Below, piece after piece: positions 1-64,000 of a stretch of DNA of 64,000 nt. Source of the stretch: Selaginella moellendorffii (lineage: Eukaryota > Plantae > Lycopodiophyta). Location of the stretch: the NCBI RefSeq assembly GCF_000143415.4, contig NW_003314327.1, positions 582,775 to 646,774 of the forward strand, in the 5' to 3' direction. The notes under the pieces were generated by a model. It was not told where the DNA came from, made no database searches, and was given only the letters and a program-made list of their open reading frames with translations. Position numbers and translations under genes: made by a program. Numbering within the stretch: the first letter of the stretch is position 1; every line of letters begins with the position of its first letter.

Positions 1-1687
1 GAACAACACGGATCTTATCGTCGTGTCCACGCAGGGATCCAATCACTCGTTTAAACTCGTCACTGATATCAAGCTTGTGGGGGTCGAAGAGCAGTAGTAT
101 CAGGTCGCATTTGGCAGCAAACCATTCCGTAACGCCTGTAAAATCGTAGCTGCGTTGTGTTCTTTGCTTTTCTCCCGATAACACTCCGGGAGTATCAACA
201 AAGCTAACGTGCTCCAGTAGCTGACAAGAGAAACCATTTTGACAATTGCAAGACTGATAATTAGACTTACCGGATGTGGCATCTGAGAACACTCAAACTT
301 GGAGAGAAAAGCAGTTCCAAATTTCGTAAGGCCGCTAAATGGCATGTCCGCCTGCACAGCAATCGTGTTTCCTGGAACACTCCGTTCATCTGTTCCATCC
401 TGGAAACATCCACAGTCAATTACGGATGTGGATGTTTTTATTACTCACCATAACAACGACGAAACGATCCGTCGTAGGCTCAGGTCCAATGTGAGCGCCT
501 ATTTAAGAGTAAACGTAAGCATCTCCAAAGTGAATACATCAATACCACCGACCTGGATAGCTTGTTCTTAATAGATGCTTAATAAACGTTGTTTTCCCGG
601 TGGAATATTGTCCAAGAAGCATCACCATGGGCTTGCAATCAAAGTCGCTTTCAGTCTGTAGAACGCAGACACTGTCAATCCTTTCATTGATTGAAAAACG
701 TGCCACTTACCAATGTAGGAGACACAAAATCATGGAAGCGATACGTAACCTCCAAAGGTTTCAGCTTTTCCAGGTAAAGTTTCTTTAGACCATCAACCAC
801 TGATGTTACTGACGTCGAAGGAATCTAAATTACACACTGGTTAAGTATGTAAAAAGCCTCGTCTTTGAAGAAAAAACACCTTTCTTGGTTGTTTTGTCGC
901 AAACCACTGGGCCGTCTCTGCTTGTAGTTGTGGAGATGTGCCTGCGCAGCGAAGCTGTTATAATAGACAAGATAAAGGCGAAACGAAATATTTACCGTTG
1001 GTGAAGACGTCCCCAGTCGGAGGCGCTCTCTTTCTTGCCTACAAACAGTAAAATTCATGTCAGAGAAGGAAAAATCATAAACGAAGATGGAAGAAGATAG
1101 AAAACACACCAGTATCATTTGTTCCAAGCCTTCCATGTTGGGCGGACTAATCTCATCGACATCTGTCAAGCTAAAACAAAGATGATTCTGCCAGCGTGCA
1201 GGAAGAACAGCAGAAATTACCTCTATCTCTCAGCATGTCCGCGGATATTTCATTCCCGAGCTGTGCTAGTGCTATGATCTGTCCAGTGACACAACAGCGC
1301 ATAAAACCACCGACCATGACGTACAACTTAAAATTCTCCACTCACTTGCATCGCAGCAACGAATTCCTTGAATCCAAGAAAGCCTTGCCGCTTAGAATCC
1401 GCCACTGCCCAGACCTGGAAATAAGAACAAGAGTTTCGACCCAAATCCATGCCGCATTCCATACCTGCTTGAGATGCGACCGCGGCAGCTGCGAGAGCGA
1501 AAAGAATTTCACCGCATCGGCGCCGGTGATACGCCCATCCCCATCTGTGGCGAAAATTCCACCAAAATATCGATTACCGTGGGAGGTATCGAGCGAGCTC
1601 ACCTTCGTCCGCAAAATCAAACCACTGCTTGTACATTTGCTCGTCCTGCTTGGCATAGTGCACTGATCGCACAGACAGAATGTCCAT
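1..1687 (-). CDS. EHD1: EH-domain-containing protein (EHD/RME-1 family, dynamin-like ATPase); multi-exon, 3' part runs off window
   Basis: Spliced translation from ATG 1687: MDILSVRSVHYAKQDEQMYKQWFDFADEDGDGRITGADAVKFFSLSQLPRSHLKQVW (EH domain). P-loop KPMVMLLGQYSTGKTTFIKHLL at ~570-640 and MPFSGLTKFGTAFLSKFECSQMPHP. Confidence 0.93.
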
Positions 1688-1808
1688 CGCGAGAAAGAGA
1701 GAAATAAGAGCCCTAAAGAGCTGAGCTTCTGGTAAACCCTAGATCATATAGCGCGTAAGTTTAAAGCCTTGTCACAGTTAAAATCACAGTTACACCAAAA
1801 TGAGGTTT

Positions 1809-3971
1809 TTACTCTTTACGTTGCTTCTTCTTCCTTGAGTCCGGGGCTGGAGCTTCTACTTCTTCGATCATCATCTTTTTCTTCTTCTTCTTTTTTTTCT
1901 CGGGCTCTTCTTCCAGAGCTGGATCTTCCTCTTGAGCTTTCCCCTTGGATTTCTTCTCCTTCTTGGAGCTCTTTTTCTCCTTGGCCGGCGCTTCTACTTC
2001 TTCTACTAGTGGTGTCGATGCTCCAGCTTCTTCCGATTTATCCTTCTTCGATTTCTTCTTCTTCGGAGTCAGGGTCTCCGGCTCGGCTGAAGCTCCAGCG
2101 TCTTGCTCTGCGGTTTGAGTCCTCTTCTTCTTCTTCTTTGGAGGCTCCTCGGTCGCTGGAGCTTCTTCTTCCTGATCTTTTTTCTTTCTCTTTTCTCGTT
2201 TGCCCCCGCCAAGTGTTATATCTGCTTGAGTCTCGTACGCCTGCAACAATCCAACACTCGTTAGATGAAGAGCAAAAAGTTCTTCGTACCTTAGCGGCAG
2301 TGAGCAAGCCTGGAGTAGCGCCCTTCCGGTCTTTGTCGTACGCCTCGATCTTAGCTTTGCCTTTAGCTGCACCGCTAGCTTTTCCGAGAGCCCTGCCTTC
2401 CAATTGTCGCAATCTTGCTTCAACCTGGTTAATAGACCACATCTCAGTAACGTATAACAGAAAGATGACAATTTGAGACCTTTGCGCGGTTCTCAATGCC
2501 GATGTTGGCGTCCTGACCCTCCCCAAGAGCATCGTACCGAATAGATAGTGCAGTCTTTGCAGCTAACACCCGAGCGATCTTCCCCTTGAACTTAGCTGGT
2601 GCTTGTCCCACCAAAGAGGCATGATAGATCAACCCGTACTTCGGTGTGTTTTGCTTGGTCTTTAAAGCCCTGAAGAGCGCCTGAAAAGCCAGAAGAAGTG
2701 TTACTTCACGGCAAACTAAAAAAAATCCCACCTTCTCTGCGCCAAGGATTTGTACCGTGCTTGAAGGCTGCTTGGATAAGTTTATAAGGCTTCCAGCATG
2801 AGCTATCAACCGAGCACCAACTAGCTCTCCCACAAGCACCGTCAAGTTAGGAGCGATTGCCTTCATCCTGCTGCGCAAGTAATCATAGAGCTGTGTCCGG
2901 TATTCTGCCAAAGAGATGACCTGATCACAAAACTCTTGGATCGTGTCCATGTCTTCTTCAGTTATATCTGTCCCCATGGATATTGGCACAGCTTCCTTGA
3001 GTTGAACTTCGATCTCTTCTTCCAAAATCTATGCAAGAAAAAACGTAAATACTAGCATGAAATCACTAAGACAGCATACCTCGGAGAAATCGAGGTCCGG
3101 TGCATTGACCCGTTTCTTCATAAGCTTAACGGATTTCGCGTACTGAATGTTGTCCGTGACTATCTTTGCCAGCTCTGGAAAATGCCAGCCATACCACTCC
3201 CGAACTCTCATAGCATAAGTGTTCAGCTCTTTATCGAGATCATCCAAGAGACCGATAGCTTGAACGATCATGGTATCAACCTGGAGTAAGAACACATAAG
3301 ATACCAATGAAAAAAAACCGTTTTTCAAAGCCACACCTTATCAGGACTGAACTTGAGAGTGTATCTGCACAAACTGTGAGAAAGCCCAAGACTCATCGAG
3401 GCCAAGTCCTGGTTTGACAGTCCTTCGACAAGATCTGCAAGTTGGGACCTCACGCCCCTCAACAGTTCCATCACTCCATTGCTGTGGATGCAGCTGATTT
3501 CCTGGCAACTCTCTCAGTTAGCCCCTACAAAAAAACCAAGTTCGAAACAAAGAACCCACGAGCTTCTCGGTGATGATCCTTCCTAGCTTGGAGTCGGCAA
3601 TGGCCAAAATCTGGCCTTGGCATTCTGCTTTGAGAAACTTCTTCAGTCCCTTACTAAGCTTGCTCTCGACAATGGCGGTCGCGGCACCGAGCGCTTCGGC
3701 AGTGTTCTCAAACTTGTGAAAAGATTTGAGCTTGACAATCTATACCAAAGAAATATCACAGCAATGACAACAGAATGCCAGAGATCCAAACCTGCCTGGC
3801 CGCCGCTGGCGTCTCGAATTCCTTCCAGATATCCTGCCAAAGATCAAGAAGAACGGCCGTGAGCAAGATAAATCCAAGCGCGAGCTAGCTCACATCCACT
3901 TGGTTGAGCTTCGCTTCGTCCAGGAGCTTGAAGAGCGCGAAGCCCGCCGGCGTCTCGACGAGCACCAGCAT
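1809..3971 (-). CDS. NOP58: Nucleolar protein 58 (box C/D snoRNP core, NOP5/NOP58); multi-exon
   Basis: Starts [19 protein letters not shown]. Nop-domain exons include [36 protein letters not shown] and [24 protein letters not shown]. Ends in a KKE/D-rich tail with stop at 1809. Confidence 0.95.
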
Positions 3972-4062
3972 CGTCTTCCCTCCCTGGCGGCCTAAAACCC
4001 TAAATCCTAAAACCCTATTCCTGTTTAGGGTACTTGCTGGGATAAAACGGGTTTAAATGTTT

Positions 4063-6515
4063 TTAAAACTCGGCTTTCCCGGGGTAGCGCGGGAAAGGTA
4101 TTACATCTCTGATGTTCTCGAGGCCAGTGGCAAAAAGAACCATTCTCTCAAAGCCAAGGCCAAAGCCCGAGTGCTTCACGGTGCCATAGCGTCGTAGATC
4201 CAAGTACCATTCGTATGGTTCCGTTGGAAGATTGAGCTCTTGGAGCCTGGAGAAAAAAGTTTCACAGTAATTTGACAAGACTCGGATAGAAAAATTCATA
4301 CCTTTGCACCAGAACTTCGTATCGTTCTTCTCTCTGGCTTCCACCAACGAGTTCTCCAACCTGGAATGGTACAAAGACGATCATATACGTCTTTTAAATC
4401 GAAGGGGATTTTACCTTTGGGACGAGGATATCCATGGCTGCCACAGTTTTGCCATCATCGTTCATTCTCATGTAGAACGCTTTGATGTCTTTTGGATAGT
4501 TGTACACTATCACTGGCTTCTGGAAGAGCTCCTCAGCAAGATATCTGTCATAGAATGCCCTGTGAGGCAAATTCACGTTAAATGGTTGCTACCTTTCGTG
4601 CTCGGAGGCCAGATCGACTCCCCATGAAACAGGGTTCTCGAAGGTTCTATCCTTCACCTGAGTATCTGCAAGTGTAAGTTTCCTTCCAACAAAGAACAAA
4701 AAAAACTAACAAACCTCCAATAACTTCTCGATGGCCTGTGTGTACGTGATCCTCGCAAACGGCGTAGAAGCAACTAGTTTCAGTCGATCCAAGGCCGTGT
4801 TGTCCCACATCTTGGTCATAAACTCCATGTCGTCGTAGCAGTTGTCCAGAAGCCACTGGCATAGAAACTTCACATAGTCTTCCGCACAGTTCATATCATC
4901 CTGGTAAAAGGATATGACCACATATGTCAGAACAGATACAAATTTCTCTGGAGATTTTCAATCACCTGGAGATCCGCGAAAGCAAGTTCCGGCTCGATCA
5001 TCCAAAACTCCGCCAAATGCCTCGTTGTGTGAGAGTTTTCAGCACGAAACGTCGGGCCAAAGGTGTAAACGTTGCTTAGGCTGCATGCGTACGTTTCCAC
5101 CTGGAGCTGGCCGGAGACAGTCAGGAAGGCCTGACGTCCAAAAAAATCACCAGTGTAATCAAATCCTCCTTTGTCCTTCTTAGGAATTCCACCTGTAAGC
5201 TTCATCCGCTCGACCACCTTCGCAAGCTCGTCTTTAGCGGTCTGAAGCTTCAACACTGCCGCAGCAATTTCATCTTTGCTCTTCTTCTCGGCTTTCAGCG
5301 CTTTCACTGTTTCTCCGCATTTCGTAACCTCTGCCTTTGCCTGCTCAAGGTCCGCTTCAGTCGGAGCCGGGGTACTTGCGAGCTCCTTCTCTCGCTTCTC
5401 AGCTTCCGAGAACATTGTTGTAACTTGGAACATCTCGCCAGCACCTTCGCAATCGCTGGTGGTGATGATCGGAGTGTGGACGTACACGAATCGATTCTGT
5501 TGGAAAAATGTGTGGGTGGCGAATGCAAGAGCGTTGCGAATCCTTGCAACCGAAGAAATCTGGAGTTCCAACATTACGTCAAAACGAGCAACAAAAAGAA
5601 ATAAAACTCACCGTATTTGTTCGAGACCTGAGATGCATCAAGTTCCTCAAAAACTCCAGAGTATGCCGGCCCTTGGCGATCGGATACTTGGAAGCATCGA
5701 CAGGTCCAACTTCCAGCACCTTCTGAGCTCTCAGCTCCACCTTTTGTTTCTTTGCAGTCTCAGGAGGCTGCGTCAATTCCCCCTCGACCACGAGGCATGT
5801 TCCAGTGTAGATAAGTTGCGCATCCGGCGTCACTGTATCCTCGACAATCACCTGAAGGCAAACAGAAAAAAGGAAATTATCTTTCAATCGTACTGCAAAG
5901 AAAGAAGAGAAAAAAGTCACACACTAACGCACACATCATGGCTTTCCACTCACAAACTAGCAATCTTTCCCACAACTTAAACGAAGACAAGCAAGACAAA
6001 AAAAAGATTACAAGCTTTACACAGAACAGGCTCTCCGAAAACACAAATCGCAAGAAAATCTTTCGGATCGAGCTCCAAGCGACAAAGACTGCAAATGGCT
6101 TTCCACTCACGATAAGGAAAACTGACAACCTTTCTCACAATTTAAAACGAAGAACAAGCAACAGTAGAAAAGAAACCAGCTTTTCACAGAACAAGCTCTC
6201 AACACTAACAAATCGCGGACGAACAGTAAATCTCTCGGATCGAGCTCCAAGCGACAAAGAGAAGATTACCTGCAAATTCGCGGGGCAGGAGCCATCGTTG
6301 AGCTCCAGAAATGTGAGCCGCCCCTTCTCGTGGCTCCGCCCGGTCTTGACCCATCCCCCAACCCTTACATTGTGGCCCAGGAGTCCCGCGCCTCCATCCG
6401 GGCGACCTAGGATGCTCTTGATGAAGACGCGATGGGAGTACTTCGCCCACTCGATGCCGCTCTTGGTGGCCAGCGTGAGCGCCTCCATTTGGGCCTGGAC
6501 GGCTCCTTCACCCAT
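4063..6515 (-). CDS. SYNC1: Asparaginyl-tRNA synthetase, cytosolic plant type with WHEP-like helical insertion; multi-exon
   Basis: OB-fold VGGWVKTGR, then [44 protein letters not shown] and [23 protein letters not shown]. First true ATG at 6515 (the track's 6521 start is TTG). Confidence 0.94.
5938..6275. repeat. Diverged tandem duplication (~160-180-bp unit x2) inside AsnRS intron 1
   Basis: TGGCTTTCCACTCAC...CACAGAAC...TCGGATCGAGCTCCAAGCGACAAAGA occurs at ~5939-6090 and again at ~6097-6260. Confidence 0.85.
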
Positions 6516-6581
6516 TCCCAATCGCCTGTGGTTTTAGGGTTTATGTGATTTTAGGGCTTTAGCTCTCGACGAGCGCGCGCG
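6516..6581. promoter_or_regulatory. 66-bp bidirectional promoter (AsnRS/TAF6) with telo-box
   Basis: Divergent ATGs at 6515 and 6582. TAGGGTTT (telo-box AAACCCTA on the minus strand) at ~6535-6542, plus a TTAGGGC variant. Confidence 0.7.
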
Positions 6582-8623
6582 ATGAGCATCGTCCCTAAGG
6601 AGACGATTCACGTCATCGCGCAGAGCATTGGCATCAGCAATCTCCACGATGATGTCGCCGCGGCGCTTGCGCCGGATGTCGAGTATCGGATGCGCGAGAT
6701 CATGCAGGTTTGGCCTCTTTCTCCCTCGATCTACCGATTTCGCCGATTTTGAGCTGAGATCGTCGGTAATTTGCGCTGCCAGGAGGCGATCAAGTGCATG
6801 CGCCACTCGAAGAGGAGCGTTCTCACCACCGACGATGTCAATACGGCCTTGAGCTTGAGAAATGTAGAGGTGAGTTGCGAATTTCTCGTGAGTTCGTTGC
6901 TTAGCATTTTTATGTAGCCACTCTATGGATTTGCCTCTGGAGATCCATTGCGCTTCCGGAGAGCTGTTGGTCACTCTGATCTGTTCTTCATAGATGATAG
7001 GGAGCTCGACTGTAAAGAGGTACTTTTTCGTTTTCGTTTTCGTTTTCCTTTTCTTCTGATCTAACAAACTTTTCTCTAGATCACCGAGGCTCCTTTGACG
7101 AAAGCACCTCTAGACACGGCCGTCATGGCTCACTGGCTAGCAATAGAGGGAATACAACCCGCCATCCCCGAGAACGTTCCCATTGATCGTGAGTGGTTTG
7201 CTTTCCTCGTGAATGCAATTTGATAACTCCTGTTGCAGCTCTTTCAGCTCCGCCGGAAGTGAAGAAATCCGACATTCCTGGATTGAAGCCTGATCAGATG
7301 ACAGTGGACCTAAAGCTTCCTGTCAAACATGTTCTTTCTAGAGAACTTCAGGTACGATGGAAATTGCACCGGTCGTTCTTTTGCTAAATTTTTCATTTTT
7401 TCCTCTGGGCAGCTATACTTTGAGAAAATCACGGAGCTTATTGTCACTGGCGCCGACGATGTGCTACTAAAAGACGTCTTTGCAAGTTTGGCGACTGATT
7501 CCGGTTTACACCCTTTGGTACCATACTTCACGCAATTTATTGCAGACGAGGTATTCACATGATCACGAAAGTGCTGAATTTTCAGTTCTATTTTTCGTTT
7601 TTGTCCAATGTAGGTAACACGGGGGCTTAATGACTTGCCGCTCCTTTTCTCTCTGATGCGCGTTGCTCGCAGCCTGCTACTGAATCCACACATCCATATC
7701 GAGCCTTATGTAAGCACTTGTTTTGCTCTGATGATGGTGCGAGTGATAAGTCTAGGCTTGCTGAATGGCAGCTCCATCAGTTGATGCCATCTGTGGTGAC
7801 GTGCCTCGTTGCAAAGCGCCTGGGTGGTAAGAATTTCGTCAACCATTGGGAGCTCCGGGACTTCACAGCCACACTTATTGCCTTCATATGCAAACGGTTT
7901 GTAAACTCATCTCTTTTTGTTTTTCTCTGGAGTGGCTGAAACTTTTGTTACTTGCAGCTTCGGTCATGCGTATTATAACTTGCAAACGCGCGTGACCAAA
8001 ACTTTACTCCACGCCTTCTTGGATCCGAAACGGGCAATGACACAACATTATGGTGCTGTGAAAGGAATCGCAGCTCTTGGCTCAAAACTGGTGTGCTTTT
8101 ATGCGACAATGAAACGGTGACTGAACTAATAGTCTTCTTACAGGTGCGGCTATTGATTCTTCCCAACCTGGAAGTATACATCAACTTGCTCTTGCCAGAA
8201 ATGTCTTCCCAAGATCAAGCAAACGAGCTAAAAAGATACGAAGCCATCAGAGTCTACGGAGCTCTTCAGGTAGATTTATTTTTCCAAGCCTGAACTGGAA
8301 ACTCACTTTCACGTATGGCACAGGCGGCGGCTGGAAACTGTATATATGAAATGCTCCAGTCCGCTCCTCCCTCAAAGAAGAAACCAGCTAACAACAAGTC
8401 TCAATCAACAACACGCAAAGATGTCGACGGGGACGCATCAATGCACGAGGAAGACGGGGCCGACGACAAGGACGAAGGCGTGAAGAGGCGGAGGAGAGCT
8501 TTGTCGGAGGCGTGGAAGGAGGATGTGGAGGTGGGCGATCTCATTAACTCACTGGTTGATCTGTTTGGCGAAGGAATGCTACCGTTCATACCGATGCGAG
8601 AGATGAGTAAATGCATCTTGTGA
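6582..8623 (+). CDS. TAF6: TFIID subunit 6 (TBP-associated factor 6); multi-exon
   Basis: Histone fold [42 protein letters not shown], followed by [20 protein letters not shown] and [17 protein letters not shown]. Confidence 0.95.
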
Positions 8624-8740
8624 CAGTACGAGAGGTAAAGGAGGAGGATTGACTAGGAAGGAAATTCTTTCGTAGCGTTGGTTTTAACTCTTGTCAGGGA
8701 AAGAAGTTGATGGTAGCAAGAAAGAGAATTCTTTTCCTTC

Positions 8741-10725
8741 TCATCTGTGCAAGAATCGAGCATGCTTGACAATGATGAACACGACCCAGAGATGCAGCAG
8801 GAAGAAGTATGCTGCGGCTAGAGATCTCACAGTTCTGTTCATGCCCAACACTCTGGTACCTTGAATGAAGAGGGAGTCGAGATTACTGGAAATCTCGCTC
8901 CAGCTTATAAGCTCGTCACCGCTTGCAGTTGGTCCAAACTCGATGTCGGAGCTCTCGTTTCTCGTTTTCGAGGCCCTCTCCTGAGACGAGTATGCCTGTG
9001 AAAGAGAAAGAAAAGCTGTAAGAATTTGGTGTGCTTTTAGTGCTGCTCTACCTCGAGACGAAAGATCAGCGTGGCTTTCTCAGTTGATAGCGCTTCAACC
9101 TGGAAAGCGTACCACCGCGTTTTGTAATCAATGAAGTGGAATCACAAGCCTTGTCTTACTTGAGTTTGCGTGTGAATGAGATGATCGGTCCGTGCTATCA
9201 AACGGGACTCTAGTTCTCTTTCCTTGTCACTCTGCATTTGCCGGGACATTCTTGACGCATGTATTTCTGCCTGGAGGTTTTCTACCTGAAATCTGGAAAA
9301 TGAGTGCCTACAGCATGAAGTTATACAAGAATGAAAACCTGAGCTTTATAGTAATCGATGTCGTCAGCAACCTTTTGCTTCTCTTTAAAGACGTCACTGC
9401 TGATTTGAGGAAGAAAAGAACTAGAAGGATTTGCCAAGGTCGACCGAAGTCGTGAAGCCTTCCTCTCAAGCTCTGAAAGTGAGACCTTTAGTGCGAAGTT
9501 CTCAAGAGGCAATATCTCCTACTCACCAAACACGGAAACTCTCTTGAGCTCCAGCTTAGTACGAGCATCCGTAAGTCCTGCAAGCTGAGGCTAAAATTTA
9601 TATGAGCTACTCTTGAAGGAAAACCAAACCTCTGCGTCAAATTTTCTCTGTGCGGCAGCCAGGCATTTAGCAAGCTCAACACTCTCGTTCTGCACAAAAC
9701 GGATTCACGAGAGTGACAAAGCTCGAGTTAAAGCATCACACCTGAAGTAGGGACTCTCTCTCCAGCGCTTCCATCCTCGTATGACTATGGCGTCGCTTTT
9801 CCAAATCCGCTGCTTGGATCAGCTCCACCATGCTCGTCCTCAGCTCTGCAGCCTGGTAATGACTTACTCATTCTCAAAGAAAAGAAAAACAAAGAAAAGC
9901 CATACCTCCTTCTTTTGCTGTTCTTCTCGCTCGTCCAGCAAAGCTTCCAAAGCTTGCTTCTCTGCCTCGAGCTTCTCGACAAACAATGCACGCTCATCGA
10001 TTGCAGCCTTGCAAGCCGAGAGTTCTTCCTCGGTTTGCTCCAGTGACGTCGGCGGATCAATCGCATCCTCGTCCTCTTTCGTGCTGGTATCGTTAACAGT
10101 CCCAACTAAATCTTCTTTAGTGTCCACCACCTCCTTCGTCACGCTTTCCCCTTCTTTGTTTTCTTCTTTCCTCTCGAGTTTATCGCCTGACACTAACTCC
10201 AGGCCATTAGAGTTAGGCTCCTGTGTTGCCACCGCCTTTTTGGAGGCATTGATTCTCTTCGCTGGCGCTGCGAGGAGCTTTCTCGGCCTTCTACTGTTAC
10301 TCTCACTCCTTTGAATCTTCTCTCTCGATGCCGGCCTCTTCCAATCCCCGGAATTCCCAGCCGCGGACAGTATCTCCGTCCAATCGTCCTTCTCCGGATG
10401 AGTAGAGCTCCCTTGGATCGAGGATGAGGAGCGAGCAGCGCCAGAGGGAGCGAAATCTGGAGAGCGATATGTGATCTTGTTGCTCGGGACGAGAGGATCG
10501 CCAAATATTTTCGGATGCGGTGCGCTGCCGAGGATTTCGTGCTGGATCGGGGCCTGGAAGAGAGGATCTGGCTCCTGTGAATCCCTGTCTGGCTTCTTGA
10601 GCGAGTCCGCGGCTTGCTGATCGATCTGAGAGAAGGAAGAAGTGAATTTCTACACGGGATCTAGATCTAACCTGGTTGAGGAGCTGCTCGGCGGCCTTGA
10701 GCTTGGATGATAACCACGACGCCAT
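8741..10725 (-). CDS. Golgin-84 family coiled-coil tether (golgin candidate 2-like) with C-terminal TM helix; multi-exon
   Basis: N-terminus MASWLSSKLKAAEQLLNQ, coiled-coil exons, C-terminus RSLAAAYFFLLHLWVVFIIVKHARFLHR* (stop at 8741). Confidence 0.85.
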
Positions 10726-10799
10726 CGCTGGAGATCAGGAGAAGAATCGTCCTCGCATTTCTAGGGCTTTTGTGAGGTTAGGGTTCTTGAGGGGGAGAT

Positions 10800-12146
10800 A
10801 TGGGATGTAGAGCGAGCAGGCCGATCAGGAGTGGCAGCCACAGGGAAAGGAAGGAGGATCTTGCTCCATGCAACACCAAATGGATCGGCTACGTCTCCAA
10901 CAGCCCGAATTTCTCCTGCGCGGAGCAAGAACGAAGGCTGCGGCGAGCAAATCTCGAGCCAGTGAGAGATGAGGAAGACGAGGAAGATTGCGATGGATTC
11001 CAGTTTGCGATTGCCGGAGGAGAATCTCCTTGCTCCTCCTCGTCACTCATTCCAGGATTGCCCGACGACGTTGCCCGCCTCTGCCTCATGCGCTTGCCGT
11101 GCGTGAAATATTCCTTCTCCTACAGGCTCGTGAGCAAATCCTGGCGATCACTCCTCTCCTCGCCAGATTTCTACTCGGAGCGCCAGCATTTGCCAAGAAT
11201 CCAGCACCAAGCCAGCGTCTGCGTCGTGATCCACGGCAATCGCGTCAGGGTTTTCGACACCGTCACTTGCCAGTGGTTCTCCCTCCCACCGCTGCCTCAC
11301 AGCATCGACGACGAAGATCCAGACCTTGGAATCCGCATCGATCCATACGACTGGTGGCGGATCGACACGGTCGCCGTGGCCGATGGAAATCTCTTCGTCA
11401 TCGGCGGGGAGGAGAGCCGGATCCCATCCAGCCGCGTCCACAGGTATGATTTCTGCCACTGCCGCTGGGAGGAGATGGCGCCCATGGGAATCGCTCGATC
11501 CCACTCCGCTGCGGTGACAGTAGGGGGCCGCGTCTACGTCGCTGGCGGCACGTCCGCCGAGGTGTTCGTCCCCAGCGAGAACTCCTGGACAACCATCTCT
11601 GGGCTCAAGCGCGCCATGAGATCATGCGTGGGGATCGAGCACCAAGGCAAGGTGTTCGTCAAGGGAGAGAATTGCCAAGGAGCTGGATCGCCCATCGAGG
11701 CACAGGTCTATGATCCCAGCGGCGACGAGTGGAACCGGATGGTGCCAAAGCTCAAGGCCGGATTGACGCGAGGCCCGGTTGCTTCGTCCGGGGCGGCGAT
11801 CTTCGTGGCGGACTGGAAGGATCTCCAGCTCAAGGCTTTCAATCCGGAGCTCGAGAGCTGGGACGTGGTCGGGCAGCTCCCGGCAAGGCTTAGCCGGCTC
11901 GTCGGCCATGGAGCACAGCTCTATGGATTCACTGGGAAGATCAAGGTAGACTCTGTGAATCACCGCGTTATCTCTGGAGCTCCCACCGAGGTCTGGAAGC
12001 TCGACATTGGAAGAAGAGGGATTAGAAACCATCACCCACTGGTGCTCCAGTGGGAATGCATTTGGCGAGGCGCCAAAAACAGCACGAAAGTTGGCGGTCT
12101 TACTTGGGCGCCTTCCAGTGCTCACTGTGCTCTTCTCGAGGACTAA
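10800..12146 (+). CDS. F-box/kelch-repeat protein, intronless
   Basis: 448-aa ORF with F-box LIPGLPDDVARLCLMRLP and kelch repeats LFVIGG / RVYVAGG. N-terminal MGC is a possible myristoylation/palmitoylation site. Confidence 0.92.
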   Translation: MGCRASRPIRSGSHRERKEDLAPCNTKWIGYVSNSPNFSCAEQERRLRRANLEPVRDEEDEEDCDGFQFAIAGGESPCSSSSLIPGLPDDVARLCLMRLPCVKYSFSYRLVSKSWRSLLSSPDFYSERQHLPRIQHQASVCVVIHGNRVRVFDTVTCQWFSLPPLPHSIDDEDPDLGIRIDPYDWWRIDTVAVADGNLFVIGGEESRIPSSRVHRYDFCHCRWEEMAPMGIARSHSAAVTVGGRVYVAGGTSAEVFVPSENSWTTISGLKRAMRSCVGIEHQGKVFVKGENCQGAGSPIEAQVYDPSGDEWNRMVPKLKAGLTRGPVASSGAAIFVADWKDLQLKAFNPELESWDVVGQLPARLSRLVGHGAQLYGFTGKIKVDSVNHRVISGAPTEVWKLDIGRRGIRNHHPLVLQWECIWRGAKNSTKVGGLTWAPSSAHCALLED

Positions 12147-12187
12147 GACGAAGCAAGGAAAAAAGAATCACTCTGGTGGTGGTGCTA

Positions 12188-13748
12188 CTATGACGCCGCT
12201 GGGTTGATCACTTTGGGCTTGGGCTTCACCTCAGCTTCGTTGATACTGCGCACAAAGATTGCATCTGGTTCGTGCCTGCGAGGGGAGATTCACGATTGTA
12301 AGTACCAGAGGTTAGACTGGACGAACGTAAGTTTCTTACGGTTTTTCTCCCTCTTCAAAGGTGTAGCTCGACGCAATCGCCAAGAGCCTTCCATCGCGGC
12401 TAAACGAGAGCGCGGCTATGCTTGTTGGGTATCGCGAGTACTACAAAGACGGATTTTTATCAAAGGACGACTGGAAAGGAAGAGACGAACCTGATAAAGC
12501 CTCTTCTTATTGTTCCCGTCCCATACGTTTACGTATCCATCGCAGCCTCCAGTTGCAAAGGTCCCATATCTAGCAATTCAATGGAAGAACGAACGAGCTT
12601 AGAAAACAAAACAAACCAAAGCTCTAGACTCACGCACATTGGATGGAAAGCGATGGCATTAACGGGATAGACTGTGTCACGGCCAGCCTCGGAATTTCTG
12701 TGGCACTTGAAAGCATACCTGACAGTACAATTGTCAATGAAAACTGCGTGATAGAAGTTCGAAGAAAAAAAAAAAGAACTTACTTTTTAGCTTGCCCAGC
12801 CTCAGACATGTCAAAAAACTCCATAGCAACTCGGCCTTCAACGGAGCTTAGCGCATAGCCTGCAGTGAAAAGTTAGTCCAGAAACGTTTGGTACGTCTGG
12901 TAAGAATCTCCAAGACTCTCGGATTTTTTTTTTTTTCCTCGGCTCTTCTTACCCGTTCCATTGGGATAGCAACGAACACATCGCGTTTGATACTTGAGAG
13001 ACGACTCTCGTTCTTGCTCGGGGCGAGACATGTTTCTCAAATCGTAAACGTTGATGTGCCTGCCCGCGGTGGCCACCACCAGGTGCGGGAACACGAGAGA
13101 CATGGAGTAGACGCGCTCTGGCTGCTGGTATGTTCCAACTGGTGGCTTGTTTCCCAAAACTCTGGCGTCCCAACATCTGAGAGTTTTATCCCAGCTACCT
13201 GTGATAACTTGGCCTGGAAAGATAAAGAACCAAAACAAAGAAACACTTTTGAGACAATGGAAACGACTAGCAAGATCTAGAGTACCTGTGTGATGGGAGT
13301 ATTCTACACAGCGAACAGACGCCTCGTGAGAACCCAAGATGTCCTCTCTGCCTGTGTTGAAATCGTACCTGTGAGCCAAGTATCAGAATACGAGATAGCT
13401 AGCTACTCAAGAAAGATATCTTTACCTTCGTACAGTGTAGTCGGCACTGGCACTAAAACCCGAGGCATCGTCGTGAAAGCAGCAATCTAGAACTGGTCCC
13501 CTATGCTCAAACTGGCCCTTCAAGGTATTGGCGCTGGCATCGTAGAGCCTGACTTTCTGCCCAAGAGAAAGATCCACATTGTAGCAAAAAGAAAGAGAAA
13601 AGAATGTAGGGAGAGAGGAAGAACTTACGGAATCCCAGGAAGAAACAAGGAGATGATCGCTGTGATTGGAGAAGCGCAAGTTGGAAATGCCGTCGGGCGG
13701 AGGCGATGTGAGCTCCCGACCAGCGCCAGCGCCAACAGCTCCCATCAT
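12188..13748 (-). CDS. BUB3: Mitotic checkpoint WD40 protein BUB3; multi-exon
   Basis: [28 protein letters not shown] and [19 protein letters not shown]-terminus [21 protein letters not shown]; stop at 12188. Confidence 0.95.
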
Positions 13749-13827
13749 CGCTCTCCACCAAAACCCTAAATAACCCCTGATCTAGGGCTCCTACGCTCTT
13801 CCTCGAGGGAATTTCAAAATTCCAAGC

Positions 13828-13835
13828 TTTCCCGC
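13828..13835. promoter_or_regulatory. E2F consensus site TTTCCCGC upstream of BUB3
   Basis: Exact TTTCCCGC ~80 bp upstream of the BUB3 ATG; telo-box AAACCCTA at ~13761. Confidence 0.5.
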
Positions 13836-14117
13836 CAGATCAGTTAAACCCATCTAGAAGAAGGCCTTGAAACTCCTGTGATCGATCGAGTTCCAAAACG
13901 ATCCCTTGAGGATCCAAGTTTATAGTGGACATGGAGCTCTAAACACCAGCAGTCTTGGATAAATAGAAAGAACACCTGAGAGTGAATCGAAAGAACACCT
14001 GGGTAGCAGTCTTAGAAACACATGAGAGGAGTCTTGGGTAGAACACCTGTGATTTGATAAGTTCTTAAAGAGAAGAGAAGAAACTACGAACCTCCTCGTC
14101 CATCTCTTGCTAAGTTA

Positions 14118-15066
14118 CTAGCTCTTGTCCACGGGCTTGGGCTTCTTGGTTCCATACTTCGATCGCCCTTTCCTCCGGTTTGCGACGCCCTGGAGATCTT
14201 TCGCGCCCCTGATGCAGTGGTACTTGACACCGGGAAGATCTTTCACTCGGCCTCCCCGGACGAGCACCACCGAGTGCTCTTGGAGGTTGTGGCCCTCGCC
14301 TGGGATGTAGGCGATGACAACGTTGCGATTGGAGAGACGAACCTTGGCGACTTTCCGAAGAGCCGAGTTGGGCTTCTTTGGAGTCCTGGTGGAGACGCGG
14401 AGGCACACTCCCTGCTTCTGTGGTGCTCCTCCCAGAGCTGGGGATTTGGAGAGCTTCTTCTTTTTCTTTCGTGCGCCTCTGACGAGCTGGTTCAGAGTCG
14501 GCTTGAGTTCCAGAGTTTTGTTCGTTTCAGCTTGCGGAATCTAAAGGAAAACTGTGAATTCGAGCTTTCTGAGCAAACAGAAGATAGACTTTTACTTGAT
14601 CGAGAGTTTCCACTTGCTGGCTGGAAAGATCGGCCATCAACACTGCCAGAAAGAAAGAAGGAAAATGGGCATGATCATCATCACTCAGAAATCTTACCAG
14701 GATTTAGCAAGCCGGTAGTGTCGAAGAGAGATCCCGCCGAGAAACCATACGTGACCTACAATATAAAACATAGACGCTAAGCATCGATGACTTGGCTTCC
14801 AATCCACGCACTTACCTGCTGGTTTCGCAGCAAAGAAGTCCACTCGAACGCATCGATACGAGAATGTCCTGAAAGAATCACAAAATACAACGAGCAGCAC
14901 GCTTCCAATCGATCAAACCTGGCTCCTTCACAGCCGGCAGCAATGCAGGATGCAGCGCCCGGCCATCCAGCGGCGAGCTCGAAATTCTCGCCTGCGTCGA
15001 GAAGATCCTCGCTCGGCCGGAGAATGCGAAGCCTAGCGCTCTCCTGCGCGCTTGCCACGACCCCAT
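14118..15066 (-). CDS. rps12: Nuclear-encoded mitochondrial-type ribosomal protein S12 with spliced N-terminal presequence
   Basis: Core PTLNQLVR...[31 protein letters not shown]...[30 protein letters not shown] sits behind an AG acceptor at ~14541. Upstream Arg/Ser-rich exon [25 protein letters not shown] from ATG 15066; the exon joins are inferred. Confidence 0.88.
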
Positions 15067-15137
15067 AGCATCTATAAACCCTAAATATTTTACTAAGTCC
15101 ACTCAATGCGCGTGGGAGGAGGAGCTAGGTCTGGTGG

Positions 15138-18100
15138 ATGTCCGTGGAGCTCCTGAGGCGCATGGCGGAGATCAAGGAGGACGAGGAGGATGCGCGGCCT
15201 CCCCAGATCTCCAGGGATTCCAGCAACAAAGAGAAGAACAGCGGCCGCTGCGTCTACATCAACGAAGGGGATCGCTATCCCGATCTCTATTGCAACAACA
15301 GGGTATCCAACACCAAGTATAATCTCTGGAATTTCCTTCCCAAGAATCTATGGGAGCAATTCGGGTAAGCTTCACGCTATCGGACCGGCATTCTATGATT
15401 CTTTTGTTTGATTCAGGCGATTCATGAACAAGTACTTCCTTCTCATTGCGATCCTCCAGCTCTGGCCTCTCATCACTCCCGTCAATCCAGCCAGCACTTG
15501 GGGGCCTTTGCTACTTATCTTCTCGGTCTCGGCGTGTAAGGAAGCTTGGGACGATTATAACCGATATAAGCTGGACAAGCAAGCAAATGAGAGGATGGTT
15601 TGGGTCGTCAAGAAAGGCGTCAAGACACGGGTGAGAAACTACACTGTTTTGTAAAGTTTTTGCTCTAACTATTTTTTGATAGATCCAAGCGCAAGATATT
15701 CATGTCGGTGACATCGTCTGGTTGCGGGAAAAGGATGAAGTTCCGTGCGATATGATCTTACTGGGATCGTCAGATCCTCAAGGTGTTTGCTACATTGAGG
15801 TACATTGGCTGTTTTTATTTTTCTTGGATCTCTTGGATCTCTTCTGTTTCTTCTCTCTTTTCAGACGTCAACCATTGATGGAGAAACTGATTTGAAGACC
15901 CGAGTTGTCCCGTCTCCTTGCATTGGGCTTAACTCCGAGCTCCTTCACAAAATCAAGGTAGAACTTTCTTCTTAGTCTTTTTAGGAACTTACATATGTTT
16001 GATCTTAAGGGTATTATTGAATGCGGATATCCGGACAGAGATATTCGAAGACTTGATGCCAACCTCAGGTTGTTTCCTCCTTTTATCGACACGGACTACT
16101 TCCCAATCACTGTCAACAACACGTTGTTGCAATCCTGTTTCATTAGAAACACTGAGTGGGCATGCGGAGTGGCTGTGTATACAGGTATTTTTTTTAATCT
16201 GCTTAAGGAAAACAAACCTTCTTTACAGGCAATGAGACTAAGCTTGGGATGAGCAGAGGTTTGCCATCGCCAAAACTTACAGCAGTCGATGCGATGATTG
16301 ATAAGCTAACCGGAGCCATTTTTGTATTTCAAGTGGTTGTGGTTATCATTCTTGGTTTCGCCGGAAACGCGTGGAAGTCCACTGAGGCGGACAAGGTTGG
16401 CACAATTTTTTCTTTCGTGGGCTCTAAATTGTCAGCTTTGCAGCTGTGGTACGTCCATTATCCGAAAGCTGCCCCTTGGTACGAGTTTATTGTCATTCCC
16501 CTAAGGTTTGAGCTTTTATGCTCGATTATGATACCCATTTCAATTAAGGTATGTTTTCGCTGTATAATGTTGATATCCTTATGTATCGTGTCAGGTCTCC
16601 TTGGATTTGGCAAAAAGCATGTACGCCAAGTTTATTGATTGGGATCTTCATATGTACGATGAGAAAACGGATACTCCAGCCGTTGCTACAAAGTATGAAA
16701 GCTGTCTTGCATACTCTTTTTCTAGAATTAAAATCTAACGTTTCAATGCTGCAGTACGGCCATCAGTGAAGATCTTGGTCAAATTGAATATATTCTCACT
16801 GATAAAACGGGTACATTGACCGAAAATTTGATGTTGTTCAAGAAATGCTGCATAAAAGGCTCCTGTTACGGTGATTCAACCCGTGATGCTGTCAAAGGTA
16901 TTTTCATTCTTTTATACAAAATTTTAAACAAGAATCTTGTGTAGATCCTGCTCTTCTTCGTGCGCTAAACGAAAATGATCCAGAAGTACTCAAGTTTCTT
17001 ACAGTTATGGCAGTTTGTAACACGGTGGTGCCAAGTCGAAGGTACGCAAAAAATATAGGAATTAATCTAAACCTTGTCGTTCACTTTCAGTCCAAACGGT
17101 TCGATCTCATACAAAGCTCAATCTCAAGACGAAGAAGCTCTTGTTTCAGCTGCTTCTCATCTTCGCGTCGTGCTGCTTAACAAGGCTGCTAACTGTGTAG
17201 GTAACTGATATTTAGATGATATTCTCATAGTTATTTTAACACCATTGAGGTTTGTTATAGAGGTCAGTGTACTCGGAGCGGTATTGGAGTTCGACATTCT
17301 TGACGTGCTAGAATTCACGTCCGACCGTAAGAAGATGTCAGTAATTGTAAGAGAGAGGCAGACTGGCGAGCTGAAGCTATTAACAAAGGGAGCTGACGAA
17401 GCAATTTTTTCTTCAGTCCATAACGGTGAGCTCTTGTATTCGACCTCGACGCATCTATTTACTAAGATTAATTTTTTGATAGACCAACAAGTAAGGCGTG
17501 TCGCGGAGATTGTCGATCAGTATTCACAGATGGGATTAAGGACGCTATGTCTGGCTTGGCGAGATATCCGAGAGGAGGAATATCATGACTGGTCGAGGAA
17601 GTTTAAAGAAGCGAGCAGCAGCATCGTGGATCGAGAGGTCTGTATTTGACCTTTAACAACTTTGTGATCTTATTTTATTTGTCTTGTTCAGTGGAAGATT
17701 GCGGAAGTGTGCGTGCTTATGGAACGTAATCTAGAGCTTTTAGGTGCAACAGCTATTGAGGACAAGTTACAAGTGAGCACTGTCTGATTATATATTTTCT
17801 CTACATAAGGCGTGTTTCAGGACGGTGTTGCGGAGACCATTGAAAGCCTTCGAGATGCAGGAATCAATTTCTGGATGCTGACGGGAGATAAGCAGTTGAC
17901 AGCAGCTCAGATTGCACTTTCGTGCAACTTCGTGCTTCCGGGTAGGATGGGTGTTTTTGTGGAGTATCTAATGCTAATTCTACTTAACAGAACCTCAGGG
18001 ACAATTACTGTATGTGCAAGGAGCGACCCAGAGTGACGTTGGAGCGAGTCTGGAGAGGGTCTTGCGAACTATGCAGATATCTAGCACTGAACATAAGGTG

Positions 18101-19703
18101 ACTCGTCTACTTTTATGAGCATCGCTCTTAATGTTCTCTTAGTATCAGGATGTAGCCTTTGTTATCGATGGACTGGCACTGGAATTTGCATTGAAGTACT
18201 ACAGACAACTTTTCGCTGAGGTGGCTTCACTATGCAGAACTGCTATTTGTTGCCGTGTAACACCATCACAAAAGGCTCAGGTACTCGAAATCAAAATATT
18301 CTTATGCTTTTTTGAGTGACATGTCTCTGGCAGCTTGTACATTTAGTAAAAAGCTGGGAGTTCAGAACTCTCGCTATAGGAGATGGAGGAAACGATGTCC
18401 GCATGATACAAGAAGCTCATGTTGGTGTAGGGATAAGCGGGCGTGAAGGCCTTCAGGCAGCTAGAGCAGCAGATTACAGTCTCGCCAGTAAGTAGTTTGG
18501 ATACAGCTGCAATATTTCTAACATCTTATGTCGCAGAATTTCGATTTTTGAAGCGGTTGATACTTGTACATGGGAGATACTCATATAATAGGAGCGCATT
18601 TTTGTCACAGTACTCAATCTACAAATCACTGGTCTTATGCTTCATTCAGATCTTGTAAGCTTTTTTCTTTTTGCATATCGGATTTCGCTGATGCTTTTCC
18701 TTTTTTGGTTGTTTTCTCCTCTAGTTTCTCGTTCGTGTCAGGAATATCTGGGACGAGTTTGTTCAACTCTTTCAGTTTGATGGCCTACAATGTTTTGTAC
18801 ACTAGTGTCCCTGTGATGGCTAGCGTCCTCGACAAGGACATCGACGAGAAGACGGTCCTTCAACATCCCCAGATATTGAAATACTGTCAAGCCGGGAGGT
18901 AAGGCAGTGGCAGTGGCTCTCATTGTCAATAACTTGTAGTTTCAGGCTTTTAAATCCCAGCACATTTGCTGGCTGGTTTGGCCGGGCACTTTTTCACGTA
19001 AGGCTCGTCTTTAACCACATAAACCGTGATCGTTGCTCTCGTTTTGCAGGGCGCCGTGGTTTTTCTCATCACCATGCACGTCTACGTGAATGAAAAGAGC
19101 GAAATGGAGGAGGTCTCTCTTGTCGCGCTATCAGGCTGCATCTGGCTCCAAGCATTCGTCGTCGCGTTGGAAACAAGGTAATCAGCATTCCATCAAATTC
19201 CTGGCAACGATCTCGTCGCGCCTTTTGCAGTTCCTTCACGACCATTCAGCACATAGCCATCGGCGGCAACCTCGTCGCTTTCTACATCTTCAACCTGGTC
19301 GCGAGCACCGTGAAATGGGGAGGCATGTACACTATCATGTTTCGCATTTGCAGCCAGCGTGCATACTGGCTCACGATGTTGGTAAGCGTTTGTTCTCACG
19401 TTCTTTTGCTTCCACGCTTATAAATCTCTTTTTCTTGTGCTTGTTTAGCTGATTGTTGGTGCCGGGATTGGACCCATCGCGGCTCTCAAGTTCTTCCGGT
19501 TCTTCTATCGCCCCAGCTTGATCAACATCCTCCAGTACCGGGAGAGACGAGCAAGGGTCACAGAAGCAAATGCTACGTCTAGCTCCAGTGCTACGAGCAG
19601 TGGGAGCACTTCTAGCAGCCAACGCGCCGCGCAAGACGAAGAATCATCGTCAGTGTATCAGCCTCTCTTGTTGTCCACCAAGGATAGAACAAAGCGCCAG
19701 TGA
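15138..19703 (+). CDS. ALA2: P4-type ATPase phospholipid flippase (ALA2-like); ~20 exons
   Basis: [22 protein letters not shown], phosphorylation motif DKTGT at 16801, WMLTGDK and [14 protein letters not shown]. Confidence 0.94.
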
Positions 19704-19837
19704 TTCATGCGCTAAAATCAAAGTGCTTGACATTTTGTCAATTGGAAGCAAAAGCATAACTAGGAGTATGATCATAGAAGCCACTGGATTAAACTATCAC
19801 GAATGAGATGCTGCAAAAACTTTTGGAGTTTTTCATC

Positions 19838-21030
19838 TCACTTGTCGGCAAAGGAGATGCAACCTGGATAGAACACCATCAAGTCGAAAAGAACGCTCTG
19901 CCACTCTTCAGGAATTTCTCTGTTGAATTCGCAGAAAGAACTCCACGAGATCATATCAGAGCAATGGACCACAAGTTCACGGGCTCCCTGGTGCTTGAAC
20001 AAGCCCCTCAAGAAAGAGATATCACCAATATAATCGACAGCATTCAACCAAAGGTGGAAATCAAGTGCATGTAAGTCACGAGGATTCGAGCGCCTACAAG
20101 AAGAAGATTAGGAGAGGGTAGAAAATATAGAAGACCGCAAAGGTGCTTCACGCACCTGTAACCAGCCGGTGACGAAATGGACGATTCGCAAGTTGACGAG
20201 GGGCTCCAGAAGAAGGGAAACGCTCTTCTGGTGCTTCCATTCCAGATGTTCAAAGGTAATCTCTGTGATTGTGGGCATGAGCTCGAAGAGCCTCACCAAT
20301 TCATCCAGCTCCCAGTATCCCCCGATTTTCAAGCTCCGGAGCTTGTCAAATTTCCTGTTGAGTTTGCAGTGAGCGTACATCGTCAGGACTTCTAGGCTCT
20401 CCGATTGGAAACTGAGGCAGATGAAGCTGCCAACCTTGAAGGTGGGGAGTGTCGAGGAAAATACCGTAAGAGCTCAAGATGCCGTCCAGCCATCTCCCCA
20501 TCAAGGTGAACCTCTTGAGGCTGGCGCTCGACACCGTGAGACGGGCCCTGGAGAGACCGTCAAGACACCTGACGTGGAGCTCCTCAAGTAGCGGGCAAGC
20601 TGCGAGGAGCTCCTCGAGCAACCTCGCGTTGACTCTGGAGAGCGACGATCTCCGCAGGCGCCGGCGAGGTGCCATGCGCGCAAGATCGCTGCTGTAGCAT
20701 CCCCCGCTAATCTGGAGGCTCTCGAGCGCACCCATGCAGGACACCAAGTCCAGAACAGCGCGCCCCAAGCGGAGAAACATAGACGGAACATGGAGCCTCA
20801 GCGCTGCGACCGAATCCGCACAAGCAAGCCACCGCGGAGACGAAGTATTTGCTGCTTCCATGGTTCCACTGCGGCTCAGGGACACACTCCAGAGCTCGTT
20901 CACCTTTCCAGAAAACGGTCAACGTCGAGAGCATCCATGAAGTGCTGGCTGCAGCCCCACATCCAGATCAGGTCCATTGCAGTTTCTTCGTCCATTCTGA
21001 CCAGGCTCGACGCTCAAGCCTTAAGAACTG
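19838..21030 (-). pseudogene. F-box/LRR(FBD)-like gene, fragmented or uncertain splicing
   Basis: LRR-like segments LLEELLAACPLLEELHVRCL, VSSASLKRFTL and FDKLRSLKI lie in different frames with weak splice joins. No clear F-box or start codon found. Confidence 0.5.
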
Positions 21031-21418
21031 CAGATGTAAGAGATATGAGCAAAGTCATCACTTCTTTCTTGACTTGTTCTTTTCTATGTAATGAGATTTC
21101 AATCTCTCAATTATAATTCGTGAGTGGACTTTGGCGAGCTCCATGATTGATTTGTATTTACGTTGATTTGATTCTATTGGACCCTCATACGTCTCCTACC
21201 ACACTTTTCAGTGGTGACTATCTCACGAGAAACGGAGAAATGAACTTATGTAATCGTTGAAGCGAAACAAACGTCCAGTGACTTCGCAAAAGAAATGCTC
21301 CTGAAGCTGCTGAAGCTCTGGAGTTTTACTGCCACTTCTCCTGTTAGCAAATGCCATGTCGGCCTTCAAAAGAATTCAGGAAGAATTTCTGGGCGGACAT
21401 CTGTGAGCACGCCATTTC

Positions 21419-21642
21419 CTTCTTCTACCGCCCCACCTTGATCACCATCCTCCAGTGCCGTGAAAGACGAGCCATGGTCACAGAAGCAAATGCTACCACT
21501 AGCTCCACTCGAGGAATCCTCGTCAGTGTATCAGCCACTCTTGTTGTCCACCAAGGATAGAACAAAGCGCCAGTGATTCATGTGCCATACATATCCTTTC
21601 TTCCGATTTGATGAGCTTTGTAAAATCAAAAGTGCTTGACAC
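21419..21642 (+). repeat. Duplicated, decayed copy of the ALA2 last exon/3' UTR
   Basis: Matches ~19498-19732 (TTCTTCTAYCGCCCCA.CTTGATCA.CATCCTCCAGT...CAAGGATAGAACAAAGCGCCAGTGATTCATG...AAGTGCTTGACA) with an internal deletion. Confidence 0.9.
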
Positions 21643-22036
21643 TTCGTCACTAGAACTGTACTAAAATGGACACTTTTAAAGTCACCCCAGCGGACGTTAA
21701 GGCATGTTATAGCACCGACAAGATTGAGAATTAAGCTTGTCATTTAGCATAACTATAACTATAATCTTGTCATTTAGCATCACTTTAAACTATAATAAGT
21801 ATTTAAAATATAAGCACTAAATACGTATTTTATAAAAAGTATATCTATAAGTAGGAATACAAAAACGTTTCACCCGTTTTACCGGTAGTTATCCACAATC
21901 CACGAGCTGTTGCTTGGGAGAAAGGGAAAAAGGAAAACCAAAAAATAATAGATACACTAAATACACTGGCAAAGTGCGCTGCGGTAGTGCTTTTGCTCCT
22001 GCTAGGGCTTTTGGATTGGCTCGCAGATCCGGCGCC

Positions 22037-23665
22037 ATGGACGACAGCGGAGTGGAGGGCGAGGCCGCGGGCGCCACCGCCGCCGCTGGTCCGGATTATC
22101 CGCTCCTCCACGACACGGAGCGCTTCGAGCTGGTGCGGGACATAGGGTCGGGAAATTTCGCTGTGGCGAGGCTCGTCCGCGATCGCGTCACACAGGAATT
22201 GTTCGCGGTCAAGTACATTGAGCGCGGGGACAAGGTGAGCTCGCGGCGCATATGTGATCTGGGCTCCAATTCTTGTGCCTGTGATCCAGATTGATGAGAA
22301 AGTCCAGAGGGAGATTATCAACCACCGCTCAATGCGACATCCCAATATCGTGCGCTTCAAGGAGGTGGGGAATTTCTCGCCATAGCGATCATTTTGTTCC
22401 TTCTTTCCTCCCGGACTTATCTCGCCTCTTACCAGGTCATGCTGACGCCTACTCATCTCGCCATTGTCATGGAATACGCTGCCGGCGGTGAGCTCTTCGA
22501 GAGGATTTGCAACGCGACCAGATTTGGCGAAGACGAGGTGATTGCTGGCTTTTTACCTTGGTCTTTTTTTATGTCAAAATCCCGTTTTCTCGTAGGCAAG
22601 GTTCTTCTTTCAGCAGCTAATTTCCGGTGTGAGTTACTGCCACAACATGGTAACATTTCCACTTCTTTTCTCCAAACTTTTCTCCTTAACGTGTAGCGTA
22701 CTCTAGGAAGTCTGCCACCGGGATCTAAAGCTGGAGAACACGCTACTCGACGGCAGCCCGGCTCCACGTCTCAAAATTTGTGACTTCGGCTACTCAAAGG
22801 TATCGAGCATTCCGGAAGAGGAGCTAATCCAATCCTGTTTGTGCTCCTTCCAGTCGTCCGTTTTTGATTCGCAGCCAAAGTCAACAGTGGGAACCCCGGC
22901 ATACATTGCACCGGAGGTGCTGTCCACCAAGAACTACGATGGGAAGGTAAGACCCCACCGCGTTGCTACATAGTCTCAGCACTATCAACTCTCTAGAAGC
23001 ACAGAGCAGAGTGTCCTTCCTCTGATGATGATGCAGGTGGGTCAGTGATTCAATCATCCCTTTCAGATTGCAGATGTATGGTCCTGCGGCGTCACCCTGT
23101 ATGTCATGCTCGTCGGTGCCTACCCCTTCGAGGACCCGGAGGATCCCAAAAACTTTCGCAAGACGATTGGAGTGAGCACAAGCTTTGCAAGTTTGATTTC
23201 TTCTCATCGAGTTAGTACTCCTTCCTCTTCTTGCAGAGAATACTTAGCGTCCAGTACTCCATCCCGCAATCGGTGGACATCTCTCCAGAGGCGCACGATC
23301 TCTTGTCCCGCATTTTTGTTGGGAATCCCAACCAGGTAACTTTGGGTTAAGCCACATCTCCGGTTTTTACAGCGCTTTCTTTTTCTTCTTGTTCTCTCCA
23401 GAGGATCAACATTGCCGGTATAAAGAACCACCCTTGGTTCCTCAAGAACTTACCAGCGGAGCTGAGCGATGCTGGAACGAGCACCGTGGACGATCCAAGC
23501 CATCCTCAGAGCATCGAGGATATAATGCGGATCATAACCGAGGCAAGGATTCCCGGCGTTCGGGAGTACCTGGACAACGGGGGCCTGGATTTTGACGACA
23601 TGGATTTGGAGAACGACTTAGACCCAGACTTGGACAGCAGTGGAGAATTCGTGTGTGCCTTGTAG
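22037..23665 (+). CDS. SnRK2: SnRK2 subclass III (OST1/SRK2E-like) ABA-activated Ser/Thr kinase; multi-exon
   Basis: [41 protein letters not shown] and [16 protein letters not shown]. Acidic ABA box [25 protein letters not shown]. Confidence 0.95.
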
Positions 23666-23775
23666 TAAGAAAAAGGCGATGAAGGAAGTGTTAAAAGAAG
23701 AAAGAATCATATCGGCCCTGTTTATTTCTACAACGCGGGATGTAAAAAAAACTAGTCATACCTATGTTAAGTATA

Positions 23776-26700
23776 TCAGAAATCCATTATATCCATATCG
23801 TTAAGAGTCTTCACCTTCTGTAAGTTGGATTCGAGGTTAGCTAAGTGAGAAAATAGTGTCGTAGGAGAGGCTAAAAGGACTGAAACATCTTACCGCGACA
23901 AATTGATGAGGATCATCAATGCAAGTCGATCCCAAAACCACCTCTCGTTTCAATTGACTGGATAACTTGTGAGCAGCACGTAACTAAGTAACAAAACCCA
24001 AAGTTAAGAGACAGAAGGAACGTAAACAACGAAATCCAACCTCGGAGTGTGTTATACCGCCCACCACGAACACAAAAATGCGCTTCCCAGTTATCATCTT
24101 GGGGTCACTCAGGGCGCTTTTCAACACAGAGTCACTGCGAGAATAGGAAAAACAAGTGAGTGCCATAGGAAAATTAGCTCCCTTTTACCTTGAGTAACCG
24201 TCATCAGAGGCTCGCGGTCTCGAGGCCCACGTAGAGCCTGGCTTGGAAGTTCTCATGGACTGCGGTGGTGCTGTCGGCAATCTAGACGACCCCGTGCTGC
24301 TAGACTTTCCAGAAGTGCCTTCGCTTGGCCCTTTCACATAGGGATAGTCTTCCAGTGAGAGCTTGCCTTTCTCCATATCTTCCACCAGCTCCTGCAAAAC
24401 ACAACGCGTTACAGGGAACTTGTCGTAAGCGACCAAAGGTGACAAACCTGGAGTAGAGGCGTAAAACGGGAATGCTTCCATTCTTCCTCGTCCTGGTTCC
24501 TCTCCTTTCTGTACAGGTTCTTGTTCTTAAAGAGCAAAAGGACGAATCGGCTTCAGTACAAGAAGAACAAAGAGGCGTTTGTACCTTCGAAAACTTTAAA
24601 GCAAATCCCCCTGACTGCTTTTTGGATACAGACAGCCCCAAGTACTCAAGATTGGACACCGCAGCCATGTCGCCATCACTTAATCTAGCTAGCTGCAAAA
24701 CGCTTCAATCACATCCGTCTCTGATGGATAAGTTAACACATTTACCTTCATCCATTGTTGTTTCTTCGATTCATCGAGTTTCTCCGGATGAGTGGCAGCG
24801 TAAATCATCAATAAGCGCAACTTGCAATCTGCACTTATATTCTGCCACACCACTGATTTGAATCATATAAAACAAGCCATGGTAGTAAAAAGAAATTCTT
24901 ATTTTGCACCTCTGTCGTGCTGAGAAAGTTGATGAGCTCTTTGCTTGAAGCATCTCCATATACTAGATTTTGTTCTAACTCTGCGACATCACTGAGACAA
25001 TGCGTCCTTATTTTACTGTTCAAGGCTGTAGCAATCTGCAATTGCCTAGTGTTATCGCAAAAAATTAAAAGAAGGCATATACTGACATCAATGTGAAGGC
25101 TGAGCTTTTCAATTTGATCCCGGTACTGTGGAAGTGCCTGAACAACCTTCTGCATATCTCTTGTTGTCATGTTTTGACCACTGGAAAATGAAGACGTTAA
25201 TAAAACTCAGAAATAAAAGAACTAGAGAGACTACCTTCCTCCAAGTTTGATTTCAGCAGCTTTGTTCTTATTCGCGAACATTTTCATTTTCTCGTCCAGC
25301 TTCACGCTTACCTGTGCGAAGATGAAACACTTAACATAACAAAAAGCTTGAATGCAAGAAAACCTTGCCTCCGCAATATGAAGATCCCGCAGTTCAACCC
25401 AGATAGGGTCATGTTCTTCGAGGAGAACTTCCTTCTGTTCTCTTTTACCAGAGCTAGTTGTAATCTATATAAAAAAAAAAAAACGCTAGTGTCATAAACC
25501 ATGAACTTTGGTACATCTACCTCGTATGTATACTTGCTCCCCTCCAGACTTAATAAATCATGACACATGGCCTCGTATGTCCACTCGTGTATCACGGGAG
25601 CAATCTGTGCTTCAAACGTCAGGTTTGTAGGTAGAACTGACAAGCACCATACTTACCGGATCTACGGCACGATCCAGTATGAGGAGGTCACACGTCTCAT
25701 TTTGAGGAAAATCAGGAAGCGACGACTTGTACTTCATAAGACGATCCCAAACACATGCAGCCAGTTTTGTAGGCAGTAAGTCAGAATTGGTAGTTGCAGC
25801 GGTACTATTAGCTGCTGCCGATCTTGCTGCACGGTAGCGAATATAAGGAAACTCCTGTGACAAAGAAAAAGTGAGCACACAGTGATTTGAAATAACAACA
25901 GCAATACTCTGAAAGAGGCAAATACTGTGGTCAGACGCCGCGCAACTGTATCAAGGACAAAGTCGAGCTCCTTCTGCTCGCCAAACAATTGCTGTAGTGC
26001 TCTGTCATTGTCTGTAACAAAGCCCTGCCCTCAAGATGTTTCAATTACGTGATTGAATAACTCGAGAACATTACTAACCTGCATATCGATTGCCAAGTAC
26101 TCGAGATTGACCTGTGAGAGAAGTATCAGCAGCAATTCAGCCAAGTATCAAGCTGTACCTCTCTAAGAGCAGAAATCCGTGACATCAAAGCTCTGTCCTC
26201 TTTAATTGCCTTGAGAAGATCCCGTGGCAACGTGGAGCTGAAGTACACATAAGCTCTAAAAGCAGAAATAAATCCCGGGTGAGTATCCAGCAGGAGACAC
26301 TAGCTACCTTACTTCTTGTAGAGAGGAGACTTTCCTGACATATCCGAGACAAATTTCTTCACACTGCATTACCAAATCCAACAATCTAGAAACGAAGCAA
26401 CAAAGACCAAATGCGAACCTTTCCCTCGAAGGCTGGATGAAGTAGACAGCGTCTAGAGCAGGCAATGGTTGCCTGCGCCTGTTAAGATCTTCGACCACTG
26501 GACGGAACAAAAGCAAAAGGAAATGAGAGAAAAACGATCAAGAAAATCAACCACGAGAAACTAACGTGAGACTCCCTCGTCTGTGATGTCCGCCATTTTG
26601 CAAGAACTCGACATCACTTTCACGGTGAGCTCATCCATGATCAAAACCTGTCAACAATACATCTCTGCCACTGAAAGTTTCGCAAAGATTTACCTTCCAA

Positions 26701-26860
26701 GGCGATGCGCTCTTGGTGCTCTTGGCAGATCTAAGCATCTCGTGTAGAAGACCTGCGCAAGACAACTGACGATCAAACCTAGATCCCGGAATTCATCACA
26801 GAACTCACGCTCGCGGGTGTTTTGCCGGAACGATCGATAGGCGCCATCGCCGTCGGCCAT
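23776..26860 (-). CDS. KEU: Sec1/Munc18 SM protein (KEULE/SEC11-like); ~20 exons
   Basis: [64 protein letters not shown] and [16 protein letters not shown]. Confidence 0.93.
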
Positions 26861-27107
26861 GAGGAGAATGAAGCTTTGGCGCGTGGATCAGACCGAGCTA
26901 GGAGAGAAGCACTAGCCACGAATCACCCCGGAGCGCATCGAAAGACTTGACGTTTTCGCCCTAAACCCTGCTCTACGATCTATAGTTCGAATCCCATGAA
27001 AAATAATAAGTAAAACAAGGTCGCGAGTTCGATTCCAGGTGGGGTGAAGTATGCCAGCCACACACACTACACACGCTTCTTCGTCTCTTTTCTAGATCGT
27101 TCTCGTC

Positions 27108-27777
27108 ATGGCGCTCGAGCAGCCATCCCTCACATCGCTCTCTCAGGTTCTTCCTCGCAAATCTCACAGCACTTGTACCTCCATTAGATTGCGAGGCACC
27201 GATCGATGGGCTCTCAAGAGCAGCTTCTTCAATGCTGGTTCTCGATTAGCTCCAGCTCAAACCATGGCAGCGTCCAGGATTTCAATGCGAGTTGCCACGA
27301 ACAAGGCGTATATCTGCTCAGATTGCGGGTAAAAAGCCAACATCTAGATAGAAATGAAAGAAGGAACCTTATGCTTCGTGGATTTTTTTCTTGAAGGTAC
27401 ATCTATAACGATCGAACGCCATTCTCAAAGCTTCCAAACGACTACTCCTGTCCAGGTAGCGATTTGTTAGGACGAACTTCAAGTTTTTTTCCGTGCTTCT
27501 TCTTACATCCTGCTTGCTGGTTAAAGTCTGTCTTGCTCCAAAGAGACGCTTCAAACCATACGGCGAACCTGTTGCACGTAATGCAAACAGCACCGACGTG
27601 CGCAAAGCTCGAAAGGAGCAACTCAAAAAAGCAAATTCCAACCTCGGGTACGAGCTTATCGACTCGTCTTCACTTTCCTGTAAACTTTTTTGTCTCAGAT
27701 CTGCGCTTCCAGTTGCCATTGCTGTCGGCCTTGCGATACTGGCTGGAACGTATTTCTACCTGAACATTCAATACTAG
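27108..27777 (+). CDS. Plastid-targeted rubredoxin-like protein with C-terminal TM anchor; 4 exons
   Basis: Transit-peptide-like N-terminus, YICSDCGYIY...YSCPVCLAPKRRF (two CxxC), hydrophobic tail SALPVAIAVGLAILAGTYFYLNIQY*. Confidence 0.9.
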
Positions 27778-27997
27778 AAGTCAGTCGGCCAAAACGAACA
27801 AAAGAAGGAAAACGAACTACATACCACAGATTGTTCTGTCCAAATATGAAGCTGGTGTTTTGAGCAGACGGTGAAATGCGAGAATGCAATGCAGGACAAA
27901 CAAACGTAGAAAACCTTGTACTGTTATTGCGCCAAAATTTTCGTCTACCAAAAAAGTTTCACGGCGTCAAATAAAAAGAATTTGCTCGATTTCCATA

Positions 27998-28963
27998 TTA
28001 GGCCGCCTTCATGTCATCGAGGCCAACGCTTTTCTGCAAAGCACCAGATTGCCACTGTCACAAACAGAAACTCTCTAGCCAATCAACCATACCAAAAACT
28101 GATGATTCTCCAGGAGAAGCGGCGAGAACGATGACAAAAACTTCTCTATGTCGGAGCTCAGGCTTTCGCCACCACCGAGCATTTCCATAAACTTCTTCCT
28201 TTCCGGCGTCAGCTTCATCGCCATCTGCACAGAATTTCATGGAGGATGACGAAACGAAAACTCATAAACCAAACCAGGCTACATCTGTGCAGCAGCTATA
28301 CTCACCGTGAAGGCTCCACTTGCAATCCATCCGTGGTACTTCTTAAGCGTGGCGGCGTACGCCTCAGTCGAGGCTTGTGTCATGGTCCAGTCGGGATGAC
28401 GCAAGAGGTTGTCGAACAAGTTCATCAAAAAATCCATGGCCCTGAATTCTCCCAAGGAGTTAATCTAAGTACCATGCCCAGGCCTAGCTACCAGAGAGAA
28501 CTCAAAAAGAAGAGTACCTCGTTAACCACAGCAAGCCATTGCTACAGCTTTTGGACCCCTTCGCGGTTTTCTCGTCGACCTCCCTCCTTACGATGTCGTA
28601 CAGAAGGTACAAGCCCGACGTATCTTCGTTATAGCGCGTCTCTAGCCGCTGGTTGCAAGCGAATCAGCACCTACATTCTACCAAATTCGCGAAATCTCAC
28701 CGCGATGTTGCCGCCGATGTCCGATTTCACCATCGCCATCGCAGATCCAAACTTGTCTACACAAGAAATTCCCAGAAAAGGAGCATCAGATCCGCGGAAA
28801 TTCGCAAGCGCGGGCACTGACCTATCACCGGAAGGACAAGGCGGCAAACGTCCAGGAACTGCTTAGTGAGAATGTCGCCGGACGGAGATCTCACCATGGG
28901 GATCGCATCGATCGCCTCGCGGAACGCGCTGGCGCTCTCCACCGTCGCCGTGCTGCTCGCCAT
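27998..28963 (-). CDS. GLTP1: Glycolipid transfer protein; multi-exon
   Basis: ILTKQFLDVCRLVLPVIDKFGSAMAMVKSDIGGNI, CSNGLLWLTRAMDF and TLKKYHGW; ends VGLDDMKAA*. Confidence 0.92.
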
Positions 28964-31900
28964 TGCTCTCTCTCTCTCTCTCTCTCTCCCTTCGAGCGCG
29001 TTCTTGGAGCCCTAAAATCCTGGGCTGTGATGACGTGGCAATGCGATGTGCCACGAGCGCGCCAATGGTCAAAAAAAATGATATTTAAAAGTACGACGCC
29101 AGTGAGTGGGAAGGCACCACGTAAAGTAAGAAAAGAAGAGAATGGTGGAAAGAATTGACAATGTAGTACTTGATACGTATGGATGTGCTCCAAATTGGTT
29201 TTCATCGTTTTTCATTTATACTAATCCAAGCTTACAAAAGTTTCTTATGTTACTAAAATTCAAGCTTAGCAAACACACACAAACTCGCACAGGAATCATG
29301 CACTCCACCCCGCTCTTATTAATTGGCGCCACAAGGCCTTCATGATTGTGTGGAGTTGCAAATTTCCCCATCCAAATTGTGTCTCCAGTGTCGCCACTCC
29401 GTATGATGGAACCGCATTGTATAGTATCATTGCCTAAGAAAATACTGTATGATTACATTAGCGATACATAATACTCCGCCTTCGATTTCCACAGAGCATG
29501 ATTTTCTCTCAATAAACCACTACCTAAACAAGAACGTGGTCAAGAAGCACCCAAGAGTGTCCATACAAGCTTTCGCTCTCATACATACGTTCTTCCGGCT
29601 GGTTTACACCCCGAAGCAGATTTGGGGAAATCGGTTCATCATTATAAGTACTTAAATACCAGTCCGAATCGGGTCAACGTTGCGGGTAAAAAAACAAGGA
29701 GATAAAAAGAAAATAAAACCATGTACTGCACGGTAACTAGGTCTAAGAAGGATGTACACTGCGAATTCAATGGCCCTGATCGGTTTTGTCCCCGACGGTT
29801 ATCATGCCTAGCTACCATCACAAACTAAGATGCAAAGACCCCCAAGTTACGTCTAAACCTCACTAAACCCCACTAAACCCCGTTAAACCCTTCTGAAACC
29901 CACCTTTTGGGAGCCCTAAAAAACTGTACTCTGACCTAACAGAACTTCTACTGATTTCTGGAACTAGAAGCGAGCGGGAATTGAAGCCCACAGCTTGCCT
30001 AGTTTGGACACAGAGCATGATGAGATGCCATGAATGAGCGCAAAGGCAGGCAAAGAAAGTTTGGAGAGAGAGGCGAAAGAAGTATTGATGCAGCACGAGG
30101 GGATTGTGTTGTGTGTTGTTATGGGTTGTCTTTGGAGTAGCTACTGCTACTACGACAATGTAGTTTTTTATATACATAGGGCAGCGCTATCATCCATCCG
30201 GCGGCCCAGAATGCGAGACAAGTTAAGGGAAGAAGTTAACACACCCGTTGATTTCCCATGATAGTCTCAGTGTCCTGCTCCCGTTCCGTGCTGCTTGGAG
30301 CTGCGCCTCTTCTGTTGGATCTATACGAGCTTTCTTAGGGTTTCCGTAGCTGCCGTCCTTGTGAGTCAGTCCTCTAATCTTTAGATACATTGGAACCAAA
30401 TGCTTAATTGGTTTGCGTTGATTGGGGTTGTTTTGGTAGTTGTGGCTGGCTTGCTGGCGTCTTCTCGTCTGGTTTCGTTCCTTCGCGCCCTAAGTGGGAA
30501 AAGGTGGTACGGGTTCGACGCCATGCCAGTTGCATGGGCCTGGAACGCATATGATGAGAGTTCCTTCTTTCCTTCGCCACCTCCAGCCAGTTGATCCGAG
30601 GCCGCCCGTACGCGGCCTCAAAATTTTCAAGATCCAGCTTGAAAAAGTCCGGATTGTGTATAAAAAGTGGAGAGGAGTTGAATCCGAGCGAGTTAGCGGC
30701 CTCCAGCGAGTCGTGGATGTGGTTTTGCGGTCATCCCTGTTACCCAACGGTCGGAAGCAAGCTAATTTTGATGATCTCGTCACAGCACAAGCCAACACGC
30801 CACTGAATCTGAGTATATACTCCATCTACTACAAAGCCATTTTAAAATTAGAAAAATAACATTTTTTTTCTCTATTTAATTCTTTTTTTCGCTTTGGGTT
30901 GGTGGCTGGCTCTCTCCCTGATTAAGGAAGATTCCCGGGCTCGGTTTCAAGCAAGCCGCCAGCCCGGCCAGTATAACGTTCATGCTAGTAGAAGACGCAT
31001 GGTCCTTTTTATATAGCAAAAGCTAAACAAGACTAAACAATACGAGGCCCGATTTTCTTGGCCCCTAAAACAAATCTTCGTCTCTGTTTTTGCAGTATGT
31101 GGAATCCGCTTGAATCATAAATTTATATACCCCACTGTCCAATGTGTACAAGATTTTCAACAAAGCCCGATCTTGGGCTTGATACTCTCGCAGGAAAAAA
31201 GGTGGTCTCTATAAGTAGAATGTGAATCGACGCATCGCACTACTAATCCTTTTTTTACCACCACCGAAGGGAGCGAATATTCCCGGGCCGGAGTCAAGCG
31301 ACAAACGGAAAGGGCGTATTAGGAAGATGGCGCGGATTAGGCGGCGTTAATGCGAGCTTAAGCTAATTGGCGAACGTTCTAGCAGACTGACAAGGGGATT
31401 CATGAAAGCAACTGCCTTCTGCTCGATTAAAAGCTCGCCATGGATTGATTTGCTTTATTAAGCTGGCCGCTAACAATAAGCATTAAATGCAGTCGTCGTC
31501 GTTCGTCGCCCACATGAGAAAAAGAAATACATTTCTTTTTATTTCTGTTTGCGAGAAAAGTAAAAAGTAAAACCAAAAACACCCATCAATAAAATATACC
31601 AATATACCTTTTACTTTTCACCGGCCAGTCAACCGCGTACCGTGGCCACCACGAGGGTGGTGGACGCAAGCAGCTTTTCTATTGCGGGACGGGACCTTTG
31701 TGTTGCATGCGTACCGCGTAGGTTAAGTGGCACACTAATTACCGCAATAATACGAGAGTTTTCGGCGATTAAAATACCAACCCCCGGAATTGCTTTTTTG
31801 CAAAACCTTTTGAAAAATGAGTATTTTAAAATGAAAATGGTTATCATGGGTTTACCACCCACCCCATCTCGAAATGTATATATTCTCTGTTTCCGTGTAC

Positions 31901-32794
31901 AAGTTGTCAGTATATGTGCGTGCGTGCGTGCGTGCGTGCGTTTTCTAGGCCGTCTTCTTGGCTGGTCTTTTTTGTAACATTTTTTTTCCCTTAATTCTAA
32001 TTTTTAAAAGTACCTACAGACGTAGCGCCCAAAAATACCCCCTTCTTTTTGCGGTTCCTTTATTATTTAATTTGGTATAAGAAAAAAGAGAGGAAATTTT
32101 CTCTCAGTGTTGTGTTGTGTGTGTGTTTTTTTTTTCGGTATAGGGGGGGGTTGTTGATGTCGCTGGCTGCGGTGGTGGTGTGTGCCCTGTGGGTTTTGTC
32201 TTCCAAGTCACTCCACCAGAGAAGAACACACAGTTAGGTATAGGTGGTAGTAGTATAGTTCTAGTTGTAGAGTTGGTTCCAAGGGAATTGGGTGCTAATC
32301 GCGACTGCTCAATCTCTCAAGCAAAGAAAGCTTGGACAGCTCTCTACAATCTAAAAGCCCAGGAACAAGGAAGAAGCAAAGAGTTAGAACAAGAAAAAGA
32401 GGAGGGGAGAGAAAGAGGGGGAGAGAGGCGATGGCGATGGCGATGATCTCGGACTCCTCTCCCCAGCTCGGGCCCCCGGCGACGCTCGATCTCGGGCTGG
32501 CCACACCGGCATTGATGGGAGAATGCTCCGCCGCCGCGGGGGCGGAGCAAGGGGTCCAATTGAGGAGGAAGGGAACGCTGGAGCAGCAGCTGTGAGTTCT
32601 AGTTCTTCTTTCTTCGTCTTCTTCTTCTTCTTCCTCTTCCGGGAGTGATTCCAATTTCCTGCTGGGTCGAGCTCCTCGATACGATCCAGCAACGAAAAAA
32701 AAAAGCCCAGGAGGAGGAGAAAAAAAAGCGCACATACGAGAAAAGAAAGGAAAAAAAAATACACAGGAGAAAAGCCGCGGACGAGGAGCGTAAC

Positions 32795-35524
32795 ATGGCA
32801 GCCACAACGACGACAGGGGGGGGCACGGTGGCGGCGGGGGCGGGGTCGGCGGCGGGGGCAGCAGGGGGGAGTGGATCGATTGGGGGCGGAGGGGGTAGCG
32901 GCGCTGGCGGGGCTGGCGGCGGCGCTGGCGGAGACGAGGATCTCACCGTCAAGACAATGCGTAAGCGCTACGAGGGACTGCTGCTAGTGAGGAGCAAGGC
33001 CGTCAAGGGCAAGGGCGCGTGGTACTGGTCACACCTGGAGCCGATCCTCGTCCACAATCCCGACACTGGCACGCCCAAGGCCGTGAAGCTGCGATGCGGC
33101 CTCTGCAACGCCATGTTCTCCGCCTCCAACCCCTCGCGCACCGCCAGCGAGCACCTCAAGCGCGGCACTTGCCCTAATTTCAGCGGCGCCTACCGCCCCC
33201 TCGGATCGTCCCCGCCTCCGCCAGCGGCGGGCGTGGCGGCCGCCGCTGCCGCGATCGCCACCGCCACCACCCCGAAATCCTCCTCCGGCCGCAAGCGCGC
33301 CGCGGCATTGTCCTCGCAGAATCAACAGCAGCAGCAGCAGCAGCAGCAGCAAAGCCTCGCGATCGTGCCAGCGGCGCCACCGGCTCCCGGATCGTCGGTT
33401 CCAGCGGGATCGGGCGCGGCGGCGGCACCGGCGGCGCTGGATGAGAGGCTGCCGCTCCACCTCTCGGGCGGCAAGGAGGATCTGGGCGCGCTGGCGCTGC
33501 TCGAGGACAACGTGAAGCGGATCAAGAGCCCCGGACTGAAGCCTGGTTCTAGCGGCGGTGGCCTCACCAAGGAGCAAGGGGAGGCCGCCATCGCGCTCCT
33601 CGCGGACTGGCTCTACGAGTCCCACGCCACCGTGCCCCTGGCGGTGGTAGAGCATCCCAAATTCCGGGCCTTCCTCGCGCAGATCGGGCTCCAGGGCGCG
33701 GCCAGCCGGCGGCTCCTGGCGGGGCCGCGGCTGGACGCGCGATTCGAGGAGGTGAAGAGGCAATCCGAGGCTCGGCTGGGCGACGCGCTCTTCTTCCAGA
33801 TCTCCACCGATGGCTGGAAGCGCCGCTCGATCTTTCCAATCTCTCCTTCCTTGGCGCTGTCCTCCCCGGCGGCGATGGCAATGGCGGCGATGGCGATGGA
33901 TCCTTCTTCCTCCCCTTCCAGCGTCAGCGATCTCGTCTACATCACGATCAATCTCCCCAATGGCAGCAGCCTCTTCTGGCGCGCGCTGCCGATCGGCGGT
34001 AGCGGCGGGGCGAAGGCAGTGGAGGCGATCCTCGAGGAGGCGGTGGCGGCGCTGTGCGGCGGATCGCCGGAGCGCTGCGTGGGGATCGTGGCGGACGCGG
34101 GCAAGGCGGTGAACAAGGCGCTGCGCGAGGTGGAGTCCCGGCGGTCCTGGATCGTGAGCGTCCCCTGCCAGGCACAGGCCTTCGCCAGCCTCCTCCGCGA
34201 CTTCGCCAAGCGATCCCCGCTCTTTCGATCCGTCGCAACCGACTGCCTCAAGCTCGTCGCCTTCTTCTCGGGCAATCACCCCGCACGGACGCTCCTCCAG
34301 CGCTTCCAGCGCGACGCCTACGCGAGGATCCGCGCCCTGGCGGAGCTCGCCGAGGCGGCGGCGACCGCAGCAGCATCAGCGAGCTCCTCCTCCGCCAGCG
34401 CGGCCGATCGCGACACGGTGGATCCCGCGCTGGCGCTGCTCCTCCCGGACGGGATCGCCGCCAGCGCGCGCGCGCTCCACGCCATCGTCGCGGACGCGTC
34501 CTTCAAGATGGTGTACGCTGGCGGGGACGACCCGGCGGCGCGCGAGGCATCGGAGATCGTCCTCTCGCAGGGGTTCTGGAAGGATTTGGAGGCGGTCCAG
34601 GCGATCTCGCGGGTGGTGGCGGTGATGATCCGCGACATGGAGGCCGAGCGCCCGCTCGTCAGCCAGTGCCTGCCAATGTGGGAGGAGCTCCGGGACAAGC
34701 TCATGGATTGCTGCGCGCGGCATGGAAAGGATCAAGCGTCGATCATGCGGCTGATCCAGGCGCGATTCACGACGAACTACCACCCGGCGTGGTCGGCTGC
34801 GCTGGTACTCGACCCGCTCTACCTCGTCAAGGACGCAAACAACCGCTACCTCCCGCCATACAAGATCCTGAGCTCCGAGCAGGAGAAGGACGTGGATCGG
34901 CTCATCACGCGGCTGGTTTCGCGCGAGGAGGCGCACATCGTGCTCATGGAGCTCATGAAGTGGCGGTCCGAGGGGCTGGATCCGCTGTACGCGCAGGCGG
35001 TGCAGGTGAAGGAGACGGATCCGGCGACGGGGAGGGTGAAATGTATGAGCGGGCAGAGCCGGAGGCTGGTGTGGGAGACGTGCTTGAACGAGTTCCGGCT
35101 GCTGGGAAAGGTGGCGGCGAGGTTGATCTTCTTGCATGCGACGTCCGGGGGGGTGAAGAGCTGGGCGCTCAAGGTGGCGGGGAAAGGTGGCGGAGGGTTT
35201 GGAGGCGGATTTGGGGGCCTTGGGAGGGTGGCGGCGGAGCGGGCGGGGAAGATGATGTACGTAGCGGCGCACGCGAAGCTGGAGCGGCATGATTTCGTGA
35301 CTGACGAGGAGCGGGAGTTTTTGGCGGCGGCGGTGGAGGAGGAGGAGGAGATGGGTGGCGGCAGCTTGGCACGGACGAGTAGTGGGACTAACAGGGAGGG
35401 TGCCGACGGTGGGAATGGTGTTGGTGCCGGGGATCATCACCACCACCACCATCACCAGCAGCAGCAGCAGCAGCACGAGGGGTTTCTAGGACCTGGAGGA
35501 GGAGGAGGATCGACTCACTTGTAA
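32795..35524 (+). CDS. Conserved domesticated hAT-transposase-like protein (BED-like Zn finger + RNase-H-like core), intronless; resembles Arabidopsis At1g12380/At1g62870
   Basis: KRYEGLLLVRSKAVKGKGAWYWSHLEP...CGLCNAMFSASNPSRTASEHL, FFQISTDGW and YHPAWSAALVLDPLY; poly-G/Q/H tracts. ATG 32795 preferred over the track's GTG at 32645. Confidence 0.88.
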   Translation: MAATTTTGGGTVAAGAGSAAGAAGGSGSIGGGGGSGAGGAGGGAGGDEDLTVKTMRKRYEGLLLVRSKAVKGKGAWYWSHLEPILVHNPDTGTPKAVKLRCGLCNAMFSASNPSRTASEHLKRGTCPNFSGAYRPLGSSPPPPAAGVAAAAAAIATATTPKSSSGRKRAAALSSQNQQQQQQQQQQSLAIVPAAPPAPGSSVPAGSGAAAAPAALDERLPLHLSGGKEDLGALALLEDNVKRIKSPGLKPGSSGGGLTKEQGEAAIALLADWLYESHATVPLAVVEHPKFRAFLAQIGLQGAASRRLLAGPRLDARFEEVKRQSEARLGDALFFQISTDGWKRRSIFPISPSLALSSPAAMAMAAMAMDPSSSPSSVSDLVYITINLPNGSSLFWRALPIGGSGGAKAVEAILEEAVAALCGGSPERCVGIVADAGKAVNKALREVESRRSWIVSVPCQAQAFASLLRDFAKRSPLFRSVATDCLKLVAFFSGNHPARTLLQRFQRDAYARIRALAELAEAAATAAASASSSSASAADRDTVDPALALLLPDGIAASARALHAIVADASFKMVYAGGDDPAAREASEIVLSQGFWKDLEAVQAISRVVAVMIRDMEAERPLVSQCLPMWEELRDKLMDCCARHGKDQASIMRLIQARFTTNYHPAWSAALVLDPLYLVKDANNRYLPPYKILSSEQEKDVDRLITRLVSREEAHIVLMELMKWRSEGLDPLYAQAVQVKETDPATGRVKCMSGQSRRLVWETCLNEFRLLGKVAARLIFLHATSGGVKSWALKVAGKGGGGFGGGFGGLGRVAAERAGKMMYVAAHAKLERHDFVTDEEREFLAAAVEEEEEMGGGSLARTSSGTNREGADGGNGVGAGDHHHHHHHQQQQQQHEGFLGPGGGGGSTHL

Positions 35525-36548
35525 AACTTTCTACGGAGTTCTTAGAACTTTGGGATGGTGAACATCTTGACTCTCACTCACACAACTCGGCTGGATCGTT
35601 TCTAGGAAGATTGGGGGGAGGAGTCGATCGAAATAACGAGAGAGGCGAGGCGACTGAGGAAGAAATTGGGACTCTTGGAGGAGGATCAAGGTTTCATTTT
35701 TGATGATTGATGGCTTTCTTGCTTTGCATGCTTTGCTCGACAAAGTTAGCGAGCGAGCTTGCCTTGTTTGATTCGAGCATAGGCATCTGGCCAAGTTGGC
35801 GAACCCCCCCTTTTGTAAATTTCTTTTGTTTCTCATCTTTGATACACAGATAGACAATAGATCTCTCCGATCTCTCTTGGAGAATAAGAATCCGGAGTTT
35901 CTTTGGATTCGCGTCATTTAAAAAAAAAGAAAGAAAATCGATGGCAATACCATATTCTCTTTCTTCTCTCTCTCTTTTTCAGGTGTGAAAGGTGAATGTA
36001 TTGGAGAATGGGGACGGACGAGTATTAATTGCTGGCTTGCTTGCAGATTTGCTTGGCACCGGTTTTGATGGGACAGTGTCTGGTTTTGGTTCGAGGAACT
36101 TAAGGAACGGTTCAAATCAATCAAGCAAACGGGATAAGGAGACGACGACGATATCTGGATCTGCGGCGGCGATCGTCTTAACGTTAAGCCTCTTGCTTTT
36201 CTGCGTAGTTTTGGCTTTCGCTGAATTCAATCAAGAGAAGAACGGGCTTTGATGATGTGAAACTGAAGATCCAAATCCCTGGAGGGCAAATGCATCTATC
36301 AATCAGGCACTGAGTTTGGTGTAAGCGTGCACGATCCATCAAGCCAAGGGAGGCCCTTGGAGTTTACAACGTCATTGCCAGGATCTTGTTGGAAATTGGA
36401 ATGGAAGAAAAATGAGTTCCTTTGAGTTGAGATGGAACACTGTAGGAGAAACGTTTAACAGGGGAAAAAAAACCAAGAAGACTTACCTGGTTGGCTGCCA
36501 CGAAGAACGTCAATAAAGATCGATCTCTTCCTGAAGAACTGGATGGTT

Positions 36549-37750
36549 TTAAAAGTTCCTGTATTGATCGAGTTGGCGCTTCTTGGCCAGATCGCTGAAA
36601 ATGTCTGCCGAGTTGCGCTTGTACCGGAGGAAAAACTCCGCCATCAAGATCTCTTGCTGCTCCGGCTCTAGATCTCCATGAAACCCCTGGCCGGATCATC
36701 ACAAACGCTGTGAGAAACTCCTCACGCTTCCAGTGACTTTAAACTTACGTTCCTAGCGATCCTGTCACAAACGGCATGACGCATGAGAATTCCAGCCGCG
36801 ACCGACACGTTGAGAGAATCCACCATACCAAACATTGGAATCCCGCAAAGTATGTCCGCCTGGGACGTGGAGTAGTCACTGGCACCCCTGCGTGTAAGAA
36901 ACTACAAACGTAAGAAAGCTTCTTTTCTATAGCTGAAAAGAAAGATCCAATGACAACTAACTTACTCGTGCTCGTTACCGAAAATCACTGCAGTTGGAAT
37001 CGTCCAGTCCATATCACAGATAGAAACCTGGCAAGGACGAAGAACTCATAAACAAAAAAAAAAAGAAGAGGAAAATAGAGGCTTTAGTACCGTGTCATGA
37101 CTTGTGCTTGTCACTGCTATCCGGTAACCCCGAGATCTCAATGCTTGGATACAATCTTTTGCGCAGTTCCATACCTCAACATCTAGCCACCGTTCTGTCC
37201 CTCTATGTGCTCTCCTCACACCTTTGTACCTGAAGATCACACACAAAAACAACAAATGATATAGACGAAAGCTCGATCATCATTCCAAAAACTCACCCTT
37301 TAACAGTGAGAGACGTGATCACATGAACGGACTGGAAGCCAAACGCTTCCGCGGATCTAAAGATGGCGGCGATGTTGCCCGCGTTGTCCAGAGCCTCGGC
37401 CACGAAACACGCCGAGTAGCTCCTGCTGCGCACAACCCGCTCAAAGCGCTCCTTCATTTGCTTTTCCACGAACTCGGCCAGGGAAGCAATCACCACTTTG
37501 CTGCTGGATGATTGCTTCTCCTGTCTATCCAGATGGAACTCGTCCTTATAGGGGAACCAGGGGCGATTGGATGCCGGGGCAGCATCGATCAAGCATGCCT
37601 CGTGGTTGAAAATCTCTATATAGAGTGGTCTGGAATCACAACGTTTTGGACAATCTTACCTGGGACAATGGCGGGAGGACTCGTTGAAGGTATTTGCTGC
37701 CGCTGGAACGAAAACCGCACGGGGGAAATCGCACTAAGGCAGAGCAACAT
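36549..37750 (-). CDS. SpoU/TrmH-family tRNA/rRNA 2'-O-methyltransferase, probably organelle-targeted; multi-exon
   Basis: SPOUT motifs ALDNAGNIAAIFRSAEAFG, AVIFGNEH and IPMFGMVDSLNVSVAAGI. Last exon GFHGDL...RNF*. Confidence 0.88.
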
Positions 37751-38038
37751 CAGGAAACCCTAGCATTCTCCAAAATGGAAAAAGGTAAATATAAAAACAC
37801 TAAGGGTTACAAAGAAAAGAAGCTAGATAAATAGATCAACTAGGAGTAACTTGGTTTCTTAGTATGTAAAAGAAATAAAGAGAACTAGAACAGAATAAAA
37901 AGAGGAAAATTAAATTGGTGCTAAACTCATTTATATTTGTGCTTTTGGGCTTTTATTTTACATGTTATTTATTTAAATAAATATCTTATAATTATAGTAA
38001 ATTATAATAAAAATAGCTCAAATATAATTTAAAAGAGT

Positions 38039-40948
38039 TGTTAAATATATATATATATATATACATGTATTATCCTACCTAGATAATTAGTACTAGGATC
38101 ATCCATTTAAGACTTAATATGGTCCATTTATTCTTGTATATAAAGAGTAGTCTAAACCCTAATTAACATACTTATTTAAGCACTCACATTTATGGAAGTG
38201 AAGAGCATTGCTATTTATTCCTGAAGGGTAAAGCTTTTTGGCAGTACTTTACTTTAGTGTTTGGGTTTGTGTTTCTTGTTTTTATTACTTTATTATTTTT
38301 TAGATTTAGATTTATATTAGCTTTTTGCAAGATTTAGAATTCTAGCTTTCTTTGTGCTTAGATCTGCTGTTTTTTTTAATCTTCATTGCATTTTCTTTTT
38401 CTTCCATGCAATATCATCATCAATCAAGAGGTATATCACTTGAGGTTGTTAATATCATTTTGTTGGACTTAATTTTTGGTGTTGTGGGGTGTAATTGTAT
38501 TAGTGCTACACCCATCTTTGGTGTGTTATCATCTCTATCTTTTATAGGATGTGATTATTTAACTTATCATGTTTTCGGTGTTTTGCCATCTCCTATTTAT
38601 ATGGAGTGTGAACATGATATTGATTGGTAAATTATAGATGATGCAATCTAGCTTTTGGAAAATGTTTGAACATCAAGTTTATAGGAGGATAATGTTTACA
38701 AACTTGAATGGATTCTAAATTGTGATAATGATTTTGATTATTATAGAGATAGCTTTGGAGATGAGTTAGAGATTTCGCAAGGTAAGTATCAATTTGTAAG
38801 CCACTAAATTTCTATTTTACTTTAGTCATTTAACCACACCTTTAACCATTTGCAAGAGTTTTGCTCACGACCTCCATAAATCCTATTCTTGACTTGGGAT
38901 ATGCTACCCTCATAAATGGTATCTATGCCACCTAACCTTTGCACTTGGTCTAAGTGTTCCACGTGTCCAATCCCATAACCGACACTCAAAGGCACCACTA
39001 ACATATCATTCTACTACGCTAAAGCCATGCTCATTCACCTTTGTCACATTAGTAGTCCAAAACCACTTGCATCACAATCTTATCTCTCAAGAACTAGACC
39101 ATCTACCTATGAGTGGTTATTTCTTGACCACACTTTAGTACCTTTAGAATGCCTAGAGACATGGGGAACACCTTTCTTTAATGCCCCTTCTTCCATCTTC
39201 ACCAAATCTCTCTTCATTGACAGCTGTGCTTGCCCACACTACCACTGGGTTAAGGCCCAAAGACCCGACTACTAAGTCCCACTGTCCTTTGAGACTTCCT
39301 CACCATGTAACAGTATTTTTGGTCATTATACTAGAGGACTACCCTTCTTTCTTTCCACAATCTAAGACTTTAGGATGACATTTCGAAACACCATAGCTTT
39401 ATGCGAGCCTTATAAGTACTTTCCCCACCTTTCGCCTTTAGGTGCCCTAGCCATGTGGCTAGAACAAGGTTCCAATGAGCCACGCTAGGTATCTAAGTAA
39501 GTAGTGCCACCCACACTTGGATTGGGAGCATCGACAATTTAATCTCTCAGAGGAGTTAAAGCTAGCTCTTGAACATTTCACCAAGCTACCCCACTTGTCA
39601 ATTTATATTCACTTTAGCTTTGAACTCCTCAATGGTTTTATTATCACCCACCATGTGGGTATAACCTTCCTTGGTCACATTGGCTTTTCTTGACCAAACT
39701 GGCTCCATTGGAGCCCTCTGCTTATTATACTTTTGGAGCTCACTAAACCCCCTAGAGTCTGAGAGATGAACACTTTGGGCTTTCACCCTCAAACTCAGAC
39801 TCGAACTCAGACTTAGACCCGAATTTAGACTTGGACTCAAACATAGTCCTAGTCTCAGTCTTAGTCTCAGTTTTGGCCTCGGTCTCAGTCTCGATCTCGG
39901 TCTCGGTCTTAGTCTTGACCTCGAACTCCATCTCAAGTTCATCTCAGACTCCATCTTGGGTCCATCTTAAACTCCATCTTAGGTCCTTCTCAAACTCTAT
40001 CTCAAACTCCATCACGGGTCCATCTCAAACTCTATCTTGGATTCCATTTTAGACTCAATCTCGGACTCCATCTCAAGTCCATTTCGGACTCCATCTCGGA
40101 CTCTATCTCGGGTCCATCTTAGGTCCATCTCGGATTCCATCTGGTGTCCATTTCGGATCTATCTCAAACTCGATCTCAACATTTCCACATGTCATATGTT
40201 GATCTTCTCATATCCCTTTTTTAGAGACTCACTTATTACTTGCTTCTCGAGCTTTTTGTTGGGAGTTCCAATCCCACTCTCAACTTTCTAAGTCGGAGCT
40301 TTCAATCCAAATGTGTTACACTTGTTTGGCTTTTGCTTCGGCTCCTACCACGTGGCACCCTTTTGGCTCCACTTTGGAGCTTAGGAATTTATGTCTCACA
40401 CAATCCTTTAATCTACCATTTAATTGATTTGAATAATTGTCTCAAAGGATTATTGATGCGCAAACTTAAAGGCAATTGCTACAATGGCATTTCATGAACT
40501 ATAATGGTTCTTGAAGCCCCTTGTTTTGGTTCAAAGTTATGGCTTCAAGGTTAGTTTAAGCATTTAACAATTGCCAACTAGTTCATTGAGATTCCACAGT
40601 TAACTATTATTTATGCCATGGGTTTAGATTCTATTTCAATCATGCTTATCAACTACTATATTAATGGTTATATGGAAGTTTCAAGTTTTTGTAATAGTTT
40701 ATAATCACCTAATAGAAGCTCCAGATGTTCCATTTAACTTATTATCATTACCCTTTCATCTTCTTGAGGAGAGGATGGTGTAAGATTTGTAAACACATAT
40801 ATATGTATTACCCTACTCAGGTAATATACTAATTATAGTACTTTAGCATATGGATCATCCATTTAGACTTAATTTGGTCCATCTATTCTTATATATAAAG
40901 TAGGGGTCTAAACCCCAATTACCTATTCCTATATCTCAAGTACTCACA
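38039..40948 (+). mobile_element. Old non-autonomous short-LTR retroelement (element A); LTRs ~38039-38188 and ~40778-40948
   Basis: Direct repeats GGATCATCCATTTA..TGGTCCAT..TATATAAAG..CTAAACCC..CACTCACA. Degenerate PBS-like TTATGGAAGTGAAGAGCA after the left copy and purine tract GAGGAGAGGATGG before the right copy. TSD not clean. Confidence 0.65.
38795..40400 (-). mobile_element. Solo LTR of family B, inverted, nested in element A
   Basis: Reverse complement of the 59716-61502 LTR, including the repeat array. TG...CA ends; flanks CAATT/CAATC (5-bp TSD, 1 transition); heavy C>T decay. Confidence 0.88.
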
Positions 40949-43219
40949 TAGTTAAAAGTTATTATATCAAACTTTCTTCTATTTTTTTTAGCATTAAATA
41001 TATTTTTGAAAAAACTCATAAAAGTTTCTTAATTGCACTTAAAATTTTCAATATAAATTCTTCACAATGTGAGTGCATGGAATATGGAAATAGAATACAT
41101 AAATGTGTATATCAATTACCCCAAAAACCCTAGCTTATATACAGGAACGAGTTGTCTGGATTGAAACTAATTCGACAGTTCAAAATCCAACTACCTTTAG
41201 TAGATGAGCCGGGATTTAGAGGAACATCAGGAGGAGCCATCGGTGGATCTATAGGTAATGCTAGCTGTTCCTGATCACTTTATATGAATTGTTTTAGTCA
41301 TTGTACATGCACAATTTCTGGAGGATCGACCTATTGAACATTATGCCAAACCTAAAAAATTTGTGGTCCAACTTGCTACAACACCTAATATAGTCCCTTC
41401 CATTGAGCAAGAAGCCCTTTAAATAAACCACATAGCATAAGATTAGGAAAATGGACTAATACTAAGTCATCCATTTTATACTCTACAAATGAACAATGAT
41501 AAGAGTTTTAGCATTGTTGTTGTCTCACTTGAATGCAATCTAGGTGTTTGGCAAACTCTACTTGGACTAAGGACTCATCAAATATTAATCCCAAGATCTA
41601 TCATCAATAGCTCGTGGCAATCACGAAGATAAACTCAATTCCGTTGGTAATATTGGATCATGACCACATCATATCTTCAACCAATAGAAAGATTTATGTA
41701 GTTTCTCAATCACACAATAATGTCCCATATGCCACATAGAATAGAAGAATCATAAAGATATGTATAAAGTTTCTTGAAACCTCAAACTACTGTTAAACAC
41801 TCTTTCTCTATTGTGGAATAGTTCACCTTTGTTAGTTGTAATGTATGGCTAATGTATGCAATGGGATGGTATTGATCAGGCACACTCAGGCATTAATACA
41901 CCTCCAATACCAATTGCATCAACACATCTCCAAGACCAATATTAAAAGCATCCAAGTGCAAAATGAAAAGTTAAGTGTAGTTAGAATATGCCAAAACTAC
42001 AAGAGTTATTAATAACTCTTTGAGATCCATAAATGCTTGCTCACAATTAATAGACAACATGAAAGACATTATTGACAATTTCAATAATGCTTGCAATGGT
42101 GTAGTAAAATAAAAAAAAATGATCAATAAAACAGCCAAGATATTGCACCTTGCCTAAGAAGTGTTGCACATCATTTACACACTTTAGAGTAAGGAACTTA
42201 AAAACAACCTTAAATTTGTTAAAATTAACTTTCAAACCTTCACGAGGAATACTATACCTAAAATAAGTGATATTCTTGGACTTAAATCACACTTTGATTA
42301 CTTCAACTTTAAACCAACTTCTCACAACCAATCCAACACTTTATGAATATCACGGATGTGTTCCTCCCAAATCAATCAAGATATCATCAATGAAGTTAGT
42401 AGTCATTTTTGGCATATTGTAAAGAACCTTGTCCATCATCCATTAAAATGTCACTAGAGCATTGTGCAAATGAAACACCATCACCAAAAACTTGTATAAA
42501 CCAAATGATGTATGAAAAATAATTTTGGGAATATTTTCATCAGCCATTGGTACTTATCCATATCTAGAGCAAGATCTAACTTGGTGAACCAACAACTTCT
42601 CCCTAAACGATCGAGGAGATAAGTAGTGTGAAGCAGAGGGTACATATATGGGATTGTCACTTCATTTAACATATAATAGTTAATGCTAAAATAAATACTT
42701 CCATCAGACTTCGTCATAAAATGAGGTTCACATGCCCAAGGACTATACAACTTTAAAATAACACGATTGTCTAAGATCTCCTTGACATTTACATATAAAA
42801 TTGTGATCTCTTTTAGTGACTGATGACAAATATGAACCTTAACTGGATGAGCATCCCAGTTGGAATAGGATGATATGTTACAACCTTGGCCCCAGACAAC
42901 AAGTCAAATTCAAAGATAGCAACATACTCTTTCATAAGTCAATCAATTGCTAAGTATAGAAGAATAAAATGAAAACATAGAAGAAAGTTGTGAGACACAA
43001 AATCCCTAGACCCCAAAGTGGAGCCGGAAAGGGTGCCACATGGTAGTGGCCGAAGCGAAAGCCAAACAAGCATAACACGTTTGGACTAAAAACTCTGACT
43101 TGGAAGGTCGAGGGCGGGAGTGGAGCTCCCAACAAAGTTCTCGAGGAGCGAGCATGAGGCAACCAAAGCAAGGCTCCAAAAAAGGACCTAAAAAGGACCA
43201 ACACATGAGACGTGGAAGA

Positions 43220-43680
43220 GTCCGAGATGGACCCGAGTTGGAGTCCGAGGTGGAGTCCGAGATGGAGTCCGAGGTGGACCCGAGTTGGAGTCCGAGGTGG
43301 AGTCCGAGATGGAGTCCGAGATGGACCCGAGATGGAGTCTGAGATGGAGTCTGAGGTGGACCTGAGATGGACCCGAGGTGGAGTCCGAGATGGAATCCGA
43401 GATGGACCCGAGTTGGAGTCTGAGGTGGAGTCCGAGATGGAGTCTAAAATGGACCTGAGTTGGAGTTCGAGGTGGAGTCCGAGATGGAGTCCAAAATGGA
43501 CCCAAGATGGACCCGAGATGGAGTCCGAGATGGACCCGAGATGGACCCGAGATGGACCCGAGATGGAGTCCGAGATGGACCTGAGATGGACCTGAGATGG
43601 AGTCCGAGATGGAACCGAGACCAAGACCGAGTCCGAGTCCGAGTCCGAAACCGGGACCGAGACCAAGTCCGAGTCCGAGT
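43220..43680 (+). repeat. 11/12-bp tandem array (GAGATGGAGTCC / GAGATGGACCC) followed by 6-bp GAGACC/GAGTCC units, in the 5' LTR
   Basis: Read directly; homologous arrays at ~59945-60470 and, inverted, at ~39790-40180. Confidence 0.95.
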
Positions 43681-45907
43681 ATGAATACTAATACAGGTAG
43701 TTGGGTGAAAGCCCAAAGCGATCATCCCCCAGGGGGGGGGGGGGGGGGGGGCTGCGGGGGGTTCCAAAAGTATAGTAGGGAGAGTGTGGGGGTTGGAGCC
43801 CAGTGGAGCCAGTTTGGCCAGGAAAGGCCAGTTTGGGCCAGGAAAGGCCAGTTTGGCCCGGGAAGGCCATACCCAGTGTTGGGTGATGAACTGACCACTG
43901 GGAAGTCCAAGACTAGAGTGAATACGGACCGACAAGTGGGGTAGCTTGGTGAAGTGTTCAAGAGCCGGCTCTAGTTCCCCCAGGAGATCGACTAGCCGAT
44001 GCTCCCAGTCCAAGTGTGGGTGGCACTACCTACTTGGATACCAGGCGTGGCTCAATGGAACCTCGCTCTAAGCCCATGGCTAGAGCACCCAAATGCGGAA
44101 GGCAGGGAGAGTACCCATGAGGCCCGCGTAGGGCCACGGTGTTCCGAAATGTTGTCCCAAAGGCCCAGACTGTGGAAAGGAAGAGGAGTAGTCCTCCGGT
44201 GTAGTGACCAAGGATACAGTCGAGTGGTGAGGAAGTCCCAGAGGACCGTGGGACTTAGTGGTCGGCCTATGGGCCTCGATCCAGTGGCAGTGTTGGCGAA
44301 CATGGCCATGGGCAGAACGGGACTTGGTGAAGACCGGAAAAGGGGTATTAAGCTCTATTTCGTTAAAGTGGGATTTATTCAGTAAAATGGGACTAGGTAC
44401 AAATTTTCAAGTATTTGAAAATGACGTGAAATTATATGTTTTTTGTCCAGGGGCTAGACATATCTGGGGCATGGTGACTAGCGCGGTGACTTTATGTCCA
44501 AACTGTGTCCATCTGGTTGTATAATAAATCTCATTGTCAAGGTGAACAAGCCGAATCTGAAGCTAAAGAAGAGTGATGGCATGCGCGCACACACTATTTG
44601 TTTGTTCATTGAGCGTGTGGTGAGCTTTCCAAGATGAACGTCATTCCTATTAGCCAGACATATAACTTAATGGTGAGAACATTTAGATATTATTCAATGT
44701 TATCTTTTTCTAACGAATCTAATTGTGAAGGTGTAGCAAGAGGCATTGCTAGTCTGGAGAAGTCATTTAACTCATTTGACCCTTAGTGTATTTTCATGAA
44801 ACTAAATAACATTCATATTATTAAGGAATTTCTCTAGTACCTTTTTTTTACGACATAGAGGCTTGCATTTCTTTCAAAGGTGATTTAGTAAAAGGCCTGA
44901 GGGCACATGCCATTCTATTTCTTAGACCGGTATTAAGATATACTAGTGCAAAGGGAAAAAGGTATTTGGTGATCAAGTAAATGGCATGAGGGCACACGCC
45001 ATTATAAGCCTAAGCGCTAGTGGACACCTCCTTTTTGGTACTCTCAGCGGTACTATCATCCTTCTCCGGGTCAGTTGTTTTGCTTTGGATTGTTGTCTCT
45101 GACGTTACTGGGGCGTTCTCGATAGTTGTTAATGTTGCCGTTTGTTCAGAAAAATGATCACCTGGAGTATAGTACGGGGAGTTTGGAAGACTTATATATT
45201 CTACATCTTCACCTATCTCCTTCTCCGTCTCCTTTTCTGCCTCACTTACAGATTTTGTGCTTGCCATGAGAACGCTCTTCACCCTAAAATATGGAGTTCA
45301 TTGTGTTATAAAAGGAAACCAACACACACGCTGCAAGGGAATGATGGTACATAAAGCACGTAAGCCCACAATATGGATTTATGTGCCATTAATATGGGCC
45401 ACACGCCATATTATTAGATTTATGCACGTGTGATTGGTAAATGCATATGTCACATCATCTTTGTTTTACCTCACACACTATATCAGGCCTAATGAACCAT
45501 ATCACATGTGCGCACATGCTATATATATGGAGAAGTATTATGCAAGGATAGAAAAATTCAATGCATGATTGTGGAGAGCAATGGCATGAAGCCACATGCT
45601 AAATAACATTTTAGAGAAAGAATTAAAATAAAAACATGCAAACAGTACTGAGTGGACCAAGACTTAGAAGTGCACAATTGAATGAGGTATTTCTAATAAA
45701 TATTTCACTCACCTCATATAGGAATGGCTACCACTCTCAAATGGCGTATCGCCTCATGCCATCACCTCGCAATTTGTTATAACAATCCGATGAATTCATA
45801 TTCGGCTTGTTCACCTTAAACTTTAAGTAAGATTTGCTAGAACAACTAAGAATTTATACTTGTTATTTGTATCATCTCACCTAGGAATGGCGTAAGGCCA
45901 CATGCCA

Positions 45908-48900
45908 TCACGCCTCCTCTGATTCAGATTCGGATTGTTCACCTTGAAATAAAATACATTAGAAACTTAGTAAAGGAATATTAATGAATCTCACCTTGAA
46001 CCCGGGTTATGAATGCTCTTGCTGCATCTCTTGCATGGTCTAGCAAGGTGATGGTGGCACTCTGCTTCCGCATCCAACCATGCACAACATTATCCACCGA
46101 TATGCTCATGCTGAGATCCCTTGGATTCAGCACCTATCTCTTTTCTAGGCAATCCTTCGTATATCCGGAACTTGGCCTGAACCACTCCACAGTTACATTG
46201 AAGGAGTTAGTTTCTGCGTCCTCCTCTGCATCAGTGATGCAGCGCCCCACCCATATCATTTGTTTTTTATTACTGGGTCTGACAAGCACGACCATTCCTT
46301 TGCAGACCTGTACTGGATTGAATGCTGAATCCGGCTTCTTGTTCCTCGGCCCACAATAGTGATCCTCAACATCGTTATCTGTCACTACATTTCCAGAGGA
46401 CATTGTTCCGCTACTATCTGGTGCTCTGGGTTCTGGCCAAAAGGACTCTTCCAATTCTTCATATACAACCGGCCCATTTTGGATAGCAGATATAATCTTC
46501 TCCCAGTATTCGAGCAAAGGCTTGCACCTCTGAAAATAGGATTCTCCACCAAACACCAACCCCCTCTTCCAGAAGGCAATATGCTGTCTAATCCCAGCCA
46601 CTATACTTTCCTGGTCTTTGAGTCCATCCGGGTGCATCGGCCGTGGGGAACCCTGAGGAATCATAGGTTCCCCAGTTATGGGATCTCTCTTGAAGAGTTC
46701 AATGCCGTCCACTGGCAGCCACACTGTGTCCCATTCTTTCATCTTGTACCTCATCACTGGAGCACCGTCACACATGTTGAAATGAAACTGAAGAGGCTTG
46801 GAGTGGCCAATCAGCGTTTCGGATCCGTCCCTGATGTAGCCTCTTACAAACCCCTTAAAGTCTGGAACCTCTGTCAGAAGTGCAGCTTCAACAGTGTCTT
46901 TGATGCAATTTTGGAATTCATCGTAGAGTTGTGGGAGGGTGAGGACATTGGATCGCCGGAGGGACTCTGCCAGGTGACTGAACATGGCATCGACGTCTTC
47001 ATGAGTGTGCCCAACCATGAGAAAGCCAAGTGTAACCGTTTCAAATATGCCTTTGGCAACAAGCATCGCCAAGTACGCGAAGATGTACATGTTTTTGTTC
47101 TCACTGCCAGCATTGTCTGTTTGGAGCAGAAGATGGGGTGGAAGGCCACATCGGCCGCAAGAACTTCCTTGAGATTCTGTTTCGTTTGGATGAGGCTGTG
47201 CATTCACCGGGCGACCAGCCTCGTCGGAATGGCATGAGGCCTCACGTGATAACCCTACAATCTGATGGCCAACATATTCACTGGGATGGCATGGGGCCCC
47301 ACGCGATACTGCAAGCCTTTGCTCCTCCTCCAGCTGAACCCTGTATGGGGTTCGATCGACAAGGGCCTTATGCAAGGGTTGGCCGTTCAACCCAGTCTGC
47401 GCACTTTGCAGAGACCTTAAGTGTTTTGCTAGGGACGCAATCATCATGTTTGCACCCCCGCCACCCCATAGAGGTACAAAGAAGTTCCCATAGTTCTGGG
47501 CACCATGCCCATGAGCGATTATGCCAAATAGAGACACAAGCAGCTGCATGGATGAAGAGATTGCCTTAGGGGCAGGATTGAGTCGAGGTAAGCACGTCTT
47601 TTTCTGGTCCATTTTGTCGTGGATGATGCAAAGGTAAGAGTCAGGTCTCTCCATGGAGAGAATCCTGTTATGATAATATGCAGTCCTGCAGCTTCTCTGC
47701 TCGATGTTGTGGTCGAGCCGCCTTCTAACCAACGTCTCTCGCTCTTGAGCGCTGTAAGAATTCTTCGACAAAGCCATTTTGATAGCAGTGCACTCGTCAC
47801 ACTTTGAAAAGCTAGAGTACTTTCCTATACTCACATCCCTGAACCTGTTGCTCCACAATCTACTAAATCTAGATTGGCTCAGCTTCCTGTAGCCATTACT
47901 CTGGAGTTCCCGATTCACATCTTTCAATATGGCCCCCTTGGTATACATGGAAGGGAGAACTCGTTGGGTGTCTCGTGTTTCATCTTCCAAGAGGCGGGTT
48001 TTATGTGGTTGCTGCTCGCTACATGTCTCGACAAACCTCTTGAAGATTGCCTCTCCATATACAACATGACCCCTGGTTTTGTGCATACCGTCGTTCCCAT
48101 GGACTGCCTGTTGAACCCTTTGTTCCTCGAACTCAGTTTTGATTCTGTAGAATGTGGTTCGAGGGACTCCATAAATGATTCTCCATGCCTTCATGCAGAC
48201 CAAACCCCTCTGGAAGACCATGCCCCCCACCTGATGTTCTGAAGCATCAACAGATGACCGTAATGCCTCATACACAAAATTGCGAGCTGCCTTCCAGGAC
48301 AATGTCTTGTATCTTGCTCTCTCCTCTTCAATAGCATCCCAATCAGCATGTTGACAGCACCTCCTCTTGCAACAAGCAACTGTCGAGACCATTCGAACCT
48401 CCATCGCCATTTTCTGCCTTTTCGGTTCGTTGCTCAGATCCCTTTGGCTGCGCTTTAGGAAGGTGTACTTTCTTTTCCCATGAAGAGATGTTCTGTCATC
48501 AGTTGTAGTGGTGTTTGATTGTGAATCCTTCACATTCTCAAACACTAAGTGCCTCAATTTCCACCGCACAATGCTTCCAATAGTCAGACTGTTTTCTTCT
48601 GTGTCAACAACCTCTAAAATCGCTACTCCAATATCATCCCAGCCCAATTCTTGATTAGCAACCGCATCTCTTGGATCGACAACTGTGGCTAAGCCCTCAG
48701 CTACCACCTCCCCCTCGGGGTTGTTTAGAAACACCTTTGCCTGAATCCATGTAGCACGGTTCTTAAGATCCACGGAGGGAACATGCGTCGCACTTGCGCT
48801 GTCCCCAACATCTGCTTTCTTCTGAAGATTTTTCAAGGCAGCAACAACATTTACCCCGACGACCATCTCTCCTCGTTCAATAGCGACCACATTCCCATCA

Positions 48901-49049
48901 AAGACAGTCTCTACTGATACAGCAGCATTGCCTTCCCCAAGCCTTTGACAGTGTATAACAAAGTTCTGATCCATAGACACAAGGGTCCCTTTTGCAACTC
49001 TCTTCCCACCATTCAAAATGTAAACCTTTTCCCCAACCCTGAAGGCCAT
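45908..49049 (-). CDS. Sola-like DDD transposase with N-terminal duplicated Tnp1-like domains and C-terminal BAH/SH3-like domain; one premature TAG
   Basis: 971-aa ORF with KCDEC...H, IIHDKMDQ, LQTDNAGSENKN and FLMVGHTHEDVDAMFS. The frame continues past TAG 46134 to a GTGAG donor, then a short exon GEQSESESEEA* (stop 45908). Confidence 0.85.
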
Positions 49050-49237
49050 TCTGAAAGTGCAGAAAATAAGTTAAAACCATACAAAAAATGATTGGAGAAT
49101 GGCCTAAATCATAACATACCAAACAACCTCAATAGCATGAGGCCACATGCCATTATTCAAACATGCTATTGACACCCACGTGAAATTTCGCATTCACAAA
49201 ATTGGCATGAGCCCTCATGCCATTAGTGGTACCACTA

Positions 49238-49420
49238 ATGGCATGAGGCCTCACGCTATCTTTGGCCCCTACTAGCCTGTTGCTATATTCCTTTTGCCTT
49301 GCTGCAACTGTATATATTTTTGTGTGCGTGACTAGTCACCCATACAAAAATATATACAGTTCAAAAGGAATATGGCAATAGGCTAGCAGGGGCCAAAGAT
49401 GGCATGAGGCCTCATGCCAT
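49238..49420. repeat. ~183-bp near-perfect inverted repeat (hairpin) capped by two 22-bp palindromes
   Basis: Centre GTGACTAGTCAC (~49328-49339). Arms pair over ~85 bp with one 9-nt bulge. Confidence 0.92.
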
Positions 49421-49611
49421 CTTGATATACACACAGCTGCAGGCAAGTAAAAACATACATGACAATACGCTAGCCATGAAATTGCAAGGGCCCAAGATGG
49501 CATGTGGCCTCATGCCATTTCTAAATGTGGTCCTAAGCCATTCCATGGTGAACATACCAGGAAGCACAAGTGCCGAATATCAAGAGGAAGCGGTAGCCAC
49601 ACCAAAGACAG

Positions 49612-49682
49612 TGCCGCTCGCAACACCGCAACTACTCGTAGCGCCGCTCGCAACACCGCAACTGCTCGTAGCGCCGCTCGCA
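49612..49682. repeat. 30-bp CG-rich tandem repeat (~2.3 copies)
   Basis: GCCGCTCGCAACACCGCAACTRCTCGTAGC x2 plus a partial copy. Confidence 0.9.
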
Positions 49683-51749
49683 CAAACTGCCACTCGCAAT
49701 GGCACTCGTAATGCCGCAACCGCTCGTAGACGCATAAACCACAGCTCACAACGCCGCTTACACAAGCAGCGCTCATTGCGCTCAGTGGAACCAAGAACAC
49801 GGCACACAAAAATGATAGACCTAGGAATGAGTTCGAGAATTCAAAAATAACACACGCTTGAACGTCACATCAAATCCTCTGACAAACCAGATCTTATGAC
49901 TCCTCTGACAAATTTCAAACTGAGTAGCTTCTAGACTTTGCTGTCGGAGGTTGAACTTTGTCACATCATGTCCTTGCCTCGATCCAGCTGTGCCATGTCA
50001 GTGATTCGAACTTTGCCATGCCATGTCAGCGATCCGCGCCAAGATTATTCGCCGTGTAAAGGAATAATTATGCTGTGTGTGTACGTCCATTTATGGCAAT
50101 ATAAGGCCACACACCATTCAAAGAATAATGCTAGTCGAGCATTTTTTGGTGCATTTTTGGGTTCAAAATTGCATGAGCCCACACGCTATAAAGTTTACCT
50201 GTACCAAAAATAGAAACAGCTTTATTTACTTGGGAATTTAAGTGGTTGAGGCATTTTTAAACTTACAAACACATGCCCTACTTACATTCCTTTGGTTGCT
50301 TAAAATTCAAAAATATTATAAACCTTTCTTTTTGCATTTTCAATGTTTTCAATTATGGTTTTTGATTTTTGCAGGACCAGCCTAGTAATCTATTTGCATC
50401 CCGTCATGTTTATAGCTAGCTTTCGTTTGTCCCCTTCGCTAGCCTGAGATACATTTGCTCGGCATCTGCCTCTTACTGCCTGCCAGAAAGGGCATCTTTC
50501 TTCACGCAGCATTTGCCACATGTTTAGGGTTTAGCAATTCAGTAGCTTGATAAACATGCAAATACAGAACTTGATGCAAAATCCTTTGATATGTCACAAT
50601 ACCCCTAGGACCATAAACACATTTCAATAGAGAGGGTCCTTTCATTTCATAACTCCTTACGTAGATCTTGGTGAAACCAGAGTTAGTGAAGTTAGTTTCT
50701 TGTGATCCTGCATCTGATTGTGATGTCCCTTTGCAGTGTCGATGGAAAGGTCAATGCACACCAAACTGTAAAATCTTGGAGCAAAATAATGGTCGGATCT
50801 ATGGCAAATGCCCCTGAAACATTGTAAGGCTCGTGTGGTCTCATGTGGTGTCCGATCGAGATGCTTCTTTGCAGGGTCATCAAGAAAGACATTGTATACC
50901 ATTCTGTAAAATCTAGTTGCGATCTAACGGTTGGATCTCCAGAAAACTCAAAAAAATCTCGCGCGTGTCAGAATATCTTAGGAATATACTCCTATGTGAC
51001 CCTGAAAATGGCATGCGGCCCCACGCCATTCAAGAGATAACGCCAGATGACGCCGAGAATTTTTTGGTGCATTTTTTGGGTTCAAAATTGCATGAGCCCA
51101 CACGCTATAAAGTTTATCTTTGCCAAATAGAGAAAAGTTTATCTGTGTCATGTGAGGTAGTTACAGTCCTTTGTGTTTGGCATCTGCCTCTTGCAGCATT
51201 TGCACTGAAAGGGAATTTTTCTCCATTCAGCATTTGGCCCTGAAAATGGCATGCGCCCATACGCCATTCAAGGAATAACGCCACAGGACACCTGGATTTT
51301 TGGGTTTAAAATGTTTAGGGTTTTTTGGGTTTTTTCAAAATATTTTGGGTCCAACGTTTTTTGGGTTTCTTTGGTTCAAAATTGCATGAGCCCACACGCT
51401 ATAATATTGATTTGAGAGAAAAATAGAAACAGATAGAATTTCTTTATTTAGCTGAACATCTGCCATTTTTGGAAATACAAGATGCTTTGGAATATCCAAT
51501 CATGCATGGTATAAATATAGCGAGGGTATTAAATGATATCCCAATCATGATCTTTCTTTTGGATTTCGCGTGCATGCAGTCCGAGGAATGATAACGTTGC
51601 GGATTTCTTTTGGATTTTGCGTGCTTGCATGCGCGCAGCAATCCAGAAATTAATGGTGGTGCCCAAGTCCGAGGAATGATGACATGGCGGGATTACCAAC
51701 CGTTGTGACATTTCGCGCATGTGAGGTTAGGTTTTGCATTTTGCTTTAT

Positions 51750-51945
51750 ACTCGCGCTTGCACACTCGCGCTCGCGCTCGCATCACACTCGCGCTCGCGC
51801 TCGCATCACACTTGCGCTCGCATTGCGCTCCCACTCGCGATCACGCTCACATTCGCGCTCATCTACCTTCTCTACAGGTTTCTCGTGTGCATCGGCGTCC
51901 ACTCGCGCTTGCATCACACTCGCGCTCGCATCGCGCTCGTGTGCA
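51750..51945. repeat. CpG-dense low-complexity array (CACTCGCGCTCGCAT-like units) upstream of the cargo gene
   Basis: Repeated CTCGCG/CTCGCATCACA units read directly. Confidence 0.9.
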
Positions 51946-52164
51946 TCGGCGTCCACTTCAAGACACACCCAGTTTGTAACTTCGCCGCCAACTCCGCCGC
52001 CCACTCCGCCACCCACACGCAGCCCACTTGGCGTCCCGGGAGATTTCAGCGCCACTCTCCAACTGTAAGTGGCAGAGTAGCCTTGCTGCTACGATCCGCT
52101 GCACACACAGTGCATATTCGCCAGCGAGTCCGGCCTCGATTGTCACGCCTCCATTCGGCTTCAA

Positions 52165-55100
52165 ATGGTAAGTCTTTTAGGCCAAGTAGAAAATGGCATG
52201 AGGCCACATGCCATTCAGTAGCAACATTGGCATGCACCGATTGGGCTCTCGAGTGCAATCCGGTTACAGATGGCGTGTAGCCTCACGCCATCTTAGGATG
52301 CAGCCTCAAGACATCTGATGCAGTGGTGAATGGCGTGTGGCCTCACATTATTTCCAGATGCTAGCTTTTCATCTGTCAGCTCTAATTGTTGTGCATTTCT
52401 GAACAGGCGAGGAATTGCGTTCTTCTTCCAGCCACTGTCAATGTGGATGCAGAGAAGGGGGAGGAGCTCACCAGTTGGACTTTCGGGATGGAAGGCGAGG
52501 ATCTGAGGCTGTACAACACAGATGGTGGGAGAAAAGAATGCATGGGGATCCTCATCCAAGTGACAGACACTCCATGCAGTTCCATGCAAGAATATGGACT
52601 GGCACTTGTGGTAGAGACAGCGTCCGCCTTCAAGATCCACCTTGCACATCCTAGCGGCTTCCTGGAGGGGGGCAGCGGCTATGAGGAATTCCTAGAGGGA
52701 GCTAGGGAGAGGTTGTCCAGGAGGCCCACAATTTCAAAGACGCTGTGGGTCTATGAAAATCACATGGAATCCACGGACCTCACCTACGGCGATGTTCAAA
52801 AACTATATTCCAACATTGAGCCGTTGAGAGTGCCTCCAGTTCGCGAAGCGAAGGGGAAGGGGGTCGATCTAGAAACTACCCCGAAGCAAAAAAGGGTGGT
52901 CAAGCTCAAGCCGACGTCCGACTCTCTTGCAGCTCCAAAAAAGAAGCTACTCGGTGATGCCATTGCCTCGGGTTCGAACACTACACCCACCAAAAAGAAG
53001 AGCCGCAAAGAGCAGAAAGAGCAAGAAGAGGCAGCAAAAATCGTCGCAGATAATAGTACTTGTTACTATTCCAACAAAGTATATACAATCAACGTGAGCC
53101 GTATCGACATCCAAAGCAAATACAACCACAGGCTAGTATCTGATGAGTGGGTGGAGAAACTGAAGCAGAAGATGCTGGCAAGTCCAGTAACACCCGACAT
53201 CGCAGACGTGATCCCCTACTACCGAACAATGAAGGGCGAGACGAGGTTTCCAGACTTGATCAATAGGAAGGTGTTGGACGATCAGAACATCCGGTTCTAT
53301 GCCGTCTCCGGGCAGCATTCTAGCTTGGCGATGCAACAGATAGTTGTGGATATTATGGTGGGCGAGGAGGTGAAGAAAGTCTTCAAGACAAGAGTTGTCC
53401 GCCTGATAAAAGGCAACTCGCCCCTCCGATCTATCATATCCATCTCCCACGCGCAGAATATCAAGCAAGAAACGTGCTACAAATCGGGTCTGCACGAGAC
53501 ATTGGCACGAACACGGAAGCTCTGGGTTCAACTGAAGAAGCCACAAAAACCAGGACAAGGACGTGCACTAGCAACTAGCGCTTGGTAGGTAAGCCTCGTT
53601 GCATGTGGCATAGCATGTGGCCTCACGCCATTTCCATTGCAGGAATTCTCGAGTCTTCTCTCGAAAACACTGGGGGTCAATGACACACTCAGCATCCATA
53701 ACATTCTACTCGCGACAAAAGTTGTTTTTGACAAATGGGTAGATGTGCTGAGGAGGTACCATGACGGGGAGTTGCTAAACTCAATGGGTGTGGAGGACGG
53801 CCGGAAGCCCAATGATTTGAAGCTCAACGCCTTGCGTTTCTCGCGGTCTCTAGACGACGACGACCTTCTGACAGTGGCTAATGTTCTTCTACGTGGTGAG
53901 GTAGTCTTCAACAAGACCAAAATGACTCCCAGCCATATTATGACATACGAGGACTTGTGCACGACTCTGAGAGCTCGTGCGCTATTGAAGGATTGGATCT
54001 TCGAGTAAGTGGCCGTGGAGAGGGTGAGCATCGACACCACGCAAGAGATGATGGAAGAGCTGGAGTTGTCAAATGAAGACATCGACGACTACGTGAAGGG
54101 GGCCCCCAAGTTCATCGATCTGCTGTGGGATGCCACGAAAAGTAAAGCTGAGAAGTTGGATCAGTATCCAAATTTCATTAAAAGGGATGTCGACCGCCGG
54201 CTTCAGAAACAGCTCGACCCCGCAGCAGAGGCCTATCGAGAACCTTACCGGGTATACGTGAATTCGGATGAGGATCAAAGGTGGAGGAGCATCGTTTCCC
54301 GCGGAGATGAGCAGGTCAAGAACATCTTTTGTGTGATGGACTTCACAAACGAGGAGATCACTCATGCAGACGAAGTCAGCTCCATCATTGACTTAATGGT
54401 GGGACTTGCGGAGGTGGAATCTTCAGTCCACTATATGATCTACGACTCCGAATCCTATCACAAGTTCTGGAAGGCCTTGAACGAGGTGAAGGCTCGGTTG
54501 AAAGGCAAGGAGATGCAGGAGATCCATGGGATAATGGCTAAGAAGAAGATACCGACGAATGTCCGCATCTTCACACTCGCCCTTGTTATTGGTCCTGCAG
54601 CAGAGTGGGACTGGAGTGACTTCCCAGCTTCGTTCGATAAGGCCGATCGAATTGATCTGAGGGAGGTCAATTTACCCGTGCCTGAGGAACTGAAGACGGC
54701 TATGGAGCTTTCGAATCCAGAGAAAGCTCCAGGTGCAGCATGGGAAATGCTCAGCTGGGTCTTCAACGCAATAGTACCTGCTTCCGACTCCAAGGGCAAA
54801 TGCGTTGTCGAGTACAACTGCGGCGGACTATTCTTTCGAGCCGCACTACTCAAGGGTGTCCCGTGTGTTGCGGTGACAAACTCCATTGAAGAGGTGACTT
54901 CAATGAAGCATATAATTACAGTTGCCAAAGAAAAACAGTATCTTCTCTGCGAACGGCTTGGAGCAATGGTGATAGAGAACCGGCCAGTCCAGGAGGTGGC
55001 TGCAGAAATCAACCAAATGGCAGATGGAACGGTATATCAGAAGCCATTTGATCGGACAGACACCAGTCATCATTTATGGCATGTATATTGTCTAGCCAAG

Positions 55101-55277
55101 CACTATCCGCATCTCCATAATCTGCTCAACCGGATGGGTTCTTCGACCACTGAACATGAGCGTGGACGTATTAGAGAAGAGATGGCATTACTATTGGGTT
55201 TAAATCCTGATAGTGTGGAGAGTGATGAAATTCCAAGATTATTGTATAGGCGTTGGAGGCAAAAAATAACAGTCTGA
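52165..55277 (+). pseudogene. Transposon cargo gene (~940 aa): ParB-like domain + degenerate DNA-methyltransferase-like fold; two in-frame stops
   Basis: ATG|GTAAG at 52165 is spliced in frame to 52407. Exon runs to 53588 (TAG at the donor), then intron 53589-53642. In-frame TAA at 54006, then open to 55277. Domain calls are by motif eye-match only. Confidence 0.7.
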
Positions 55278-58200
55278 GATGGCATGTATTTATTTAAAAA
55301 TGTAACTTATTATGGCATGGGGTTCCATGCCATTGTATTAATATTAAAAGACAATTCTTTGAGAGGATTTGCATTATACTAGAAGTGTTACAGCGTGTTA
55401 CAGCATGTTATTGGAAGTCTACGAAGTTGTTTTATTAATAAGGGGAAAGTAAAGATTGAATGGGGACTTGGGCTCCACCTAGACTCGGAACAACTGAGTC
55501 AATATTAAAAGGATGGAAAGAAATTGGACGACGATGACAAGGAGAAGAGAGAGGTGAAGCAGTGGCAGGGGGAGGAGAAGTGATTGAGTAGACATTTCCT
55601 TGTTTAAAATAAAATGGCATGTGCCTCAATGCAGTTGAATTTTGTTATATTTATATATTATATAAAGGTTTGGAAACCTTATTTTACAAGTGGGATAATG
55701 ACAATTCCCACTTTAACGAAATAGAGCTTTATTGGGGAAGGCTATTCCCCATGTCTGTGGGCATCCTAAGGATGCTAAGGAGTGGATCTGGAATGATCAC
55801 TCATGGACGGATGACTCAGTCCTTGAGAAATGGGACTGTAATGCAGGTGGTGTTAGACCACCAGTGTGACCAAGGTAAAGGGGTATGGCCTTAGCGTAAC
55901 GGGCTGATATGTCGGTGGTACCTTGGGGTGTTGGTCATGGGATCGGACACATGGAGCACTTGGATCAAGTGCAAAGGTTGAGTGGCGGGAATGCCATTCT
56001 CGGGGCTAACAAGCCCAAGTCTGAAATAGGACTTATGGAGGTTGTGAGTGAGATTCCTCCAAGTGGTTGAAAGTGTGGTTAAGTGACTAAAGTAGAATGA
56101 AAAATTTAGTCGCTTACAACTTGGTATCAGAGCTGTTCCTTAGTCCGACTCTTATTAGTGGCCAAGTATATCACCGCTTGTATTGGAATCGGAAGGTCCT
56201 AGATATGGACCTATCCTTGAGGAGTAGCATGTCGAAAGGACATGGCTCTCCACTCAAGTTCATGCATGAACTTGTGCACGGTATGATGGATGGAAAAGGG
56301 CCAGTAAGGGAACGACTTTGGGATCTTGGGAACAGTATAAGGGTTTCCTCAGAGAGCTGAGGATGTGATCCAGATGAGCGTTTGACGCAACAAACGAGCT
56401 AATGTAGTTGTGGTAAACAACTATAGTTGGGATCACGGGAAAGATGCAGACTCCAAAACAATAAAGGAGTCACAAGATTACCCTTATATGGTTGAGGCTG
56501 GTACTCATAAATTTGAGACCGGAGTTGTTGACCGTGGGAGGTCAAATACAAAAGAGGACACCAGTCCTTGAAATGGTAGTCGGGGCTACCTCTAATAAAT
56601 GTTGGAACAACCCAAGGAGTTAGGGGTGTACTTAAAGATGAGTTGCTATTCTCATCACATGGACAAGTAGTCCTAAGGGGGCAAAGGTTAACCCCAAGAA
56701 AATCATCAAGTATCGGAGTAACGCTTGCAAAGATTGTCCTTGTAAGTAGGACATGAATACAAGAAGTTGTATTCCAGTGAATTGGCACCTCTAAGACTGA
56801 GACCTCGCAGGTTGTTGGATTAGCAAAGTCCAAAATGCTGGATGACTCAAGCGGAGTCAGAGAATGGTCTTAAGGGATTGGTTGGAGCATTTGGACTGAG
56901 GTGTATGGTGCCCCATGAGGTATGGGGAGGATCATAAGATCCAAGTATGAGAACAGTAGGTATCTCATTGATGGCAGAATGTGCCATACTAAAGTTGTGG
57001 GAAAGATGTTCCCAGAAGAAAATAACTTTGGCCCAGAGTTGGGTGCAAACACTATGGTGCAGTGTTAACAGATAGTTAGTATGAGGAACAACTATATTGG
57101 TCTTGGCAAAGACCTAGACATTAATAAGTAGTGTCATAAATGTAGGCTCGTGGGGCCAATGGTGTGGAGACACCAAATGTGCCAAAGTGTGATACCTTGA
57201 GGTTATGATGGTGGGTTCATAAAAACCCCTTGCCAAGGGAATCCCAACGAAAGCGGGAATGGCATGGCCTAAGCTGGAAGGCATGCGGTTGGAGTGTGGT
57301 GACCCAGATAATGATAGAGGTGTGGAAGCATCAAGTAATGAGTTGTAGGACTTGACAACTATGGGGCAACTAAGCAAGAGGTGCAAGATAATTGGTTAAA
57401 TGGGTAGAAGGTAGACTTCTTAATGGCATAAGAAAGTTAGATATACCCTTACGGGGGATAAATTGCTTATGTTGCGAGACAGTAAGTCAATGTCGTAAAA
57501 GGAAATGCTTATTGTCAGAAGGCCATTATTGGGACACCCAAACACTCTAGAACACCAGAAGGTGGTGTTTCGTGTTGCAAGGGCAATAGATAAGGCCCAA
57601 GGGACTAAGTCCTTAGTGAATGATGGATAGTAGGTGCTATCCAAATATCCAAGGTTGTGGAGACAGGAGAAGACTATCTACCCGAATTGGACAAAGCCAA
57701 AAATGGAATTTTGGCAAGGCTAGTGATGGGCATATAAAGGCCCATAAGCAGCAACGTTAATCCTGATGTGTGGGATTATAAGGTGAGCATGCCCAAGATT
57801 GAGGAACCACTCCCTAGGCTATCGGGTAGGTTCATCCTTAAGAATACTTGCTAAAGCATAGTAAAATGTGCAAAGCTATCCTCTTAGTCTGAAGGAGAAT
57901 AACCAAAGGAAATATAGGGGGCCAAAAGGCAAGTAGTATTGGGATGGAACTGAACCATAGAAATCGAAAGGCATATCCAACGGTGGTTATTCGAGTTGGG
58001 AGTGGAGAATCAAGAGGGTGCTCGAGGATGTTGTTGCTAGCAACCGTGATGCCATGGGGAGTCTAAAATATGGAATTGTCCATGTTAGACTATATAGCAA
58101 CTATAAAGCTTGCGAAAAGGGAGGCCTTAGCAAGCTAAGGGACAGAGTTTCTTCAAGGTTCCCAAAGACGATTCTAGGTAGCTTAGTACCTAGAAATGCC

Positions 58201-59944
58201 AAGTGTAAATGGTTCATGGAACGCACGAAATCAGAGTGGCGTAGCAGAAGCATGGTCTTGAAGCTTGCCATGAGGCAAGGCTATCAAGGTTAGGGAAGTA
58301 GTTCCCGAGTGTTCAAAGAGAGAGCTTTGAACGAAAGTTTATGGTCAAGGACTTTCACGCTTATGCAGGAACCATGTTACAGTGGTTGGAGGACTTGCCA
58401 AGCGAGATTGGCAAATCGGGGGAACAAATGCCCTAGTTGAAGGTGATAACTTCAAAAAGGGTGGGCCATGGGGCCAAGCATGGAGGAGTCCATGCATGAT
58501 CACAGACTTGTCAAGTGAGAGGACTTGGCAGTGTGGAGGAACTATGTTCCTATGCTGTGATCTGTAGCGCGCTTTAAGTATAAATTGGTGCACCGGCGTG
58601 ATGAGTCACGCCAGGCATCCTGGGTGATGCCATCCGTAGATGCATATACGGAGGTTGGGTTCGAGTCCTGACCCTCTAGTGCTTGGGTTCGAGTCCCAAA
58701 TCACTAGGGCGTGGTGATGGTTTGAAATATGAGGACACTCATATTTCGGTGGTCATGGACTCTCATTGAGGAGACTGGCTTGGGCACACTGAAAGTAGTT
58801 TCTAGAAAGGACCTATGGGAGGGTCACAATGTTGGGCCGTGGAAGGGGCCCATAGCTGAAGTTGCTAAAGAGACCTACTAGGGGTGAGCACTCTCTGGAT
58901 TTGGCAAAGTGGAGCTTTGCCATGGAACCAAAAGAATACCTCAAGGAAGGAGGTAGTGATCCTTTGTTGCTTGATGCAACAATCAATGGATAGGAGCAAA
59001 AGACTAGTGGCCAAGTTTGGGCCATGGAATTTAATGGGAGGAATCCAAATGGCGAGGTTAGCCAAGGAACACTAATGTGTTTGATGCTAACGGATTGTGG
59101 GAAAGGAAATGGACTTCCAAGGTTAAATTCCCAAGTGCTCCACTTTGGCAAAGTGAAAGCTCCAAATGAGGAGCGGCAAAGTAGCCAAAGGATAGGGCTG
59201 TGGACAGCCCTGGCACAAATGATGATAATTGGAACGTAGTGCCAAGGGTGGCACAAAATAGAAAAGAGCATGATGGTGCCCTCAAGTAGAGAACTTCCTA
59301 GGATAGGGAAGTGGACTTGCACAATATGTGCAATGCAAGGTGTCGAAGACACCTAGGAAATTGACTTCAAGAAGTCAAAAGTAAATGTTCCAAAGTGCAA
59401 AGGTTATGTCGATAGAATTTGAGACTACTCGAGAAGGAGTAGTGGAATTGAGTTAGAGATGATGTCTCTAACGGGTTTAGCGAGAACTGAACCAATAAAA
59501 GGGAGCAAACCACCCCAGGTGGCCGAATGAGTCTCTATATTAGAGAGACTATGCTCCTTAGAGGATGGACAAGGCATGGTGAGCCTTTGGTGTCAAACCA
59601 TAGACAAATATTGGCTGGGTGCCAAGGATGGAACTGGTAATACATGCGGGTGTTACTTTATGAGAGGGTTTACCGTTCGATGAGGACATCGAACTTCGTC
59701 TATGGGTGGTGGAGTTGTGAGACACAAAATCCCTAGGCCCCAAAGTGGAGCCGGAAAGGGTGCCACATGGTAGTGGCCGAAGTGAAAGCCAAACGAGCAT
59801 AACACGTTTGGACTAAAAGCTTCGACTTGGAAGGTCGAGAGCGGGAGTGGAGCTCCCAACAAAGTGCTCGAGGAGCGGGCACGAGGCAACCAAAGCAAGG
59901 CTCCAAAAAGGGACCCAAAAAGGACCAACACATGAGACATGGAA

Positions 59945-60470
59945 GAGTCCGAGATGGACCCGAGTTGGAGTCCGAAGTGGAGTCCGAGATGGAGTCCGAG
60001 GTGGACCCGAGTTGGAGTCCAAGGTGGAGTCCGAGATGGAGTCTGAGATGGACCCGAGATGGAGTCCGAGATGGAGTCTGAGGTGGATCTGAGATGGACC
60101 CGAGGTGGAGTCCGAGATGGAGTCCGAGATGGACCCGAGTTGGAGTTTGAGGTGGAGTCCGAGATGGAGTCCGAGATGGACCTGAGTTGGAGTCCGAGGT
60201 GGAGTCCAAGATGGAGTCCGAGATGGACCCGAGATGGAGTCCGAGATGGACCCGAGATGGACCCGAGATGGAGTCCGAGATGGACCCGAGATGGACCCGA
60301 GATGGAGTCCGAGATGGACCCGAGATGGAGTCTGAGATGGACCCGAGATGGAGTCCAAGATGGAACCGAGACCGAGACCGAAACCAAGGCCGAGGCCGAG
60401 ACCAAGACCGAGACCGAGTTCGAGTCCGAAATCGGGACCGAGACCGAATTCGAGTCCGAGTCCGAGTCCG
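59945..60470 (+). repeat. 11/12-bp tandem array in the 3' LTR of family B
   Basis: Same units as 43220-43680, with a longer array. Confidence 0.95.
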
Positions 60471-63172
60471 AATACTAATACAGGCAGTTGGGTGAAAGCC
60501 CAAAGCGATCGTCCCCCAGGGGGGGGGCTGCGGGGGGTTCCAAAAGTATAGTAGGGAGAGTGTGGGGGTTGGAGCCCAGTGGAGCCAGTTTGGCCAGGAA
60601 AGGCCAGTTTGGGCTAGGAAAGGCCAGTTTGGCCCGGGAAGGCCATACCCAGTGTTGGGTGATGAACTGACCACTGGGAAGTCCAAGACTAGAGTGAATA
60701 CAGACCGACAAGTGGGGTAGCTTGGTGAAGTGTTCAAGAGCTGGCTCTAGTTCCCCCGGGAGATCAACTGGCCGATGCTCCCAGTCCAAGTGTGGGTGGC
60801 ACTACCTACTTGGATACCAGGCGTGGCTCAACGGAACCTCGCTCTAAGCCCATGGCTAGAGCACCCAAAGGCGGAAGGCGGGGAGAGTACCCATGAGGCC
60901 CGCGTAGGGCCACGGTGTTCCGAAATGTTGTCCCAAAGGCTCAGACTGTGGAAAGGAAGAGGAGTAGTCCTCCACCAAGGATACAGTCGAGTGGTGAGGA
61001 AGTCCCAGAGGACCGTGGGACTTAGTGGTCGGGCTTGTGGGCCTTGATCTAGTGGTAGTGTTGGCGAACACGGCCATGGGCAGAATGGGACTTGGTGAAG
61101 ACCGGAAAAGGGGTATTGGGGAAGGCTATTCCCCATGTCTGTGGGCATCTTAAGGATGCTAAGGAGTGGATCTGGAATGATCACTCATGGACGGATGGCT
61201 CAGTCCTTGAGAAATGGGATTGTGATGCAGGTGGTGTTAGACCACCAGTGTGACCAAGGTAAAGGGGTATGGCCTTAGTGTAATGGGCTGATATGTCAGT
61301 GGTACCTTGGGGTGTCGGTCATGGGATCGGACACGTGGAGCACTTGGATCAAGTGCAAAGGTTGAGTGGCGGGGATGCCATTCTCGGGGCTAACAAGCTC
61401 AAATCTGAAATAGGACTTATGGAGGTTGTGAGTGAGACTCCTCCAAGTGGTTGGAGGTGTGGTTAAGTGACTAAAGTAGAATGGAATATTTAGTCGCTTA
61501 CAAAAGCAATAGGGGGACAAAAGTGATAGAAGTAGAGGTAAAAGCAAAGAGATGAAAAAGAACATAAATGAGAAGAATAAAAGAAATATAAAAAAGTATG
61601 AAACAAAGGGGAAAAACCTTAAAGTTATATTTGGCATGATTGTGCCACAATCAATCCATACCAAGGATGAAGTCAAAAGTGTAACTTGGCACCACCCATA
61701 ATGATTGGTAGTTTAAGCTCAAGATTGCCCACATGCACAACTAAGGTCTGCCGTATCTTATACACATACGTGTGTACGACCATTGCTATAAAAAATAAAA
61801 ATTAGTTTTACTGCATGAAGCAAATGCAGATGGCAATAGGCGGTAGTAACCCAAATAATAAAAGATAAACTCAAACTTATATCAACTAACATGGAGAGAA
61901 TAATAGGAAACCTTTTGTTATAAAAACAAGCTTAAACACTAAATGAACTAATGCTGCCTTGGTAATACTTATGAAAGAAATATTGGAAAGGTCATTTACT
62001 TATTTATGTAAGGACCCTTTGCTACTCGTGCGAATCCTCATCTCTTGGAAATATAGTGTCCAAACCTTCCACTACAACAGCACCAACAAAATGTTATTGA
62101 CGTTAAGATCTCCATCCAGAAAATAAAGGTTGCCAATCTGGAAAATGCCGACAACTCTAATAAGTGTGATCAATTTCATCACACTCCTAGCAGCGGACAT
62201 CACGTTGATAACTATGTTGTCGCTTTTGTCCTTGAACTCGGGCACCAGCAATATCAACCTTTATTGGAACAAGACCATCTCTCAGATGAAGTGGAGTTGA
62301 AGGATATCTAGTGAAAAGTGGAAGAGAAAACATCTCATAACGTTGTACCAAACAAAGAGCATTGTCAAGAGTTACTAAAGCAAGTGTATGTATAAGTCTT
62401 ATAAGATATTGATAAAGTGTTAGCCACAACATTCCTAATTTGATTTGTTTTAACATATTTGGCTCTGCATGAAGCAAGAGGTTTTGGAAATGAACGCTAA
62501 ATTGCACTATTAACTCAAATGGCCTTGATGAAGATAATGCAATTCTTGGAAGGTATTATCACAATTGTCTATATATATAAATATGCATTGGAAAACATTT
62601 GGGAGAATGCTTTAATTTGCACAGATAGTTGCGCTTAAACCATTGTACCACTATAGCACTATCTCTTGGGAAACTCATGCGAATGTCAAGTATCATCCTA
62701 GAAATGATATGTGATAATCATTATAAAGTGCCCAAACCAATGGTACACATCATCTTTAGGATTCCCATAGAAAAATTTTGGTCGGATGCAAGGATTAGCA
62801 TTAAGAGTAGGAAGAGATGTACCATGTGCTATGAATGTTGCCATCAATTAAATTTGATTGTTCAATTCTAAACACATAGCATGGAGCAATTGCACCAACT
62901 ACTACTCAAAAGTCAAAGAAGAGGAGGCTACTACTCTATTATGAGGATGAATGAAAAGGAAAAAGCAAAAAAGAAGAAATTGAAAAAATTATAAAATAAG
63001 GGAAATTTAGATGATACAAAAGTTAGATTTAAACCAAAATACCAAAGCTGAATTTTTTTTGTGATATGTTTTATCTGATGTATCCCAGTGATAGCTTCTT
63101 CATCAATATTTAGTATAATATCATATTAAAAATTTTATTTAAACTTTAATTTGTTTTTGAAAAAATTGAATT

Positions 63173-64000
63173 TGTGAGGGCCAAGTGTATGGCTACAATG
63201 CCGTATACTAATATTAGCATAGTAGGATTTTGGTAGCCGTCGGATTAGTTTCAATCTGGACCACTCGCTCTTGTATATAAGCTAGGGTTTTTGGGCTAAT
63301 TGATATGCACATTTCTGTATTCCCTTTCATATTCCATACACTAACATTGGTGGAGGTGAGGGGCACTTTTAGTTGTCCCCGGGGAGTGCTTGGATTTGGG
63401 ATTTCGATTTAAATCTAGCTTTTGCATCGTCTAGATCTAGCTTTTTCTATTTCCTTTCATTTGTTCTTTCCTTTCAGGATTTTGGTTTAGATCTAGCTTT
63501 TTGCATTGTCTAGATCTACTATTTCCTTCCAGCTTTTTGTCATTTCTCTTCTTTTGCTCTTTCTTTTTCGTTCATATTCATAGCAGATCAGCAATCTCCT
63601 CCTTTGACTTTAGAGCAGTAGTTGATTCAATTGCTTGATGCTATGCACTTGCAATTAACCAACCAAACTCAATTGATGGTGGCATTCACGGCATATGGTC
63701 TAACTTCTCCTGCTCTTGGTGCCAATCCTCGCGTTCGGCTGGAGTTCTTTCGTGGGAATCCTGGGAATGATGTGTACCATTGGTTTGATCACTTCACAGT
63801 GATTGCTATATATCATTATTGGGATGATGCTCGATGTTTGCATGAGTTCCCCATGTGTCTCCAAGGGACGGCATTGCAGTGGTACAACGGATTGAGCACA
63901 GCCACTTGTGGGGATTGGAGTGTTCTTCTAGATGTCTTCAAATGCGTCTTCGAACATGCTGACGATTGTGATGATGCCTTCCAACAATTGCATTATCTTC
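63173..64000 (+). mobile_element. Second family-C Ty3/Gypsy element: 5' LTR 63173-63346, tRNA-Ala-like PBS, gag start; runs off window
   Basis: TGTGAGGG...CACTAACA followed by TGGTGGAGGTGAGGGG. Gag FRGNPGNDVYHWFDHF...LQGTALQWYNGL...DWSVLLDVFKCVF is homologous to the minus-strand gag at ~62700. Confidence 0.85.

Follow-up and report, generated by a model that had tools for sequence, protein, structure and literature searches.

A Sola1-like element with two divergent genes

The window, that is, the whole stretch of DNA analysed here, comprises 64,000 nt of Selaginella moellendorffii (NW_003314327.1, 582,775–646,774, forward strand), and all coordinates are window positions. It contains a Sola1-like DNA transposon, delimited by a TIR/TSD scan and by empty sites, that carries a transposase gene and, divergent from it, a cargo gene:

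44350–55729, no strand: Sola1-like DNA transposon, 11,380 bp
44346–44349, plus: left 4-bp target-site duplication (TSD), TATT
44350–44373, plus: left TIR, 24 bp, perfect
55706–55729, minus: right TIR, 24 bp
55730–55733, plus: right 4-bp TSD, TATT
45994–49049, minus: transposase main exon, with DUF7869 core and conserved Asp motifs
45010–45297, minus: possible last transposase exon, uncertain; a 95-aa low-complexity frame with a donor-like site near 45993
52165–55277, plus: cargo gene, predicted model

The transposon sits inside the first LTR-like repeat of a retroelement, the second LTR of which has an empty insertion site at about 61114; an empty site was also found in run contigs, with the joint 44345–55730.

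Sola transposases are RNase H-like enzymes with a DDD triad. The main exon matches PF25273 (DUF7869; E = 1.1e-41), which we take to be the Sola transposase, and its aspartates are conserved in the alignment (D480/D483 in 11 of 11, D647 in 10 of 11 and D687/D689 in 9 of 9 rows with letters). An N-terminal TNP1/En-Spm-like stretch matches PF03017 weakly and below the cut-off (E = 0.06), and the 95-aa frame has no Pfam match. Transposase relatives were not found in viral or prokaryote contigs, nor was any mention of DUF7869 in the literature searched.

The 4-bp TSD and short TIRs by which Sola1 is recognized are both present (TATT; 24 bp), and AAAGTGG, positions 16–22 of the TIR, also occurs in an insect Sola1 TIR printed in PMC3845634. 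The single target site seen is TATT, compared with the AWWT preference given for Sola1 (PMC3845634), and for the Ectocarpus element Sola1-1_Ec32 a bias towards targets ending in A has been described (PMC12477816). The family appears to be high-copy; among 43 related loci, none convincingly combines an intact left TIR with a TSD.

Dispersed palindromes confined to the element

A 22-bp palindrome recurs in the element as 25 full copies (at most 6 mismatches from the consensus) and 2 half copies, every one of them between the TIRs. The original prediction had counted about 27 copies, and a site exists at each of its 27 starts; two of these, at 45388 and 50096, retain the right half alone. Under leave-one-out matrix scoring, full copies reach 12.7–36.2 bits and the best site outside the element 7.0, while the half copies score 2.8 and 5.7, which is background level, and the count was therefore set at 25 full and 2 half. 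The confinement to the transposon that had been claimed is borne out: a matrix scan found no copy in the remaining 52,620 bases of the window, and a de novo search for palindrome families recovered 23 copies in the element, as against no more than 2 in three shuffles and no more than 3 in five further parts of the window. A similar density outside the element, named beforehand as the outcome that would speak against selected sites, was seen in neither search. The copies are also not tandem, as had been stated, the palindrome being the repeat unit in none of eight tandem-repeat rows. The dyad symmetry said to be kept is approximate in single copies, which are imperfect palindromes with Watson–Crick matches at 167 of 225 stem positions. 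Palindrome and TIR are dissimilar, with at most 7 identities at any ungapped offset.

The sites are distributed as follows, none with an assigned strand:

44576–45908: palindromes 44576, 44892, 44981, 45501, 45581, 45741 and 45887 and half copy 45388, downstream of the transposase CDS
47229–47307: palindromes 47229 and 47286, in the transposase ORF, within a variable insert between catalytic motifs (residues about 585–610)
Within 49132–51402: palindromes 49132, 49202, 49238, 49399, 49497, 50168, 51008, 51087, 51246 and 51381 and half copy 50096, between the divergent genes
52193–52351: palindromes 52193, 52270 and 52330, in cargo intron 1
53610–53631: palindrome 53610, in cargo intron 2 (54 nt)
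55279–55635: a half-site at 55279 directly after the cargo stop, and palindromes 55312 and 55614

By gene model, the divergent intergenic region thus holds 11 of the 27 listed sites and the stretch downstream of the transposase CDS 8; cargo introns 1 and 2 hold 3 and 1, and 2 each fall past the cargo stop and in the transposase CDS. The preference for introns, UTRs and intergenic DNA noted originally is borne out: only 2 of 25 full copies are coding, compared with 54% coding sequence (p = 1.6e-6), and both fall in the variable transposase insert. The placement of four copies in the two cargo introns agrees with the gene model, and copies do follow a stop codon, as reported.

A cargo gene with a predicted ParB-like fold

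The predicted cargo model reads on the plus strand:

52165: ATG
52168–52406: predicted intron 1
52407–53588: exon 2
53589–53642: predicted intron 2
53643–55277: exon 3
53013–53585: ParB-like nucleotide-binding domain (predicted fold; model pLDDT 82.5)
53643–54005: helical region after the ParB domain, a candidate DNA-binding domain, conserved in P0020 and P0026 by alignment
54009–54950: methyltransferase-like region, from ESM Atlas leads

By sequence, the cargo has no match in the PDB, Pfam or NCBIfam. By predicted structure, its domain most resembles Noc, ParB, PadC and KorB, with Noc (7ol9; E = 1.5e-4) best in Foldseek and PadC (Z = 10.3, r.m.s.d. 2.8, 100 aligned) and KorB (Z = 9.5, 2.7, 94 aligned) leading in VIA-align. 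SerK (Z = 8.2) and sulfiredoxin (Z = 7.8) come next, so that DNA binding is not implied by the ParB fold alone. A single-sequence model of the whole cargo reaches a pLDDT of 33.

Box II reads GQH then S in the window copy rather than GxxR, and the arginine is absent from all 17 sequences (GQH then S, T or L). The helical region gave no profile match, in a test that also missed the ParB domain against an R751 ParB-family protein. By two ESM Atlas leads, the following region may be methyltransferase-like: one (0.94) is a methyltransferase-named cluster without a common Pfam, the other (0.88) has N6_N4_Mtase in 39% of members. The [DNSH]PP[YFW] catalytic motif is absent from the read-through of the window copy. 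No ParA partner was seen among the five element ORFs scanned, in a copy that misses part of the full element. Searches found no cargo homologues of near or greater length and no relatives in phages, viral contigs or plasmids, the last queried with P0020.

Related transposases carry different palindromes

Related transposase clades each have a dispersed palindrome of their own, the motifs being unrelated words of 17–22 bp that differ between clades. The window's palindrome does not occur as a family in relatives (11 of 80 loci have weak matches, none more than two), and a single 22-mer is common to three loci (L002, L003 and L004) that are mutually 69–89% identical. At L011, palindromes occupy an intron, a position spanning the stop codon, the 3′ region and linkers between domains. 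Two loci with a related right end (L006 and L008) have no palindrome family in the available sequence (best 1 and 2 copies).

None of the 80 related transposase loci yielded a ParB-like gene by HMM (with a positive control), tblastn or a search of pooled copies. The closest loci are 1.4–5.6 kb long, mostly too short to include a gene located 3.1 kb upstream, and decay has affected the long loci; these nevertheless have kilobases of upstream DNA in common, without a ParB signal. In the AT-rich group, a divergent and decayed coding-like stretch lies upstream.

Candidate sites of an element-encoded dimer

From the repeats, their confinement and coding avoidance, the gene layout and the differing clade palindromes, all directly observed, we propose that a dimeric protein encoded by the element reads the palindromes. 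The likeliest candidate is the ParB-like cargo, which would mark the element as self along its length; we give this reading a probability of about one half. Judged on sequence, coding avoidance, independent half-sites, unlikeness to the TIR and clade-specific palindromes fit the selected dimer-binding sites put forward in the original prediction. Each subunit of the ParB-like dimer would read one half-site; short local duplications would multiply the sites, which would persist where proteins are unharmed; and site and reader would change together between families. The bound protein might control the divergent promoter region, where 11 of the 27 sites lie, and, by analogy with VANC and VANDAL, might allow the element to stay expressible despite host DNA methylation. 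Given the absence of the Box II arginine and of the methyltransferase motif, a protein that binds statically or serves as a recruiting platform seems to us likelier than a CTP sliding clamp or active methylase.

Noc and ParB bind palindromes as dimers. So does KorB (PMC11790492), and these precedents count in favour of the cargo as reader. The lack of a detected ParB gene in 80 loci, a good number of them with palindromes, counts against it, as do the missing Box II arginine and a helical region that matched no DNA-binding profile.

The same lack favours the leading alternative, in which the palindromes are internal sites of the transposase, probably contacted through its N-terminal TNP1/En-Spm-like or a zinc/HTH-like region and serving end pairing or cognate activation. 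In at least five clades with no ParB gene detected, palindromes occur together with the transposase, and the weak N-terminal PF03017 match is compatible with such contacts. The motif moreover tracks the transposase tree, although joint inheritance of cargo and transposase would produce this equally. Transposases can serve as sequence-specific activators on their own, which counts against reading by the cargo, and TnpA and AtMu1 are examples; these two bind termini or TIRs, however, whereas here the sites span the whole element (bioRxiv 10.64898/2026.08.24.746577). With a palindrome unlike the TIR, and with two loci of related right end showing no palindrome family in the available sequence, we regard transposase binding as the less probable of the two readings.

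It is improbable that host transcription factor sites were gathered to drive the element's expression. Sites do concentrate near the divergent promoters and in introns, some variants may resemble the cores of plant NAC or TCP sites, and a DREB-like core may lie in the L011 motif; but the 52.6 kb of flanking DNA, host genes included, holds no copy, and an unrelated 17–22-bp word in each clade would call for a different host factor each time.

Still less probable is that the repeats are neutral remnants of local duplication or of decayed tandem arrays. Comparison of flanks placed 8 of 300 pairs beyond the 99.9th percentile for random pairs, and shared flanks join 12 of the 25 copies into 4 groups, some links being due solely to a neighbouring palindrome inside the 30-nt flank; many palindromes of L012 and the AT-rich group likewise lie inside 46–49-bp tandem units. 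The spacers, described as mostly unrelated, are therefore so for part of the copies, but 17 flank-independent groups remain, in which the motif is kept and the flanks are lost, and recent local duplication does not explain all copies. Five identical copies at L011 have unrelated flanks, and downstream offsets of about +320, +750 and +1100 recur among subfamilies 44–76% identical. Local duplication is probably how the sites multiply, and as a route of multiplication it is no rival to selection.

That the palindromes act by forming hairpins in RNA or cruciforms in DNA, as signals for splicing, small RNAs or recombination, is very unlikely: dyad symmetry and intron or UTR placement would suit such a role, and G–U pairs on the minus strand raise pairing from 167 to 187 of 225 positions, but mismatches persist on either strand, there is no Rfam match at the gathering threshold, and compensatory pairs between the halves number 7, compared with 10.1 expected by chance, a lack of covariation that argues against a hairpin.

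Relation to known systems

Transposons with ParB accessories have already been proposed in algae. Sola1-1_Ec32 has an opposite-strand gene for a ParB-like and N4/N6-methyltransferase protein, proposed to bind and modify its own transposon, and resembles the present element in being a large Sola1 with a 4-bp TSD and an opposite-strand ParB-methyltransferase-like gene (PMC12477816). It differs in host and dimensions (brown alga, 21.5 kb, 282-bp TIR, compared with plant, 11,380 bp, 24-bp TIR), and here we map 25 dispersed sites and degenerate catalytic motifs; in the available text of that paper, palindromes are unmentioned in the main part, and the lone mention in the supplement concerns another element. 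Plavaka PAG3 of Bostrychia likewise combines a ParB-like accessory gene with adjoining inverted repeats and was proposed to bind its own element; its transposase is EnSpm/Plavaka rather than Sola1-like, its ParB is fused to a 2OG oxygenase, and its repeats form tandem arrays beside the gene instead of being dispersed over the whole element (bioRxiv 10.1101/2025.02.11.637652). The likeness to these algal systems is drawn from predicted fold, orientation and inverted repeats, compared by description.

Among characterized plant systems, VANC21/VANDAL21 and TnpA/Spm of Arabidopsis also have family-specific non-coding motifs, introns included, that are amplified by local repeats, with a reader encoded by the element, as we propose here; their motifs are 8–10 bp long, those of VANC in one orientation, compared with a 22-bp palindrome, and binding and demethylation are demonstrated for them and proposed here by analogy (PMC5735166; bioRxiv 10.64898/2026.08.24.746577). 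VANDAL21 and Spm are Mutator or CACTA elements with proteins unrelated to ParB, whereas this element has a DUF7869 transposase and a ParB-like cargo without a Pfam match.

In bacteria, parS and NBS are multiple palindromic sites on a replicon. The predicted nucleotide-binding fold and multiple palindromes recall ParB/parS, Noc/NBS and KorB/OB, but the cargo is a eukaryotic, predicted intron-containing gene on a transposon, lacks the Box II arginine, has a candidate DNA-binding region only and shows no ParA. In ParB-type proteins the GxxR arginine of Box II is required for NTP binding, and ParB–methyltransferase fusions are common in phages (PMC12704722).

What is new is the land-plant-type host, the dispersed coding-avoiding sites and the motif turnover between clades. 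The literature searched, with subscription journals and Repbase Reports outside its coverage, held no land-plant report of such a system and none linking ParB, a eukaryotic transposon and DUF3723; nothing relevant to Sola1 subterminal palindromes, or to Sola with ParB in liverwort or moss, appeared among the matches listed. More speculatively, a portable self-recognition module derived from ParB/parS might be common to several unrelated eukaryotic transposon superfamilies, its dimer and palindrome co-evolving within each family and the dimer coating the element throughout and shielding it from silencing by the host; if so, this high-copy plant family, intact in other copies, would offer a directly testable land-plant case.

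Two algal genome papers of 2025 proposed that ParB-like accessories bind their own transposons, and this element offers an explicit candidate site (22 bp, 25 copies, an abundant plant family), for which the differing palindromes of relatives could serve as natural controls of specificity. Should the cargo be the reader, a fold that binds centromeres in bacteria would have been turned into a means of self-marking for transposons, alongside VANC and TnpA; should it be the transposase, Sola1 transposases would possess an internal binding code that has not been described.

State of the window copy

Three stop codons of the window copy are absent from other copies, one in the transposase (46134–46136) and two in the cargo, and near 54954 other copies have extra DNA, at least some 830 nt of it. 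In a possibly-RNA run, X20, the sole such run, contigs read through cargo intron 1 unspliced. The private changes of the window copy are C-to-T or G-to-A in most cases, and 31 of the 49 listed are in CG or CHG context, a bias expected if the element is methylated.

The palindrome and its distribution

The 22-bp palindrome is a real feature of the 11,380-bp element, a transposon in which a minus-strand transposase gene is divergent from a plus-strand gene, the cargo (ATG at 52165). The element is bounded as follows.

44350 and 55729 (outer ends): terminal inverted repeats (TIRs), 24 bp, perfect, with TATT on both sides

Where about 27 copies had been predicted, a scan allowing up to 6 mismatches to the predicted consensus yielded 25, spanning 44576–55635; the listed starts 45388 and 50096 are half copies that score at background level with a symmetric matrix. 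With that matrix, the 25 copies reach leave-one-out scores of 12.7–36.2 bits and the top-scoring site elsewhere in the scanned window 7.0 bits, bearing out the claim that no full copy lies beyond the TIRs. An unbiased search for palindrome families counted 23 members within the element; shuffles gave no more than 2, and other stretches of the window no more than 3. The copies are not tandem, as predicted: the palindrome is the unit of none of the tandem arrays checked, and no Rfam family matched the repeats.

Although coding sequence makes up 54% of the element in our own gene model, only two copies are coding (P = 1.6 × 10⁻⁶), both in a variable insert of the transposase; the predicted preference for non-coding DNA thus holds for 23 of 25. 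The spacers, described as mostly unrelated, are partly related: of 300 flank pairs, 8 lie above the 99.9th percentile of random pairs, and flank sharing places 12 copies in 4 groups. Local duplication is therefore real, but 17 groups remain once it is accounted for. Palindromes 44576, 45741 and 45887 have a common flank of ~25 nt, the first inverted relative to the others. The two halves change independently of each other (7 compensatory pairs versus 10.1 expected) and pair incompletely whichever strand is read, which argues against a hairpin and for a dimer that reads two half-sites.

Taken with the avoidance of coding sequence and the 17 remaining groups, this supports the predicted reading of the palindromes as putative selected sites for an element-encoded dimer, which explains the data best (probability roughly 0.8).

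Candidate readers of the palindrome

Weight has shifted from the transposase as reader (initially somewhat better than even, now doubtful) to the ParB-like cargo (initially unlikely, now about an even chance) because of the predicted ParB fold, the mismatch between palindrome and TIR, which show no likeness, and a published case from an unrelated superfamily, Bostrychia Plavaka, in which ParB genes accompany inverted repeats (bioRxiv 10.1101/2025.02.11.637652). Bound cargo protein might serve promoter control and protection from methylation, by analogy with VANC (PMC5735166) and TnpA (bioRxiv 10.64898/2026.08.24.746577).

Pfam and NCBIfam searches of the divergent cargo gene gave no match. Exon 2 retrieved 17 matches (E 1e-8 to 1e-3), of which 16 entered an alignment with the window domain; the 95-aa P0027 was omitted. 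The predicted domain model (pLDDT 82.5) best matches Noc, ParB, PadC and KorB, with SerK and sulfiredoxin close behind; its Atlas neighbours are unnamed eukaryotic clusters, fungal DUF3723 and ParB_N. The C-terminal part lies near methyltransferases in the Atlas, a lead only. Absence of the Box II arginine from all 17 aligned sequences (its requirement is described in PMC12704722) and of [DNSH]PP[YFW] from the cargo of the window copy speaks against the cargo being a canonical clamp or methylase. No DNA-binding HTH was recognised in the cargo by a comparison that had no power to reveal one.

Palindromes in related loci

We kept 80 of 219 confirmed loci with related transposases. None carries the window's palindrome as a family, and none has a detectable ParB-like gene; these loci are short or decayed, and the missing gene counts against the cargo as reader. 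Outside a large AT-rich group, 6 of 14 loci hold 4–10 copies of a different 16–20-bp palindrome (at most 2 in shuffles) and the other 8 hold 1–2, most having little non-coding DNA. In L011, palindromes are placed as in the element, at an intron, stop codon, 3′ region and inter-domain linkers. One 22-mer is common to L002, L003 and L004 (69–89% identical); palindromes differ between clades 35–59% apart. L006 and L008 have a related right end, with no palindrome family in the part examined.

Across 33 further loci of the AT-rich group (5 with none), scanning with a matrix trained on L026 gave 196 sites versus 1.6 in shuffles, these loci being related and not independent. Sites recur at set offsets downstream of the transposase and also lie in 46–49-bp arrays upstream. 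Fragments resembling a NIF phosphatase (PF03031, E 4.9e-8 in L070) or a protease, close to transposases of this group (L070:5197–5595, L022:1600–2598, L032:1–648), are possibly other cargo genes.

Relation to known elements

An Ectocarpus Sola1 element (Sola1-1_Ec32) likewise has an opposite-strand ParB-type gene, there a ParB-methyltransferase; self-binding is proposed for it in PMC12477816 and, in the Plavaka report, for the Bostrychia element. The window element is thus not a new kind of system. Our literature search found no land-plant case, no sites dispersed through introns and linkers and no palindrome turnover between Sola1 clades, matters on which the supplements of both papers may bear; within that literature, these three aspects appear new.

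The element and its copies

The element appears Sola1-like from its 4-bp target duplication and a TIR core positioned as in insect Sola1 (PMC3845634, which also gives an AWWT preference; the single target here, TATT, departs from it). The minus-strand gene encodes a DUF7869 transposase with conserved aspartates, 26–37% identical to nine database relatives and 96% to one near-copy. The core AAGTGGGA recurs inverted just inside the right end (55688–55713), and the left end has an internal variant of it at 44385; both are candidate subterminal transposase sites. GC-rich short tandem arrays lie in the divergent promoter region (49613–49682, 30-bp units; 51761–51940, 23-bp units).

At least half of the words occur in 19 of 24 listed sequencing runs, 17 of them assemblies of only 3–4 Mb from one sample, so the family is probably high-copy. 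The window copy differs from run contigs chiefly by C-to-T and G-to-A changes, and its three stop codons are missing from other copies. At about 54954 it appears to have lost ~830 nt or more, between 3-nt microhomologies (54952–54954); other copies read on with a donor-like site, suggesting a longer full cargo gene. Upstream of the cargo ATG (52064–52101), contigs of three runs branch into ~130–230 nt of other sequence, so this stretch also exists in different surroundings, perhaps those of a variant family or a derivative one.

Genomic surroundings

Flanking genes (Nop, tRNA synthetase, F-box/kelch, plant-type F-box LRR) suggest a land-plant host. The transposon is inserted in the first of two ~1.8 kb repeats, each with an 11/12-bp tandem array, of an LTR-type retroelement (about 43000–61505); the empty site is visible in the second repeat and in sequencing-run contigs. 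At about 38800–40360 there is a further, inverted copy that has diverged more. An intronless GC-rich ORF (32603–35524, 973 aa; no Pfam match at E 0.01) presumably resembles a domesticated hAT-type gene, and a long inverted repeat pair, 71–74% complementary, occupies the window end (62530–64000).
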